A stretch of DNA of 63,941 nt, counting the filler. It is 6 parts of 6 records of this genome, joined end to end, with 100 filler letters (N's around TTAATTAATTAA, not from the genome) between each part and the next. Parts side by side here need not be neighbours in the genome. Positions count along the whole stretch, not along the records: positions 33,865 to 41,268 come from SRR31156797_2740; 5 more parts are not named here. One strand, 5' to 3'. A program made the position numbers and the translations under genes. Position 1 is the stretch's first letter. The number at the start of each line of letters is the position of its first letter. The notes below the pieces were generated by a model. It searched no databases. It was not told the DNA's origin and saw only the letters and a list, made by a program, of their open reading frames with translations. Below are positions 1 to 63,941 of this stretch, piece after piece.

Positions 1-48
1 AGCTTCCCAAGCTTGGTGTCGCGGGTTCGACCCCCGTTGCCCGCTCCA
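1..48 (+). tRNA. tRNA-Gly(CCC), 5' end cut off by window edge
   Basis: Anticodon arm AGC-TTCCCAA-GCT, T-arm GCGGGTTCGACCCCCGT, acceptor 3' strand GCCCGC-T-CCA. Confidence 0.9.
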
Positions 49-232
49 TATGAAGCTTTTAAGTTCGGTTGAACCTGATTCCCCCTTTTCAAGGTTGTTG
101 CCCCCGTTGGCTTAATGGGGTCGGTTTACTTTGAATTGCGGACTTGCTGTTGGTGTTCCTTTGATGCATTAAACCTAACTTGAGATTAGGTCTGTGTCAT
201 CAAGGCGCCCTACAATTTTTGTCTGCACAGGG

Positions 233-258
233 GAGCGGGCCAATGGGTCCGCTTTTTT
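233..258 (+). promoter_or_regulatory. rimP-leader-like hairpin with U-tract (attenuator/terminator)
   Basis: GAGCGGGCC-AAT-GGGTCCGC-TTTTTT about 70 nt upstream of rimP; this hairpin type is typical of rimP-nusA-infB leaders. Confidence 0.6.
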
Positions 259-329
259 GGTTTAGGGCTTATGAAGCATCGAAGAGAAAAACAGAGGCAA
301 GATCAGAGTTTCGAGGTGGTGAAGGGTAG

Positions 330-794
330 ATGACCGAATCCGTATTGAAGGAGATCGAGCGACTTATTGAGCCGGTTCTGGCGGACATGGGGATTGAGCT
401 GGTGGATATGGAATTTTTTTCCGAACAGCATCGACGAATTCTCAGGATTTATGCGGATAGGCCCGCCGGCATCAATCTGGATGACTGTGCCATGGTCAGC
501 CGCGAAATCGGAAATCTTCTGGATGTGAAAGACCTGCTTCAGCATCACTATGTGCTGGAGGTGTCTTCCCCCGGCCTCAATAGACCGCTTAAGAAGGAGA
601 AAGATTTTCTCCGGGCCGTCGGTCAGAAGATCAAGGTCAAAACAGCCGTTCCGCTGAAGGGGTGTCGGAATTTTACGGGGGTTCTTCAATCCTTTGAAAG
701 TGCTACGCTGCAACTCAAATTGGATGACACCGTTATTTTGGTTCCCTTGGAGGATGTGAAGAAGGCCAATCTGGTGTTTAATTTTGAGGATTAG
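330..794 (+). CDS. rimP: ribosome maturation factor RimP
   Basis: LEVSSPGLNRPL and LDDCAMVSR motifs; first gene of nusA-infB operon. Confidence 0.95.
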   Translation: MTESVLKEIERLIEPVLADMGIELVDMEFFSEQHRRILRIYADRPAGINLDDCAMVSREIGNLLDVKDLLQHHYVLEVSSPGLNRPLKKEKDFLRAVGQKIKVKTAVPLKGCRNFTGVLQSFESATLQLKLDDTVILVPLEDVKKANLVFNFED

Positions 795-826
795 GGAAAT
801 TCAACTATTTCGGTGGAGTAAAAGTA

Positions 827-2245
827 ATGGTTTCTGACTTAAAGAAGGTGATTGACCAGGTAAGCCGTGAAAAAGGTGTTGATCAGGCTGTGTTAATCGG
901 GGCTCTTGAGGAAGCGGTAAAGGCGGCCGCCAGGAAAAAATTCGGTACGGAATATGACCTTGAGGTCATCTACAATGATGAGATGGGGGAAGTTGAGGCG
1001 TTTGAATTCAAGGAAGTGGTTGAAAAAGTAGAAAATACGCACCTTGAAATTTCCCTTGAGGAAGCCCTTGATTTGGATTCCGAGACCGAAATCGGGGACA
1101 GCCTGGGCATCAAAATGGATCCGGATACTTTCGGAAGGATCGCGGCTCAATCCGCCAAACAGGTCATTATGCAGCGGCTGAAAGAAGCGGAGCGGGATAT
1201 CGTCTACGATGATTTTATCGACAGACGGGGTGAAATCGTTAACGGGATCGTTCAACGGTTTGACCGGGGCGCTATCATCGTCAATCTGGGGCGTGCGGAA
1301 GCGGAATTGCCCCATAAGGAACAGATCCCCAGGGAATCTTATAAGCAGGGTGACCGCATCAGGGCCTATATTTTGGATGTGAGAAAAATCAGTCGTGGAC
1401 CTCAGATTATCCTTTCAAGAACCCATCCCAATATTGTCGCGATTCTGTTTGAAAATGAGGTGCCCGAGATTTCGGAAAGAATTGTACAGATCATGCAGGT
1501 GGCCCGCGAACCCGGGGGACGGGCTAAAATTGCGGTCAGCTCGAAAGATCCTGATGTGGATCCCGTGGGCGCATGCGTCGGCATGAAGGGGAGACGGGTT
1601 CAGGCCGTGGTTCAGGAACTGCGTGGGGAGAAAATCGATATCGTGACCTGGGATCCGGACTCGGCCAAATTCATATGCAATGCCCTTGCGCCTGCTGAGA
1701 TTACCCGGGTCATTGTGGATGAAGATAACCACAGCATGGAGGTTGTTGTTCCCGACGATCAGCTTTCCCTGGCCATTGGAAAACGCGGTCAGAACGTTCG
1801 ACTGGCGGCAAAATTGACCGGATGGCGTTTGGATGTGGTGGGTGAAACAAAATATAATGAAGCGCTGAAGGACGGGTATAAATCGCTTTTGGATTTAACG
1901 GGCGTGAGTGAAAGAACCGCTACCGAATTATATGATGCCGATTTTCGGTCCGCCCGTGATGTGGCGGGTTCAACGGTTGAGGACCTTCTGGTGGTCAAAG
2001 GGATCAGCCAAGAGGAAGCCGAAGCACTTATAGCGGAGGCGAATCTCTACCTTCGCGGTGAGGCGAATGGTGATGCACCGGATGAAACCGAACGAGAAGA
2101 GGATGAAGAATTGGAAACCGGCAATTCTGAAGAAGATGCGGTTGTCCAGGGTGAGCCCCATTTAGGGGAAGTATCTGAAGCGGGGGCGTCAGATGCGGAT
2201 GAAACGGAACCATCGGTGACGAAATTATCGACTGATGAGCCGTAA
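827..2245 (+). CDS. nusA: transcription termination/antitermination factor NusA with HhH and acidic C-terminal extension
   Basis: FGRIAAQSAKQVI, S1/KH motifs DPVGACVGMKG and LAIGKRGQNVRLA. Confidence 0.97.
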   Translation: MVSDLKKVIDQVSREKGVDQAVLIGALEEAVKAAARKKFGTEYDLEVIYNDEMGEVEAFEFKEVVEKVENTHLEISLEEALDLDSETEIGDSLGIKMDPDTFGRIAAQSAKQVIMQRLKEAERDIVYDDFIDRRGEIVNGIVQRFDRGAIIVNLGRAEAELPHKEQIPRESYKQGDRIRAYILDVRKISRGPQIILSRTHPNIVAILFENEVPEISERIVQIMQVAREPGGRAKIAVSSKDPDVDPVGACVGMKGRRVQAVVQELRGEKIDIVTWDPDSAKFICNALAPAEITRVIVDEDNHSMEVVVPDDQLSLAIGKRGQNVRLAAKLTGWRLDVVGETKYNEALKDGYKSLLDLTGVSERTATELYDADFRSARDVAGSTVEDLLVVKGISQEEAEALIAEANLYLRGEANGDAPDETEREEDEELETGNSEEDAVVQGEPHLGEVSEAGASDADETEPSVTKLSTDEP

Positions 2246-2477
2246 CCGAGGGCACATCCCCATCAGAACATGTATATGTTGTGGGGCTAAACGAAATAAA
2301 CGGGAACTGATTCGATTGGTTTTTGACACGAATGGTGTGGTCGTTAGAGATGACCGTGGAAATGGGCAGGGTCGGGGTGCCTATATCTGCAGGGGTGAAA
2401 ATTGTCTGTCCGTGCTGAAAACGGGCAAGGGCTTGAACAGGGCTTTCAGGCGGAAAGTTTCCATTCCCGTTTTTTGA
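2235..2477 (+). CDS. ylxR: YlxR/DUF448 RNA-binding protein
   Basis: PIRTCICC, LIR and GRGAYIC motifs; lies between nusA and infB. Confidence 0.9.
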   Translation: MSRNRGHIPIRTCICCGAKRNKRELIRLVFDTNGVVVRDDRGNGQGRGAYICRGENCLSVLKTGKGLNRAFRRKVSIPVF

Positions 2478-2561
2478 ATTGTACTCCCTAAGTGGCGATA
2501 AAACGCTGTTTGGGTTGCCCATATCAGGAGTACCGGTACTTAACAATTTCTGGGGGAATTT

Positions 2562-5519
2562 ATGGCTAAAATCAGGGTTTATGAACTGGCGAGGGAACTC
2601 AAGATGGAGAGCAAAAAGCTCGTGGAGGAGCTCAATGCGGGTGGATTGGACATCAAAAATTATATGAGTACCCTTGATGAAGAAATGGCTTCCAAGGCCA
2701 GGAAGGTTATTTCCGGCGCCATATCCGAAGTGGTGGTTGAAAAAAGGGTTAAGCCAAGGGTTATTCGCAGACGCAAGAAAGTTGTTCAGGTTGAACCAAA
2801 ACCCGTTGAAAAACTAGAGGAATTGTCAGCAGAGGATGAAAGACCGCCTGCGGATGAGACCCCTGAAATAATTCCGGAACCCCCTGCTATAGAAAAAGCT
2901 TCTCCCCCGATTTCTAAAGAGTTGGAAGAACCGGAAGCGCTGGAGGAAATAGAGACTGCGGTGTTGGATGATGATGCCCCGGCCCCAGCCAAAATTGTCG
3001 TTGATGCGCCGAAAGTGCCCGAGGAAGATGCCCCCCCCGCTCGGGAAGTACCACCGCCGACTGAAACCGTTGAGGAAGCCCTTCCGGAAGTACCTGATGA
3101 ACCGGTTGCCGAGGTGCCTGAAGTTCCTGAAGTTACTGAAGTTCCTGAGGTGCCTGAAGTTCCTGAGGTGCCTGAAGTATCTGAAGTTCCTGAAGTGGTT
3201 GAAGTGCCTGAGGAAGAGGCCCCTGTTCAGGAACCGGCGGACTCGGAAAAACCGCTTATGAAAAAAGCGGACCTGGAAAAAAAGAAACCGTTGGTTTCAG
3301 AGAAAAAATCCCCTGTACCCGATAAGCCCGCCAAGGTAAAGGGAAAGAAGGGCAAAAAACGGAAATCCGAAAAACCCGCGAAAATTATCAGCCCGCCGGA
3401 AGAGGGTCCCCTTAAGAATATCCTGGCCAGAAATGCTGAAAAAAAACAAGTAAAACCCAAAGTTTCAAGACCGAAACGCCGGGCTCCCGAACCGGTTGGT
3501 GTAATGCCGAAAGAAACGCTGCCGCCCGGAATTGTCGATGGCTTGCCGGTTGAGGGGAAACCCGCGAAAAGGAAAAAGGAATGGAAAAAAGATCAACCCG
3601 GGGCTACACCGAAACGGGGTGTTGCCAAACGAAAGAAAAAAGAGGTTTACGAGCGGGCGGATCTATATCAGGATCGCGGCAAGAAGCATAAAGGGAAAAA
3701 GGGCGGTAAGAAATCCAGGGAAGTTCCCCGGAAATTCAAACAGACGGAGATCACCACACCCAAAGCCATCAAGAGAAGGCTTAAGGTTCAGGACACGGTT
3801 ACCGTCACGGATCTGGCAAAGGCCATGGGGACCAAGGCCGTGGAATTGCTGAAGAGACTCATGAAATTGGGTGTAATGGCCAATATCAATCAGTTGCTGG
3901 ATTTTGATACGGCATCTCTGGTTGCCGATGAGCTCGGATTTGAATTGGAACTGGACTCCTTCAAGGAGGAACGCTTTTTTTCCCATGTGGAGGACCTGCC
4001 CGAGGATCTGGTGCCGAGACCGCCGGTTGTGACCATTATGGGCCATGTGGATCACGGCAAGACATCCTTGCTCGATTATATTCGAGAATCCAATATTATC
4101 GGCGGGGAATCGGGCGGCATTACCCAACACATCGGCGCATATTATGTGAAGCGTGAAGCCGGCGATATTGTTTTTCTCGATACGCCCGGCCATGAGGCTT
4201 TTACGGCCATGAGGGCGCGGGGAGCGAAGATTACCGATATCATTGTTCTGGTGGTGGCGGCGGATGACGGGGCCATGCCCCAGACCAAGGAAGCCATTAA
4301 TCATGGACGAGCGGCGGACATCCCCATCGTTGTGGCCATTAATAAAATGGACAAGGCCAATGCCGATCCAGACAGGGTTAAGCGGGAGTTGGCCGAATTG
4401 GATCTGGCACCCGAGGAATGGGGTGGGGAAACGCTGTTGGGAGAGATTTCGGCCAAGACGGGGGATGGGGTTGACGATCTCCTGGGGTTGATTCAGTTGC
4501 AGGCTGAAATGCTTGAACTGTCGGGGAATCCCGGCAGGGAGGCAAGAGGATCCGTGGTGGAGGCGGAATTGGACAAAAGTCGTGGGCCGGTGGCCACGGT
4601 CTTGATTCAAAACGGCACGCTTCATCAGGGAGACCAGTTTGTGTGCGGTGAGCATTTCGGTCGCGTGCGGGCCATGCTGGACAGCCGTGGACGGAAAATG
4701 AAGATTGCGGGTCCTTCCGTCCCCGTTGTTCTGTATGGGATATCGGGTGTTCCCATGGCCGGGGATGAGTTTATTGTGGTGAAAGATGAAAAAGTCGCCA
4801 AACAGATCATTGAACATCGAAAAGAAAAATCGAAGAAACAGGAAGGTACAAAGACCGGACTGGTGAGCCTCGATGATTTATATGAGAGGATTAAGGATGG
4901 CGGCGTTAAAGAATTGAATATCATCCTTAAGGCTGACGTGCAGGGCTCAGCTGAAGCCCTTGCCGAGTCCCTGGTTAAGCAGAGTACGGATGCCGTGAAG
5001 CTACAGGTAATACATTCCGCAACCGGCGGTATTACGGAATCGGATGTGACCCTTGCTGCCGCCTCCGAGGCCATTATTCTGGGGTTCAATGTGAGGGCCA
5101 ACCCAAGGGTCCTGGCTTTGGCGGAAAAAGAAAATATCGATATCAGGTTTTATGATGTGATTTATAATGCCATCAAGGACGTCCGTTTGGCCATGACCGG
5201 TCTTCTGGAGCCCATTTTGAAAGAGAATATTATCGGGCGTGCGGAAGTGCGGGAAATTTTCCGTGTGCCTAAAGTGGGCGCCATCGCAGGATGTCATGTT
5301 ACGGACGGCCATGTGGAAAGAAATGCCAAGGTTCGGTTGTTAAGAGACGAAGTGGTTGTTTTTGATGGATTGATTTCATCTCTCAGGCGTTTTAAGGATG
5401 ATGTGAAAGAGGTGCAGTCCGGATATGAATGCGGTATCGGCCTGGATAATTTCGGCGATGTGAAACCAGGCGATATTTTCGAAATTTACAAGATTGAAGA
5501 AGTCGCAGCGGAACTCTGA
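2562..5519 (+). CDS. infB: translation initiation factor IF-2
   Basis: KIRVYELA N-terminus; [16 protein letters not shown] and NKMD GTPase motifs. Confidence 0.98.
3111..3209. repeat. coding 9-bp tandem repeat, 11 units, (EVP)n inside IF-2 N-terminal linker
   Basis: Units GAGGTGCCT/GAAGTTCCT and variants read [33 protein letters not shown]. Confidence 0.9.
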
Positions 5520-5524
5520 TAACC

Positions 5525-5812
5525 ATGGTGGTGGGAACGTTAAAGATCGAGTTTCTCCTTTATGACAACCGATCCCTCAAGGGGAAACGAAAAGTCGTCA
5601 GGAGCATGATCGACAAGGTCAAGAGCAAATTCAATGCAGCCATTGCGGAAGTGGGTGCCAACGATAAATGGCAGAAAATTGAGTTGGGCGTGACCACCGT
5701 TGGCAATGATCGGCGCCATGTTGACTCATCCTTGAACCACATTCTGGATTTTCTTGAATCATTATGCCTGGCGCAAATTGTGAATACGGAAATGGATATT
5801 ATCAGCATGTAA
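5525..5812 (+). CDS. DUF503 (YlxP-like) protein
   Basis: SLKGKR...KFNAAIAEV...W motif; lies between infB and rbfA. Confidence 0.9.
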   Translation: MVVGTLKIEFLLYDNRSLKGKRKVVRSMIDKVKSKFNAAIAEVGANDKWQKIELGVTTVGNDRRHVDSSLNHILDFLESLCLAQIVNTEMDIISM

Positions 5813-5902
5813 TTGCGCCGTAGGGACGGACCTGTATCTTCAGCTGATGCAGCGATTGCACAACGTGATAGAATTTTTGAACCAGAGAGGTGAATTTTTT
5901 TT

Positions 5903-6259
5903 ATGTTGCCGGGGAAACGGTCCGTACGGGTCGGAGATGTAATTTTGAAAGAAGTGGCCTTCCTTCTGTTGGAGAAGGTGAGAGATCCGCGTGTGCAGGG
6001 TGTTACCCTGACGGGGGTTCGTCTCAGCGATGATCTCAAACTGGCCCGGATATTTTACAGTGTTATGGGGGATCAAGCCCGGGTGGAAAAGGCCCAGTCG
6101 GGTTTGAATAGTGCGACCGGCTTTGTGAAAAGAGAAATCGGAAGGCGTGCGGGTTTGCGGTATATTCCTGAAATCAAATTTGTTTATGACCCTTCCCTCA
6201 AAACCGGAGACCATATGGAGCGTGTTTTTGAAAACCTGCGGCACGCGGAGGAAGAATAG
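5903..6259 (+). CDS. rbfA: ribosome-binding factor A
   Basis: VRDPRV, LSDDLKLARIF and LRYIPEIKFVYD motifs. Confidence 0.95.
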   Translation: MLPGKRSVRVGDVILKEVAFLLLEKVRDPRVQGVTLTGVRLSDDLKLARIFYSVMGDQARVEKAQSGLNSATGFVKREIGRRAGLRYIPEIKFVYDPSLKTGDHMERVFENLRHAEEE

Positions 6260-6263
6260 GGGG

Positions 6264-7277
6264 ATGGGTTTGGATGATCCCCTTTTGGGGCCTCTTAAAC
6301 GGATTGTCGGTCTGTTGAAGGGCGGACACAGGTTTTTGCTCATGACCCATGAAGATCCGGATGTTGACGGTCTGGGCTCCATGCTTGCCCTTGGGAAGAG
6401 CCTAACGGATCTGGGGAAAGAAGTGGTGCTGCTGATCCAGAAACCCCTTAACCCTCCTCTGGCGCTCTTGACGGGCGCCGAAAGAATGATGACGGTGTCG
6501 AAACCGGGCGGGGCTTCTGAAACAAAAAGAGAATTTGATGCGGTTCTGGCGTTGGATTGTGGGGAGAAGGACAGGTTGGGGGTATGCGTAAGTGCGTGGT
6601 CCGGCAGTGGGGTTACCCTTAACATTGACCACCATGAGACCAACACTTTTTTTGGGCAACATAACCTGGTTGATGTGAACAGCTCTTCCACCGGGGAGTT
6701 GGTATATCGGTTGATCAGGGCCGGGGATTTCCCATTGGACTTTGAGGTTGCCGAGAATTTGTTTGCGGCAATTCAGTCGGATACAGGCTCTTTCAGGTTC
6801 ACCAATACCACCTCGCGCGCCATGAGGATTTCGGCGGATTTGATGGAATATGGGGTCAATCCCTGGGAGATATCCCGGAAAATCTTGAATGGATACGGCC
6901 CAGTGCGGTTGAAATTGCTGGCCATGGCCCTGGCCCGGATAGAGTTTCACAACCAAGGCAGAATCGGCATGATGATACTCTCCAAGGAGATGTTTAACGA
7001 AAGCGGCGCACACGCATCCGATAGTGAAGGCTTTGTGGATTATCCCCGATATGTGCATGGGGTTGAGTTGGCGGTGATGATCAGCGAAAAAGATAAAAAC
7101 ACCTATAAGTTCAGCATCCGCTCAAACGCTTGGGTGAATGTGGCCGAACTGGCGTCACGATTCGGTGGAGGGGGTCATGAAAAGGCTGCGGGTTTTACCC
7201 GTAACGGATCTCTCGGGACCTTAAAAAAAGATTTTTTGTTTGAAGCGGGCCGGTTACTGAATGAAACACCCCTGTGA
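6264..7277 (+). CDS. DHH/DHHA1 phosphoesterase (NrnA-like)
   Basis: HEDPDVDGLGS, IDHH, DTGSF and GGGGHEKAAG motifs; start moved to ATG 6264, after the rbfA stop. Confidence 0.9.
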   Translation: MGLDDPLLGPLKRIVGLLKGGHRFLLMTHEDPDVDGLGSMLALGKSLTDLGKEVVLLIQKPLNPPLALLTGAERMMTVSKPGGASETKREFDAVLALDCGEKDRLGVCVSAWSGSGVTLNIDHHETNTFFGQHNLVDVNSSSTGELVYRLIRAGDFPLDFEVAENLFAAIQSDTGSFRFTNTTSRAMRISADLMEYGVNPWEISRKILNGYGPVRLKLLAMALARIEFHNQGRIGMMILSKEMFNESGAHASDSEGFVDYPRYVHGVELAVMISEKDKNTYKFSIRSNAWVNVAELASRFGGGGHEKAAGFTRNGSLGTLKKDFLFEAGRLLNETPL

Positions 7278-8211
7278 CGGTATACTACTGGTCGATAAAG
7301 AAGAAGGAGCGTCTTCCCACGGGGTTGTCAAAAAGGTTCGTTCCGCGCTTCGCCAAGGGAAACGATACAAGGTTGGGCATGCGGGAACCCTGGATCCCTT
7401 TGCTACGGGGCTGCTGGTGGTGCTTCTGGGACAGGGAACCAAATTATCCAGATTCATTATGGGCGGTGAAAAAGAGTATTTGGCCACCTTGGAACTGGGT
7501 GTGGAAACCGATACGCTGGATCCTACGGGTACGGTGACGGCAATCCGTGACGTGCCTAAGTTAAGCCATGATCATATTCAAGAAACGGCCAAACGGTATG
7601 AGGGGCGGATTCGACAGACGCCGCCGGCCTATTCAGCCGTGAAACATGGCGGTTTACGGGCTTACACGTTGGCCCGAAAGGGTATTCCGGTAGACCTCAA
7701 GGAGAGGACGGTTACGGTCCATTCCATATGCGTTGTTTCCGTTAATCTGCCCCATATTACCATGCGGATCAGATGCGGCGGCGGGACCTATATCCGGAGT
7801 CTTGCGGCTGATCTGGCCAGGGATTTGGGATCGGTGGGGCGGTTGAAAACCCTGAGGCGATTGAAAAGCGGCACATTTGACGTGGCAGACGCCATTTCTT
7901 CGGAGGACATTTTGCCGGAAACCCTTGTTTCAGTTCTGGAAATGGGGATGCCTTTACGAAATGCACTGCCGGGTATGGGTGAAATTGATGTTGACCTTAT
8001 GTTGGCGGAGAAAGTACGGCAGGGATATCAACCCTGTTGGAATGAACTGGTTTCCATTGTGGCGCCCGTTCATCCTTTGATTGAAAGTGTTGAAAATGAT
8101 CAGGAAAGTTTCATGAAACTGATCAGTGGTGACAAACTTTTGGCCATTGTAAAGAAGAACGACGGGGGGGGCGGTCATGAAAAGGTAAAATTTGAGAGGG
8201 TGTTTTCTTGA
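7261..8211 (+). CDS. truB: tRNA pseudouridine(55) synthase
   Basis: KVGHAGTLDPFATGLL, PPAYSAVK and GTYIRSLA motifs. Confidence 0.96.
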   Translation: MKHPCDGILLVDKEEGASSHGVVKKVRSALRQGKRYKVGHAGTLDPFATGLLVVLLGQGTKLSRFIMGGEKEYLATLELGVETDTLDPTGTVTAIRDVPKLSHDHIQETAKRYEGRIRQTPPAYSAVKHGGLRAYTLARKGIPVDLKERTVTVHSICVVSVNLPHITMRIRCGGGTYIRSLAADLARDLGSVGRLKTLRRLKSGTFDVADAISSEDILPETLVSVLEMGMPLRNALPGMGEIDVDLMLAEKVRQGYQPCWNELVSIVAPVHPLIESVENDQESFMKLISGDKLLAIVKKNDGGGGHEKVKFERVFS

Positions 8212-8363
8212 TCTTTTTTCATTTCTCGTTCCCATGCAAAAGCGTGGGAATACGTGCCCGGGAGGATTTCCTTTGACCGGTATGAAGTGGGACTTTTCGG
8301 GGACAATAATCTTTTTGCTAAAATACATTTATTGGAAACATCAATTTTTAGGAGGTACTAAAA

Positions 8364-8633
8364 GTGGTTTTGACAGCGGGAGCAAAGAAAGAAATTCTTG
8401 ATCGGTTCAAACTTCATGAGAAGGATACCGGTTCGCCCGAGGTTCAGATTGCCTTACTTACCAGTCGAATCAAATACCTTACGGAACATTTCAAGGTCCA
8501 TAAAAAAGATCATCACTCACGTCGTGGACTGTTGAAACTGGTGGGCCAGAGGCGAAGGCTGTTGAATTATCTGAAGAAGAGAGATTTGGAAAAATACCGG
8601 ATACTGATTAAGGATCTCGGCATTCGAAAGTAG
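8364..8633 (+). CDS. rpsO: 30S ribosomal protein S15
   Basis: [13 protein letters not shown] and [21 protein letters not shown] with GTG start. Confidence 0.98.
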
Positions 8634-8861
8634 TGTGACTGCTCATGCAATGACCTGTCCTGATTTTCACCCCGTGTTTCGGAATTGTGAAAAAATGGCG
8701 GTGGTTGCAAAAATCCGGTAAATTTTTGTTTAGGTTATAATAATATATGGGTTCGCAATTTGAAAAAAACCAACTGCAGCCAAACATGAGCCAATGCGCT
8801 TTTTCGGAACACGGTTTATAAAAAGACCAACAAACGTCTATTTGAAAGGATATTTGAAATA

Positions 8862-10958
8862 ATGGTGAAAAATTACTCGATTGAGATTAGTGGTCGGAAT
8901 ATCAATGTTGAAACAGGGCGTATTGCCAAGCAGGCAAGTGGTTCGGTCGTTGTCACTTCCGGTGAAACCGTTGTATTGGTGACCGCCGTTGCAACGGATG
9001 ATGTCCGTGAGGGGATCGATTTTCTCCCCCTGACGGTGGAATATCAGGAAATGTCTTATGCCGGGGGGCAGATACCCGGGAATTTTTTCAGAAGGGATAT
9101 GGGAAGACCGGGAGAGAAAGAGACGCTTATTTCCCGCTTGATAGACAGGCCTTTAAGGCCGTTGTTCCCCGATAATTATCATTACGAAACCCAGGTCATC
9201 GCCACGGTGCTGTCAACGGACAAGGAAAATGAAGCGGACATGCTGGCCATGTTGGGTGCTTCCGCCGCCCTTGAGATATCGGATATCCCCTTTTTAGGAC
9301 CCATTGCAGGGGTGAAGGTGGGAAGGATTGATGGAGAATTCGTGGCCAATCCCACCATCAGCCAGCAGGCGGAGAGCGATATCAACCTGATTGTGGCGGG
9401 AAATCGGGACGGTGTTGTGATGGTTGAAGGGGGTTCCCAGTTCGTTTCCGAATCCGATATGATAGATGCCATCTTTTATGGACACGAGGCCATTCAGCCC
9501 ATGCTGGATATGCAGGACTCCCTCCGAAAGGAAGTGGGAAAGGCAAAGCGAATTATTCCCGAAGAGGTGGCGGATACCTCTATTCAAGCACGGGTTGACG
9601 AAATTGGGGAGCCCTTGCTCAAGGATGTGCTGACCATCGCCGACAAGATGGATCGACAGCGGAAAAGGCGGGAAGCTCAGATGAGTGTCCTGGATGCCCT
9701 TTTAGAAGAATATGAGGACCGGAAATCAGAAATAAAAGAGGCTTTCCATACCCTTGAAAAGAAAATGATTCGGGGCATGATCCTCAATGAGGGAAAAAGA
9801 ATCGATGGCCGTTCCTTTAACGAAGTCAGGGACATAGAATGCCTGGTGGGGCTTCTGCCGCGGGTCCATGGTTCAGCCTTGTTTACCCGTGGGGAAACCC
9901 AGGCCATGGTACTGACCACCCTCGGTACGGAAAGGGACCGCCAGAGAATTGAATCCATCTTTGGTGAAGAGATGCGGTCCTTCATTCTGCATTACAACTT
10001 TCCCCCCTACAGTGTGGGTGAGGCCAAGCGGCTTGGCGGACCCGGCCGCAGGGAAATCGGCCACGGTGCATTGGCCCGAAGGGCCCTGGTGCCGGTAGTG
10101 CCCACTGAAGATGAATTTCAGTACTGCGTCCGCGTGGTATCCGAAATCCTGGAGTCCAACGGATCTTCATCCATGGCCAGCGTATGCGGGGGATGTCTTT
10201 CCATGATGGATGCGGGTGTCCCGCTCAAGGACCTTGTGGCCGGCGTGGCCATGGGACTGGTGGCGGAAGGGGACAAGGTGGTGGTGTTGACCGATATCCT
10301 GGGGGATGAAGATCATTATGGGGATATGGATTTCAAGGTAACGGGCACCACTGAAGGTATCACGGCGCTCCAGATGGATATTAAAATTGAAAGACTTACC
10401 CGGGAGATTATGGAACAGGCCCTGGATCAGGCCAAGGAAGGGCGCCTCCATATTCTGGGATGTATGAAGGAAACCATTGCGCAACCCCGTAATGAGGTTT
10501 CCGAGTATGCGCCCATCATTACAACCGTCAAGATCAGCCCTGAAAAGGTGCGGGTGCTCATCGGTCCGGGTGGGAAGACCATCCGGGAAATATGCAATGT
10601 TTCCGGTGCCAGGATTGATGTGGATGACGAGGGTGTGGTGACCGTGTCTTCACCCGACAAGGAGTGTTCGGATGCAGCCATGAAAATGATCAAGGAAATG
10701 GTGCAGGAAGCCGAAGTCGGAAAGTTGTATTCAGGTAAAGTGGTCAAAATTATGGACTTTGGGGCTTTTGTGGAAATTTTTCCGGGCACGGACGGACTGG
10801 TGCATATATCCCAGTTGGCGCCTGAGCGGGTGAATAAGGTCACCGATGTGCTCAATGAAGGGGACGAAGTGCTGGTCAAAGTTCTGGAAGTTGGAAAGGA
10901 CGGCAGAATCCGTCTTTCCCGAAAAGCGGCCCTGGGAGAAACCCTGGATGCATCGTAA
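8862..10958 (+). CDS. pnp: polyribonucleotide nucleotidyltransferase
   Basis: FTRGETQ, RREIGHG, SNGSSSMAS and GDMDFKV motifs; KH and S1 domains. Confidence 0.98.
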   Translation: MVKNYSIEISGRNINVETGRIAKQASGSVVVTSGETVVLVTAVATDDVREGIDFLPLTVEYQEMSYAGGQIPGNFFRRDMGRPGEKETLISRLIDRPLRPLFPDNYHYETQVIATVLSTDKENEADMLAMLGASAALEISDIPFLGPIAGVKVGRIDGEFVANPTISQQAESDINLIVAGNRDGVVMVEGGSQFVSESDMIDAIFYGHEAIQPMLDMQDSLRKEVGKAKRIIPEEVADTSIQARVDEIGEPLLKDVLTIADKMDRQRKRREAQMSVLDALLEEYEDRKSEIKEAFHTLEKKMIRGMILNEGKRIDGRSFNEVRDIECLVGLLPRVHGSALFTRGETQAMVLTTLGTERDRQRIESIFGEEMRSFILHYNFPPYSVGEAKRLGGPGRREIGHGALARRALVPVVPTEDEFQYCVRVVSEILESNGSSSMASVCGGCLSMMDAGVPLKDLVAGVAMGLVAEGDKVVVLTDILGDEDHYGDMDFKVTGTTEGITALQMDIKIERLTREIMEQALDQAKEGRLHILGCMKETIAQPRNEVSEYAPIITTVKISPEKVRVLIGPGGKTIREICNVSGARIDVDDEGVVTVSSPDKECSDAAMKMIKEMVQEAEVGKLYSGKVVKIMDFGAFVEIFPGTDGLVHISQLAPERVNKVTDVLNEGDEVLVKVLEVGKDGRIRLSRKAALGETLDAS

Positions 10959-12222
10959 GACAGTACTCAAAAACGGCGTCAGGATCGTCTCGGAACGGTT
11001 GCCCCATCTCCGATCCGTTTCACTGGGGATATGGGTCAATACCGGTAGCCGGGACGAGGCGCCATTGGAAAACGGGGTCTCCCATTTTATTGAACATATG
11101 AGCTTCAAGGGGACCCGGAATCGCAGCGCTTTCGAGATCGCAAAAGACCTGGATGCCATCGGCGGCCTTTCGAACGCCTTTACCGGAAAAGAGACCACCT
11201 GTTTTTACGGGAGGGTTCTGGATCGGCACTTTCCGCTCTTGGCGGATATCCTGTCCGATATTTTTGTTCATCCGACCTTTCAGCCCGAGGATATGGAGCG
11301 TGAGCGGGAGGTGATCTTTCAGGAAATCAGTATGGTGGAAGATACCCCCGACGATTATCTTCATGTGCTTTTCCAGAGCCTTTTCTGGCCCGACCATCCC
11401 ATCGGTCGTTCGGTTCTGGGAAGCGTCGAAACCGTTGCCCGAATGGACCGGGAAATGATTCGAGAATATATCCGGAAATTTTATGTGCCTGAGCGGGTTC
11501 TCGTGGTAGCGGCCGGAAATGTGGATCACGAACAAATGGTTGAGTATTTCAGGCCGGTTTTTGAAGTGGACGGGGATTTTTCGGGAGATAATCCCCCAAG
11601 GAGTCAGCCCTTAACCGGCGGCGGCGTGCTGGTGAAGCATAAGGCGCTGGAACAGGTGCACTTCTGCCTGGGCAGTGAAGCACCCTGCCAGGTGGATGAA
11701 TCGCGATTTGCCTGTGCGCTCCTGAATACCATCCTGGGCGGCAACATGAGTTCCCGGCTTTTCCAGGAAATCAGGGAGAATCGGGGAATGGCCTATTCCG
11801 TCTATTCTTTTTTCTCTCCCTATGCGGATGCCGGCCTGCTTGGCGTTTATGCGGCCACCGATGCGCGGAACATGAATTCGGTTCTGGAAATCACCCAAAA
11901 TGAGATCCGAAAACTGGGCCGGGGAGAATTGACCCGGGATGATCTGGCGGCTGCCAAGGAAAATGTGATCGGCGGCATGTATCTGGCAAGCGAAAGTGCG
12001 GACAGCCAAATGATGCGGGCGGCCAAGAACGAGTTTGTTTTTGGAAGGCATGTAACTTATGAAGAGGTGGTGGCCGACATAGAGCGGGTGACTGTTGACC
12101 ATGTGGTGGAGATGGTGACCCGGGTTTTCGGACGTGATCCGATTGCGTTTGCCGCACTCGGGCCCGTAAGGGAAGAAGATGTCGATTTAGGATGCCTCGT
12201 CCTGTCCGGGAATGGGCATTGA
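10948..12222 (+). CDS. M16 (pitrilysin-family) zinc peptidase
   Basis: Inverted zinc motif HFIEH and SSRLFQEIRE; start moved to ATG 10948, overlapping the end of pnp. Confidence 0.92.
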   Translation: MHRKTVLKNGVRIVSERLPHLRSVSLGIWVNTGSRDEAPLENGVSHFIEHMSFKGTRNRSAFEIAKDLDAIGGLSNAFTGKETTCFYGRVLDRHFPLLADILSDIFVHPTFQPEDMEREREVIFQEISMVEDTPDDYLHVLFQSLFWPDHPIGRSVLGSVETVARMDREMIREYIRKFYVPERVLVVAAGNVDHEQMVEYFRPVFEVDGDFSGDNPPRSQPLTGGGVLVKHKALEQVHFCLGSEAPCQVDESRFACALLNTILGGNMSSRLFQEIRENRGMAYSVYSFFSPYADAGLLGVYAATDARNMNSVLEITQNEIRKLGRGELTRDDLAAAKENVIGGMYLASESADSQMMRAAKNEFVFGRHVTYEEVVADIERVTVDHVVEMVTRVFGRDPIAFAALGPVREEDVDLGCLVLSGNGH

Positions 12223-12240
12223 TCATTCGAGAGGTTCCCA

Positions 12241-12702
12241 TTGGATTCCATTTCCGTAAAGATAAAAATCTGTAATCCCGCTTTGGCAAAAGGAGGATTT
12301 CCACTTCCCGCCTACGCCTCGGAAGGGGCTTCCGGCATGGATATTCGGGCTTGCGTTGAAGCGCCCGTTACCCTTGACCCGGGTCGCATAAAACTGATTC
12401 CCACCGGCCTGGCCCTGTCCATACCCCTTGGCTATGAAGTGCAGATCCGTCCGCGAAGCGGCCTGGCCCTCAAACACGGCATCGGCATGGTCAATTCTCC
12501 GGGTACCATCGATTCCGATTACAGGGGTGAGATCGGTATTATCCTCATCAACTGGGGGGTGGCGCCTTTTGTGGTCAGGATGGGGGATCGCATAGCTCAG
12601 ATGGTGTTGTCAAAGGTATATCGGGCCGACTTTCAGAGCGTCGAAGCGCTGGATGGGACCAAAAGGGGAGAAGGAGGGTTCGGCCACAGTGGGGTTCAAT
12701 GA
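12241..12702 (+). CDS. dut: dUTP diphosphatase
   Basis: [17 protein letters not shown] and [10 protein letters not shown] motifs. Confidence 0.96.
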
Positions 12703-12711
12703 ACAAAAACA

Positions 12712-13485
12712 ATGAAATTCTCCATCCTCTCTTCCGGCAGCCGTGGGAATGCCTGTTATATTGAAACCGGAAACGCCGCAATTCTGGTGGATGCGGGCCT
12801 GAGCGGTATAGAGATCGAACGGCGTCTGGCCTCTGTGGGGGGGTCCCCCGAAAGTCTCGATGCCATTGTGGTGACCCATGAACATTCCGACCATATCAAG
12901 GGTGTGGGGGTTCTGGCCCGACGGTTCAATCTCCCTGTCTACGCCAATTCCGAGACCCTGAAACGCGGTGAAAAGGCCCTTGGAAAACTTCCTTCCGTTA
13001 TTCCCGTTCAAACCGGTGAAACCCTCAAAATCAACCATCTCTCCCTGGAGACCTTTACCAAATGCCATGATGCGGCGGATCCCATGGGTCTGGTGATCTC
13101 CAGTAATGGTGCGAGGATCGGTCTTGTCACGGATATGGGGCGAAGCACGCGACTGGCGGAAGACCGCTTAAGGGCGTGCACCGCCTTGATCATGGAATTC
13201 AACTATGATCCCACCATGCTCAGTGAAGGGCCTTACCCGTTGGATCTCAAGCGAAGGATCAATAGCAGTGAAGGGCACCTTTCCAACGAACAGGCCGGCG
13301 AACTTCTTGAAACCGTCTCCCATTGCGATCTGAAATGGGTCGCTCTGGCACATATCAGTGAGACCAACAATGACGCCGCCAAAGCGTTTCACGCAGCCGA
13401 AACCGCCCTGAACCGGTGCGGGTTGAAGGAGACCCGGATTTTGATCGGAAAACAGGATGAAGCCTCGCCCCTCATTGAAATATGA
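12712..13485 (+). CDS. MBL-fold metallohydrolase (YycJ-like)
   Basis: SGSRGN, THEHSDH, HDA, GHLSN and HISETNN motifs. Confidence 0.9.
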   Translation: MKFSILSSGSRGNACYIETGNAAILVDAGLSGIEIERRLASVGGSPESLDAIVVTHEHSDHIKGVGVLARRFNLPVYANSETLKRGEKALGKLPSVIPVQTGETLKINHLSLETFTKCHDAADPMGLVISSNGARIGLVTDMGRSTRLAEDRLRACTALIMEFNYDPTMLSEGPYPLDLKRRINSSEGHLSNEQAGELLETVSHCDLKWVALAHISETNNDAAKAFHAAETALNRCGLKETRILIGKQDEASPLIEI

Positions 13486-13543
13486 GTGACGGTTACCGGT
13501 TACAAATACGAATTCGGGTGTTCATCATTCTTTGGAGCAACCC

Positions 13544-15034
13544 ATGAAAAAGACGCTGGCCCTTGTGGCCATATCCTGGCTTTTTGTCTCCGCCTCCGTT
13601 GCTGTCGCGCAAAAGGCCACCATCATCTACCAAAATGACCTGCATGGATGGCTTTTTCCGTCATCCAGCCGGGTCGGCATGGCTGAGATGGCAGGAATTC
13701 TCGTGCCCCTGTTTAAAAAAAATCCCAATGCCTTTTACGCCGTGAGCGGGGATCTTTTCACCGGGCCCGATTTCACGCCCCAAATGAAGGGGGTTTTGGA
13801 ATTGCGCATGTGGAATCATTTCTGGAAACATCTTGCGAACAACGGTTTCGGCGACAGGGTGTTGATTTCCGCAGGGAACCATGATTTTGACTACGGTGTT
13901 CCGGCGCCCCATGCCTTTTGGTCGGGACTTTTGTGCGCCAACCTGGTTAATGCCCGTAATCAACCCTATTATGTTCCTTACCGTGTGGTTCAGTGTACTT
14001 CCGGTTTGCGGGTCGGTTTTGTGGGTTTGCTTTTAACAGGGGATCGTCATGTGCTGGACGTCGTAAACGGCAAACATCTCAAGGTGATTCCCATGCTGGA
14101 CGCGCTTTTAAAAGTGATTCCGGAAATGGGAAAGTTGGATCTGACCGTCCTCATGGTGCATGAGTATATGCACCATATCCTGAAGCTGGCACAAGTCCTT
14201 CCTTCGCGACTGGGTGTGGATATTATCCTGAGCGGTCACAACCACATGCTCCTTGAACGTCCCCTTATTCAAAACGGCATCCATATTTTTCAAGCGGGCG
14301 CCATGAACGGGTATTACGGACGGGCGGATATCCGGATGGAAAACGGCGCTGTTATATCCGTTAAAAACAGCATTGTCCCGTTGGTGCCTTCCCAACTTGC
14401 CCATGTGGTCATGCAGGTCAAAGAGGAGGCTGATTCGCGGAAAGGGTCCCCGGTGGCGGTTTTGAAGCAATCTCTTTTGGGGGCGTGTTTTCCGGGCCGT
14501 GAAAACAGCGTGGGGGATTTCGCCGCCGATGCCTATCGGTGGGCCACCAAGACTGATGTGGCCATGACCAACAGCGCTTCTTTGCGGATGGATTTCAGGG
14601 TCTATCCCGGGGAGTCCCGGCTGCTTCATGAAGGGGATTTTAAGATGCTGAATCCCTTTGGGGATCATCTGGTGACCGGTGAGGTTTCCGGCCGGCGGAT
14701 TCGGGAGATTCTTGAAGGGGATGCCATCCGATTTCACAACCAGGTATCGGGAATCCGATACAAGGTGGACCGGAAAAGGGCGGCTGGAAAAAGGGTGTTT
14801 GACATCAAGATCGACGGTAGACCCCTTCAGCTTGACCGCCGGTATACCTTGACGCACAATGCTTATTGTGCCATGCCTCAGAATATGGAAAAGTATCTTC
14901 ACATAAAACCGGGATCGGTGGCTTGGAAGAAGACCTCTTTTTTATGCCACCAGGTGTTGGCCGATTACGCGAAGCATCTTAAAACCATCGATTATCCCAG
15001 TGATGGGGACGGTCGCATAGAGGTTATTCCTTAA
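13544..15034 (+). CDS. secreted bifunctional metallophosphatase/5'-nucleotidase
   Basis: Signal peptide MKKTLALVAISWLF; NDLHG, GD, GNHDFD and GHNH metal motifs; 5'-nucleotidase C-domain (QVSGIRY). Confidence 0.85.
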   Translation: MKKTLALVAISWLFVSASVAVAQKATIIYQNDLHGWLFPSSSRVGMAEMAGILVPLFKKNPNAFYAVSGDLFTGPDFTPQMKGVLELRMWNHFWKHLANNGFGDRVLISAGNHDFDYGVPAPHAFWSGLLCANLVNARNQPYYVPYRVVQCTSGLRVGFVGLLLTGDRHVLDVVNGKHLKVIPMLDALLKVIPEMGKLDLTVLMVHEYMHHILKLAQVLPSRLGVDIILSGHNHMLLERPLIQNGIHIFQAGAMNGYYGRADIRMENGAVISVKNSIVPLVPSQLAHVVMQVKEEADSRKGSPVAVLKQSLLGACFPGRENSVGDFAADAYRWATKTDVAMTNSASLRMDFRVYPGESRLLHEGDFKMLNPFGDHLVTGEVSGRRIREILEGDAIRFHNQVSGIRYKVDRKRAAGKRVFDIKIDGRPLQLDRRYTLTHNAYCAMPQNMEKYLHIKPGSVAWKKTSFLCHQVLADYAKHLKTIDYPSDGDGRIEVIP

Positions 15035-15035
15035 A

Positions 15036-15530
15036 ATGGCAGAACATGGCAAAAAGGCTCATGCGGTCTTAAAGGACCCACCCCTTCATGTGGTCCTTTA
15101 TCAGCCGGAGATCCCCGCCAATACCGGGAATATCGCCAGGCTTTGCGGCGCGGCAAAAATGAGGCTTCACCTGATCCACCCCTTGGGGTTCAGTGTGGAC
15201 GACAAGCATCTCAAGCGGGCCGGGCTCGATTACTGGCCCGAGATAGACGTGCGGCATCATCAGGATTTCAATGCCTTTCTGAGCAGTATGACTGAAAGCT
15301 CTCGACTGCTCTGCTTCAGCCGTCATGCCGAGACGGTGTACCCTCAGGCAAAGGCGACGCACGGGGATTACCTGTTGTTCGGGCGTGAAACCCTTGGTCT
15401 GCCGTTGCAAGTGCGGAACACCTATCCCTGTTACCGGGTACCCATCTGGGGGAAGGTTCGCAGTTTGAATCTCTCCACCACCGTGGGCATTGTGTCCTAT
15501 CATTACCTTCACACTCTGGGCCTCTTCTGA
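15036..15530 (+). CDS. trmL: tRNA (cytidine/uridine-34 2'-O)-methyltransferase, SpoU family
   Basis: PEIPANTGNIARLC, RAGLDYW, FGRET and RSLNLS motifs. Confidence 0.93.
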   Translation: MAEHGKKAHAVLKDPPLHVVLYQPEIPANTGNIARLCGAAKMRLHLIHPLGFSVDDKHLKRAGLDYWPEIDVRHHQDFNAFLSSMTESSRLLCFSRHAETVYPQAKATHGDYLLFGRETLGLPLQVRNTYPCYRVPIWGKVRSLNLSTTVGIVSYHYLHTLGLF

Positions 15531-15595
15531 TAACATCTCAAACAACATTTCGAATAAGAACCTCAGCACATTCCTTAAACGGCTTCCGATTGATA

Positions 15596-17191
15596 TCACC
15601 GGCGCGACCGCTTCTGTTTAATTCCGATGATGAACTGGTTACGAAGGGTTTTCATATAATTCAGATGATTTTCAGGGATTGGATCGCCTTCATCTTCCCG
15701 GTCCGCATAGAGAAATCCCAAACATATTTTATCAATGAAAATCGGATAAATAATAAAAGATGGAGCGTTGACGGTTTTGCGATACCATTCAGGAATTCGG
15801 GATCTTGTTTGGGCAGCGTTTGAATCACCGATTCTGAAATCCTGATTTCGTGTCACAGCCAGATTGAAAACGTCTGGGGCCTTGGATACCCTGAATCCGA
15901 AAGTCCCCAGCAAACGCTTGATATCTTTGCCCAGGCCGAACCGTGCCGTTATCCACGGTTTCTTGGGTGATGTCATGCAGAATATGGCCCGGTCAAATGC
16001 GAATCCCCGATATACGATTTCAACAATCATGGCAATCAAATCATTGAGCTCATAATCCTCTGCAAGGGTGTTGGTGATCTCTTGAATCCCATTAATGATG
16101 ATGCTCTCCAGCTCGGGGGTATAAGGGCCATTGCTTTTAGCAGCCGATGTTTCAGGTAAAACATCAGGCGTGGAATCTTTCGAATTGGCGTTATCCTCTT
16201 CAGCAAGGGAAGGATCGACTTCGGACGACATGCTCCCATCTCGGTTTCCCGGCCCGAACATCATTTTTTGAACAAGGGAACCGCTGGGGATGTTCAATAT
16301 GCTTGCCAATTTCTTCACTTCAGGCATTGTTGAATCCAGCAATTCTTGCAGCTGCTTACTGGATATGGGAACGATTTTCTCGAACTTTCTGGACAGTATT
16401 TTAAATGCTCTGTTCCGTTCGTCTTTCGGTGTGAGCCTGATAATTTCACAGATTCTATTTGAAAAATTCGATACCCCGCGCAGAATGTCAATTTCAGATT
16501 GGGGCTCTTTCACCTCTTCATCCCCAAAGGGCATCATGCTTTTTGTAATTTTGTCTGAAAAATTCCACTCTTTAGCAATCTCCATACCCAGTTCATGATA
16601 GGATTTACCCAGGACATCCCTTGACGCTGTTGATTCGTCCAGCCCTTTTCGCGCCATTTCCCGCTTTATCACCTCATGTTCACTCTGCAGGTGAAGCATT
16701 ACCAGGTGACGTCCCAAGTTGTGAAGCATGGCGCATATGGAAGCATCCTCGGCATCAATTTTCAGCGTTTCAGCTAATTTCCTGGCAAAAAGGCCGCCCA
16801 TGAAAGAATTTACCGCAGCCTCCTTAAGCTCATCCGTACCGGCGTTGCCACGGAAATGCTCGAAAAGGAGCAGGCTTGTTGCCGCGATGCGAACTTGTTC
16901 GAACCCCAATAAAACAACTGCCCTGGAAACCGTCGTTACCGGTCTTCTGCCGCTTGCGTAAAAGGAAGAATTGACCTGTTTGAGCAGGCGGGTGGTTAAT
17001 GCATAGTCTTTCAAAACCAGGTTGGCAATTTCCGATGCTGAAAAGTTTTTATCTCTTGAAGACAACTTGCGGTTGATTGCTGATACATTCTTTGAAATGG
17101 CAGGGAAACCTTTGCTGCGACTCATACGGCGGAGGATAAAATCCACCGTGCTGTGCCTGCTTGTTGTCGGTGATTCTGTAGATTTTTCCAT
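15596..17191 (-). CDS. HDOD-domain signalling protein with C-terminal GAF-like region
   Basis: DYALTTRLLKQVNS, TVSRAVVLLG, MLHNLGR and ELGMEIAKEWNF; C-terminal GFLYAD. Confidence 0.8.
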   Translation of the reverse strand: MEKSTESPTTSRHSTVDFILRRMSRSKGFPAISKNVSAINRKLSSRDKNFSASEIANLVLKDYALTTRLLKQVNSSFYASGRRPVTTVSRAVVLLGFEQVRIAATSLLLFEHFRGNAGTDELKEAAVNSFMGGLFARKLAETLKIDAEDASICAMLHNLGRHLVMLHLQSEHEVIKREMARKGLDESTASRDVLGKSYHELGMEIAKEWNFSDKITKSMMPFGDEEVKEPQSEIDILRGVSNFSNRICEIIRLTPKDERNRAFKILSRKFEKIVPISSKQLQELLDSTMPEVKKLASILNIPSGSLVQKMMFGPGNRDGSMSSEVDPSLAEEDNANSKDSTPDVLPETSAAKSNGPYTPELESIIINGIQEITNTLAEDYELNDLIAMIVEIVYRGFAFDRAIFCMTSPKKPWITARFGLGKDIKRLLGTFGFRVSKAPDVFNLAVTRNQDFRIGDSNAAQTRSRIPEWYRKTVNAPSFIIYPIFIDKICLGFLYADREDEGDPIPENHLNYMKTLRNQFIIGIKQKRSRR

Positions 17192-17564
17192 AGACCCAAA
17201 TAATCCAAACTCGATTCTCTGTACATCTCCCTATCAGGAGAAGCGCAAATGTGACAAGATAATCGTAACATTTCTAGCCTCAAAGCGTAACACCTAAAAT
17301 CTGTATCGAATATTTTCTAAGACGGGCTGTACCCGTAACCCAAAAGGATGGTATTCAGTTTAAGAACACAAGGTAAATACCCAGAACAAGCAGGGTCTCA
17401 AAGCTGAGAAGTGAGGATGGCGACCGGTGCATATGTGCTCAATGGGCCTTGACCTGAATCAGCACTTGACCTGACTATTTATGAAGGTTACACTTTTGAC
17501 GTCCATTAGGCAGCGGTTGCATGTACACCGCGCGATTTTCCTTTACCGGAATTCATTTTCCAAC

Positions 17565-17880
17565 GGACCCGCCACGCCGCGGATGGCTGCCTTGATGGTG
17601 CGCGGGGGGGCGTGGGTTTGATCATCACCGGGCACGCCTATGTTCACCCCCATGGTCGGCACCAACCGCGACAGCTCGGAATTGACGGGGATGAACCCAT
17701 GCCGGGCCTTCAATCCATGACGGATGCGGTTCATGACAATGGGGGAAATATCGCCGTACAGCTTGGGCATGGCGGCGCTTACCTCTCAAAATCCCGTGTG
17801 AGGGAGATGACCGCCAGGGATATCCGGGTCCTGGTTGCGGCCTACGGGCATGCGGCGGAGAGGGCCAAAAGGGCCGGTTC
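17565..17880 (+). pseudogene. fragment of NADH:flavin oxidoreductase (Old Yellow Enzyme family)
   Basis: ARGGVGLIITGHAYV...QLGHGG...EMTARDI...AAERAKRAG, then homology stops before the expected FDGVQ/HxxHGYL; upstream GPATPRMAALMV is in another frame. Confidence 0.75.
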
Positions 17881-17925
17881 CTCATGGAACTTTTTCGGAA
17901 ATTGCCCAAAAGAGAGAGGATAATT

Positions 17926-19005
17926 GTGAAAAGCAGGAATGGTTCCCGTCTTGTGCGTTTTGTCCTGTGCGTCTTCCTGATGGGTTGCGCTGCCGGCTGC
18001 CAATACTCGCGGAACCGTTCCTGTTCCGAAGTTGAATTGCATTCGCCGGTGACGCTTGGTGATGTGCGGCGCGCTCACCATGCCTTGGAGGGGGTAGCCC
18101 TTCACACGCCGCTCATTGAGGAAACGGCTTTGAGCGGGATATGCGGCGGGAGAGTCTTTCTGAAGTTGGAAAACCTGCAATATACGGGTTCTTTCAAAGT
18201 GCGCGGCGCTTTTAATAAGATTGCCGGTCTTTCAAATGCCCAACGCGCCAAAGGCGTTATCACCGCAAGCGCGGGCAATCACGCCCAGGGCGTTGCCAAA
18301 GCCGCGAATGCGTTCAAAATCCCCGCGGTCATCGTTATGCCGGAGACGGTCCCCAAGACCAAATTACAGGCCACCAAAGCATATGGGGCGCAAGTAATTC
18401 TGCATGGAAAGGTTTTCGATGAATCCCTTGCCAAGGCCCTGGAAATCCGGCAGAAGACCGGGGCTGTCTTTGTTCACCCCTTTGACGACCCGATGACAAT
18501 TGCCGGACAGGGAACCATCGGGTTGGAAATACTGGAAGATTTTCCGGATGCCGATGTCATTCTGGTTCCGGTTGGCGGCGGCGGACTCATCTCGGGAATC
18601 GCCGTGGCCGTCAAGGGCATTCGGCCTTCAACACTTGTTATCGGGGTGGAACCCGAAAACGCGCCATCCATGTCGGAGGCCCTCAAGCGGGACGGACCCA
18701 TTCCGGTCCGGGTTGTCCCCACCATTGCCGAAGGGACGGCGGTCAGCAAGGTCGGAGATATAACCCACATCATCGTGCGGGAATTCATAGACGAACTGAT
18801 CACGGTTTCGGAGGATGAGATTTTCGAAGCCATGTTGCTGCTCCTTATGGCGGATAAGGTGTTAACCGAGGGTGCCGGCGCCTTGGGCGCCGCCGCGTTG
18901 CTTTCCGGAAAACTGGATGTGAAAGGGAAGAAGGTTGTGATCGTGGTTTCAGGCGGCAATATTGATCCGGAAGAGCTTAAGGCGCTGCTTGCGCAAAACC
19001 GCTAA
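17926..19005 (+). CDS. PLP-dependent threonine/serine ammonia-lyase (no ACT domain) with putative lipoprotein signal peptide
   Basis: KLENLQYTGSFKVRGA, SAGNHAQG, PVGGGGL and SGGN motifs; GAGGA RBS precedes GTG 17926. Confidence 0.88.
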   Translation: MKSRNGSRLVRFVLCVFLMGCAAGCQYSRNRSCSEVELHSPVTLGDVRRAHHALEGVALHTPLIEETALSGICGGRVFLKLENLQYTGSFKVRGAFNKIAGLSNAQRAKGVITASAGNHAQGVAKAANAFKIPAVIVMPETVPKTKLQATKAYGAQVILHGKVFDESLAKALEIRQKTGAVFVHPFDDPMTIAGQGTIGLEILEDFPDADVILVPVGGGGLISGIAVAVKGIRPSTLVIGVEPENAPSMSEALKRDGPIPVRVVPTIAEGTAVSKVGDITHIIVREFIDELITVSEDEIFEAMLLLLMADKVLTEGAGALGAAALLSGKLDVKGKKVVIVVSGGNIDPEELKALLAQNR

Positions 19006-19057
19006 CCCTTAAACACCCACCCACACGCTATTCTAGATATGGACAGTTAAGTGAAAT

Positions 19058-19086
19058 TTGACACCATGATCCTGAAGCCATATACT
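19058..19086 (+). promoter_or_regulatory. sigma70-type promoter facing the contig end
   Basis: TTGACA-17 nt-TATACT. Confidence 0.6.
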
Positions 19087-19205
19087 CATTCGTGATACAG
19101 CGAAATATCTTTTTTATCCGGAAAACCCATGTCGCGGTGTGCTCCGTTAAGTCTCGATTGACCCATTTCCCTTTATTACCGCCGCCAATGGAAGACAAGT
19201 AAAAT

Positions 19206-19305
19206 NNNNNNNNNNNNNNNNNNNNNNNNNNNNNNNNNNNNNNNNNNNNTTAATTAATTAANNNNNNNNNNNNNNNNNNNNNNNNNNNNNNNNNNNNNNN
19301 NNNNN
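19206..19305. other. artificial contig spacer
   Basis: N-run + TTAATTAATTAA (stops in all frames) + N-run; composition changes sharply across it. Confidence 0.99.
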
Positions 19306-19893
19306 ATCGGCATTACAAACCACATATTTCTGATCAGCGTCGTTCCTAGAAGCAAATTCCCACTTCAATCCAGTTGGGAAACCTCCTCCACCTCGTCCGC
19401 GTAGACCAGATTCTTTAATTTCATTAATTACTGATTGAGGAGTCATCTCAGCCAAACATTTTCCTAATGCAGCATACCCATTAGTTCCGATGTACTCATC
19501 GATATTTTCAGGATTGATAAAACCACAGTTACGAAGAGCTATACGAATTTGCTTTTTATAAAAGCCCATATGTTTTGAATCACTCACCACTTCTTTTTTA
19601 TCAGGATCTGTGTAAAGTAAACGCATTACTTTACGACCTTTGATAATGTGCTCTTCGATAATTTCTTCAGCATCTTCAGGCTTCACTTCAATGTAGAAAG
19701 TGTTATCTGGCAGAATCTTAACGATAGGACCTTTTTCACAAAAGCCAAAGCAACCAGTCATTACCACCTGAACTTCTTCTTCAAGCCCTTTAGCTTTTAG
19801 AGCGTCCTGTAGATTATTTTGAATAGCCTCACTTGCAGATGCACGACATCCTGTACCTCCACAAATAAGAATATGCATTTTATACTTTTCCAT
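19306..19893 (-). CDS. NADH-binding (NuoF/HydB/HndC-like) subunit of a multimeric [FeFe]-hydrogenase, 3' truncated
   Basis: N-terminal 2Fe-2S thioredoxin-like CGGTGC...[23 protein letters not shown] and VVCNAD motifs. Confidence 0.9.
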
Positions 19894-19913
19894 AATTGCA
19901 GTTTCTTTTACGT

Positions 19914-20309
19914 TTAGTTGTCAATAGTTTTGTAGTTAACAGGAATTATGCCATCTACCAATTCGCCTAACTTGATATATTTTTCTACAATCTCATCAGC
20001 TTTTTTAAGATCAACATCTCCAAATACAACAGGTTCTTTGCCTGGCATTGTTACTTCAATAGTAGGTTCAGCATAACAGTAACCCATACATCCTGTCTGA
20101 GTCACAATAGTTTGAATACCTCTTTTTGAAGTTTCATCAATAAGAAACTCCATCACCTCTTTAGCTCCTGATGCGATACCACAAGTTGCCATAGCAACTT
20201 TAATTTGCACCTGGCTCTCCGGATCGTTGCTCTTCTCCCTAAGATCCATTTTTTTATGCAGCTCTTCTTTGATTCTTTTCAGATCTGCAAGGGATTTAAC
20301 TTTTGCCAT
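19914..20309 (-). CDS. thioredoxin-like [2Fe-2S] ferredoxin subunit (HndB/HydD-like)
   Basis: [10 protein letters not shown]...[11 protein letters not shown]. Confidence 0.85.
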
Positions 20310-20339
20310 AATCTCAAATTATTAAAGGTTATAATTTAT

Positions 20340-20879
20340 TTATATTAACGTGTTTAGGTTCTCATTAATCATTTCTTTCAGGTATTTCATAATTTCAGGA
20401 TCCGAAACCGAAACGCCATCCAAAATTTCTTTTACTTCTTTTGTATCAAAAATATATTCTCCATTATCGGTTATATGTCGATACAAAAAATCCATTTCAG
20501 GATTTGCTCCAACAAGCAAAACCATTATCCCAGCTATATCACCTAATGAAGGACGATCCAAATGTGAATGTGAGAAAACAGCTTTCAAAATTGTTCCCAC
20601 TCCTTCTACCGATGATAATTTCATACTTCCTCCTGTTTGCTCTGCATTTTGTTTTAACAAAGACAAACCCAAACCAACCTTACGAGTTGTTCTGGTGGTA
20701 AAAAAAGGATCAGTAACTTTAGCCAATAACTCTTCAGACATACCAAATCCATCATCCTTAATCGATATTGAAAACAGATCGTCTTTTTGACTTTCAACAA
20801 TTTCCAATTCAACCAAAGATGCTTCGGCTCTAACCGAATTTTGGATGATATCCATTATATGCATTGACAAATCTTTCAT
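20340..20879 (-). CDS. HATPase_c (histidine-kinase-like ATPase) protein
   Basis: DIIQNSVRA, DDGFGM and DPFFTTRTTRKVGLGL motifs. Confidence 0.85.
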   Translation of the reverse strand: MKDLSMHIMDIIQNSVRAEASLVELEIVESQKDDLFSISIKDDGFGMSEELLAKVTDPFFTTRTTRKVGLGLSLLKQNAEQTGGSMKLSSVEGVGTILKAVFSHSHLDRPSLGDIAGIMVLLVGANPEMDFLYRHITDNGEYIFDTKEVKEILDGVSVSDPEIMKYLKEMINENLNTLI

Positions 20880-21619
20880 TTTTCTAATTCTGTTTTTCGA
20901 TCATTTTCAGATCTTAACGCTTTTCTAACCTCCTCGAAACTTAATCCTTCCATAAAGAAGTTGGTCCAAGCATTTCCAATATTTTCTATATAATGTGCAT
21001 CTGAACTTTGTATAAAATTGTAATTTTTCAGATACTTATTCTTTTTTAAAAATTCGCTCTTTGTGGTGTGAAGAGATATCTCCAAAGCATCAACATTTAA
21101 ATCGGGTGGTAAAAATCCCAACTGACTGATGATACTATTCATCGTTTTATTGATATGTGCTGGAATAAACAAACCACTTAGAGAATGTACTTTCTGTTCA
21201 ATCTCTTCAATACTTTGAGTCAATCCAGAAATCAGTAAACAACCAACCTCATCAACAATCTCCTCATTTTCGTTTACCACTACCTGATAACCAAACTTAT
21301 CAGAATCGTTAGGTATGTTAGGCAAATGATCATCCAAATACTTCTGAAAAACTGACAGTTGTTCTTCATTCTCAAAAAAACACAAACAATGAACTTCTTC
21401 TTTGGTTGTTACCTCAGCTCCCATCAAAACCATAATTCCTTCCTTTGCCGCCAATTCTTTAATTAAAGGTGCATGCAAAGTTGAATTGTGATCTGTTATT
21501 CCCAAAATGTCAATTCCACGTTCCTTAGCTATTCGAACAATATTTACCGGACTCATCTCCAAATCACCACAGGGAGATAAAACAGTATGCGTATGCAAAT
21601 CTGCCCGGAATTTTTTCAT
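20876..21619 (-). CDS. PHP-domain phosphoesterase
   Basis: DLHTHTVLSPC, ITDHN, PAHI and SSDAH motifs. Confidence 0.9.
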   Translation of the reverse strand: MKKFRADLHTHTVLSPCGDLEMSPVNIVRIAKERGIDILGITDHNSTLHAPLIKELAAKEGIMVLMGAEVTTKEEVHCLCFFENEEQLSVFQKYLDDHLPNIPNDSDKFGYQVVVNENEEIVDEVGCLLISGLTQSIEEIEQKVHSLSGLFIPAHINKTMNSIISQLGFLPPDLNVDALEISLHTTKSEFLKKNKYLKNYNFIQSSDAHYIENIGNAWTNFFMEGLSFEEVRKALRSENDRKTELEK

Positions 21620-21626
21620 TCTCTTA

Positions 21627-21962
21627 CTAAGCTTTAATCAATTCGTACAACTTACCAGTTAGTTCAAAAGCCTCTTCTTCCGATGATAAAATAGGAATTC
21701 CTTCTTCGTTGCTTTGCTCTGCAGCATCAGCTTCCGGTTCATATCCTTTTACCAAAACAATAGCAGCCAGCTCCTTTAGTGAGGCAATCGCCATAATGTT
21801 TTTATGAGTTTGAAGAGTAACCCAAACATGGTTTTCATCAGCATTTCCCATAACATCGCTCAAAAGATCAGATGTATAACCACCTTCAATCTCACGATCT
21901 AACCCTTGTTCGCCACTGCAAACTTTCAAGCCTAACTTTTCAACTATATCTTTTACTTTCAT
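21627..21962 (-). CDS. DRTGG-domain protein
   Basis: GGYTSDLLSDVM and WVTLQTH; hydrogenase operon context. Confidence 0.8.
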   Translation of the reverse strand: MKVKDIVEKLGLKVCSGEQGLDREIEGGYTSDLLSDVMGNADENHVWVTLQTHKNIMAIASLKELAAIVLVKGYEPEADAAEQSNEEGIPILSSEEEAFELTGKLYELIKA

Positions 21963-21968
21963 TGTATC

Positions 21969-23339
21969 TTAATGATCGTTTAAATTCTTTTTTTCAAATC
22001 TCTTCTTCCCCCAAGTATCCTCTGATATATCAAATGATTCCTGCGGTGAAATCAGCCCCTCTTTTGTCAACATTTTTTGCAAGAAAACACATTGTGTCAT
22101 TTTCGCTTTGCCTTGAACTACATCTTCAGCTAAAGCCTGACAACGTGGTGCGCCGCAAGCACCACAATCAATTTGTGGCAACACTTTCATGATTCGATTA
22201 ATCTTCTGCATTTTTTTCATTGCCACCATCATATCTGAATCTAAACTCAAAATTGATCGTGGTTCAACTTTATTAATCGATATGTTTTCCAATAAATAAG
22301 GTCTGAATTTTTCTATTTCTTTTTCCTCGAGAACAACTGGTTTATTTCTATGATACCAAGCTGCTCTTTTTCGCAAGCGCTCTATAGCCAAAAATCTGTT
22401 CTCCGTTGTTAAAACACCACCTGCACAAGAATGATCGCAAGCTCTCAATTCTAAAAAGTCTACATCTGTAATTTCTTCGTTCTCTAATTTCTCAAGAACT
22501 TCAATTACATTGTGAATTTCATCGATAGCCAAACATCTACCAGAATATTGAGAAGCCTCACCATTAGTTAAGGTCCATCCAATACTTCTTCTCGACATGT
22601 GAATATTTTCAGGGTATTTTTTAGCTTCTTTCTTATTTTGTTTGATACTTAAAAGAACCTTATTGTAGATGAAATCCATATTAATAACTCCATCAATCAA
22701 CGACTCTTCTTCACCAACCGGACTTTTAACCGCAGCAATTTTAGCAGCACATGGTGTAACGTAAAAGATTCCAATTTCGTTCTTGGCAAATCCTTTATCT
22801 TCTAATTTTTTACGATAGAATTGTGCAGAAATATCAATAACCGGTTTCAACTGAATTATATTATCAACCAATCCCGGAAATTTAACTTGAATTAATCGTA
22901 CAATTGCAGGACAGAAACTTGAAATAAACGGTCTTTCCTGATTGCGTTTATGCATGTATTTTTTAGTTGCGTCAGCAAGAACACTAACCGCTCCATCCAC
23001 TTCGTAAACATGCGTAAAACCGAGATCTTTTATCTCCTCGTAAACTTGTACTTCAGAAACATCATCGGGGAACTGTCCTAAAAGAACCGTAGGTAGTAAA
23101 GCGACTCTTTGCTTATAATTAAAGATCTGGGTAAAGTCATCTTGCTCTACAATGATTGCATTTACCGGACAAGCCTTTAAACATTCTCCACAATCAACAC
23201 AAGCATTTTTATTGATATTAGCAGTTCCATTCTTCACACGAATCGCAGATGTTGGACATACATTCATACAGTGTGTACATCCAATACACACCTCATCCAC
23301 AACCTTTAACGCATGATAAAAATGAACCTTTTCCATCAC
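21969..23339 (-). CDS. divergent (sensory/group C-D-like) [FeFe]-hydrogenase-like Fe-S protein
   Basis: Two CxxCxxCxxxCP ferredoxin motifs; H-cluster-like motifs SSFCPA, TPCAAK, ELRACDHSCAGG; C-terminal DCGACGAPRC Fe-S motif. Confidence 0.85.
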   Translation of the reverse strand: MMEKVHFYHALKVVDEVCIGCTHCMNVCPTSAIRVKNGTANINKNACVDCGECLKACPVNAIIVEQDDFTQIFNYKQRVALLPTVLLGQFPDDVSEVQVYEEIKDLGFTHVYEVDGAVSVLADATKKYMHKRNQERPFISSFCPAIVRLIQVKFPGLVDNIIQLKPVIDISAQFYRKKLEDKGFAKNEIGIFYVTPCAAKIAAVKSPVGEEESLIDGVINMDFIYNKVLLSIKQNKKEAKKYPENIHMSRRSIGWTLTNGEASQYSGRCLAIDEIHNVIEVLEKLENEEITDVDFLELRACDHSCAGGVLTTENRFLAIERLRKRAAWYHRNKPVVLEEKEIEKFRPYLLENISINKVEPRSILSLDSDMMVAMKKMQKINRIMKVLPQIDCGACGAPRCQALAEDVVQGKAKMTQCVFLQKMLTKEGLISPQESFDISEDTWGKKRFEKKNLNDH

Positions 23340-23342
23340 AAA

Positions 23343-23756
23343 CTATTTCAAATAGTTAATTAATTCAACCTTGGTTCCAACATCAACCTTACTGGTAATA
23401 TTCATATGATCAGAGTTTCGCTTAATGTTTGGCAAGCCCATTCCTGCACCAAATCCCATCTCTCGAACCTTTGGTGTTGCAGTAGAATAACCTTCCTGCA
23501 TTGCCTGATCGATATCAGGAATACCCGGACCATTATCCTCAATGCGGACAATTACTTTATCAGGTTCAATTTCTACGTACATTGTACCATCAAAAGCATG
23601 AGCAACAACATTAACTTCAGCTTCATATAAAGAAACAACTGTTCTTTTTATAATTTTTGGATTCACATTTAACTGTTTCAGGATTTTTTTCACCCCACTA
23701 GATGCTGTACCTGCCTTGGAAAAATTTCCTCCTTCAATTTCAAATTTAAATTCCAT
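23343..23756 (-). CDS. anti-sigma-factor-like Ser/Thr kinase (RsbT/HATPase_c)
   Basis: YEAEVN, DNGPGIPD and GYSTA...GFGAGMGLPN motifs. Confidence 0.85.
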   Translation of the reverse strand: MEFKFEIEGGNFSKAGTASSGVKKILKQLNVNPKIIKRTVVSLYEAEVNVVAHAFDGTMYVEIEPDKVIVRIEDNGPGIPDIDQAMQEGYSTATPKVREMGFGAGMGLPNIKRNSDHMNITSKVDVGTKVELINYLK

Positions 23757-23766
23757 TCCCCCTTTT

Positions 23767-24114
23767 TTAGTAAACCGGATTTAATCCTAAATCACAAAGA
23801 GCTGAACAAGCTCTAAACATTGAATAACCACATTCAATTAAAGTAATTTCATTCTCACAAGCCAACTCCTTCATTTCTGGCGAAACCTTTTTATCTCTCA
23901 CAAACAAAATAAAAGAGATATCGGACATTTCTGAAGTTCGGATGGTTTGTAGGTTATTTAAACCTGTAATTAAAAGAAGATTTTCTGTATCTATAGTAAG
24001 TACATCACTCATTAAATCCGACGCAAATCCAAACTGAACTTCCTTATTCAAATCACTCTCTCCACAAATAACACGTGCATTAAGTTTATCAACTACATCT
24101 GCCACTTTCACCAT
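23767..24114 (-). CDS. DRTGG-domain protein
   Basis: FASDLMSDVL and LLITGL...IRT; paralog of 21627-21962. Confidence 0.8.
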   Translation of the reverse strand: MVKVADVVDKLNARVICGESDLNKEVQFGFASDLMSDVLTIDTENLLLITGLNNLQTIRTSEMSDISFILFVRDKKVSPEMKELACENEITLIECGYSMFRACSALCDLGLNPVY

Positions 24115-24426
24115 ATCGCAGTATTAAATTATGTTTATTTAAACGCTCTTTTACGTGGCACTAAGATAAGAAATTGAGGTAGATTAATAAATGATATATA
24201 AAGGAATAGAGACAATTTCCATAAATAAATATTTAGTCTAAATAACACCGATTTAACTATAGATTCTAAATAAAAATAATGTTTGGACATGTTATAAATA
24301 AGATGAGAAAATAATTCAAATTAATCGATCCATTCAAATGTTAAATCTTTTAATTTGAAATCGTATTTTTAACTATATTCGTTAAAAGTAAACCACAATA
24401 ATTAATAGCACTTTATTTCTTTATTA

Positions 24427-25242
24427 ATGAGCAAAAAAACTCAACATATACTCATTTTAGTTCAGGATTATAAACACATAACCGGTGCAATTAAATATGC
24501 ATTTAAGCTGGCACATATGTTTAAGGCTAAAGTTGCCTTTGCAAACATGCTAAACACTAAGAATAAACCTATTGATTTTAATTTAGATCAACTAGTAAAT
24601 CAATTCAACCCAAATTCTATTGAATACAAAGAAATCGACCTCGGAAGAATAGAAAAAGAACCTAACAATACTATTAAGCTATTAGATGTTGTTTTTATTG
24701 TAAGTGAATTTCCAGCAAAAAACCTATCTGGATTTTTTAGGAAAAATCCTGTTTTCAAACTGCTTTACAAAGCCAAAGTTCCCAGCTTTATAATAGGTGA
24801 ACATACTTCCTTAGATTGTGATTTGAAGAATATAATTGTCCCTGTCGATTATAAAAAAGAAACCAAAGAAAAGATGATATGGGCAAGTTATTTTGGGCGT
24901 TTCAATCAAGCTGTAATTCACTTAATAGTCCCGAAAGAGAAAAATGAAACTATTCTAAGAAAAATTAAAGCAACACTTCTTTTTACCAGAAAAATGTACG
25001 AACAGTTTAGCTTCGACTATAAGATAGTTAAAACATCTTCGAAAAGTGAGAGAATTAAAGAAGAGTCTTTTCTGTTTTCGGAGAAGTACCAATCTGATCT
25101 TATTCTATTGCTCTCGCATGGTAATAATGATTGGTATGGGAACAATTTTGGTCCTCGAGAGATAAAGAAATATCTACTTAATAAGAAAAATCCAATTTTA
25201 TTTATAAATCCATTAAAAGATTACTATCTACCATGCAGCTAG
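24427..25242 (+). CDS. universal-stress-protein-like protein (tandem USP)
   Basis: HILILV...AFKLA, KNIIVPVDY, DLILLL and NPILFINP patterns. Confidence 0.65.
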   Translation: MSKKTQHILILVQDYKHITGAIKYAFKLAHMFKAKVAFANMLNTKNKPIDFNLDQLVNQFNPNSIEYKEIDLGRIEKEPNNTIKLLDVVFIVSEFPAKNLSGFFRKNPVFKLLYKAKVPSFIIGEHTSLDCDLKNIIVPVDYKKETKEKMIWASYFGRFNQAVIHLIVPKEKNETILRKIKATLLFTRKMYEQFSFDYKIVKTSSKSERIKEESFLFSEKYQSDLILLLSHGNNDWYGNNFGPREIKKYLLNKKNPILFINPLKDYYLPCS

Positions 25243-25402
25243 TTGCATCACTATTGATGAGTACATAGAAATAATAGATGCATAATAGTGACCAATAAGT
25301 ATAAAAATTCGACTTGTATTGTTATCTTTAAAGGGCAGATCGAAGATTAGACAACAAACAACATCAACTATAATTTTCTTTTCAAATCTGTTTAATTATC
25401 AA

Positions 25403-25445
25403 TATAAAAAAAGGAATTACCACTAGGGTAATTCCTTTTTTTATA
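25403..25445. terminator. bidirectional intrinsic terminator
   Basis: AAAAAAAGGAATTACC-ACTAG-GGTAATTCCTTTTTTT between convergent genes. Confidence 0.9.
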
Positions 25446-25460
25446 TCATATTTTTAAAGT

Positions 25461-27647
25461 TTATTCTTTAACAATATTCATTTCATCTAATAAATATCCT
25501 GCTCCAGCAAATTTATCTACAATAAATAGTACGTAACGAATATCAAGAGAAACATTACGACAGATTTCCGCATCATACATCAGGTCTGACATTACTCCTT
25601 CCCAGGCACGGTCGAAATTTAAACCAATAAGTTCACCGTTCGCATTAAGTACCGGACTTCCAGAATTTCCTCCTGTGGTGTGATTTGTTGCTGCAAAACA
25701 AACTGGCATTTCTCCTGCTTTGTTGGCATACATTCCAAAATCTTTTTCATGATACAAATCTCTCAACTTTTGAGGAACATCATAATCAAAAATTTCAGGA
25801 TTGTCTTTCTCGATAATTCCTTCAAGTGTAGTGTAATGCTCATAATTTACAGCATTTCTAGCCTTATAACCAGATACTTTTCCATAATGAACTCTAAAAG
25901 TAGAATTCGCATCAGGGTAAAATACTTTTTCTGGCTGCATCTCCATTAATCCAGCCATATAGTTACGCTGTAATTTTACTGTCTTAGCATTTAGCTTTCC
26001 ATAAACAGGAGCAATTTCCGACTCATAAAAGAATCGAATACTATTAGCTAATACATAAATAGGATCTTTCGCCACTTTCTTACCCATTGACAATTTATAG
26101 TTTGCCAACAAATTCTCTAACTTGTTCTGATCAGCAAAAACCGATTTATCCAAAGCTTTTGTCGCATAAGCTTCAAAATCCCCATTGTATTTATCTCTAA
26201 TGGAAATAATCTCCTTTGGTAGATATTTGTCCTCCAAATTATCACTATACATCCTTAAAGTAGCTGCAAGTAGCTTCTTATCAGTAGGCATATTGTAATT
26301 CTTAAAGAATTTTACACTTTCCTTTTTAAGATCTTCCACTTTTCCATATACCTGATCAGACTCCTTCTTTGTTAATTGAGTCAATGATTTAAATTTACCA
26401 GCAAAATCAACTGCTTCAGCACCTCTAAATCCAGCTTCAAGAGCATAATCTCTAGCTAAACTTATTGGAGCTAATTCCTTATACAAGCCTTCCATTTCTT
26501 TCAAAATTCCAGCATATTTCTTCCTAAGTTCTGGCTGTGAATTCGCCCATTTTTCAAACTGAGCTTCTAATTCTTGCTTTTTCTCGATGGCATTCAACCT
26601 ACGAAGTCCTTTAATTTCACCTTGCCATCTTTTCCAAGAGTTTGCAACTCCAGCATATTTTGCAGAATATTGAATTCTTACCAATGGAGAAGCATCCATA
26701 TCTGCTCTCATTAAATCCAATTTCTTAGTTCTAATTTTGATCTTGTGAGGATTATCCACCTCAGTCATCATTTTTAAAGCATGAGAAGTTAGATATTCTG
26801 TTGTTGTTCCTGGATATCCAAAAACCATCGTAAAATCATCTTGATTAACCCCTTTTAAGGAGATTTTAAATGATTGTTTTGGTTGCATTGGCACATTATC
26901 CTTAGAATAAGATGCAGGTTTATTATCCTTGTCAGCATAAATTCTGAACATTGAGAAATCCCCTGTATGACGTGGCCACATCCAATTATCAGTATCACCA
27001 CCAAATTTTCCTATAGCTGAAGGAGGAGCACCTACCAAACGAACATCTTTAAAAATTTCATATACCGACAAGAAATACTGATTTCCATTGAAGAATGGCT
27101 TCACACTTGCTCTATAGTGTGAATCTTTTTCCGCAGCTTCAACAATTTTCTTGATGTGCTTACGGATCATTTTTTCACGATCAGCTTCTTTTGTTTCATC
27201 AGTAATACTATCTAAAACTTGTGCTGTCACATCATCCATACGAATTAAAAACGAAGCTGTAATACCTTCATTTACCAATTCTTCTTTTTGATTCATAGCC
27301 CAGAATCCGTCCTTTAAGTAATCGTTCTCAAGTGTTGAATGATTCTGAATTGCACCATACCCACAGTGGTGATTTGTTACTATCAATCCCTTATCTGAGA
27401 TCAATTCTCCTGTACAGAAGTGGCGAAAAGGTCTTCCTTCGCGTCCCAACCCAATAACAGCATCTTTCAAACAAGCTTTGTTGATATCGTAAATATCATC
27501 CGCCGTTAATTTGAAACCTGCTTTTTGCATGTCTTCAATATTGTACTTTTTTAAAAGCATAGGAATCCACATTCCCTCATCTGCTTTTACCTGACCTCCC
27601 ACAAACAGTACTACTGCCATAAGAAGTAAACCCAATTTTCTCTTCAT
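25461..27647 (-). CDS. S46 family dipeptidyl peptidase, DPP11-like
   Basis: Signal peptide then DEGMW; TNHHC, GDTDNW and TGGNSGSP triad motifs; NFDR at the S1 position. Confidence 0.92.
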   Translation of the reverse strand: MKRKLGLLLMAVVLFVGGQVKADEGMWIPMLLKKYNIEDMQKAGFKLTADDIYDINKACLKDAVIGLGREGRPFRHFCTGELISDKGLIVTNHHCGYGAIQNHSTLENDYLKDGFWAMNQKEELVNEGITASFLIRMDDVTAQVLDSITDETKEADREKMIRKHIKKIVEAAEKDSHYRASVKPFFNGNQYFLSVYEIFKDVRLVGAPPSAIGKFGGDTDNWMWPRHTGDFSMFRIYADKDNKPASYSKDNVPMQPKQSFKISLKGVNQDDFTMVFGYPGTTTEYLTSHALKMMTEVDNPHKIKIRTKKLDLMRADMDASPLVRIQYSAKYAGVANSWKRWQGEIKGLRRLNAIEKKQELEAQFEKWANSQPELRKKYAGILKEMEGLYKELAPISLARDYALEAGFRGAEAVDFAGKFKSLTQLTKKESDQVYGKVEDLKKESVKFFKNYNMPTDKKLLAATLRMYSDNLEDKYLPKEIISIRDKYNGDFEAYATKALDKSVFADQNKLENLLANYKLSMGKKVAKDPIYVLANSIRFFYESEIAPVYGKLNAKTVKLQRNYMAGLMEMQPEKVFYPDANSTFRVHYGKVSGYKARNAVNYEHYTTLEGIIEKDNPEIFDYDVPQKLRDLYHEKDFGMYANKAGEMPVCFAATNHTTGGNSGSPVLNANGELIGLNFDRAWEGVMSDLMYDAEICRNVSLDIRYVLFIVDKFAGAGYLLDEMNIVKE

Positions 27648-27681
27648 TTTATCTATATGTTGTTTAAGTAATTCTTTAATC

Positions 27682-28260
27682 TTAAAACTTACTAAGTTCC
27701 TGATATAAACGCTGAATTGGCAATCCTACCACGTTAAAGTACGATCCTTCAATTCCATCAATACCAATAAAACCAATCCACTCCTGGATGCCATATGCAC
27801 CAGCTTTATCAAAAGGTTTATAGTTATCGATATAGTAATTGATCTCCTCTTCGGATAATATCTTAAAATGCACATTAGTGGTTGTGGCAAAACTCACCTT
27901 TTTTTCTTTACTCATTAAGCAAACTCCACTAATCACCTGGTGCGATCTTCCTGATAAAGCTCGCAACATTTTTACGGCATCATTTCTATCTTTTGGCTTA
28001 CCCAAAATCCAATCGTCAATGCACACAATTGTATCAGCCGTTATCACCAATTCATTCGATACAACATCTTCCTTAAAAGCCTTGCCCTTTAATTCGGCAA
28101 GGTAAACTGGAATTTCCTCAGGAGTTAATCCGTCAGGATACACCTCCTCTACCTCTTTGGTTTTTATTTCGAATGATAATCCCAGCTCCTTTAGCATTTG
28201 ATGACGTCGCGGAGATTGAGAAGCCAATATTATTTGATAATCTTTTAGATTATTCAACAT
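27682..28260 (-). CDS. maf: Maf-family nucleoside triphosphate pyrophosphatase
   Basis: LASQSPRR, ADTIV, GKP, DKAGAYGIQ and NVVGLP motifs. Confidence 0.92.
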   Translation of the reverse strand: MLNNLKDYQIILASQSPRRHQMLKELGLSFEIKTKEVEEVYPDGLTPEEIPVYLAELKGKAFKEDVVSNELVITADTIVCIDDWILGKPKDRNDAVKMLRALSGRSHQVISGVCLMSKEKKVSFATTTNVHFKILSEEEINYYIDNYKPFDKAGAYGIQEWIGFIGIDGIEGSYFNVVGLPIQRLYQELSKF

Positions 28261-28262
28261 TT

Positions 28263-29222
28263 TTAAAAATTTGAATGATTGATAATATAATTCACTACAA
28301 AAGCATACGAAATGCCTGTAAGGATAGCGAAACGTAATAAAAACACACCTAATTTGAACTTATCTCCCACTTTATATTTTGCCACTTTATAAGCCAGAAT
28401 AACAATTGGTAATATAATTAGAATGGCAAAATACCAAGGTGTGATATTATCCATTGGTGCATTTAGAAACTGATACCAAACACCAAAAACTGATACTGAC
28501 AAAAATAAAAGCAAAGTCACAATTACAATCTTAGACCATTTTAATCCAATAACCACTGGAAGACTTCTTCTTTGTATTTCACTATCTCCTTTTATCGATA
28601 ATAAATCTCTTATAAATTGACCAATTAAAGCCGCCAAAAAAGTGAAAAATGAGAATGAGCCAACCCAGTACAATAGGTAATTAAAATCTGTTTTAGATGC
28701 CAAAAGAACATCGGCATATTTTTTATTTAATGGTGGTATCTCGTAAATCACAACTAAAAAAGGAATAGCTGCCGATATCATCGCCATAATAAAGCTTCCC
28801 AGTAAAAAATAATACTTGTAGGAAGTTGAATAAAACCACAACAAACCTCCCGCCATAAAGAAGATGAATACAAATTGCCAATGTCCAACTTTATAAGAAA
28901 CATAAGCTCCCAACAGAACCGATATTACCATAAATACCTGATGCATTAGCAAAGCAATTCTTCTTTTTACCAAACGACCAACAATAACATCTTTCTTGTT
29001 GAAACGATCCGCTTTCGTATCGAAATAATCATTAATAATATACCCAGCAGCAGCCATAAATAGTGTCGCCAGTACCAAAATAGCAAAATCGATATCAGCC
29101 AATTGAAGCTTAATTCTATTTATTCCCAAAATTGGTTCAATAATAAAGTAACGCATTACAATTTGTATTAATGCGATAATAATTAAGTTCGGAAATCGGA
29201 CTAACTTCAGGTATTTGCTCAT
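28263..29222 (-). CDS. UbiA-family prenyltransferase (DGGGP-synthase-like)
   Basis: LVRFPNL, AAGYIINDYFD..AD..N and multiple TM helices; start moved to ATG 29222. Confidence 0.85.
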   Translation of the reverse strand: MSKYLKLVRFPNLIIIALIQIVMRYFIIEPILGINRIKLQLADIDFAILVLATLFMAAAGYIINDYFDTKADRFNKKDVIVGRLVKRRIALLMHQVFMVISVLLGAYVSYKVGHWQFVFIFFMAGGLLWFYSTSYKYYFLLGSFIMAMISAAIPFLVVIYEIPPLNKKYADVLLASKTDFNYLLYWVGSFSFFTFLAALIGQFIRDLLSIKGDSEIQRRSLPVVIGLKWSKIVIVTLLLFLSVSVFGVWYQFLNAPMDNITPWYFAILIILPIVILAYKVAKYKVGDKFKLGVFLLRFAILTGISYAFVVNYIINHSNF

Positions 29223-29247
29223 TTCGATTGGAGTTAAATAGAGAGAT

Positions 29248-29775
29248 TTAAATGCTTTGAATATTTGTATCTGATTCGTACCATTTTGAGTGAGCACGTA
29301 ACACTTGTTCAATTACATCTCTTACACAACCATATCCACCGTCCTTATCTGATATGTAATTTGAAATTGCCTTAATTTGCTCAACAGCATTTGCCGGACA
29401 AGTAGGAACACCTATTCTTTTCATCACTTCAAAGTCAGGTAAATCGTCCCCCATATACATGATATGGTCCGGATTAAGGTCGTGCTTCGAAATGAAATCT
29501 TCAAAATCTTTAATTTTATTTTTTGAAGCCATATAAATATCTTTCACTCCCAATCCGCGATATCTTTTCTCAACAGCATTCGATACTCCTCCAGTAATAA
29601 TTGCAACAGGATATCCTTTTTTAATTGCATATTGAATTGCATAACCATCTTTAGTGTTTGCTGTTCGCAACATTTCTCCGTTAGAATCAATAACAATACA
29701 CTCGTTGGATAATACTCCATCTACATCAAAAATGAAAGCTGATACTTTCATTAAATCTTCTTTAAAAAACGCCAT
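29248..29775 (-). CDS. KdsC-like HAD phosphatase
   Basis: FDVDGVL, KDG, YMGDDLPD and GGYGCVRDVIEQVL motifs. Confidence 0.88.
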   Translation of the reverse strand: MAFFKEDLMKVSAFIFDVDGVLSNECIVIDSNGEMLRTANTKDGYAIQYAIKKGYPVAIITGGVSNAVEKRYRGLGVKDIYMASKNKIKDFEDFISKHDLNPDHIMYMGDDLPDFEVMKRIGVPTCPANAVEQIKAISNYISDKDGGYGCVRDVIEQVLRAHSKWYESDTNIQSI

Positions 29776-29799
29776 ACTGGTAATATCTATATGATTATA

Positions 29800-30582
29800 C
29801 TAATTATTTTTCTCTGAATGCATCTTAAAAATACTTTCACTCACAAAACTATACAATTTTTGAAAATCAGGTAAATCTTTTAGTTCATTCTCATGCTTTG
29901 TCATAATTTCTTTATCGAATCGAATAGCAGGACCTGTTTGTGCCAACATTGGATCAAGTTCTTGAACTTTCTCGGCTGTTTCTTTAATCAGAGGCTTTAA
30001 CAAATCAAAATCGACATCCTTCTCTGTCACTAGTTTTTGCCCGATGCTATACATGTGATTGGCAAAATTACAGGTGAAAACAGCAGCCAAATGCAGTTGT
30101 TTTCTTTGTTCTGACGATATTAAATTCAGATTTTTAGATATTTTCTCTCCTAATTGAAATAAATCTTGTTCCAATCCAATATTATTGGCTTCTATACAAA
30201 TAGGAATATCCGAGAAATCGACTTTTCGTTGTTTCGAGAAGGTTTGTAAAGGATAAAAAACACCAAAATGCTCAGTATAATTTTCGAAAATATCCATAGG
30301 AATACTGCCCGCAGTATGTATCGCATTACCAATTGGTAATGAAATTTGATCCAATACAGCGTGCAATGCCTTATCGCTTAAAGCAAAAATGTACAAATTC
30401 GCATTGGGCACAATATTCTTAAGCGAATTGGTATATCGCGAATTAACTTTATCAGCAAGTGTTTTAGCCGACTCTATAGTTCTACTATATACTTGTAAAA
30501 TCTCAATTCCATTTTCGTGGAGTGCGATAGAAAGTTGTGTAGCTAAATTGCCAGCACCTATCATTACAATATTTTGAATCAT
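29800..30582 (-). CDS. Rossmann-like + DUF2520 oxidoreductase
   Basis: IGAGNLA, HTAGS, FYPLQTF, HLAAVF.CNF and QTGPA.R motifs. Confidence 0.85.
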   Translation of the reverse strand: MIQNIVMIGAGNLATQLSIALHENGIEILQVYSRTIESAKTLADKVNSRYTNSLKNIVPNANLYIFALSDKALHAVLDQISLPIGNAIHTAGSIPMDIFENYTEHFGVFYPLQTFSKQRKVDFSDIPICIEANNIGLEQDLFQLGEKISKNLNLISSEQRKQLHLAAVFTCNFANHMYSIGQKLVTEKDVDFDLLKPLIKETAEKVQELDPMLAQTGPAIRFDKEIMTKHENELKDLPDFQKLYSFVSESIFKMHSEKNN

Positions 30583-30592
30583 ATGGCAGATA

Positions 30593-31093
30593 TTAAACAA
30601 TTCCTAATTCTTGTGGCGAGGCAGCAATATTTTTCAAGGGTACTTTGCCTCTGTCAATCATTCCAAAGAGTTTCTCACAGCCCTTCACTAAATCTTCATA
30701 CATGTCTTCGGCAACCAAAACCAATCTCGCGTCTACAAAGTCTAAATGTTCTGCCTCTTCGGGCTGATTATCTCTGGAACAAAGCAAAAGCGATTTACTG
30801 GGAACAAACGAATGTGTTAATTGATTTCTCAATCTATCGTACAGCCAAAAATCCTTATTTACTGCACGGTAATCATTACCCATTAATATATTTAATGATT
30901 TAGAAAATCGTTTCGATGATTGAGCACGAGCTTTTAAGGGTTTATTATCCAAAAAACAACCCAATGCCTCTATTGCCTGTCCCATCATTATGAATGAAAA
31001 GAAATAGAATCCTTCCTTTTGCAATCGTCCAATTTCATCAATGAATATTTTGCGGATAAATTCTTTCTCCTGTTCAGCTTTTTCTTTGTCCAT
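30593..31093 (-). CDS. hypothetical protein, possible HEPN-like fold
   Basis: Helical-looking 166-aa ORF in an operon; IEALG and LRNQLTH (Rx4H). Confidence 0.6.
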   Translation of the reverse strand: MDKEKAEQEKEFIRKIFIDEIGRLQKEGFYFFSFIMMGQAIEALGCFLDNKPLKARAQSSKRFSKSLNILMGNDYRAVNKDFWLYDRLRNQLTHSFVPSKSLLLCSRDNQPEEAEHLDFVDARLVLVAEDMYEDLVKGCEKLFGMIDRGKVPLKNIAASPQELGIV

Positions 31094-31207
31094 ATGGCAA
31101 ATATATACAGATATTATCGAATTGCATTTGAATTATCAGGGAATCGAATTGCAATTTTAAATTGTAAGAAAAAATAGTTTATCTAGCTAACACATTAGAC
31201 AATCAAC

Positions 31208-31235
31208 AAAAAATGCTGCCCATAAGAGCAGCATT
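31208..31235 (-). terminator. intrinsic terminator after porin
   Basis: AATGCTGC...GCAGCATT inverted repeat followed by a U-tract on the minus strand. Confidence 0.7.
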
Positions 31236-31260
31236 ATATATTTTAATCAATTTCGCTAAT

Positions 31261-32457
31261 TTAGAATGAAAACTGCAATCGAGTTTGAATCATGTTAAAG
31301 TTCTCATCACCATTTAATGAATACTCATCCAAATCAACATTGGTAAAGTTGAATTTCATTAAAATGTTGTGATTCACAAACCATGTGCAACCAAGAGTTA
31401 TATCTTTTTGTTTTCCACCCATTATATTTGAATCAGTATGATTCAAGTCTGTTACGTTGTATCTGGCAAGAAATTCAACCGAACCGGGACCTGGTTTAAC
31501 CAAACGTGCTGATTTCATTTTATACTTATAGTCTCCACCTTTAAGCAACCATCCTAGCTGTGCATACCATCCTTGCGAATCATAATCCTCATAACCTGAT
31601 TTTCTTGAAACCGATGCTTCAATATATTCCCCTTGAAATGATATCGGTCCATTCGCAGCAATCATCTCTAAGCCTATTTTCACTTGACTTTCAGCATGAT
31701 TAACTTTAGCATCAATAAACCTTCTTCTTTCAATATGAGTTGCAGGTCTAGAGCGATATCTAATAAATTTAGGATTTGGGTCATCATGTTCGTCAAAACC
31801 AGCGGCATCTGCAGTTCGGTATGTTCCGGAAACTCCAATATGAAATATTCCATCGTCGCTATTTAGAGGAGCAAAAGCTAATCTTGAAGTTAAACCATAT
31901 CCTTCATCTCCTTCTGTCTTGTTATTGGTATCGCTACCAAATAAACCTATTTCCCAAAAATGCTTCTTACCCCAATTGGCATAGGAAACTCCCAAGTTAC
32001 GTCCAGGACGAAATGCTTCAACAGTGCTCGATGCATGCATAAACTTGGTTGTTTTCGAACTTTCGGTTTGTTCAATTCCAAAAGGCTCAAGAAAATGTCC
32101 TGCTCGAACGAAACTGTTCTTATTTATCTTATGCATCAACCAAACATCTTTAAGAGAAACTGTTCCATCTGCAAAACCAATATTAATTTTAGCATCCCAC
32201 TTTTTCCATAGAGTAGCTTTCATTAATAGGCGAATGTCACGAATTTCACTTCCGCTACTTAAATCCGTTTCGTCATCGAAATAGGCTGCAGCATCCATAT
32301 AAACACGTCCCCCCATTCCAAATTTGAATTGTCCATCATCAGTTGCAACTTGAAGAGAACCTTTGTTGACGCTTAGTTTTAAATTATTAGAATCTTGCGC
32401 AAATAGACTTCCTGCCAAAAGACATAAGCAGCAGGCAATAAAATAGTGTTTTTTCAT
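31261..32457 (-). CDS. OprO/OprP-family phosphate-selective porin
   Basis: Signal peptide; GGRVYMDAA, EPFGIEQ..SS, QGEY and GWYAQ; C-terminal Phe (RLQFSF). Confidence 0.82.
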   Translation of the reverse strand: MKKHYFIACCLCLLAGSLFAQDSNNLKLSVNKGSLQVATDDGQFKFGMGGRVYMDAAAYFDDETDLSSGSEIRDIRLLMKATLWKKWDAKINIGFADGTVSLKDVWLMHKINKNSFVRAGHFLEPFGIEQTESSKTTKFMHASSTVEAFRPGRNLGVSYANWGKKHFWEIGLFGSDTNNKTEGDEGYGLTSRLAFAPLNSDDGIFHIGVSGTYRTADAAGFDEHDDPNPKFIRYRSRPATHIERRRFIDAKVNHAESQVKIGLEMIAANGPISFQGEYIEASVSRKSGYEDYDSQGWYAQLGWLLKGGDYKYKMKSARLVKPGPGSVEFLARYNVTDLNHTDSNIMGGKQKDITLGCTWFVNHNILMKFNFTNVDLDEYSLNGDENFNMIQTRLQFSF

Positions 32458-32740
32458 TTTAAATCGATTTATAATTAGGCGTTTAGTATTTTGCATGCTA
32501 AATGTAACGAATTGAATTGTTAGATTAAGAATAAATAATCCTTCCTACAGTAGTTAGTAATCAAAATGCAATTCAATCGACACATTATCTTAATAACTGC
32601 GGGCAAAACTAATGGCTTTACAGGAATATTTACAAATAAACATTTTAAGGAAAGGTTAATTCGACTTAACGAAGATTTAACATTGAAATTGGAAATAGTT
32701 CAAACCAAATAAAGATCAAGCAAATGCTACAGATTAAAAC

Positions 32741-32772
32741 AAAAAAAGAGGTTCCCAATATGGAAACCTCTT
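32741..32772 (-). terminator. intrinsic terminator after acyl-CoA dehydrogenase
   Basis: AAAAAAAGAGGTT-CCCAATATGGA-AACCTCTT. Confidence 0.75.
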
Positions 32773-32794
32773 AAGATTAAGCCCAAAAGCTTAA

Positions 32795-33764
32795 TTATTT
32801 TTTAAAAATACCAAGATCTTTCAATTCAGAAGACATGATGTATTCAAGGTAAGAAGCAACTTTAGCTTTACCCATTTTTACGAATACTTCACAAGAAGCT
32901 TTGTATTTATCATCTCTAGTTGTATCAGTCAACAACAAGTATCCCATAATAATGTAACCAGCCATCTCAACTAAACGACGAGCATGGAAATCAAGGAAAT
33001 CGTTGTGATCAGCAGTAGCATTGATTTCATTCACCTTAGCTACAGCTTCTTCGTACTTCACAGTCATACCTTTTAAAGTAGTTCTGATATACTCTAATTG
33101 AGGATTTAATTCAGAAGCTTCATACTCCTTAATTTGAGCTAAATATGCACCTGTAGTTACTCCACGAACAGCAGCTACAACCTGCAATTGAGTAGTTCCT
33201 TCGTAAATGTTGGTAATACGAGCATCACGTACTAAACGCTCAATTGGGTAATCTTTCATATAACCCGAACCCGCGTGAATTTGTAATGAATCGTATGCAA
33301 CCTCGTTACAGAATTCAGAAGCAAATAACTTCAATAATGGTGTAAATACATCTGCAATTTTCTGATATTTCTTCATATCCATTCTCTCTTCTTTATCTAA
33401 AGAACGATCTTGAGAAATATGGTAGTATGCTTTGTAAACATCTACAAAACGAGCTGTTTCATATAATACAGAACGAGAAGCATTTAATTTAGCTTCCATA
33501 TTTGTAAGCATTTCGTAAACCGCTGGGAATTCGATAATTGCCTTGCCAAACTGACGACGTTCCTTAGCATAAGCTAAACCTTCGCGGTAAGCAGCCTCTG
33601 CTATACCTACTGATTGAGCACCTACACCTAAACGTGCACCGTTCATTAATGACATTACGTATTTGATCAATCCCATTTTACGAGATCCAACCAATTCAGC
33701 AGGAGCATTGGTAAATACCAACTCACAAGTTGGAGAACCAATGATACCCATTTTGTGCTCGATA
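32795..33764 (-). CDS. acyl-CoA dehydrogenase, 5' truncated
   Basis: EHKMGIIGSPTCEL, RLGVGAQ, RRQFGK and ARITNIYEGT motifs. Confidence 0.92.
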
Positions 33765-33864
33765 NNNNNNNNNNNNNNNNNNNNNNNNNNNNNNNNNNNN
33801 NNNNNNNNTTAATTAATTAANNNNNNNNNNNNNNNNNNNNNNNNNNNNNNNNNNNNNNNNNNNN
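33765..33864. other. artificial contig spacer
   Basis: N-run + TTAATTAATTAA + N-run. Confidence 0.99.
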
Positions 33865-33894
33865 TAAAAAATACATAAGGGAGGAGGTTGGTTT

Positions 33895-35538
33895 TTATTT
33901 CTCAGTATATCTAAAATACTCAAAGTCAGCATGTAATCTTCTACCAGTTAAATCCTGACACGCCATTCCGACAAAAGCTCCTGTGAAGCCCATTGGAGTA
34001 GCGTACTCGTCAGAAAGAATAGTCACATCTAACTCTATTTCAATCTGTTCGAAACTTCTCCCATCAAGAGAATAACTAAAGAAAAGCTTCTCGTCATCAA
34101 CATTAGCTCTCAGGTAAATTTTGCTAATATTATCTTCAATTAAGATTTCCTCTGTTTTCATTGGCATATCAAATACGCCATCATCCATTGTGATTATTCC
34201 GATACTTCTTTTACCAGAATCCTCATCATAACTTACTCTCAAATAATACTGATTTTCTTCATTATATTTAATTAATAATCCGGCCATTTGCTGGATATCT
34301 TCTGGATTGAACTCCAAGCAAGTTTCAGTTTCATATTTAAAACTTTGCTGCCTTCTGGCAATTACAGATTGATTAAATTTTGATGTAATAGATTCCTGTC
34401 CGTAGATTCTCAGATAATCTTTTCTCTCTTCCAAACTTGTAAAATTTTCTTTAGGAATTCTAAGTGATTGAAAATAAAGTGGAAGTTTATCATAATCAAA
34501 ATTATCAATAAACTCTTTTTGACTCAGTTTTACTTCAACACCTTTTAATTCCATGTGAAGATCAGGTTCGTTTGTGCCGTTTACATGATATATCCAGTCA
34601 TTATCTTTCCATTCAAATTTCTGAATAGCAGTTTCTCTACCTAATACACACATTCCACGAATTCCTCTGCCATCAATCTCCTTACCTAAAGATTTTAATT
34701 TCTCCATAGCTCTACCTTTGTTTAGAGGTCTTCCGCAGAGATGAACCATATACCAGTAGCCATCAGTTCCTTCGCACATACTTGCATGGCCTGCTTTTTG
34801 TAGTGGGAGATCAGGATTATTCCAAGAAGTAAGTACAGGATTTTGTGGATGAACTTCGTATGGACCCTCTATATCTTTTGATCTTGCCAGAGTTACGCTG
34901 TGTCTGTATGAAGTACCACCTTCAGCTGTTAAGAGATAATAATAACCGTTTCTTTTATAAATGTGCGGGCCTTCAGTAAATGAGATTTCTGTTCCAGTAA
35001 AGATTTTTTTGATAGGGCCAATTAATTTTTTCTGCTCATGGTCATACTCTTGTAATAATATTCCGTCAAATGGATTAACACCCAGTACATCTTTATAGTT
35101 CCATTTCATGTTTACAAACCATTTCCTACCATCATCGTCATGAAAAAGTGAAGGATCAAAACCACTGCTATTCATATAGATGGGTTCACTCCAATCACCT
35201 TTAACATCAGTAGTCGTAACCAGATAGTTATGTGAGTCTTTATGTACACTTTTCCAATCTTTGACGTCAGTGTAGATTAGGTAAAATACACCATCACAAT
35301 AACTTAGGCACGGAGCCCATATTCCGCTGGAGCTGGGATTTCCTCTCATATCCAGTTGGGAAACTCTGTTAAGAGGAGTTGCTATGAGTTCCCAGTTTGC
35401 TAAATCTTTGGAATGATATATCTGAACACCGGGGAACCATTCAAATGTTGATACAGCTATATAATAATCTTCTTCAACTCTTACGATTGAAGGATCGGGA
35501 TTAAATCCCGGTAATATTGGATTTTGTACTAATGCCAT
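33895..35538 (-). CDS. GH43 beta-xylosidase/arabinofuranosidase (XynB-like)
   Basis: NPILPGFNPDPS, WAP, FDPSLF, EGPH, AEGGT and GFTGAFVG; no signal peptide. Confidence 0.93.
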   Translation of the reverse strand: MALVQNPILPGFNPDPSIVRVEEDYYIAVSTFEWFPGVQIYHSKDLANWELIATPLNRVSQLDMRGNPSSSGIWAPCLSYCDGVFYLIYTDVKDWKSVHKDSHNYLVTTTDVKGDWSEPIYMNSSGFDPSLFHDDDGRKWFVNMKWNYKDVLGVNPFDGILLQEYDHEQKKLIGPIKKIFTGTEISFTEGPHIYKRNGYYYLLTAEGGTSYRHSVTLARSKDIEGPYEVHPQNPVLTSWNNPDLPLQKAGHASMCEGTDGYWYMVHLCGRPLNKGRAMEKLKSLGKEIDGRGIRGMCVLGRETAIQKFEWKDNDWIYHVNGTNEPDLHMELKGVEVKLSQKEFIDNFDYDKLPLYFQSLRIPKENFTSLEERKDYLRIYGQESITSKFNQSVIARRQQSFKYETETCLEFNPEDIQQMAGLLIKYNEENQYYLRVSYDEDSGKRSIGIITMDDGVFDMPMKTEEILIEDNISKIYLRANVDDEKLFFSYSLDGRSFEQIEIELDVTILSDEYATPMGFTGAFVGMACQDLTGRRLHADFEYFRYTEK

Positions 35539-35566
35539 TCTATAGACCTCCTATTATTTGAAATAT

Positions 35567-35631
35567 GATAATTAAACTCACTTTCAAAAGTTATTTTAAT
35601 ATGTTATATAACATATCGAAGAAGAAGTCAA
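35567..35631 (-). promoter_or_regulatory. sigma70 promoter of GH43 with downstream ROK/XylR-like operator
   Basis: TTGACT-17-TATAAC (35631-35603); operator GATAATTAAA-N5-TTTCAAAAGT at 35567-35591. Confidence 0.65.
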
Positions 35632-35804
35632 GAAGTTTTTAAACGCGTGTTTATTAGAGCTTGAAAATTAAACAAATTATTCTGAGGCATTTTTAACAAT
35701 AGAGAATATGTTTTGGAGAGTTATTTTAACTACAAAGAGAAGAGAAGTTTGAAAAGAAAAATTAAACAAGAGAAAATTAAATAATAAATAATTAAAAAGA
35801 TTTT

Positions 35805-35840
35805 AAATAAAAACTCTAGTGTTAACTAGGGTTTTTATTT
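35805..35840. terminator. intrinsic terminator hairpin
   Basis: AAATAAAAACTCTAG-TGTTAA-CTAGGGTTTTTATTT. Confidence 0.75.
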
Positions 35841-35849
35841 ACTTTTTAT

Positions 35850-35981
35850 CTATTTTTTATCAACTACATAACCATTATGAATAATTATCCAGTCTTGGAT
35901 TCTTATACTATCAAACATTTGATAACATTCATTTAGAGTTTTAAATTTACCTATTTTAACTCCTTCAATAAATAATTCCAT
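35850..35981 (-). CDS. 43-aa small protein, below the ORF-track cutoff
   Basis: AAGGAGG RBS 9 nt before ATG; MELFIEGVKIGKFKTLNECYQMFDSIRIQDWIIIHNGYVVDKK; terminator immediately after. Confidence 0.6.
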   Translation of the reverse strand: MELFIEGVKIGKFKTLNECYQMFDSIRIQDWIIIHNGYVVDKK

Positions 35982-36100
35982 TAAAATTAACCTCCTTTTT
36001 AGATTTATGAGTTTACTGCTGAAGTTTTATTTCAACTTGATTATTATACACTATACATGTATTAATAGTATATTTTTAGTGTGAATGTTCTGTAAAGCAT

Positions 36101-36556
36101 TTACTTATCTTCTTTCAAATAGATACTTATTTTGTTTTTGTAAATTCCGTTTTCAATTCTATGCCAATTCCCATTAATTTTTGAAATGTCATACTCAACC
36201 TTTAAACCTAATTTTTTATTGCAAAAATAACCTCTTTTTAATTTTTTTTCTTTATGTAATTCAAAAAGTTTTTTATTTTTCTTCTTAAGATCAACTATGT
36301 AAAAACTAACAGCAGTTGTTAATTCGCTAGAGAGTTGATTATTCTCATCAAAAAATCCCTTTGAATCAAGTTTTAGTGTTATATCATTTTTATATTTGCT
36401 TTTAAGTATTAAAGGGTATAGAAATTCCTGACTTTTATTCGGATTGATTTGAATTTGTATTTCCATAAGTGATGATTTGTTTTTAATACTCAAATTTTTT
36501 GCAAGCATAGTATGACAGTTAATAAATAGGGCCAAAAAAAGTAAAAGACTTTTCAT
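36101..36556 (-). CDS. secreted hypothetical protein (fourth gene of surface-protein operon)
   Basis: Signal peptide MKSLLLFLALFINCHTMLA; AGGTG RBS; C-terminal GIYKNKISIYL strand. Confidence 0.7.
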   Translation of the reverse strand: MKSLLLFLALFINCHTMLAKNLSIKNKSSLMEIQIQINPNKSQEFLYPLILKSKYKNDITLKLDSKGFFDENNQLSSELTTAVSFYIVDLKKKNKKLFELHKEKKLKRGYFCNKKLGLKVEYDISKINGNWHRIENGIYKNKISIYLKEDK

Positions 36557-36564
36557 GTGATCAC

Positions 36565-38064
36565 CTAACTTTCAATAATTAGATCTTTTTTTATTAATAA
36601 TAATTCCTCTTCGTTATTTATTATTTTTATTTCAGCTTTGTATTTTCCTTTTCCTAGTTTATTGGTAGTTCCAATCAACATTCCGTTTTGATCAGGTAAT
36701 GTCATTTTAATATTCTCCGGAAGATTAAGCTCAACTCTTTCAATGAATTTACCAGTTTTATCTGTTATCACAATTTCGGCATATGGTGTGATGAAAATAT
36801 TACTTTTATTATAAAAATTACAGGATATGGTTTGATTATTTTCAATTATTTTTCCATAGATGCTGTTAAAATTAATTTTATAATCAAAATTTTCTCCTAC
36901 TATAGCAGTTATAGGAATTTCTTTTTGGAATAATATTTTTTTATTTTTATTAAATGCAACTAAATTCATAATTCCGTGATAACTTCCATTTATGGTTTTT
37001 CTCGGAATGGTTAAAGTAAATAAAAATTTTTGTTTACCCCTTTTTCTTATTAAATGGCTGTTTTTACCTCTTAGTTGAATCCATGAATTTAAACTGTTCT
37101 TATTTCCAGATTTGATATTTTTTAATGTAATACCGACAAAATATTCCTGATTAAGCTCATTGTTTAACTCTATCATTTGTGTTTTTCTAAGTCCTGCTCT
37201 TAGATTAAAATCAAATTTATCATTAGATGTAGAAAAATATTCAGCTTCACTTAATGATGGGAAAATGAAATCTCCTTTTTTTACTACAATTTCCTGGTTT
37301 ATAATTTTTTGCTTATTACCATATCTTATGAACGTTCTAAGGGTGTATTTTCCTGGATCTATTCTCTTAGTGATTGGTGAAGAGAAATCTAGTGTGCTAT
37401 TTGGATAAATTTTTTGTGATGTTAACTGATTAGTTCGCTGATTGCTTGTTTTCAAATATAAGCGTTCGACTAATTTTCTATTAGAATCTCTAAGTGTTGC
37501 TTCTATACTGGTATCGAAATCCCATTTAGATGAATTTTGCAGGGTAGTTTTAATTACAGGCTTTTTGTTTTCATTAGCAACTATATCAATTTCATTAAAG
37601 TTTAATTCTTTTCTTAATCCAACTCTACTTACCCTTATATTTACTCTAACTGCATATCTTACCATAAATTTGATACCACCTGCTTTATTCCCATCATCAT
37701 CATTTTCAATCATAATAATAATAGTTTCTGAACCTCCGGCATTAAATGGTACATTAATTTGACATTTTATCTCATTGTTTTTTCCGGCATATACAGTTGT
37801 TTTTTCTGTTTCAAGTTTTAGCCAATTTTGAACAGGAAATTTTTGTTTATTTCCAAGATCATAATTAATCGCTCCATCTCTCGTTTGAATAGGTTGATAA
37901 AATGAGAGTTTTATTTTTTCCTCATTTTTACTTGGACTTAGTGTAAGTATAAACTCCTTAATATCCCCCGGTTGTGCGTCAATATCTATACTTAATGGTT
38001 TAACACCAACTGAAAAACTTATAATAGAAATAGATACGAAAATTAGAATTAGTATTTTTTTCAT
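36565..38064 (-). CDS. secreted multi-Ig-fold, chaperone-like (PapD/DUF916-like) protein
   Basis: Signal peptide MKKILILIF; GVKPLSIDI...NWLKL...YAVRVNIRV; PGKY and KGKY Ig-like strands; two similar halves. Confidence 0.6.
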   Translation of the reverse strand: MKKILILIFVSISIISFSVGVKPLSIDIDAQPGDIKEFILTLSPSKNEEKIKLSFYQPIQTRDGAINYDLGNKQKFPVQNWLKLETEKTTVYAGKNNEIKCQINVPFNAGGSETIIIMIENDDDGNKAGGIKFMVRYAVRVNIRVSRVGLRKELNFNEIDIVANENKKPVIKTTLQNSSKWDFDTSIEATLRDSNRKLVERLYLKTSNQRTNQLTSQKIYPNSTLDFSSPITKRIDPGKYTLRTFIRYGNKQKIINQEIVVKKGDFIFPSLSEAEYFSTSNDKFDFNLRAGLRKTQMIELNNELNQEYFVGITLKNIKSGNKNSLNSWIQLRGKNSHLIRKRGKQKFLFTLTIPRKTINGSYHGIMNLVAFNKNKKILFQKEIPITAIVGENFDYKINFNSIYGKIIENNQTISCNFYNKSNIFITPYAEIVITDKTGKFIERVELNLPENIKMTLPDQNGMLIGTTNKLGKGKYKAEIKIINNEEELLLIKKDLIIES

Positions 38065-38089
38065 CTCTTTCATCCCCTTTGCCAATAAA

Positions 38090-38112
38090 GGGGCAGAAAA
38101 ATATTCTGCCCC
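38090..38112 (-). terminator. intra-operon stem-loop / partial terminator
   Basis: GGGGCAGAA-TATTT-TTCTGCCCC-TTTATT on the minus strand, between subunit genes and chaperone-like gene. Confidence 0.75.
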
Positions 38113-38136
38113 GATTTTTTTATTTAGTATTTGCTT

Positions 38137-38748
38137 CTATAATGCTACTACAGTAAGAGTTATTGTACTTGTATATTCGCCTGTTTCAACTAACCAAAAT
38201 TCTTCAGGCATTTGTATTGCTGTTATTAAAGAATAAGTATGCATTCCATTAGGGTCTATTATATTTGGGAAAATAGCTCCTGGAATACCTGATGGTTGAT
38301 TTTGATATAAAAGAGGAACACTTATATTAATTGTATCAGAATAAAGAGCAATCATATATGCTCCTTGATTATGAAATGGAATTCCATTTTTAGAAAAAGG
38401 AGTAACTTCAGCGGAAATAATACATCTAGCATTAGCTGCAAAAGTTATTTCTTTCATATTAAATCTTGTTTCTCCCCCTATACCAGAAAAAGCTTGAACA
38501 GGATTTTCTCTTCCTTCACCTGATAGTGAATCTCCAATAAATAAGAAGTCGCTAAACTCTTGATTTGTCATAGAGTACCATAAATCGTTATCAGGTTTAT
38601 CAGATAACAAAGATACTTCTGCATATTTATCAACAGAAACGGACACATTTACATTATCATTAAGATGTCCTGTTAACGCAAAGATAACTGAGTTATTTAA
38701 AAGGAAAAATAAACTTACCATTATGCAAAAAACTATTCTTTTTATCAT
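38137..38748 (-). CDS. secreted pilin-like subunit 2
   Basis: GGAGGG RBS; signal peptide; NVNVSVSVDKYAEVSL N-terminal strand; GEYTSTITLTV C-terminal strand; paralog of 38786-39247. Confidence 0.65.
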   Translation of the reverse strand: MIKRIVFCIMVSLFFLLNNSVIFALTGHLNDNVNVSVSVDKYAEVSLLSDKPDNDLWYSMTNQEFSDFLFIGDSLSGEGRENPVQAFSGIGGETRFNMKEITFAANARCIISAEVTPFSKNGIPFHNQGAYMIALYSDTINISVPLLYQNQPSGIPGAIFPNIIDPNGMHTYSLITAIQMPEEFWLVETGEYTSTITLTVVAL

Positions 38749-38785
38749 AATCATCCCTCCATTCTTTTGCGAGACATGATTATCC

Positions 38786-39247
38786 TTATGCTGGTTCATC
38801 ATAATTAGAAATAGTTACTGTTATACTTCCATTATGAATACCGTGTTCTAATCCATACCAAGGCACTTCAGGATTGAATTCAGCAGTTAAATTAATTAGA
38901 TCGTTGATTACTCCACCATTGTAAGGGTAATCTTTTGTAGCTCCTCCATTAACTGTTGCTCCAAGAATCAATTGGTCAATTTCTGTAAAGCCTACTTCTG
39001 AAAGAGTCATTGTGATTCCACAGTTAGCTTCAATCGAAAAACCAAGGGATTCGTTTAACGAAGCTTCTGGGTTATCTAAGCTTCCAACAAAAACAAATTC
39101 ATTTGCAATGGTTAATTCAGCATATGGTTCAACTGTAACACTAACATTAATATCTTTGTCCTCTCCTAAAAGAGTAGGAACAACTTCACCAAACCCCAAA
39201 CTACTAATCAATAACATTGCTAAAACTAATCCGATAAATCTTTTCAT
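38786..39247 (-). CDS. secreted pilin-like subunit 1
   Basis: AGGAGG RBS; signal peptide; EDKDINVSVTVEPYAELTI N-terminal strand; GIHNGSITVTIS C-terminal strand. Confidence 0.65.
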   Translation of the reverse strand: MKRFIGLVLAMLLISSLGFGEVVPTLLGEDKDINVSVTVEPYAELTIANEFVFVGSLDNPEASLNESLGFSIEANCGITMTLSEVGFTEIDQLILGATVNGGATKDYPYNGGVINDLINLTAEFNPEVPWYGLEHGIHNGSITVTISNYDEPA

Positions 39248-39276
39248 TATTCTCTACCTCCTACTAGATTCTTATC

Positions 39277-39363
39277 TAGTTGACGGTCGGTTTCGCCGTT
39301 GACTAACTGTACTCTCATTGGCGACCAGTTTATAAGGGTACAGCTCGATGTCTCCGAGAACTA
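39277..39363 (-). ncRNA. c-di-GMP-II riboswitch
   Basis: Minus strand CGGA-GAC-AUCGAG-CUGUACCCUUAU-AAAC-UGG-UCGCC-AAUGAGAGUACAG-UUA-GUC-AAC-GGCGA-AA-CCG-A-CCG: P1, P2 GAC/GUC, P3 and pseudoknot UCGCC/GGCGA + UGG/CCG with AA bulge; 30 nt before the start codon. Confidence 0.85.
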
Positions 39364-39446
39364 TTTTATCGGATATTTAAGGCCTCTCTTAGCCGGCCGG
39401 CTTGCTACATACACACACGTACTGGTCTCTTATATCCCCAAATTAA

Positions 39447-39475
39447 TTATACTGAGTTTTTAAGCAAAAATCAAC
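39447..39475 (-). promoter_or_regulatory. sigma70 promoter of the riboswitch-controlled operon
   Basis: TTGATT-17 nt-TATAAT; predicted start near 39440. Confidence 0.7.
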
Positions 39476-39919
39476 CTAAATGAAACCGCAAAAATAGACA
39501 CATTAGATAAACTGAAGATGTTTTTTATGGGTGGTGATTAGTGTGCATGAAAATCGTTTTCTCTAAAAACTAAATGTATTGAATCCAAACAGTTATTTGG
39601 CGTTTTCTTGGTAAAAATACTATTATTATAAAAAAATAACAAAAAATGTAACTGGAAATAATGATGTTTATAGGAGAGTGGATGTAAAAAGGAGAAGGAC
39701 GTTGAGATGTTTAGAAAAAAAGGTTGTTTAGCTAATTAAAATAACGACTGGTAAAAGTAGTAAGTTTTTAGTAATGTGTAATTAAAAATACTTAATTATT
39801 GACAATTGATCTTTTTAGAAAAAAGTTAAAATTTCTTAAAATATTAGTAAAAAAATCTAATTATTAATGAGTAAATAAGAGATAAAATTTAGTATTAGAC
39901 TATTTTTTTAATAAAAGTA

Positions 39920-39983
39920 TTGACAATTAACTTTTTATATTATACACTCATATCAAGAAGTTATTAAAGTCAGTTGAAAAACT
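39920..39983 (+). promoter_or_regulatory. sigma70 promoter of ROK gene with autoregulatory operator
   Basis: TTGACA-17-TACACT (39920-39948); operator AGTTATTAAA-N5-TTGAAAAACT at 39959-39983. Confidence 0.65.
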
Positions 39984-40079
39984 TGTAAAAATAAATTACT
40001 ATTATAGAGCTTTATTATTTTTTTAATAAAAGTCAAAATGATTCAATTTTGACTCGAAAAAACAATTGGGGATAATGCC

Positions 40080-41231
40080 ATGAAGAAGAGTTATCAAGAA
40101 AAAGAAAAAGATAAAAATCTTAAAAAAATCATGAGTTTGCTTAAGAAAAAAAGAAAAATTACAAAAGCTGAATTATCGAAGAAACTTAACTTAAGTATTC
40201 CAACAGTTACTAAATTTATAAAAGAGTTATTAGATATGGGAGTAGTATTTGAAGCAGAACTATCTGAATCAAGTGGTGGTAGAAGACCTGCAACTTTTGA
40301 ATTTGTACCTGACTCACTATTATCAGTAGCAGTTAAATTAGAACTGAACTATTTGCAGCTTGCTCTTATCAACCTTGATGGAAAGATAATTAAAAGAAAA
40401 ATTATAAATAAAAACTTCATTAATAATCAAGATGTAATAAATATTTTAACGCAAGAAATAGAACTATTTTTATTTGAGATAGGTGTTCTTAAAGAAAAGA
40501 TAAAAGGAATAGGAATCTCTATACCCGGAATAATCTCAGATGATGAATTAATATTAGAGGTAGGGACAAACTTCAAACTTTATAATATTAATTTTGAAGA
40601 ACTACAGGAACAACTTGGATTCCCGGTAAGAATTGAGAATGAAGCAAATGCAGCAGCATTAGCAGAGTTTGAAAAACAAAAAATCAAAAAAGATAAAAGT
40701 ATATTATTAATTTCTATTAATACAGGAATAGGTGCCGGAATAATAATAGATGGTAAACCATATAAGGGTTATCAAAAACGTGCCGGAGAAGCAGGACATA
40801 TTACTCTGTATCCAAACGGTAAGCAGTGTAACTGCGGAAATGAAGGTTGTTGGGAGCTTTACTGTTCTAATACAGCATTAATTAATGAATTCAGTCAAAA
40901 TTTTGAGGGAATAGAAACTTTGAGAGATGTATTCAGTAAAAAGAATATAGCTGATGAAAAGGGACAAGAGATAATACATAGTTTTGCTAAAAATATGGCA
41001 ATTGGTATAAGAGATTTACTTCTGATATTTGACTGTAATAAAGTAATAATCAGTGGAGAGATTTGTAATTACTCTAAATATATAAAAGATGAAATAGAAA
41101 ACAATATATTTAAAAAAGACATTTTTTATAAAAATCAAAATAAGAAGCTTGAATTCTCTGAATATAAAGCAGATGCCAATCTGATTGGTGCAGGACTTCT
41201 TACTTTTAAAGATTTATTTATAATGGAATAA
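40080..41231 (+). CDS. ROK-family transcriptional repressor (XylR-like)
   Basis: N-terminal wHTH (ITKAELS...LSIPTV, SSGGRRP); ENEANAAA, GIGAG, AGEAGH and CNCGNEGCWE motifs. Confidence 0.93.
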   Translation: MKKSYQEKEKDKNLKKIMSLLKKKRKITKAELSKKLNLSIPTVTKFIKELLDMGVVFEAELSESSGGRRPATFEFVPDSLLSVAVKLELNYLQLALINLDGKIIKRKIINKNFINNQDVINILTQEIELFLFEIGVLKEKIKGIGISIPGIISDDELILEVGTNFKLYNINFEELQEQLGFPVRIENEANAAALAEFEKQKIKKDKSILLISINTGIGAGIIIDGKPYKGYQKRAGEAGHITLYPNGKQCNCGNEGCWELYCSNTALINEFSQNFEGIETLRDVFSKKNIADEKGQEIIHSFAKNMAIGIRDLLLIFDCNKVIISGEICNYSKYIKDEIENNIFKKDIFYKNQNKKLEFSEYKADANLIGAGLLTFKDLFIME

Positions 41232-41268
41232 ATTTTAGTATATATAAATTTTAGTTTCTTTTTGATAC

Positions 41269-41368
41269 NNNNNNNNNNNNNNNNNNNNNNNNNNNNNNNN
41301 NNNNNNNNNNNNTTAATTAATTAANNNNNNNNNNNNNNNNNNNNNNNNNNNNNNNNNNNNNNNNNNNN
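41269..41368. other. artificial contig spacer
   Basis: N-run + TTAATTAATTAA + N-run. Confidence 0.99.
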
Positions 41369-41372
41369 ACAT

Positions 41373-41810
41373 ATGAATAGGGCCAGGATAAAGGGTTTTC
41401 TCAATGTTTCAGGCTTTCTGCTCTTGGCGCTGGTTCTTGAGTTCGTAAGAAAGGGATACGGCATTCCTGTCACCATACTGGATATCTTCCTGTTTCCTCT
41501 CTCGCTGATCTTTGGATTCATACTCCTCAAGGATTTCTTCTTCGGCCGTAAGGGGGAAGCGCTGCCGGCGGACAGACCGTCCTTTCGGTCGATTATCGGC
41601 AGAGCGGCGAGCGTTCTCATCCTGTTTCTGCCTGTCGGCATCTGGAGCCTGTGGATGGGAATAAGGGAGCCCTTCGAACATTTCAGCGGTGTAAAGGGCG
41701 CTGTTCACGGATATACGATGGCTGGGATAGGACTGTTTGTCATCGCCATTGCAGCCATGCTTACCGTCTCTGTCTTTCGTTCAATCCTTCTGATAAAGAA
41801 TACACGGTGA
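41373..41810 (+). CDS. hypothetical membrane protein (about 4 TM)
   Basis: Four hydrophobic segments; start uncertain at contig edge. Confidence 0.6.
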   Translation: MNRARIKGFLNVSGFLLLALVLEFVRKGYGIPVTILDIFLFPLSLIFGFILLKDFFFGRKGEALPADRPSFRSIIGRAASVLILFLPVGIWSLWMGIREPFEHFSGVKGAVHGYTMAGIGLFVIAIAAMLTVSVFRSILLIKNTR

Positions 41811-41834
41811 ACAGTCTTTTTGTTTCTTAGTTTT

Positions 41835-41895
41835 ATGCGTAATAAAATACCCATTAAATATTGATTTGCTGTTATATGAGTAATATAATTCTCTT
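41835..41895 (+). promoter_or_regulatory. TA operon promoter with two imperfect palindromic operators
   Basis: TTGATT(41861)-17-TATAAT(41884); ATGCGTA-N6-TACCCAT at 41835-41854 and ATGAGTA-N6-TTCTCTT at 41876-41895. Confidence 0.65.
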
Positions 41896-41907
41896 TAGAG
41901 AGGTTGT

Positions 41908-42246
41908 ATGGAATATAGTTTAGCCAGCGATGAAGAGATTTTGCAGGAGATGGCCCGGCTGCTCGACAGGCTCAGGATATCAAAGCAGATGAAGGAGTCT
42001 GAAATAGCAGAGGCCGTCGGCATCTCACGGAAGACCCTGTACAACTTCAGGCGGGGAAGCAGCTCTATCAGTCTCAGGAACTTTATCCGTCTGTTCAGGG
42101 CACTGGGAGAACTGGAGCGGCTGGAGGCGTTGTTTCCGGAGGAGCCGGATTATAGCCCTATGGCCTCTCCGGTCAAAGAGCCGCCCAGAAGGGTCAGGGA
42201 TAAAGGGCGCTCCGAGCGGGATTTCCGCTGGGGTGATGACCAGTGA
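41908..42246 (+). CDS. XRE-family HTH antitoxin (HipB-like)
   Basis: LRISKQMKESEIAEAVGISRKTLYNF..G; overlaps toxin start by 4 nt. Confidence 0.85.
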   Translation: MEYSLASDEEILQEMARLLDRLRISKQMKESEIAEAVGISRKTLYNFRRGSSSISLRNFIRLFRALGELERLEALFPEEPDYSPMASPVKEPPRRVRDKGRSERDFRWGDDQ

Positions 42247-43547
42247 GGGGGAGTGTGGAGGTCCGCCTCTGGGGAACAACGGTCGGCTATCTCGGCTATC
42301 CCCCCGGTGAAAAGGTGCACGCCGTGTTTGAGTACGATCCGGGCTTTGTCAGATCGGGAATCCATATCTCGCCGGTTCATCTGCATTACCCGCCCCGGAT
42401 CTTCCGTTTCCGTGGACTGAACTATAACTCCTTTCACGGTCTCCCGGGGGTCATGGCCGATTCCCTTCCCGATAGTTTCGGAAACAGGCTGATCGATATC
42501 TTTATGGCTGAGAAGGGTGTCCCCCTGTCGGAGGTGACGGCTCTGGACAGGCTGAACTATGTGGCCAACCGGGGGATGGGGGCCCTGGAATACAGACCGG
42601 GGGAAAGGCTGGGCCTTCAGCGGACGGCCCTGGATATAGCTTATCTCGCCGAACTGGCTGAGATCATTCAGATGCGGAAGGAGAGGCTTCATCAGGAGCT
42701 TCTTTCCGCAGAGAACAGGGCTTCGGCCCTGTCAATGATCCGTATCGGTTCCAGCGCCGGAGGGGCCCGTTCCAAGGCGCTGGTGGCCCTTTCCCCGGGA
42801 GGTCTTCTTCTGGACGGGACGGTGAATCACGGCCCCGACTACAGCTACTGGGTTCTCAAGTTTGACACACCCTCTAACAGGGACAGAGAGGGCGCGGATC
42901 CCCCGGGGATGCCCGTTCTGGAGTACATCTACAGCCTCATAGCCCGAAAGGCCGGGATCGCCATGCCGCGGACCAGGCTGATAGACGACGGCCGGGAGCG
43001 CCACTTCATGATAGAGAGATTTGACCGCTGCGTGAGAAAGGGCAGGCTGGACAAGCTTCATTACGCTTCTTGGGCGGGCCTCGCCCATGCGGACCGTGAT
43101 GAGATCAACTCATACGAGCAGCTGATCCTCTTTATGAGACAGCTGAAGCTGGGACCGAAGGCGGAAACGGAGATCTTCCGCAGGGCCGTCTTCAATATAC
43201 TGGGGCGGAATCAGGATGATCACACTAAGAATACGGGTTTCCTCATGGACCGTTCCGGAACGTGGAGCCTCTCCCCGGCCTTTGACCTGACCTATGCCTA
43301 TGATCCCAGCGGCCGCTGGACCCGTCATCATCAGTGCTGGCTGAACCGTAAGAACAGCGATTTCGAACTGTCCGACCTGATACGCTTCGGCAGGGCCTGC
43401 AATCTGAATGAGAAACGCTGCCGGGCTATCATCGGGGAGGTGGGAGAGGCCTTCTCCGCTTTCTCGTCCCTGGCCCGGGAGTACGAACTGCCTGACCCTC
43501 TCAGGAAGACAGTAGAAGCGGCTATCCGATGGCACCTCACCCTTTAA
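42243..43547 (+). CDS. HipA-family kinase toxin
   Basis: DSLPDSFG, GSSAGGARSK P-loop, ERFDR, NQDDHTKN and LSPAFD motifs. Confidence 0.92.
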   Translation: MRGSVEVRLWGTTVGYLGYPPGEKVHAVFEYDPGFVRSGIHISPVHLHYPPRIFRFRGLNYNSFHGLPGVMADSLPDSFGNRLIDIFMAEKGVPLSEVTALDRLNYVANRGMGALEYRPGERLGLQRTALDIAYLAELAEIIQMRKERLHQELLSAENRASALSMIRIGSSAGGARSKALVALSPGGLLLDGTVNHGPDYSYWVLKFDTPSNRDREGADPPGMPVLEYIYSLIARKAGIAMPRTRLIDDGRERHFMIERFDRCVRKGRLDKLHYASWAGLAHADRDEINSYEQLILFMRQLKLGPKAETEIFRRAVFNILGRNQDDHTKNTGFLMDRSGTWSLSPAFDLTYAYDPSGRWTRHHQCWLNRKNSDFELSDLIRFGRACNLNEKRCRAIIGEVGEAFSAFSSLAREYELPDPLRKTVEAAIRWHLTL

Positions 43548-43696
43548 GGAATAGTACAATTCCGTAGAATCCTTTGTTTATCATTACCTCAGAGTAGGAA
43601 ATCTTGTTGATTCTGCTCATTACCCCTCTGTTTTATCTATTGGCATAGATCTTGTAATACCCTTTGCAACGATAAAAGACTCGCAAGGAGATTGAT

Positions 43697-44488
43697 ATGA
43701 AGAGATTAGTGACGGCTCTGCTCATGGTATGTGCGGCGGTAGCTTCGGTGAGCGGGGGAGGCGCGCAGGAAGAGGCGTCCCCAATAGGAAGACTGGATGA
43801 GATCAAGGCCTCGGGAAAACTGGTTCTGGCTACGGGAAACTACGTTCCCTTTGAATTCCTGGATGAGAAGACCAATGAGATGGCCGGCTATGATATCGAC
43901 CTGATGCGTCTGATGGCCGACAAGCTGGGTGTGGAACTGGTGGTCGAGGACATGGACTTCACATCCTTGATCCCCACTCTCCAGGGCGGGAAGGCCGATG
44001 TGGTCTGCGCGGCCATGTATATCAAGCCGGCGCGGGAAGAGGTCGTAGACTTCGCCGCTCCCTATATGAAGACCGGTATGGTTCTGGTTGTTCCTGCCGC
44101 CGATAAAACCGTTCTGTCCACAGACGATCTGACAGGATTGAGGGTGGGAGCCAAGATGGGAGCCACATCCGAGGCCGTGCTCATGGACCTCAAGGACAAG
44201 GGCGCTGATTTTGAGATCGTTTCCTACAACGAAACGGTGGACTATATGCTGGACCTCCAGACGGGGCGCATCGACGCCGCCGTGAACGACCTGCTGAACC
44301 AGCTGGAATTCAACAAAACCTACGACGGACTCAAGATCGTGGGCGAACCCTTTACCTCTGCCGAGCTGGGAATCGCCGTACAGGACGGGGATGCCGAGCT
44401 TCTGGCCTTCATCAATGAGTGTCTGGTCGAGTTCACGGCCGACGGAACGATGGACGAACTGTATGCCAAGTGGATCGTTGGAGAGTGA
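43697..44488 (+). CDS. polar amino-acid ABC transporter substrate-binding protein
   Basis: Signal peptide with spirochaete-style GGAQE; YVPFEF, GYDIDL, VDFAAPY and KW motifs. Confidence 0.92.
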   Translation: MKRLVTALLMVCAAVASVSGGGAQEEASPIGRLDEIKASGKLVLATGNYVPFEFLDEKTNEMAGYDIDLMRLMADKLGVELVVEDMDFTSLIPTLQGGKADVVCAAMYIKPAREEVVDFAAPYMKTGMVLVVPAADKTVLSTDDLTGLRVGAKMGATSEAVLMDLKDKGADFEIVSYNETVDYMLDLQTGRIDAAVNDLLNQLEFNKTYDGLKIVGEPFTSAELGIAVQDGDAELLAFINECLVEFTADGTMDELYAKWIVGE

Positions 44489-44521
44489 TGCGGATCTTTA
44501 TCACTAATAAGAAAGGACCTA

Positions 44522-45184
44522 TTGAATATGAATCTTGATTATTCAGGCATAATCAACAGGATACCCAATTTGCTGAAGGGATGCCTGGTGACAGTTGAAA
44601 TATCGCTGGCATCCCTGGCTATCGGAATGGTGATCGGAATAGTGCTTGCCCTGTTCCGCATCTCCTCCGTTAAGCCTTTGCGGGTATTCAGTTCGGCCTA
44701 TATCTGGGTGGTCCGCGGCACCCCTCTGCTTGTACAGCTTTTTATACTCTATTTCGGACTGCCCCAGCTGGGGATCGAGCTGTCCAGCATGGCGGCGGGT
44801 ATTCTGGGCATAGGCCTCAATACGGCCGCCTATATCTCGGAGATTATCCGTTCGGGCATCATCGCCATAGACGGCGGACAGATGGAGGCGGCCCAGAGCA
44901 TCGGGATGAGCTATCCCAAGGCCATGATCAGGATCATCGCACCACAGGTGGTCCGGATTATCGTACCGTCTCTACTCAATCAGTTTATCATCACCCTGAA
45001 AAACTCCTCCATAGCCTCTCTGGTGACCATCACCGAGCTGATGAGAGCGGGCAACCAGATTATCTATGCCACATTCAGAAGTTTTGAGGTATACACAGTG
45101 GTGGCGCTGCTGTACCTGATCATGTGCTCCGCACTGATGGTACTTTCAAAGTATGTGGAACAAAGACTGGAAACAGAGAATTAA
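44522..45184 (+). CDS. polar amino-acid ABC transporter permease
   Basis: RGTPLLVQL, AAYISEIIRSG and GQMEAA motifs. Confidence 0.93.
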   Translation: MNMNLDYSGIINRIPNLLKGCLVTVEISLASLAIGMVIGIVLALFRISSVKPLRVFSSAYIWVVRGTPLLVQLFILYFGLPQLGIELSSMAAGILGIGLNTAAYISEIIRSGIIAIDGGQMEAAQSIGMSYPKAMIRIIAPQVVRIIVPSLLNQFIITLKNSSIASLVTITELMRAGNQIIYATFRSFEVYTVVALLYLIMCSALMVLSKYVEQRLETEN

Positions 45185-45919
45185 ATGTCAGATAAAATAC
45201 TTACGCTTGTAAACATACATAAGAGTTTCGGGGACCTGGAGGTCCTCAAAGGGATCAGTCTCAGTGTGGAAAAGGGTGAGAAGATCGTTATCCTGGGGCC
45301 GAGCGGTTCGGGAAAGAGCACGGTCCTCCGCTGCATCAATCGTCTGGAGAGCATCAACCATGGAGAGCTTTTCTTCAAGGGTGGGGAGATCAACTCCCAG
45401 ACGAAGCTGACCAGCCTGCGAAAGGATATAGGAATGGTTTTTCAGCGCTTCAACCTCTTTCCCCATATGACCGTTCTGGAAAATGTCATCGAAGGGCCCG
45501 TCCATGTTAGGGGAGTCTCGAAGAAGGAGGCTGTTCCTCTGGCGGAATCCCTTCTGGAAAGGGTGGGGCTCAGCGACAAGAGGGATGTCTATCCGAAACA
45601 GCTGTCGGGAGGTCAGCAGCAGAGGGTGGCCATCGCCCGATCCCTGGCCATGAAGCCGGATATCATACTCTTCGACGAGCCCACGTCCGCGTTGGATCCG
45701 GAACTGGTGGGAGAGGTCCTTGAGGTAATGACGGGGCTGGCCGATGAGGGAATCACCATGATCGTGGTGACCCATGAGATGCATTTTGCCCGTGATGTGG
45801 CCGACCGTGTGATCTTTATGGATGAGGGGGTGATTGTTGAGCAGGGGCCTCCCGATCAGATCTTCTCATCCCCAAAGCATGAACGGACGAAAGCCTTCCT
45901 GAAAAGGATTCTCCATTAG
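45185..45919 (+). CDS. polar amino-acid ABC transporter ATP-binding protein
   Basis: [17 protein letters not shown] and [11 protein letters not shown] motifs. Confidence 0.95.
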
Positions 45920-45963
45920 CTAACAAGCCTTTCTGTGCCGGCTCTTCCCATCTTCTGGAGATC

Positions 45964-47247
45964 CTAGCGGAGCCACTCCGCCTGATCCAGAAGGGGTTCG
46001 GGATCGTCGGTATGGAGAGCCCTGTAGATCAGATCCTGGAATTCCCGGTTGTCCGTTATGCCGGCCAGGGCGGGATCCAGAATCGACAGCTGTTCGATCC
46101 CTGATATCATGTCCCTGACCCTCTGTCTGCCGAAGCTTTTGAAGATACCGCTTTTGTCGCGGTAGAAATGGTCGTCATCCAGCATGGAGGAGCGGACCGG
46201 GAGCATGCCGCCGGGGCTCATATGGAGCCAGGTCGTGTAAACGTCCTGCTGGAAGAGAAACCTTACCAGTTCCTCCTGAGCCTCTCGCAACGCGGGATCT
46301 TCCTGACGGAAGATCCCCAGGCCGGAAAGGCTGCCGAAGGAGCTGGCGCGCCTGTCAGAGAAGGTGGTGATCATACTGGTTTCCTTGAGCAGGCCCGAGT
46401 TGAAGTCGGCTCCGGTCAGCTCTGGGAAGTTGTCGCTTCCCAGGGAGTCGGCCGCCACTTCGGGAAGAACGAAGTCATCCATCAGGTGGGTGGAGTAGAA
46501 GAGGACGGAAACCCTGTCCTGGAAGTAGTAATCCCGGTAACGCCAGTTGTCATCCCCCGGGGGCGTATGGGTCAGAAGCTCCCTGTAGAACCGCAGGGCC
46601 TTCGAGAAGACCTGCCGGCTCAGATAGGCGCCCTGTCCGTCCCTGAGAGCCTCGAGGCCCATGGCCTGAGCCAGGTGGACAAAGCACTGCCTCATGTATA
46701 CGTCATTGGCCGAACCTATGACCAGTTCGGCCTGGCTGTTCCTTGCGCTCCGGAGACGGCTGAGGCCCCTGCCCAGGGATTCAGCCGTCTCCGGGGGAGC
46801 CAGAGATTCCTCGCCGAAGCGATTCGCCCTGTACCAGATGACCTGCAGCCAGGCGGAGTAGGGGATGCCGTTGTACCCGTTCTCCGATTGGAACGCCTTC
46901 AGCCCCCCTGCGTAGAAATCCTCTTCACCCAGCTCTTTGATTATGCGACCGGTCCTGTATCTGTCCAGCGGAGCCTTGCGGGAGATCCGGGACAGCAACA
47001 GGGAATCGGCCATGATGAGATGATTGTCCTGTGCTGACAGAATGGTCTCCAGAGGGTCGTTGTCGTCATAGGGGACGATCCGGACGGAGACATCCGGGTG
47101 ATAGAGCTCAAAGGCGTCGAAGAGGTAACGGATAACGGCTCGTCTCTCAGGGTCATTGTTGGAGCTGAGAAAATTAAGCTGGACTTGGTCCGCCGAAAAC
47201 AGGAGACCCCGGGCTGCGAACAGGAGAAGCAGTATGAGTCTTTTCAT
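45964..47247 (-). CDS. orphan extracellular solute-binding protein (sugar-binding SBP family)
   Basis: True start MKRLILLLLF at 47247 with ATGA overlap on the cyclase stop; FE..HPDV.V, GIPY...IWYR and PGG.LP patterns. Confidence 0.75.
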   Translation of the reverse strand: MKRLILLLLFAARGLLFSADQVQLNFLSSNNDPERRAVIRYLFDAFELYHPDVSVRIVPYDDNDPLETILSAQDNHLIMADSLLLSRISRKAPLDRYRTGRIIKELGEEDFYAGGLKAFQSENGYNGIPYSAWLQVIWYRANRFGEESLAPPETAESLGRGLSRLRSARNSQAELVIGSANDVYMRQCFVHLAQAMGLEALRDGQGAYLSRQVFSKALRFYRELLTHTPPGDDNWRYRDYYFQDRVSVLFYSTHLMDDFVLPEVAADSLGSDNFPELTGADFNSGLLKETSMITTFSDRRASSFGSLSGLGIFRQEDPALREAQEELVRFLFQQDVYTTWLHMSPGGMLPVRSSMLDDDHFYRDKSGIFKSFGRQRVRDMISGIEQLSILDPALAGITDNREFQDLIYRALHTDDPEPLLDQAEWLR

Positions 47248-49382
47248 TTTCTGTACAATATCCTTACGCCGTCCCAGTCCTCCCGGCCGTACTGGGTCTG
47301 CAGCTGCCGGCAGGACTCGAGGAGGCTGTTCAGCGCCTTGTCGTCCGCATTGATCTCCCGGGCCGCCATGAAACGCTTCTCTGCCTCCTTCCAGCGCCTG
47401 TCGTAATACAGTTCGAGCGCCTCGCTGAAGCCCTTCGCGAACGCATGGTCCTCCGGGGAGCACAGATGACTGTAGCCTACCAGTTCGTATATGGTCTGCA
47501 CCTCGCTCTTTCCTCTGACGATGATCTTCTCCAGGGGCCTTGTGAGAAAGCGATCGGTCAGGTTCCACGCCACCTTCTGGCCTATGATGATATTTGTTCC
47601 GTAGATCTTGTTGATTCCCTCCAAACGGCTCGTGGAGTTCACGGCATCTCCGATGGCGGTGTAGTTCATCCTCTCGCTGGAGCCTATGTTCCCGACTACC
47701 GCAACGCCCGTATCGATTCCTATGCGGGTATGGAAGGGGCACAGCCCGTGCATGGCCCGGGCCTTATTCAGCACAGTGATCCCGGCCTGGGCGTTCAGGG
47801 CGGCTTCACAGGCATGAAGGGTATGGTCGGGATCGTCTTCCGGAGCGTTCCAGAAGCCCATGACGGCGTCGCCTATGTATTTGTCTATGGTTCCGAATCT
47901 GTTCAGGATTTCACTGGATACGACGGAGAAGTAATCGGAAAGGTGGCGGACAAGGATCTCGGGGCTGCTCCGTTCGGCGATGCCGGTGAAGTCCTTGATA
48001 TCCGTAAAAAGGAAGGTCATCTCGCGGGACACGCCGCCCAGGATCTGCTCCGCATTGGATTTCATAAGCTTTTTCACATGCTTCGTCGGCACGTATCTGC
48101 TGAAGGAGCGGAGGCCTCTTTTCATGGACATCACTCCGTCGCTGAGGCTGCCGATCTCCTTGATATAGGTCTGTATCTGAATGTCCCCTTCCAGGTTGAA
48201 GTCCGCTATCTTTTCCACCTCCCGCTCCAGCCTGCTCATGGGCAGGCTTATCCGGCGGGAGACGTAAAATATCAGCGGGAAGGCCATGAATCCCAGTACA
48301 AGGGAGATGAGAGCGGTCTCCGTGGCCGTATGGCCGGCGATGGTAAGGATGTTGTCCCGGGGTATGGCCAGAAAGAGGTATTCGTCGCTGGAATAGGCCT
48401 CGGGCAGTTTCTTGACCTTGATCATATAAGGCACGCCCCTGTTGGTCATGATCCTGTCATGATCCTCGCTGAGATCCAGGGTGTCCAGATAGCTGATGAA
48501 TCCCTGCAGCTCCCCATCCGCGGGAAGGTCTGCGGATGAGCCTGCGCTGACGGCGTTTATATCGATGTTCTGCAGACCGCCGGAACAGGAGGAGATGATT
48601 TTGTCGCTGTTGAATATAAAAAGAAGCCCTCCCAGATCGTTGCACTGACCCTCGAGGAACAGGGACAGTTCGTCAAGAAGGATATCGGCACCAAGGACGC
48701 CGGATACGCTGCCGTCGATCTTCCGGGAGAAGGTCATTCCCGTTTTCTTGATATTGGAGAACAGGTAGGGGCGGGTTTTCACGCTCCTGTCCGAGCCTTT
48801 GGCCAATGTGAACCAGGGACGGTTTCTCGGATCGTAGTTTGTATCCCTTTGCTGCAGGGAGCCGATGGTCTGATACTCCTGATTCAGAAATTTCCACAGC
48901 CTGACCGGTTTGCCGCGTCCGTCGACCCTGAATTGGCGCAGGATGCCGATGCGGGCCTCTTCGGGAGCGTTCACAGTGTTCTGTATCTCCTCGCTTGATA
49001 TACCGCTGAAGGAGATTATTTCATAAAAATCCCCGTCATCGTAACCGATGTAAACGCACTGAATCTGAGGATAGGCCTCCATGGTGTTGATGAAGAACGT
49101 CTCTCCCGGATGGTTTTGCAGAGTCGGCTTCTCAGCCAGGATGGGCAGGTCGACCGCCTGGTCTGTGATATAGAGCATCGGTTCGTAGAGGTTCTGTATT
49201 TTCATAAACACCTCTTCCGAGCTCTTCTCCATGAGATGGTTCGCCGTCTTCAGAGCATTCCGGGAGCTTTTGTGATAGCTGTAACTGATAACTGTAGACA
49301 TTATGATAAAAAAGATAAGGGAAAAAATGACGAAAATGATGAGGGATATGGAGAAGCTGGCATCTTTCTTACGAATGTTCAT
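47244..49382 (-). CDS. membrane class III adenylate cyclase (TM-Cache-TM-HAMP-cyclase)
   Basis: YDPRNRPWF Cache motif; FTDIKDFT, IDKYIGDA and YTAIGDAVNSTSRLEG motifs. Confidence 0.9.
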   Translation of the reverse strand: MNIRKKDASFSISLIIFVIFSLIFFIIMSTVISYSYHKSSRNALKTANHLMEKSSEEVFMKIQNLYEPMLYITDQAVDLPILAEKPTLQNHPGETFFINTMEAYPQIQCVYIGYDDGDFYEIISFSGISSEEIQNTVNAPEEARIGILRQFRVDGRGKPVRLWKFLNQEYQTIGSLQQRDTNYDPRNRPWFTLAKGSDRSVKTRPYLFSNIKKTGMTFSRKIDGSVSGVLGADILLDELSLFLEGQCNDLGGLLFIFNSDKIISSCSGGLQNIDINAVSAGSSADLPADGELQGFISYLDTLDLSEDHDRIMTNRGVPYMIKVKKLPEAYSSDEYLFLAIPRDNILTIAGHTATETALISLVLGFMAFPLIFYVSRRISLPMSRLEREVEKIADFNLEGDIQIQTYIKEIGSLSDGVMSMKRGLRSFSRYVPTKHVKKLMKSNAEQILGGVSREMTFLFTDIKDFTGIAERSSPEILVRHLSDYFSVVSSEILNRFGTIDKYIGDAVMGFWNAPEDDPDHTLHACEAALNAQAGITVLNKARAMHGLCPFHTRIGIDTGVAVVGNIGSSERMNYTAIGDAVNSTSRLEGINKIYGTNIIIGQKVAWNLTDRFLTRPLEKIIVRGKSEVQTIYELVGYSHLCSPEDHAFAKGFSEALELYYDRRWKEAEKRFMAAREINADDKALNSLLESCRQLQTQYGREDWDGVRILYRK

Positions 49383-49505
49383 ATCTTACATTATAGTAAG
49401 GGGTTATTCATTTACAATAAAAAAAATGAGTTCAGTTATATGAGGGGAGGGCCTGGACTGTTAACGATGGCTCCCGCAGGTCTCCCGCGGGAGCCGTGAC
49501 AGGGA

Positions 49506-50395
49506 TCAGAACTCCTCAAAGTCCTGGTTATCCGACTCCGATTCCGTCGTGACCGTCGGCTCAGGCGCGGGGAGCGATGTCTCCGGTTTTGATGGGGCGA
49601 TCCTTCTCGGAGGAGCTTGCCTAGCCTCTCTCTGGGAATTCCCGTTGGTGATCTTGAAGTAGCTGACGAGTTCGTTCAGATCCTTGGATTTTCCCTTCAG
49701 CTCTTCGGCCATGGCGGCGATCTCCTCACTGGCAGAGGCATTGGACTGTATGACCTTGTCCATTTCCATGAGGGCGCTGTTTACCTGCTCGGCCCCATGG
49801 GCCTGCTCATTGCTGCTGGCCAGGATCTCCTCGGAGATATCGGCAGATTTCCTGATAACGGGAACCATCTCATTCATCAGCGTCCTTGTGGTATCCGCTT
49901 TCCTGACGCCCTCTGCCGAAACCTGGGTGATGTCGTTGGCCGCCTTCTGGCTGCTTTCGGCCAGTTTTCTGACCTCCGATGCGACGACGGCGAATCCCTT
50001 CCCCGCTTCTCCGGCCCGCGCGGCTTCGATAGCGGCATTCAGGGCCAGCATATTGGTGCTCCTGGCGATCTCTTCAATGATATTGATCTTTTCGGAGATG
50101 AACTTCATGGAATCAACGGTCTCCTCCACCGCTTTCCCGCCGACCTCCGCATCCTCTGCGGCCTTGTTGACAATGGAGTTGGCGTGCCGCGAGTTTTCCG
50201 AGTTCTGCTGAATATTGGATGAGAGCTCTTCCATAGAGGCGGATATCTCTTCGGCGCTGGAGGCCTGTTCGCTGGCGCCTGTTGCCACCTGCTGGGACGA
50301 TTCGGAGATTTCAACCGAACTGTAGTTGATCTCCTGAGCCGTTTTGACAATATCGTTCAGTGTATCGTTCATGCGGCTGGTCATCTCATTGAATG
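49506..50395 (-). CDS. methyl-accepting chemotaxis protein, 5' truncated
   Basis: [34 protein letters not shown]. Confidence 0.95.
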
Positions 50396-50495
50396 NNNNN
50401 NNNNNNNNNNNNNNNNNNNNNNNNNNNNNNNNNNNNNNNTTAATTAATTAANNNNNNNNNNNNNNNNNNNNNNNNNNNNNNNNNNNNNNNNNNNN
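50396..50495. other. artificial contig spacer
   Basis: N-run + TTAATTAATTAA + N-run. Confidence 0.99.
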
Positions 50496-50551
50496 GAACC
50501 CCCGACCCACTGATTACAAATCAGTTGCTCTGCCATCTGAGCTACGCTGGC
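50496..50551 (-). tRNA. tRNA-Thr(TGT), 3' end cut off by contig edge
   Basis: Reverse complement GCCAGCGTAGCTCAGATGGCAGAGCAACTGATTTGTAATCAGTGGGTCGGGGGTTC. Confidence 0.92.
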
Positions 50552-51090
50552 CAACAGTGCTTTACAAATAAATGATCAGTATAATTTTTAATTTTGAAAA
50601 TCACAAACCCGATTTAGGACGATTTATCGAAATTTTGAGCCAAAACCGAACAAAAAGGAGAACTCTCATGGCAATATCTTAAAAAATCGTCTTCTTTCGC
50701 ACCATTTCGCGTTTTCATGATTTCAAACCCTGTGCTCCATAAATCTTCCACAGTTTGATTCACAATAAGCAGATCCCCGCGAAGTAATCATACAATCCTG
50801 AAAAGCACCCGGTTTTAAAGTTTCAACAGTTCAATTAATGCTCAAGCAGATGGAACATAGGGGCAAAACCGTCAACTGTCAATATGTAATTTTTGTTGGC
50901 CTCACAAAGAGAGGGTCCCTTTCGGTTTTTATGCCACCATACTTTTTGAAAAATTCGGTAATTAAGTGCTTGAACACTTAATTTGTTTATGATAGTTTTC
51001 CTTCCTGTCATAATGTTGTTGGAAGTTAAAAAGCGTTACTTTCCGCATTGTTTTTTTTCAAATTTGAACATCTATTAAGGAGGAATCGAA

Positions 51091-51354
51091 ATGGCAGCTT
51101 TAGGTGGAGGTTTGGTGGCGTTGGTGCTCGGTATTATTGGAATCATTACCTGGTGGGGTTATTTTGCAAAGGCCCTTTTGGCGGCAGTTCCCGCCATGTT
51201 GATTTTAGGTGGCGCCTTGGCCGCTTACCTGGGTTTCGAGGAATTGAAGGACAAGAAAAACACCCCTGAGCCCTTTGATGAAACCAACAATCTCAAGGAT
51301 GAGATCAACACGCTCAAACAAGAACTCAGCGAACTGAAAAAAGAAAAAGAGTAA
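51091..51354 (+). CDS. small two-TM membrane protein with C-terminal coiled coil
   Basis: AAGGAGG RBS; two hydrophobic helices; LKDEINTLKQELSELKKE. Confidence 0.75.
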   Translation: MAALGGGLVALVLGIIGIITWWGYFAKALLAAVPAMLILGGALAAYLGFEELKDKKNTPEPFDETNNLKDEINTLKQELSELKKEKE

Positions 51355-51387
51355 CACCAACGAACGATCAGTGGCATAATGCAGGCG

Positions 51388-51432
51388 AAAAGGGTCCTGG
51401 AATAGGGTATTTAATTCCAGGACCCTTTTTTG
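51388..51432. terminator. bidirectional intrinsic terminator
   Basis: AAAAGGGTCCTGGAAT...ATTCCAGGACCCTTTTTTT between convergent genes. Confidence 0.88.
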
Positions 51433-51434
51433 GC

Positions 51435-51851
51435 TTAAGGAATTTCCAACGCATTAAAGAAATAATTTATTTCAATATCGGCGTTTTCCGGTGAATCAGA
51501 ACCATGCACAACATTTTTTTCAATATCCGTTGCATAATCCCGCCTTATGGTGCCCTCCGCCGCATCTTTGAAATTGGTCGCACCCATGAGTTCCCGATAC
51601 CGAACGATCACATTTTCACCTTCCAATATCATGACAACGCATGGCCCGGATGACATGAAATCGGTAACACTTTCAAAAAAAGGCTTACCCTCATGTACTT
51701 TGTAAAACCCTTTTGCCTGGGCCTTGCTCATTCGAATCATTTTGATGGCACCGATTTTAAGCCCTTCCTTTTCCAGGCGGCCGATAACGTCTCCAATCAG
51801 ATTTCGCGAAACGCCATCCGGTTTTATGATTGATAAAGTCTTCTCCATCAT
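51435..51851 (-). CDS. ndk: nucleoside-diphosphate kinase
   Basis: TLSIIKPDG, GTIR and NVVHGSDS; GGGAGG RBS before MMEKT. Confidence 0.96.
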   Translation of the reverse strand: MMEKTLSIIKPDGVSRNLIGDVIGRLEKEGLKIGAIKMIRMSKAQAKGFYKVHEGKPFFESVTDFMSSGPCVVMILEGENVIVRYRELMGATNFKDAAEGTIRRDYATDIEKNVVHGSDSPENADIEINYFFNALEIP

Positions 51852-52074
51852 CCCAAAATTCCTCCCTTTGCACAATTTGATTGACCCAGTGCTTTCCTTA
51901 TTGGTATAGAGCCTTGCTGGGTTTTGAATCCATCTTTAAGCCCGCCCCGACAAAAGCCATGACTGAACAGCTTCATCACTTAATGGAATCACTCCCGATT
52001 AGAATCAAATGAATGTTGTTAGTCAAGATTTTTATGAACGTGGAAATTTTAATTTCTGAAAGGAAAATCACATA

Positions 52075-52842
52075 ATGAGCACACCGGAAAATACCAAGAC
52101 GAAAGACAAACCGCTTAGAATGGATCCTGACCAGGCTTTCCAATTTAAGTGCGGTTCCGAGGTTCCCTGCTTTACCGATTGCTGCCGGGATATCACCATT
52201 GTACTGACCCCTTACGATGTGGTCCGGCTCAAAAACGCACTGGAAATCTCTTCAGATGAATTTCTGGATCAATACACCATCATTATTCCGCGAGAAAAGC
52301 GACTCATCCCCATGGTTGTTCTCAAAATGAACGAGGACAACGACAAGCGCTGCTCATTTGTCACTAAGGCTGGATGCAGTGTTTACAACGACCGCCCCTG
52401 GCCGTGCCGCATGTATCCGCTGAACATGAACGATGACGGCACCTTCGGCCTCATCGCCGATCCCGCGAAATGCAGGGGCCTGGAACAACCCGAACATGCC
52501 AGAATATCCGATTGGCTCATCGGGCAGGGCGTCCCCATGTATGATGAAATGAACATGCTGTTTTCCCAGGTCACCGCCCCGTTGCAGGCCCAGGAACTGG
52601 ACATTGATAATCCAAAAATTTATCAAATGACATTTATGGCGCTATATAATTTGGATAAATTTAGGGAATTCGTATTCGGAAGTTCATTTCTGGATCGTTT
52701 TGTAATCGATGATATTTCTATTGAAAAATTAAAGAGAAGTGATGTTGAACTTTTGAAATTTGCTTTTGACTGGATTAAATTTGGGATTTTTGGTCAGAAA
52801 ACCCTTCAAGTTAAAGAAGTACCCCAGAAGAATGAAGGCTAA
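52075..52842 (+). CDS. YkgJ-family cysteine-cluster protein
   Basis: FKC...CFTDCC, LTPYD, CSF....CSVYNDRPWPCRMYP and CRG motifs. Confidence 0.88.
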   Translation: MSTPENTKTKDKPLRMDPDQAFQFKCGSEVPCFTDCCRDITIVLTPYDVVRLKNALEISSDEFLDQYTIIIPREKRLIPMVVLKMNEDNDKRCSFVTKAGCSVYNDRPWPCRMYPLNMNDDGTFGLIADPAKCRGLEQPEHARISDWLIGQGVPMYDEMNMLFSQVTAPLQAQELDIDNPKIYQMTFMALYNLDKFREFVFGSSFLDRFVIDDISIEKLKRSDVELLKFAFDWIKFGIFGQKTLQVKEVPQKNEG

Positions 52843-52875
52843 CTCTCAAATTCAAAGGGATAAGATAAACAAACC

Positions 52876-53640
52876 ATGACCTCTCATGAAAAATCCAATA
52901 TCTTCAAGCCTTTCTCTGATGAAATCCCCTTTCAATTTGAATGCCATATGGGGATTTCATGCTTCACCGAATGTTGCGCCAGGCTTCAGCTCCTCTTGAC
53001 GCCCTATGATATCCTTCGCATGAAAAATCGATTAAACATTTCTTCCAATCAATTCCTGGACCAGTACACGGAAACCCTTTTTGATCATCACCCTCGATTC
53101 CCCATGGTCAAACTGAGCATGAGAAAGGACGAAGGGCATCGATGCCCCTTTGTAACCGAAAAAGGGTGTACCATCTATGAAGACAGACCGGAAGCCTGCC
53201 GACTTTATCCAGTGGGCAGGGCCTCGGCACTGGTGGACCGGGAAGCGGAGACAAGGGAAAAATATTTTATTGTGGATGAATCCCACTGCCGGGGTTTTCA
53301 GGAAAAAAAGGAGTGGACCCTTCAGAAATGGTTGAACCACGAAGGGGTGAAAGAATACAAGGCCATGAACGGCCGGTGGTTGGGCATCATGACCTCATCC
53401 AAGAGCCTGGGCCCTAAGGCCCATCTCGCTCAAAAGCACCAGATGTTTTTCATGGCTTCCTACAATCTGGACAAGTTCAGGCAGTTTCTCTTCCATAGCA
53501 AATTTTTTGGTCATTTTCAGGTGGATGAAGAATTAAAAAACAGAATGGAAACAGATGATGTGGCGCTCATGGGTTTCGCTTTTGACTGGCTTAGGTTCAG
53601 CCTTTTTGGAGATAAAACGCTGCAGGTGAAACAATCGTAA
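52876..53640 (+). CDS. YkgJ-family cysteine-cluster protein (tandem paralog)
   Basis: FEC...CFTECC, LTPYD, CPF....CTIYEDRPEACRLYP and CRG motifs. Confidence 0.88.
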   Translation: MTSHEKSNIFKPFSDEIPFQFECHMGISCFTECCARLQLLLTPYDILRMKNRLNISSNQFLDQYTETLFDHHPRFPMVKLSMRKDEGHRCPFVTEKGCTIYEDRPEACRLYPVGRASALVDREAETREKYFIVDESHCRGFQEKKEWTLQKWLNHEGVKEYKAMNGRWLGIMTSSKSLGPKAHLAQKHQMFFMASYNLDKFRQFLFHSKFFGHFQVDEELKNRMETDDVALMGFAFDWLRFSLFGDKTLQVKQS

Positions 53641-53707
53641 ACAAGGGGATATACCTCTGGTTTCCAGGCATATCCCCCCATTTGAGACGTTCCGTCTGAG
53701 TACTGTT

Positions 53708-54631
53708 TCAGCTTCTCAAAAAGGTTTTCACAAAATCCTTCCAACTCTTGCCGCCAATGGCTTCAAAAACATCGTCCACTGAAGCACCGCCGTCCGCGGC
53801 CATTTTGAATTCTTCATCGGCCATGGCCCAGAGGCGCTCGGCTTCGTCACCCATGAACTTTTCCGCCTCTTCTCCGAAATAGAGGCCCTTGAGGTTTTTT
53901 CGCATTTTTGTGGGTTCAATGATGAACAGCCAACCCTCTTCATAAGGAGATTCATTGACCAATTCCGGATTGCCAATAATTCGATTATTGACCCGTGCCA
54001 CGATACCGTCAACCGGGGATAAAACCCGTGCGACTTCATTGTTCCGCCTCACATCGAACCCCCCTACCCCCTGTTTGACTTCACGGCCGATTTCGGGAAG
54101 ATCAATGCTGCCCGGTTTTCCCAGCATTTTCCGTGCTAAATCGTCAATGCCCACCCTGATCTGGCCACCGTATTCCGGTTTGGCCCAGGTATGACCCTCG
54201 TGGTAATAGACATCTTCGGCCACCTGAAACCCTTCCACCTCTTTTACGGCGTTAACCGGCAACACCTCGCTCTCCAGACGGGCCTGCATCATCTGATCGA
54301 AGGAACAGTTCCCGCATTCATAGACATTGGGGCAGATCTTCCGCCCAACTTCTCCGGTAATCATGTATCGACATTTTCGCTGTGAGGCCGGCAGTTTCAT
54401 CATCCGTTCCACCCAGCTTTCGGTGAATTTGTCGGGTTTCACGACCACACTTAATGCCGCTGCCTTTTCTTTCTCTTTGGCAACCTTGAGCTGCATGCCC
54501 TGGTCATACACGCATGTGGGGCAATCGTAATTATTATCACAGAGTTTATAAGACACCACTCCGGCTTCCATCCATACACATTTCTTTTTTCCCGGCGGTA
54601 CAATTTTCATGGACTCTCTTTTGGCTCCCAT
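53708..54631 (-). CDS. GcvH-fold protein lacking the lipoyl lysine, with two N-terminal Cys4 repeats
   Basis: YYHEGHTWA, RVGIDD, SPVDG.V..VN and VNESPYEEGWL H-protein motifs; AAGGAGG RBS before ATG 54631. Confidence 0.85.
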   Translation of the reverse strand: MGAKRESMKIVPPGKKKCVWMEAGVVSYKLCDNNYDCPTCVYDQGMQLKVAKEKEKAAALSVVVKPDKFTESWVERMMKLPASQRKCRYMITGEVGRKICPNVYECGNCSFDQMMQARLESEVLPVNAVKEVEGFQVAEDVYYHEGHTWAKPEYGGQIRVGIDDLARKMLGKPGSIDLPEIGREVKQGVGGFDVRRNNEVARVLSPVDGIVARVNNRIIGNPELVNESPYEEGWLFIIEPTKMRKNLKGLYFGEEAEKFMGDEAERLWAMADEEFKMAADGGASVDDVFEAIGGKSWKDFVKTFLRS

Positions 54632-54710
54632 TATCTCCTCCTTCGTTAAATTGATGTGGTCAAACTTTATATTCAAATACTGTCATTATTTCCGTTTGAC
54701 CATTTTACCA

Positions 54711-54726
54711 TGCAATGGTGGTGCCA
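54711..54726 (-). promoter_or_regulatory. sigma54 (-24/-12) promoter
   Basis: TGGCAC-CACCA-TTGCA, exact consensus spacing, 80 nt upstream of the GcvH-like start. Confidence 0.85.
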
Positions 54727-54828
54727 TTTCGAGCATATCGCATCATAGAAAAATATAAATACTTGTTTTTAATAAGTTATATTCTTAAAACCATAACAAT
54801 GATGGTACAGTTGACGCCAAGAAGATTT

Positions 54829-54947
54829 CGTCTATATTTTAGACACATCTCAATGAATCGTAAAAAAATAAAATATGTAAATAATTGATTTTATTGTTTT
54901 AGAGATACAATCGACGTGATATTCGGCATATGCCGAAATATACGACA
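54829..54947. promoter_or_regulatory. candidate enhancer sites and IHF site for the sigma54 promoter
   Basis: 17-bp imperfect palindromes at 54829-54845, 54912-54928 and 54931-54947 (TGYCK-N7-MGNCR-like); AATCAATTATTTA (WATCAA-N4-TTR) on the minus strand at 54878-54890. Confidence 0.55.
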
Positions 54948-54948
54948 G

Positions 54949-55509
54949 TTAAATTCCGGAAAGTCCCGAGCACCTATCCCGGTTCCATCTAAAAAGCTCC
55001 CGGCAGGTATGACAGAATTCCGATTTCTTGAAATCCGTATCTTCTATACGGGTGGAGGAGAACATGACGCATCGGCGGTCACGGCAATGAATCAACCCCA
55101 TACTGTGGCCCAGCTCGTGGACGGCGGTCTTCTCCACCCGATCCAGAAGGAGCTTTTGATTTTCTGGCTCCTGATAATAAAGGGGATCCAGCCGCCGGGT
55201 GGAAATAACCGCGCACCGGCCGGACATTTGAGCCGCTCCGAAAACAAAGGTAAGGATGGGGACATACAGATCCACCCGGGTCACCCCTATGATTTTGAAG
55301 GTCCCACGGGGGCAACAGGCCCCCAGACGCTTCAGAACCCGTTTTGAGCTGTATTGGCAACGTTTTTCATCATAGGCATAGGAAGGATCATTCATGGCCG
55401 GCAGGACTTTCACGGCCATTTTCGACCTTGTCTCAAGGCTTGTAACAACACAATCAAGGATTTCTTCATGAACAGAACCTAAAGGGCAGACATAGATGCA
55501 TTCGGACAC
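54949..55509 (-). CDS. archaemetzincin (M54) zinc metalloprotease
   Basis: R.QY, DLYVP.LTFVFG and HELGHSMGLIHC....CVM...D.K...FC..C motifs. Confidence 0.92.
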   Translation of the reverse strand: MSECIYVCPLGSVHEEILDCVVTSLETRSKMAVKVLPAMNDPSYAYDEKRCQYSSKRVLKRLGACCPRGTFKIIGVTRVDLYVPILTFVFGAAQMSGRCAVISTRRLDPLYYQEPENQKLLLDRVEKTAVHELGHSMGLIHCRDRRCVMFSSTRIEDTDFKKSEFCHTCRELFRWNRDRCSGLSGI

Positions 55510-55515
55510 GATGAA

Positions 55516-56865
55516 TCAGGACTCCCCTTTTTTGATGGCGTACTTATTCATCTTGTTATAGAGGGTCTGGCGGTCAATATCCAACTCCCGGGCGGCCTTG
55601 CTGATATTCCACTTTGTTTGGTCCAGTATCATTTTGATGTGGGCCTTTTCCATCATCTTAAGGGATTTCGGGGAATCCGGAGTGCTCATATCCCTGGGGG
55701 AGAAGGGGAGATCGTCGCTCACAATCTCTTTTCCGGACCCGATGACCAGGGCTCTTTCAATAATGTTTTCCAACTCCCGAACATTTCCGGGCCAATGATA
55801 ATCCATCAATTGTCGCAGTGCCGCGGAACGGATCTTCACGATCTCTTTGTTCATTTCCATGCACTGTTGTTTGATAAAGGCATTGGCCAACAACGGAATA
55901 TCTTCCTTCCGCTCGCGAAGGGGTGGTACGTGAATGGAAATAACGTTTAGACGATAGAAAAGATCCTCCCGAAAATCTCCCTTTGCAATTGAAGCTTTTA
56001 AATCCCGGTTGGTGGCCGCCAGTATGCGAACATCCACGTCGATTGCGCTTTCACTACCCAACCGGGTAATCTCCTTCTGCTGCAGAACCCTCAGAAGATC
56101 CACCTGGGTTTTCAAGCTGATATCGCCGATTTCATCCAAAAGGATCGTCCCGCCCTGGGCCATCTCAAAGCGTCCTCTTTTGGTGTGATCAGCCCCTGTG
56201 AAAGCGCCTTTTTCATAGCCGAAAAGTTCGCTTTCCAAAAGGGAATCCGGCAGAGAACCGCAGTTTATGGCAACAAAGGGCATAAAACAGCGGCCGCTGT
56301 TTCCATGAAGGGCCTGGGCAATCAACTCTTTTCCGGTGCCGCTCTCCCCCGTGATCAGAACCGTTGAATCCGATGGCGCCACACGGTCAATCAAATCAAA
56401 AATCTCCTGCATGGCCCGGCTTTTGCCGATGATTTCATCATACTGGGTTTGCTCTTCCAGCCTTTTACGCAACATGATATTTTCGAGGCGCATCTCCCTG
56501 TGGGCCATGATTTTTTTGATCTGGAGTTCCACCTCATCCGGATCGAAGGGTTTTACCAGATAATCGAAAGCGCCTTCCTTCATGGCCCTGACCGCCGTAT
56601 CCACCGAGGCATAGGCGGTCATCATGAGCACTTCCGAGTCAGGGCAGATTTCTTTGATACGCCGCATGGTTTCAAGACCGTCTATCCCCGGCATTTTCAA
56701 ATCAAGAAGGATCACATCGTATTCAGATGCTTCCACCATGGCAATGGCATTTTTCCCATCAATGGCCAGCGCCACACTGTAACCATCTTCCAAAAGCCAG
56801 TCCTTGAGTGATTCACGTATGGCGGCCTCATCATCCACAACAAGAATGCTGGGCATCTTTGTCAT
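55516..56865 (-). CDS. sigma54-dependent response regulator (REC-AAA+-Fis)
   Basis: VVDDE/LLDLKMP receiver; GESGTGKE, GAFTGA and WPGNVREL motifs; Fis HTH. Confidence 0.96.
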   Translation of the reverse strand: MTKMPSILVVDDEAAIRESLKDWLLEDGYSVALAIDGKNAIAMVEASEYDVILLDLKMPGIDGLETMRRIKEICPDSEVLMMTAYASVDTAVRAMKEGAFDYLVKPFDPDEVELQIKKIMAHREMRLENIMLRKRLEEQTQYDEIIGKSRAMQEIFDLIDRVAPSDSTVLITGESGTGKELIAQALHGNSGRCFMPFVAINCGSLPDSLLESELFGYEKGAFTGADHTKRGRFEMAQGGTILLDEIGDISLKTQVDLLRVLQQKEITRLGSESAIDVDVRILAATNRDLKASIAKGDFREDLFYRLNVISIHVPPLRERKEDIPLLANAFIKQQCMEMNKEIVKIRSAALRQLMDYHWPGNVRELENIIERALVIGSGKEIVSDDLPFSPRDMSTPDSPKSLKMMEKAHIKMILDQTKWNISKAARELDIDRQTLYNKMNKYAIKKGES

Positions 56866-58662
56866 TGCATGCTCCTTTCAGATAGCGAATTACCAGCAGC
56901 TAAAGGCAGACGGATGGTAAAGGTGGTTCCTTCTCCCGGTTCACTTTCCACTTCGATGGTCCCGCGGTGCCGCGTCACGATTCCGTATACCACGGAGAGA
57001 CCCAGGCCAACGCCCTTCCCTTCCTCCTTGGTGGTAAAAAACGGTTCGAAAATACTCTTTAAGTGCGTTTTTGGAATGCCGCACCCCGTATCGGAAATCT
57101 TGATTTCCATTGTCCGCCCCACTGTTGAAGATTTGGCCGCCATGGTCAAGACACCCCCCTCGGCCATGGCTTCCGACGCGTTTCCAATAACGTTTAACAG
57201 GGCCTGTTGGATCTGTTTGAAATCGCATTGAACCTGGGGAAGATGCGAACTCATGTGTTTGACGACCTGAACGCCTCTCATCTCCAGATCATGGGATAAT
57301 AAGGTCAGGGTCCGATCCACAATCTCTTTGATGTTCCTGCTTTCAATATTTATTTTGGACTGGCGGGAAAACGCCAGAAGATTCTTCACGATTTCCCCGC
57401 ACCGCGCCGTCTCGGACGCCATTATATCAAGGTATCGCGCAATATCGTCTTTTCTTTCCGGCGTAAGGCGCCCGTTCCGATTCTGCTTGATCATGAGACG
57501 GTTATAGGTCAGCACCGCCGCCAGGGGATTGTTGATCTCATGGGCGATGGTGGCGGATAATTTACCCAGAGATGCCAGCTTTTCCTGGGCAATGACCTGC
57601 TCTTGAGCCTCCTTGAGCTCCTGGTATGCGTTTTTCAGATTTTCATAAAGACCCGCTTTTTCAATGGCCACCCCGATCTGGTTCCCGATGGCCGACAGGA
57701 ACTCCAGGTAGTCATTGGAAAGATCAAGAGTGGATTGACTGGAAATAACCATGGCACCCACCGGCTCACCCTTTGAAACCAGCGGCACATAAATGGCGGA
57801 CTGAATCCCTTCCTCTGCAAAGAGATCGGCACAGGGATCATCCAGATTCGACGGATCAGTCACCACCTTTGTTTCCGACGTGAGCAGACTCTTCCCCAGA
57901 TAGCCCTGCCCCAATTCACGGGTTTTGATGCGCCCATTTTCCACAAATCGCGAAGACAGACCTCTGCTGGCCAAAAGCTCCAGCGTCTGCTTTTTTTTAT
58001 TGAGGCGATAAATTCTGACACTTACGGACTCAAGAAGCCCCAGAATTTTTTCAACGGTGTTGCTGACAATTTCATTAAGATCCAAGCTGCTGCCGATGGC
58101 CATGGATGTGGCATTCAGCGTGGCCAGCCATTTATTGCGCCATTCGATCTGCTCCTGTGCCCTTTTGTTTCTGGAAACATCCCGAATGATGAAGACGTAT
58201 CCGGTAATCTGGCCCACCACATCCAGGGTAACATTGGCTGTCAAAAGCCCATAGAAAACGGAACCGTCTTTTCGCAGCAGCGGCGCTTCAAAACCGGTCA
58301 AAAAGCCGTATTTAAACAGCTTCTTCTGAAACCGGTAAAGGTCGTCGTCATGTTTGAAAAATTCCGTTACCGAGTTTATTTTCAGCAATTCCTCCCTTTT
58401 TGAAAACCCCAGGATACCGATACCGGCCTGATTCACTTCCAGGACGGCTCCTTTCGGATCCGTGAGCATGATGGCATCGCCGGAGCGCTCGAAAATGGTC
58501 CGGTATTTCTCCTCCGATTGCCGCAATTTGTTCAATCTTTCCGATATGACTTGTTCAAGATTACCCGTCAACTGAGACAATTCTTTGAGCAGCTTCTGGC
58601 TTTCGGTAATTTCCACGGCCGTTTCCAATACGTAGGTAATTCTGTCACGAGCGTCCTTCACC
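56862..58662 (-). CDS. PAS-GAF sensor histidine kinase, 5' truncated
   Basis: EKLASLGKL...AHEINNPL, N box, DTGCGI, FEPFFTTK and GLGL; overlaps the regulator start by 4 nt. Confidence 0.95.
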
Positions 58663-58762
58663 NNNNNNNNNNNNNNNNNNNNNNNNNNNNNNNNNNNNNN
58701 NNNNNNTTAATTAATTAANNNNNNNNNNNNNNNNNNNNNNNNNNNNNNNNNNNNNNNNNNNN
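58663..58762. other. artificial contig spacer
   Basis: N-run + TTAATTAATTAA + N-run. Confidence 0.99.
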
Positions 58763-60472
58763 CAAATGGTGCCGACCAACCCGAATTTCGATTTTTACAT
58801 CACGTTTACCGATTCCAGGGCATTCCCCAAGTTCTCCTTTTACGACGTTCTATACGACAAGGTCGAACCGGCCGTCTTTAAGGACAAAATTGTTCTCATC
58901 GGCGTTTCCGCCACCGGCGTCGACATACCCCAGGTCACTCCCCTGGACAAACATATGTCCTCGTCCATGTTCATGGCCAACTCGATCCAGAATCTCATGC
59001 AGGGCGGCTTTATTACCCGCAGCGGCATGATGGACATGGTTGAGCTGCTTGTTCTTATCGTAATCGGTATCTTCCTGTCCCTGGTCCTGCCCCGGCTCAA
59101 GGCCCGAGCAGGCGCTTTTGCTTCGGCCATACTTCTGGCTCTGATAATCGGCGTCGGAACATACCTTTTCATCGGCCCGGGCGTCTGGCTGAAAATAACA
59201 TACCCCATTCTGCTGACGCTTCTCGGATACGCAGCCGTTACCACGACGCGCTACTTTGTCACCGAAAAAGGACGCGACAAGGCCGAAGGAGAATCCGCGG
59301 AAGTCAACCGCATGCTCGGGTTGAGCTTTCAGAACCAGGGCCAGCTTGACATGGCTTTTGATAAATTTCGCCGCGTGCCCATAGACGAAAGCATGAAAGA
59401 CATTCTCTACAACCTGGCTCTCGACTATGAGCGCAAACGAATGTTCAATAAAGCCGTCTCGGTCTATGAATATATCGCCGAGCACGACGAAAAATATAAG
59501 GACATCAACGAAAAAATCAAGAAGCTCAATGTGGCCTCCGAAACCATGATTTTCGGTCTGGGAACGGGCGCCACGCATGCGGAGGACGGAACCTTGCTTA
59601 TAGACGGCAACACAAGGCCGACCCTTGGCAGGTATGAAATTACCAAAGAACTCGGCAAAGGGGCGATGGGCATTGTCTACATGGGGCGGGATCCAAAAAT
59701 CAACCGGGAAACTGCCATAAAAACCATACGTTTCACTGATGAATACGAAGAAGACGAAGCCCAGAAAATTCAGGAGCAATTTTTTCGCGAAGCCGAAACC
59801 GCCGGTATGCTCTCTCACCCGAATATCGTCACCATCTACGATGCCGGAGAAGACCACGACTTATCTTACATCGCCATGGAATTTCTGGACGGTCACGACT
59901 TGAAGGAACATTCGACGCCGGAAGCCCTGCTGCCCTTAAGGGATGTCATCCAGCACGTGGCTGATGTGGCCGACGCTCTCGGATACGCTCATTCAAAAGG
60001 AGTCGTGCACAGGGATATCAAACCGGCCAATATAATGCTTCTCAAAAGCGGAGTGGCCAAGGTCACCGACTTCGGCATCGCCCGGGCCATGGCTTCCAGT
60101 AAAACCAAGACCGGCGTGGTCAAGGGCACTCCCTTCTACATGTCGCCTGAGCAGATCACGGGAAAAAAAGTGGACGGCCGAACAGACATCTTTTCTCTCG
60201 GCGTCGTTCTGTACGAACTACTGACCGGGGTTCAGCCTTTCAGGGCTGATGACTTGACAGCCCTGATTTACAAAATAACAAGCGAAGAAACCGAATCGCC
60301 GACGGACCACAATCCCAAGGTTCCCAAGGCTGTTTGCCAGATAATCGAAAAGGCGTTAAGAAAAGATCGCGACAAACGTTATCAAAAAGCCGAGCAAATG
60401 GCCGAACACCTGAGAATCGTGGGCCGAAAGATGGATGAAATCGCGGCCCGCAAACAACAAAACAATTCGTAA
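58763..60472 (+). CDS. CHASE2-3TM-TPR-Hanks-type Ser/Thr kinase, 5' truncated
   Basis: FKDKIVLIG...D...TP CHASE2 end; three TM helices; GKGAMGIVY, HRDIKPAN, DFG and YMSPEQ motifs. Confidence 0.92.
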   Translation, partial: QMVPTNPNFDFYITFTDSRAFPKFSFYDVLYDKVEPAVFKDKIVLIGVSATGVDIPQVTPLDKHMSSSMFMANSIQNLMQGGFITRSGMMDMVELLVLIVIGIFLSLVLPRLKARAGAFASAILLALIIGVGTYLFIGPGVWLKITYPILLTLLGYAAVTTTRYFVTEKGRDKAEGESAEVNRMLGLSFQNQGQLDMAFDKFRRVPIDESMKDILYNLALDYERKRMFNKAVSVYEYIAEHDEKYKDINEKIKKLNVASETMIFGLGTGATHAEDGTLLIDGNTRPTLGRYEITKELGKGAMGIVYMGRDPKINRETAIKTIRFTDEYEEDEAQKIQEQFFREAETAGMLSHPNIVTIYDAGEDHDLSYIAMEFLDGHDLKEHSTPEALLPLRDVIQHVADVADALGYAHSKGVVHRDIKPANIMLLKSGVAKVTDFGIARAMASSKTKTGVVKGTPFYMSPEQITGKKVDGRTDIFSLGVVLYELLTGVQPFRADDLTALIYKITSEETESPTDHNPKVPKAVCQIIEKALRKDRDKRYQKAEQMAEHLRIVGRKMDEIAARKQQNNS

Positions 60473-60559
60473 TTTATACTCTCCGGACGCCGGGCAGTGC
60501 GGCCCGACCGCCTTGTTCGGCGTCCGCTGATCTTTTGGTTCGCTTGGGAGAATATTTAT

Positions 60560-61372
60560 ATGCCGAATATGGCCGGAGTGGCCCGAACAGATCCAGGCTT
60601 GAAAAGAAAACGAAACGAAGATTCGTTCTTCCTGGATAATTCCCTGGGTCTCTACCTTGTCGCCGACGGTATGGGCGGGGCCGCCAGCGGCGAGTTGGCC
60701 AGCAAACTCGTGGCCGAAACAGTAGGTAATTACGTCAGCCATTATTCCAAACAGCCCCTGGATTCACCCGAAAGATACGATTTTATTGATCCGGACCTTT
60801 CGGAAAAAGCCAATACCCTCCTTCAGGGCGTCCACCTTGCCAACAGCCTTGTCTACGAAGCTTCCCACCGGGAAGACGATAACCAGGGCATGGGATCAAC
60901 AGTGGCCGCGGTCATGGCCGACGGCGACTGGACCCTTATTGTCAATGTCGGCGACAGCAGGGTAATGCGATCCAGCCGCGGCGAATTGTATCGCCTGACC
61001 GTCGATCACCGCGTCCTGGAGGATCCCATGTTCAGGGATGTCGTGGACCCCGGCACTACAATTATTACACGGATGGGCAACGTGCTCACCAGGGCCATGG
61101 GCGTCAGACAGGCATTGGAACCCGATTTTTATCAAATACCCCTGGAGGAAGGCGATATATTCCTGATTTGCAGCGACGGCCTTACCGATATGGTTTCGGA
61201 AGACGTCATCGCAAAGGTGCTGGCCATGGACCGTTCCCTGGCCAAAAAAGCCGACGATCTGATCGAACTGGCCCTGGCCGGTGGAGGCAAGGACAACGTG
61301 ACCGTCATCCTGATTGAAACCGTCCAGCCCGGCCGTCTCAAAGGGCTCTTGAACAGGATAAAAGGCGGATGA
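60560..61372 (+). CDS. PP2C-family Ser/Thr phosphatase
   Basis: R..NED, VADGMGG, NVGDSR, CSDGL and GG.DN motifs; start moved to ATG 60560. Confidence 0.94.
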   Translation: MPNMAGVARTDPGLKRKRNEDSFFLDNSLGLYLVADGMGGAASGELASKLVAETVGNYVSHYSKQPLDSPERYDFIDPDLSEKANTLLQGVHLANSLVYEASHREDDNQGMGSTVAAVMADGDWTLIVNVGDSRVMRSSRGELYRLTVDHRVLEDPMFRDVVDPGTTIITRMGNVLTRAMGVRQALEPDFYQIPLEEGDIFLICSDGLTDMVSEDVIAKVLAMDRSLAKKADDLIELALAGGGKDNVTVILIETVQPGRLKGLLNRIKGG

Positions 61373-61463
61373 CGCAGGCTTTATCCAAAGGAATCCGTTT
61401 TTCAACGCCGTCCCTGACAAACTCAAATGACAGAGAATTCATACTTGCGCCGGAGGTGACATC

Positions 61464-62243
61464 TTGCCCCTAACGGATATTAACGGCTTTGAAGTCTACT
61501 ACGAACTGCACGAAGGCAAGACCCGGGATACGATCATACTGCTCCACCACGGATTCGGCTGCACAAAAATGTGGAAGGAGATCTATCCGGCCCTGGTGGA
61601 AAAAGGCTTCCGGGTGCTGATGTACGACCGGCGCGGATACGGCGCCTCGGAAGGGGGCGATGATTTCAGATCCTTTTACATCAGCGACCAGTTCCGTAAT
61701 GCAGCCTTTGAAGAATTGACCAGGCTGGCCGATCTGTTAAACCTGGACTCGTTTCACATTGTGGGGCAGTGCGAAGGCGGCGTCGTGGGCGCGGATTTCG
61801 CCGCACGCCGCCCTGGAAAAGTGAAGTCGTTAACCACTTCCAGCACCTTGTGCTTTTCCGAAATAACCATGGCCGATTTTAACAGGCTCAAGTTCCCCAA
61901 ATCCTTCCATGAACTCGATGCCGACATGCGGGATAAACTGCTGGATTGGCATGGCAAGGATTTTGCCGAGGATTTTTTTGAAATGTTCAGAACATACGGA
62001 GGCGCGTATGGCAAGGATTTCTTTGACCTCAGGCCTGTTCTGGCCGATGTTCAATGCCCCTCGCTGGTAATCTATCCTGACAGAAGCTTCCTGTTCGAAG
62101 TTGAACAGGGCTTACACTTTTACCGCTCCCTGCCAAAGGGGGAACTGGCTGTAATCCCCAAGTGCGGCCACAACACCTATGAACAAAATCCCGCTGAATA
62201 CACACGCCTGCTGCTGGATTTTCTGAAAAGACTCGGCGCCTGA
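61464..62243 (+). CDS. alpha/beta hydrolase with Cys at the nucleophile elbow
   Basis: LLHHGFG, YDRRGYGAS, VGQCEGG and CGHN motifs; GGAGG RBS with TTG start. Confidence 0.88.
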   Translation: MPLTDINGFEVYYELHEGKTRDTIILLHHGFGCTKMWKEIYPALVEKGFRVLMYDRRGYGASEGGDDFRSFYISDQFRNAAFEELTRLADLLNLDSFHIVGQCEGGVVGADFAARRPGKVKSLTTSSTLCFSEITMADFNRLKFPKSFHELDADMRDKLLDWHGKDFAEDFFEMFRTYGGAYGKDFFDLRPVLADVQCPSLVIYPDRSFLFEVEQGLHFYRSLPKGELAVIPKCGHNTYEQNPAEYTRLLLDFLKRLGA

Positions 62244-62969
62244 CTCCTCACACGTGCATCATTGTATCGATTCGATGGTCAAGGCTGCTCAAAAGGCAGG
62301 ACTACGTTGGCTTATAGGGATTAAAACTGTACCCGAGCATTATCATACGCTTAGTATCTGAAAGCCGCACATCATTTTTCCCTTGAGACATGGATTAGTG
62401 CCTCAATCCCTATTGCTGTGCTTGATAGCTGTATATTTTTTATCAGTTAATTCAGTTAATGTAGATGTTCCGCCTATTTTCTTATTTGGGGGTTTTTTCA
62501 ATCCTAGTGTAATTTGAATTTAGCCTGGATTATGCGGTTGACAGGCCTATATATCAATTAGGATGCTCATAACTAATTGATAAAATGTCTTTAAATAGGT
62601 TGAGACTGTTGATTTGTGATGTCTGTTAGTTGTGAAAGAATACATGGGATCGTTAGACCAGATTGCAACTGGTAAATAATCCTAGCATAAGTAAATCAAC
62701 AGGTTTTCGGAGGTAAGCACAGCTATACCAGGTGCTGATAATTATGATTGTGAATTATGCGTATTTACGTATAATAGAGATAAGTTACATCTATAGTGAC
62801 ATCGCTATATTTATTGAAAATTTATTTTTTAACGTATTATCATTTGAGCAAAATTAATTGTGACAAAATTGGAGTGTTAGCCAATAGTATGAAAATCTCC
62901 TCAAATGATTCTCGATGTGCGGAAAACTAACAGCCGTATAATAATATTATGTGTAAAGAAGGAGGCGTA

Positions 62970-63941
62970 GTGAAAAAGCAAAACAGAGTCAGTATTATTG
63001 TCTTGTTTATTGGAATAATAATTGGTGGCGCACTATCCACGAAAACAGCCATTGCATCCTCTCAGCGCCCAAGTGATTCAGACCTTATGGCCTTCAAGGT
63101 ATACCACCATACCGTCTATAAGGAGATCACTTCGAAACAAGCAGGGGGTACCAACAAATTACTTCATACTACCGAACTACCCACTGAAGGTACGGACCCT
63201 GTCGTGACTCCCGCCCTGGATCACCTCTATACAAAAGCCGTTTTGGATTTGACAGAAGGTCCGGTAGTAGTGGAACTGCCGGAGGTAGAAAAGGAACGCT
63301 ATTTTTCCATTCAAATTATGGATCAGGAACACTACACCATTTACGATGAAATTCAACCTTCCGGGAAATATGTATTTGTGCGTCAGGGGAAAAAAATGAA
63401 GTTTCCCAAAGGGGCTACGGTGATCGAGAGCCGAAGCGACTATCCACACCTCTTCATCCGAATCCAGGTCTATGATGATGCAGACAGGGCCAATATCCCA
63501 CCTATCCAGGCAGAGATCAAACTGATAGGAAAAAGCAATCCACCCTTGTCTATTGATGACCCGTTAAAATTCGCCTTGGAAAATCATGATGTTTATCCCC
63601 AGAACAAAGAAATTTTGAAGCCTGCAATTGGGTTTACAAAAGAAGACTATCTTCGGGTAAGCAAGTATATCGGGGAGATCGCTCCCAGGTTTAGCGTGAC
63701 CGGCAATACAGGTATGTTCGGCCCTATCGACAGCACGGAGCCTCACTCGAATGATCCGCTCTACAGAGCCGCCGGCATAGTTGGGCATCTTGGGTTTCCC
63801 ATTCATCATGCCTTTTACAAACCCTATTTCACTAATTGCAAAGACGAAGTGTTAAACGGAGACAAACCAGAAGTTTTTGTTTTCCCATATAAGCCGAAAG
63901 GTGTTGAACTGTTCTGGTCGGTAACCCGATACAGTGCTCTG
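62970..63941 (+). CDS. secreted DUF1254/DUF1214-like protein, 3' truncated, absent from ORF track
   Basis: GGAGG RBS with GTG start; MKKQNRVSIIVLFIGIII signal; VVTPALDHLYTKAVLDLTEGPVVVELP...RYFSIQIMD; FWSVTRY at the window edge. Confidence 0.85.
   Translation, partial: MKKQNRVSIIVLFIGIIIGGALSTKTAIASSQRPSDSDLMAFKVYHHTVYKEITSKQAGGTNKLLHTTELPTEGTDPVVTPALDHLYTKAVLDLTEGPVVVELPEVEKERYFSIQIMDQEHYTIYDEIQPSGKYVFVRQGKKMKFPKGATVIESRSDYPHLFIRIQVYDDADRANIPPIQAEIKLIGKSNPPLSIDDPLKFALENHDVYPQNKEILKPAIGFTKEDYLRVSKYIGEIAPRFSVTGNTGMFGPIDSTEPHSNDPLYRAAGIVGHLGFPIHHAFYKPYFTNCKDEVLNGDKPEVFVFPYKPKGVELFWSVTRYSAL

Follow-up and report, generated by a model that had tools for sequence, protein, structure and literature searches.

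A riboswitch-preceded operon encoding pilin-like proteins and a candidate donor-strand chaperone

A four-gene operon of secreted proteins follows a c-di-GMP-class aptamer

The DNA that we analysed is a 63.9-kb window of several contigs joined via blocks of N, and the operon described here lies entirely on the minus strand of one contig of 7.4 kb (33865-41268). Its four genes (g1 to g4) span 36101-39247 (Table 1), and direct reading of the ORF translations revealed that each N-terminus has a basic residue ahead of a hydrophobic stretch, in agreement with an earlier reading of the DNA (hereafter the sequence-only reading), which had described four co-oriented genes that all encode signal peptides. 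For g3, the ATG at 38064 is spaced better from an AAAGGA than the TTG at 38085. The operon is flanked by genes for a GH43 beta-xylosidase and a divergent ROK regulator; these are indeed unrelated neighbours, as had been claimed, but because the contig is so short the claim applies to 7.4 kb alone. The flanking GH43 protein shares 72% identity with a protein encoded in a Fusobacteriaceae MAG, the only hint on the host envelope. A proposed promoter was found as a site that fits 10 of 12 consensus positions; however, such sites were no commoner in this AT-rich region than in shuffled sequence (28 found vs 27.4 expected), and it is thus by its position that this one is backed. The hairpin between g2 and g3 is possibly an attenuator that would keep pilin transcripts in excess of chaperone transcripts.

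Table 1 Features of the operon and its leader
Feature	Position	Strand	Remarks
Promoter-like site (-35 TTGATT, 17-nt spacer, -10 TATAAT)	39446-39474	-	~80 nt upstream of aptamer
c-di-GMP-II-GAG riboswitch aptamer	39276-39364	-	Rfam RF03169
g1, 153 aa, pilin-like subunit	38786-39247	-	ORF, AF2 model
g2, 205 aa from MIMIKR, g1 paralogue	38137-38754	-	ORF extends to 38802
Terminator-like GC-rich hairpin between g2 and g3	38090-38112	-	9 pairs, 6 G-C, then TTTATT
g3, chaperone candidate	36565-38064	-	ORF extends to TTG at 38085
g4, 151 aa, pilin-like paralogue	36101-36556	-	ORF, hhalign to family

Scanning the whole window against Rfam returned a single match, RF03169 (c-di-GMP-II-GAG, 45.9 bits against a gathering score of 40, E 8.5e-6), which bore out the proposal of a c-di-GMP-II riboswitch upstream of the genes. 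The match is full-length (model positions 1-86) and, being above the gathering score, places the aptamer in the c-di-GMP-II clan CL00127, where it fits the GAG variant model and not canonical RF01786. The 3' end of the aptamer is 28 nt from the g1 ATG, and folding of the leader revealed a short hairpin that overlaps the 3' P1 strand and adjoins an AGGAGG ribosome-binding site, with no U-tract. By family assignment the ligand is presumably c-di-GMP; the literature searched gave no statement on the ligand of the GAG variant.

The idea that c-di-GMP controls the operon gained support from related loci, where orthologous pilin genes repeatedly have a c-di-GMP-class aptamer immediately ahead of them. 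In the window and at 6 of the 22 related chaperone loci scanned, a pilin gene is preceded, at a distance of at most 35 nt, by an aptamer of the c-di-GMP-II class, and canonical RF01786 aptamers occupy the same position as in the window at L010, L043, L045, L046, L050 and L059. At three of the 22 loci a further pilin-like gene has a c-di-GMP-I-class aptamer no more than 12 nt ahead of it, and tandem aptamers occur at L010, L043, L056 and L059. In clostridia, c-di-GMP-II riboswitches control pili and adhesins. The present leaders resemble those switches in that the aptamer immediately precedes a pilin or adhesin gene and that tandems occur among relatives; they differ in that the genes controlled appear to encode donor-strand-type pilins rather than type IV pilins or LPxTG adhesins, and in that the window aptamer is of the GAG variant model. 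The available part of one report also describes a surface-anchor gene with tandem c-di-GMP-II aptamers upstream (PMC9481103).

g1, g2 and g4 belong to a pilin-like family

The products of g1, g2 and g4 are paralogues in a family that has no Pfam entry. The first two genes had been called paralogous, and their products do align (g2 family HMM E 7.7e-29), g2 having mid-chain insertions relative to g1 and the same N- and C-terminal strands. We found that g4 is related as well (hhalign 98.1%, E 9.2e-14, over 143 columns that are partly signal peptide). Among 1.84 billion proteins, the family profile matched 62 cluster representatives at E<=1e-3. None of the 56 representatives scanned reached a Pfam cut-off in the pilin part, and sub-threshold SCPU or DUF4402 matches occurred in 3 of the 56. 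The WxL family (PF13731) gave no match at E<=1 in g1, g2 or g4 and none at E<=0.01 in the 56 family members, no WxL chain was among the matches listed in the g1 structure searches, and no operon protein had a camelysin/TasA Pfam match. Among the ORF lists read, no SipW-type signal peptidase was conspicuous.

g1 combines a signal peptide, an N-terminal alternating strand (DINVSVTV), a YAEL motif, an invariant Asn and a C-terminal GIHNGSITVTIS strand. An alternating N-terminal strand, an AN motif and a terminal strand had been noted in the first two gene products, and all three features proved to be conserved in a 61-sequence alignment of the family. In mature g1 numbering, positions 13/15/17/19 are hydrophobic in 95-100% of sequences and positions 12/14/16/18 in just 3-7%; this hydrophobic/polar alternation is present in all 61 sequences, and the strand is conserved as strongly as the core strands. 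The Asn of the AN motif is the sole invariant column, and the C-terminal strand follows the pattern G-x-Y-x-G-x-[VI]-T-[VIL]-T-[VI]. In g4 the C-terminal strand reads W..IE.G.Y...I, and there is a 10-column gap at the donor-strand position; g4 therefore appears, within an uncertain N-terminal alignment, to lack the V-x-V-x-V..YA strand, and on that basis is a candidate for the distal (tip or initiator) position. As the first gene after the leader, g1 is the candidate major subunit.

The AF2 model of mature g1 (pLDDT 88.3) has an Ig-like fold. Its best PDB matches by Foldseek were the PapG pilin domain (6.4e-5) and CfaB (1.2e-4), with FimG, CsuE, CS17, the TasA fibre 8aur (7.3e-4), PapA and CsuA/B also at the top; bundling pili (7ueg) and cannulae (9h8b) were matched too, and these two and TasA 8aur had lower TM scores (0.37-0.41). 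An exhaustive VIA search placed the pilin domains of FimH (Z 8.0) and PapG (7.9), CS17 (7.7) and CfaB (7.6) among the highest-ranked. The pilin-like fold that had been predicted is thus supported, with chaperone-usher pilins as the best fold matches, but at middling Z (8.0-8.3) and with generic Ig-like/PapD-like domains (ciliary central-pair proteins, MSP, the Vpr fibril) at most 1 Z unit away. Sequence-profile matches of g1 to the PDB were weak (Caf1, E 0.002; CsuE, E 0.006). Matches to chaperone-bound or truncated pilins start at about residue 20 of g1, leaving residues 1-19 as an extension.

A remote DUF916/DUF3324 homologue, g3, is predicted to donate a strand to g1

g3 consists of a signal peptide, a DUF916-like domain, a DUF3324-like domain and then ~220 residues without a family match. 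Both Pfam matches are in the correct order and below cut-off (PF06030, 23.0 bits against 27.3; PF11797, 27.3 against 28.9); in the L001 orthologue PF06030 passes (31.0 bits against 27.3) and PF11797 fails (26.1). The PapD-like families PF00345 and PF02753 gave no g3 match at E<=1. The AF2 model of g3 (pLDDT 90.7), which leaves out the ~220 C-terminal residues, was matched by Foldseek first to WxLIP 9i1y_A (E 2.8e-15, TM 0.55), second to 9i25_C, a WxLIP bound to a long WxL protein (4.4e-14), and next to CfaA (1.7e-11), CsuC (8.8e-10), FimC (2.3e-8), PapD and FaeE. TM scores to WxLIP and the chaperone-usher chaperones were 0.45-0.57; the Vibrio cholerae biofilm scaffold RbmA was also matched (E 1.7e-8, TM 0.27). 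These results mark g3 as a remote homologue of DUF916/DUF3324 proteins (WxLIP/ElrE type), below the reach of threshold-based screens. The sequence-only reading had named a match to a characterised family such as DUF916 as evidence against its claim; such a match did occur, remotely, yet it supports a fibre while lowering its novelty, since an October 2026 preprint (bioRxiv 10.64898/2026.10.17.759780) presents DUF916/DUF3324, in the part of its text available, as a donor-strand chaperone family itself.

To g3 had been assigned the role of a large chaperone, and modelling it with g1 supported this assignment. The predicted g3-g1 complex scored an ipSAE of 0.69 in three runs, against 0.02 for the best control, with at least 87% of contacts agreeing between runs and a partner pLDDT of at least 82. 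Of 78 solved complexes 51 attained this ipSAE mark, as did 2 of 108 mismatched pairs. It is possible that the score stems from solved chaperone-pilin complexes that the model has memorised; the predictor folded the pair without alignments made in our analysis. In the prediction, g3 ORF residues 135-147 contact g1 residues 117-128 with indices rising together, i.e., in parallel (contact pairs 113:121, 114:122, 115:123, 117:125 and 119:127), and g1 residues 25-27 antiparallel. In this model the most conserved strand of g3 (motif KFMVRYAVRVNIRV, ORF residues 139-152) has the first strand of g1 on one side and the last on the other. This is the geometry of canonical donor-strand complementation, with the g3 strand between pilin strands A and F, and the strand coincides with the donor-strand place of ElrE (139-153) given in the available text of the preprint. 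Residues 1-19 of g1 lie outside the predicted interface.

Most related loci carry a dedicated secretin

The reported lack of usher, sortase and LPxTG motif in the operon held up: the four proteins had no usher, sortase or PapD Pfam match, and g1, g2, g3 and g4 had no LPxTG-plus-anchor motif. A wider survey of homologues gave the same picture in five carrier genomes, none of which had a match to usher PF00577 (E. coli control positive), sortase PF04203 (controls positive) or WxL PF13731 (Lactococcus control positive). What we found instead, at 20 of 24 related loci and in one or the other of two gene orders, was an adjacent, dedicated secretin together with a second outer-membrane-like protein. 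The Pfam Secretin match was confirmed (4.4e-37 in L001), and it was at the locus position in all five genomes. The locus secretin was never near a T2SSE ATPase in the five carriers, its contig having either no T2SSE match at all or none closer than 130 kb, and no T2SS ATPase or pseudopilin genes were near it. Other secretins in carrier genomes each lie within ~15 kb of a T2SSE match, and G221 has the locus secretin only, with no T2SSE match above cut-off. The non-canonical assembly route that had been suggested would thus correspond, in relatives, to a secretin plus an outer-membrane-like protein; neither was found on the operon's contig or elsewhere in the 63.9-kb window, and in the window's organism they must therefore be encoded elsewhere or be absent. 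A tree placed the window g3 within a starred clade (98/100) of loci having secretin and partner genes upstream.

LpxC was present in 12 of 15 carriers, compared with 26 of 121 genomes in a phylum sample; the other 3 carriers gave no match, in a set without completeness values. None of 25 chaperone homologues, the window g3 included, has a transmembrane segment (19 residues with mean Kyte-Doolittle >=1.6, outside the N-terminal 60 residues). Some related loci also contain EPS chain-length genes (Wzz/GNVR) and BTAD regulators.

A proposed donor-strand-exchange surface fibre best accounts for the operon

We consider it probable, at roughly 0.65, that g1-g4 specify a surface fibre built by donor-strand exchange, in the form of its subunits and its periplasmic chaperone, and that a c-di-GMP-class riboswitch gates their expression. 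The leader aptamer would sense a cyclic dinucleotide (c-di-GMP by family assignment) and control expression of g1-g4, more likely as an ON switch by analogy with pilus and adhesin c-di-GMP-II switches. All four products would be exported by Sec. Soluble g3 is predicted to capture each pilin by inserting its KFMVRYAV strand between the first and last pilin strands and in parallel with the latter; an incoming pilin would then use its free amphipathic N-terminal strand to displace that of the chaperone, yielding a non-covalent g1/g2 polymer, a step that we infer by analogy, with g4 at the distal end if it lacks a donor strand. In relatives, which are mostly LPS-bearing diderms, conserved adjacency suggests that the fibre exits through the dedicated, ATPase-independent secretin and the second outer-membrane-like protein. 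Such adjacency suggests an undescribed route of surface-fibre assembly that combines a chaperone with a secretin.

The same proteins could instead form a static surface or periplasmic complex in which g3 stably binds the pilin-like proteins through a donated strand and displays them as adhesins or matrix proteins, without polymerisation. This reading, which we regard as unlikely, fits the prediction of only a 1:1 chaperone-subunit interface, the ~220 extra C-terminal residues of g3, which chaperone-usher chaperones lack, and the 'WxLIP platform', the 2023 published view of DUF916/DUF3324 in the available part of PMC10599100. However, an N-terminal strand that alternates in 61 of 61 sequences, is conserved at core level and lies outside the predicted chaperone interface would be difficult to account for if it had no partner in trans; several paralogous subunits, one seemingly strandless, form the pattern of a heteropolymeric pilus; and the preprint, as far as its available text goes, has replaced the platform model for this chaperone family with donor-strand-exchange polymerisation. 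It is quite improbable that the pilin-like proteins are folded exoproteins, e.g., of a biofilm matrix, secreted singly via the secretin with g3 as matrix scaffold or secretion pilot and no strand exchange. Secretins normally export folded proteins, g3 matches RbmA, and the Wzz/GNVR and BTAD genes would suit such a role, but the RbmA-like matches fall well below the TM scores for WxLIP and chaperone-usher chaperones, T2SS ATPase and pseudopilin genes are missing near the locus secretin, and the predicted interface has donor-strand-complementation geometry.

It is very improbable that the window's organism is monoderm and builds a secretin-less, Elr-like pilus held non-covalently in the wall. 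In favour of this, neither secretin nor outer-membrane partner was found in the window, a promoter-like site and a leader belong to the operon itself, and known DUF916/DUF3324 systems are monoderm (bioRxiv 10.64898/2026.10.17.759780, available part). Against this stand the short contig, the lack of an LPxTG subunit, the clade of the window g3 with its upstream secretin and partner genes, a neighbouring gene whose best match is from a diderm family (Fusobacteriaceae), and the absence of a C-terminal transmembrane helix from all 25 g3 homologues, compared with its presence in 96.7% of WxL chaperones in the available preprint text.

Comparison with known fibre systems

According to the available text of the preprint, DUF916/DUF3324 chaperones build donor-strand-type WxL pili in Gram-positives; operons for these were detected exclusively in Bacillota, with 45 of 48 positive genera in class Bacilli, and an LPxTG terminator subunit and sortase anchoring are variably present. 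The WxL-system criterion is a PF13731 pilin within 10 kb of a chaperone with paired PF06030 and PF11797 matches above gathering thresholds. 'Secretin' and 'riboswitch' each occur 0 times in that available text. The present operon resembles the Elr/WxL pilus of Enterococcus faecalis in its DUF916+DUF3324-type chaperone (a remote match in sequence, with WxLIP 9i1y/9i25 best structurally), in a predicted donor strand at the start of the DUF3324-like domain and parallel to the pilin C-terminal strand, in small secreted pilins with a ~15-20-residue amphipathic N-terminal strand, and in having several paralogous subunits and no usher. It differs in that its pilins give no WxL match and resemble chaperone-usher pilins, its chaperone has no transmembrane anchor and is extended at the C-terminus, LPxTG subunit and sortase are lacking, hosts are mostly LpxC-positive with the adjacent secretin and second outer-membrane-like protein in relatives, and c-di-GMP riboswitch control recurs.

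The operon resembles chaperone-usher pili (archaic Csu, alternative CFA/I class 5) in its predicted pilin fold, the C-terminal G-x-Y...T-V-T-V strand, a two-domain Ig chaperone like CfaA and CsuC, the predicted strand insertion between A and F, and the absence of an ATPase; unlike in those systems, g3 has no PapD_N (PF00345) match, the five carrier genomes have no usher match, and most related loci have a secretin in place of the usher gene. The locus secretin in turn differs from those of type II secretion and type IV pili in having no T2SSE-family ATPase nearby in the five carriers. TasA/TapA fibres, archaeal bundling pili and cannulae are unlike the present system in that it has a dedicated two-domain chaperone and no camelysin/TasA match, and like it in having secreted beta-sandwich subunits and strand donation (predicted in the present case) without an usher.

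A riboswitch-led operon encodes four signal-peptide proteins

We read the minus-strand genes g1 to g4 as a riboswitch-gated operon for the subunits (g1, g2, g4) and the soluble chaperone (g3) of a donor-strand-exchange fibre, and give this reading a probability of roughly 0.65. The operon lies on a 7.4-kb piece of the window (33865-41268; GC ~30%) and is flanked by a GH43 beta-xylosidase and a divergent ROK regulator. The sequence-only reading had described a riboswitch followed by four co-oriented signal-peptide genes, and this description proved accurate, within the limits set by a short contig and by an aptamer of the GAG variant. That aptamer is the sole Rfam match at gathering level within the whole window.

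The 3' end of the aptamer lies 28 nt before the g1 ATG, and a leader hairpin shares bases with the 3' strand of P1 and abuts the ribosome-binding site. Because this hairpin is present and the leader fold contains no U-tract, riboswitch control of the operon is probably translational or structural. We infer that c-di-GMP is the ligand of the window's aptamer; no ligand of the GAG variant is documented in the literature searched, which included the main text of Weinberg 2017. The hairpin between g2 and g3 overlaps the TTG with which the longer version of the g3 ORF begins, so the ATG at 38064 is favoured as the start, and the same hairpin may set the stoichiometry of pilin to chaperone.

Features of the operon (window positions) and of related chaperone loci from other genomes (handles beginning with L; positions within each locus)
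Feature	Position	Strand	Remarks
Promoter-like site TTGATT, 17 nt, TATAAT	39446-39474	-	frequency of such sites not above shuffles
c-di-GMP-II-GAG aptamer	39276-39364	-	Rfam 45.9 bits vs gathering 40
Ribosome-binding site AGGAGG	between aptamer and g1	-	
g1	38786-39247	-	Sec-type signal peptide
g2	38137-38754	-	Sec-type signal peptide
GC-rich terminator-like hairpin	38090-38112	-	between g2 and g3
g3	36565-38064	-	Sec-type signal peptide; ORF extends to 38085
g4	36101-36556	-	Sec-type signal peptide
Tandem c-di-GMP-I + c-di-GMP-I-GGC aptamers	L043 10652-10935; L056 943-1215; L059 5788-6062		
~400-aa regulator	L043 5808-7010; L050 5999-7222; L056 4817-6025; L052 6535-7806		Trans_reg_C + BTAD

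g3 models as a remote WxLIP-type chaperone

Matches of g3 to PF06030 (DUF916; residues 34-114) and PF11797 (DUF3324; residues 138-270) fall just below the cut-offs and occur in the canonical order, and its orthologue in the related locus L001 exceeds the PF06030 cut-off. A word index of 5.8 billion proteins yielded four homologues, one of them a 'COG1470 family protein' from Selenihalanaerobacter shriftii; a search of PDB sequences with the g3 profile returned a single, spurious match (E 0.016). Modelled with AF2 (pLDDT 90.7), residues 27-285 come closest to the Enterococcus faecium WxLIP 9i1y_A (2.8e-15) and then to 9i25_C, which is bound to a long WxL protein (4.4e-14), followed by the chaperone-usher chaperones CfaA, CsuC, FimC, PapD and FaeE. 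In silico, g3 is thus shown to be a remote homologue of WxLIP-type chaperones, which supports the sequence-only reading of this product as a large chaperone. All 25 homologues, g3 included, carry ~220 extra residues that match no family.

Conservation across 24 homologues peaks at KFMVRYAVRVNIRV (ORF residues 139-152). According to a preprint of 17 October 2026, residues 139-153 of ElrE, the chaperone of the E. faecalis Elr pilus, form a donor strand that complements the WxL pilin ElrD, and ElrD polymerises by N-terminal donor-strand exchange (10.64898/2026.10.17.759780); the conserved stretch of g3 therefore occupies the same position as that strand. The preprint also gives a transmembrane helix to 96.7% of WxL chaperones (10.64898/2026.10.17.759780), whereas none of 25 g3 homologues has a transmembrane segment beyond the signal peptide. 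In the phylum sampled below, some 20 additional genomes encode 560-700-aa proteins whose match to g3 is confined to its first ~170-260 residues (E 1e-7 to 1e-16); these partial matches (e.g., L034-L042) are a separate branch of DUF916-like proteins.

g1, g2 and g4 form a new pilin-like family

No Pfam or NCBIfam family was found for g1, g2 or g4, NCBIfam gave nothing meaningful on any of the four operon proteins, and a word-index search with g1 produced 153 candidates with none at E<=0.01. We therefore aligned g1- and g2-type proteins from syntenic loci found via g3 and searched the resulting profile against 1.84 billion representatives, which revealed 62 proteins at E<=1e-3 (10 of these at <=1e-10), most of them 150-220 aa long and matched end to end. 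The few named members are all annotated 'hypothetical protein', one coming from a Limnochordia MAG. In a Pfam scan of 56 of the 62 (one fragment and five long multidomain matches omitted), none reached a cut-off in the pilin-like part; below threshold, SCPU appeared in two and DUF4402 in one.

An alignment of 61 rows (52 of the 62 matches plus nine locus sequences, with 10 long or partial rows dropped) revealed a strictly alternating strand near the mature N-terminus: positions 13, 15, 17 and 19 are hydrophobic in 95-100% of rows, versus 3-7% for positions 12, 14, 16 and 18. This strand is followed by x-x-Y-A-x-[IL], the sole invariant column is one Asn, and the motif at the C-terminus is W-x-x-[LV]-x-A-G-x-Y-x-G-x-[VI]-T-[VIL]-T-[VI]. 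The g4 protein is paralogous to the family (hhalign 98.1%, E 9.2e-14), with a 10-column gap at the position of the alternating strand where the N-terminal alignment is uncertain, and would be the distal subunit. Together, g1, g2 and g4 constitute a new pilin-like family.

Structural comparison of g1 with the PDB, including CfaB, CsuA/B and TasA, ranked donor-strand pilins best. The AF2 model of mature g1 (pLDDT 88.3) matched the PapG pilin domain (6.4e-5) and CfaB (1.2e-4) most closely in Foldseek, with FimG, CsuE, CS17, the TasA fibre, PapA, CsuA/B and an archaeal bundling pilin among further matches. Re-alignment and an exhaustive VIA search ranked PapA, CfaB and the pilin domains of FimH and PapG first or close to first, with middling Z scores of 8.0-8.3, generic Ig-like and PapD-like domains lying at most 1 unit away. 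Weak matches of the family profile to the PDB sequences of Caf1 (E 0.002) and CsuE (0.006) were also detected. No WxL chain (e.g., from 9i25) appeared among the structural matches listed for g1, which may nevertheless be related to WxL proteins. The modelling thus shows, in silico, a pilin-like fold for g1. Matches to chaperone-bound or truncated pilins begin at about model residue 20, which leaves g1 residues 1-19 as an extension.

g3 is predicted to complement g1 by a donor strand

Complex prediction with g3 residues 27-285 and mature g1 gave an ipSAE of 0.69 over three runs, compared with 0.02 for the best control; 51 of 78 solved complexes reach that mark, as do 2 of 108 mismatched pairs. 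Contacts agreed between runs by at least 87%, and partner pLDDT was at least 82. In the predicted complex, g3 residues 135-147 lie alongside two strands of g1, the last (117-128) in parallel and the first (25-27) in antiparallel orientation, and the N-terminal 19 residues of g1 lie beyond the interface. This geometry is that of donor-strand complementation, as in ElrE-ElrD and chaperone-usher pairs. The prediction, which may draw on remembered chaperone-pilin structures, supports binding of g1 by g3 through strand complementation.

Most related loci pair the chaperone and pilins with a secretin

Of 19 genomes from the order in which the first relative was found, 7 carry a full-length g3 homologue. 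In an even sample of the phylum, 40 of 401 genomes match g3 at E<=1e-5, 19 of them at full length; a scan of a genome collection with the g3 alignment contributed one locus. A metagenome scan revealed no close relatives of the operon's contig and one short locus (L061, 1.7 kb) that lacks useful context. We annotated 24 loci from 23 genomes with custom HMMs. Pilin-family genes adjoin the chaperone in every locus, and a secretin of ~400 aa is present in 20, which Pfam confirmed in L001 (4.4e-37) and, at the position of the locus, in each of five genomes. Two gene orders recur: order A comprises the secretin, a ~420-aa partner protein that matches no known family, pilins, the chaperone and a g4-type gene, and order B a pilin, the chaperone, the secretin and a protein of 520-570 aa whose N-terminus is STN/FecR_C-like. 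The nearest structures to the ~420-aa partner are small outer-membrane beta-barrels (KdgM, DUF481; TM 0.38-0.44), which it resembles weakly on a poor Atlas model (pLDDT 0.57), a lead at most. In a maximum-likelihood tree of 25 chaperones, the window's g3 forms a long branch within a starred clade (98/100), which has a named member from Halobacteroidaceae and whose loci follow order A wherever the contig permits.

Usher, sortase and WxL domain were all absent from five genomes carrying these loci, and control genomes were positive in each search. Other secretins in the five genomes each lie near a T2SSE ATPase, which was never found near the locus secretin; in one carrier, the locus secretin is the only secretin and T2SSE is absent above cut-off.

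In three order-A loci (L010 11892-12782, L043 7251-8228 and L056 3555-4496), the riboswitch-controlled pilin is preceded by a larger protein of ~300-325 aa that has nothing in common with the pilins except the C-terminal strand motif. These larger proteins, possibly two-domain tip adhesins, have no counterpart in the window. In L044, the chaperone gene is closely followed by a match to group II intron D1-D4 (44.9 bits; 9001-9173, minus strand).

c-di-GMP-class aptamers recur before pilin genes

An Rfam scan of 22 related loci (L057 and L030 left out) detected c-di-GMP-class aptamers in nine. Six loci (L010, L043, L045, L046 twice, L050 and L059) place a c-di-GMP-II-class aptamer <=35 nt before a pilin gene, L010 having a tandem of II and II-GAG. 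In three (L043, L056 and L059), a second pilin-like gene of ~156 aa, which is more divergent and lies downstream of the chaperone, is preceded at <=12 nt by aptamers of the c-di-GMP-I or I-GGC type, many of them in tandem. The canonical and variant aptamers that stand side by side there offer a possible natural test of the variant's ligand, and the recurrence of c-di-GMP-I, I-GGC, II and II-GAG aptamers before single pilin genes provides natural cases for testing the ligand specificity of the variants. Four loci also encode a ~400-aa regulator, its Pfam assignment resting on the L043 and L052 copies; the L043 copy has a weak GGDEF-like stretch (23.2 bits vs cut-off 23.8).

A candidate chaperone-secretin pathway

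An usher was long believed to be necessary for chaperone-assisted donor-strand exchange. The October 2026 preprint extended this mechanism to Gram-positives and describes chaperone-WxL-pilin operons as detected only in Bacillota, with 45 of 48 positive genera in class Bacilli, and WxL pilus assembly as having 'no secretion pore to thread' (10.64898/2026.10.17.759780). The operon would work like a chaperone-usher pilus without the usher and PapD domain, and like the Elr pilus without the WxL domain, transmembrane anchor and sortase; since it falls into neither class, we file it as a variant of chaperone-assisted donor-strand pili. TasA/camelysin fibres, sortase pili, type IV pili and Bacteroidia type V pili were ruled out by the lack of Pfam matches and of a sortase and by the signal peptides of g1-g4, which are Sec-type and neither of prepilin nor of lipoprotein type.

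More tentatively, and at somewhat less than even odds, the related loci may define a third route for donor-strand-exchange pili across the outer membrane, in which chaperone-usher-like pilins would pass from a soluble DUF916/DUF3324-type chaperone to a small ATPase-independent secretin with its outer-membrane partner. The route would be one of LPS-bearing Bacillota and relatives, switched by c-di-GMP riboswitches. The pilin-like subunits would polymerise into the fibre, and the locus secretin would be its outer-membrane conduit. Rivals to the reading of the operon as a donor-strand-exchange fibre system are a static platform and secretion of the pilin-like proteins one by one. A third rival is a monoderm, secretin-less version: neither the secretin nor the partner protein was found in the whole window. 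For the four related loci that lack a secretin, the contigs are short or cut (2.9-10 kb). Of 15 carrier genomes tested, 12 have LpxC, versus 26 of 121 genomes in the phylum sample, which includes some carriers (rough Fisher p ~1e-5, with the split assumed and the genomes not independent). The sole hint at the window's host is the neighbouring GH43, which is 72% identical to a Fusobacteriaceae MAG protein, the next matches being 57-60% identical and from mixed phyla.

A literature search of limited coverage found no published chaperone-plus-secretin pilus. If true, the chaperone-secretin pathway would be a new means of passing a growing fibre through the outer membrane, secretins would gain a new substrate class, and it would become testable how WxL and chaperone-usher assembly are related in evolution.

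Other pieces of the window

The window's contigs are linked by paired 44-N blocks, each junction (19206-19305, 33765-33864, 41269-41368, 50396-50495 and 58663-58762) consisting of two such blocks flanking 12 bases. GC across the six pieces ranges from ~27% to 58%, and more than one organism is perhaps the source. The low-GC piece 19306-33764 encodes Peptidase_S46 (E 2e-234), a phosphate-selective porin O/P (Porin_O_P), Maf, UbiA and an Fe-only-hydrogenase-like protein; assigning the host from this diderm-type gene set was rejected, as nothing ties it to the operon's contig. On the high-GC piece that follows the operon's own, 41908-43547 (plus strand) holds a 112-aa HTH-like ORF and, after it, a 434-aa ORF that looks by eye like a HipA-type kinase toxin.
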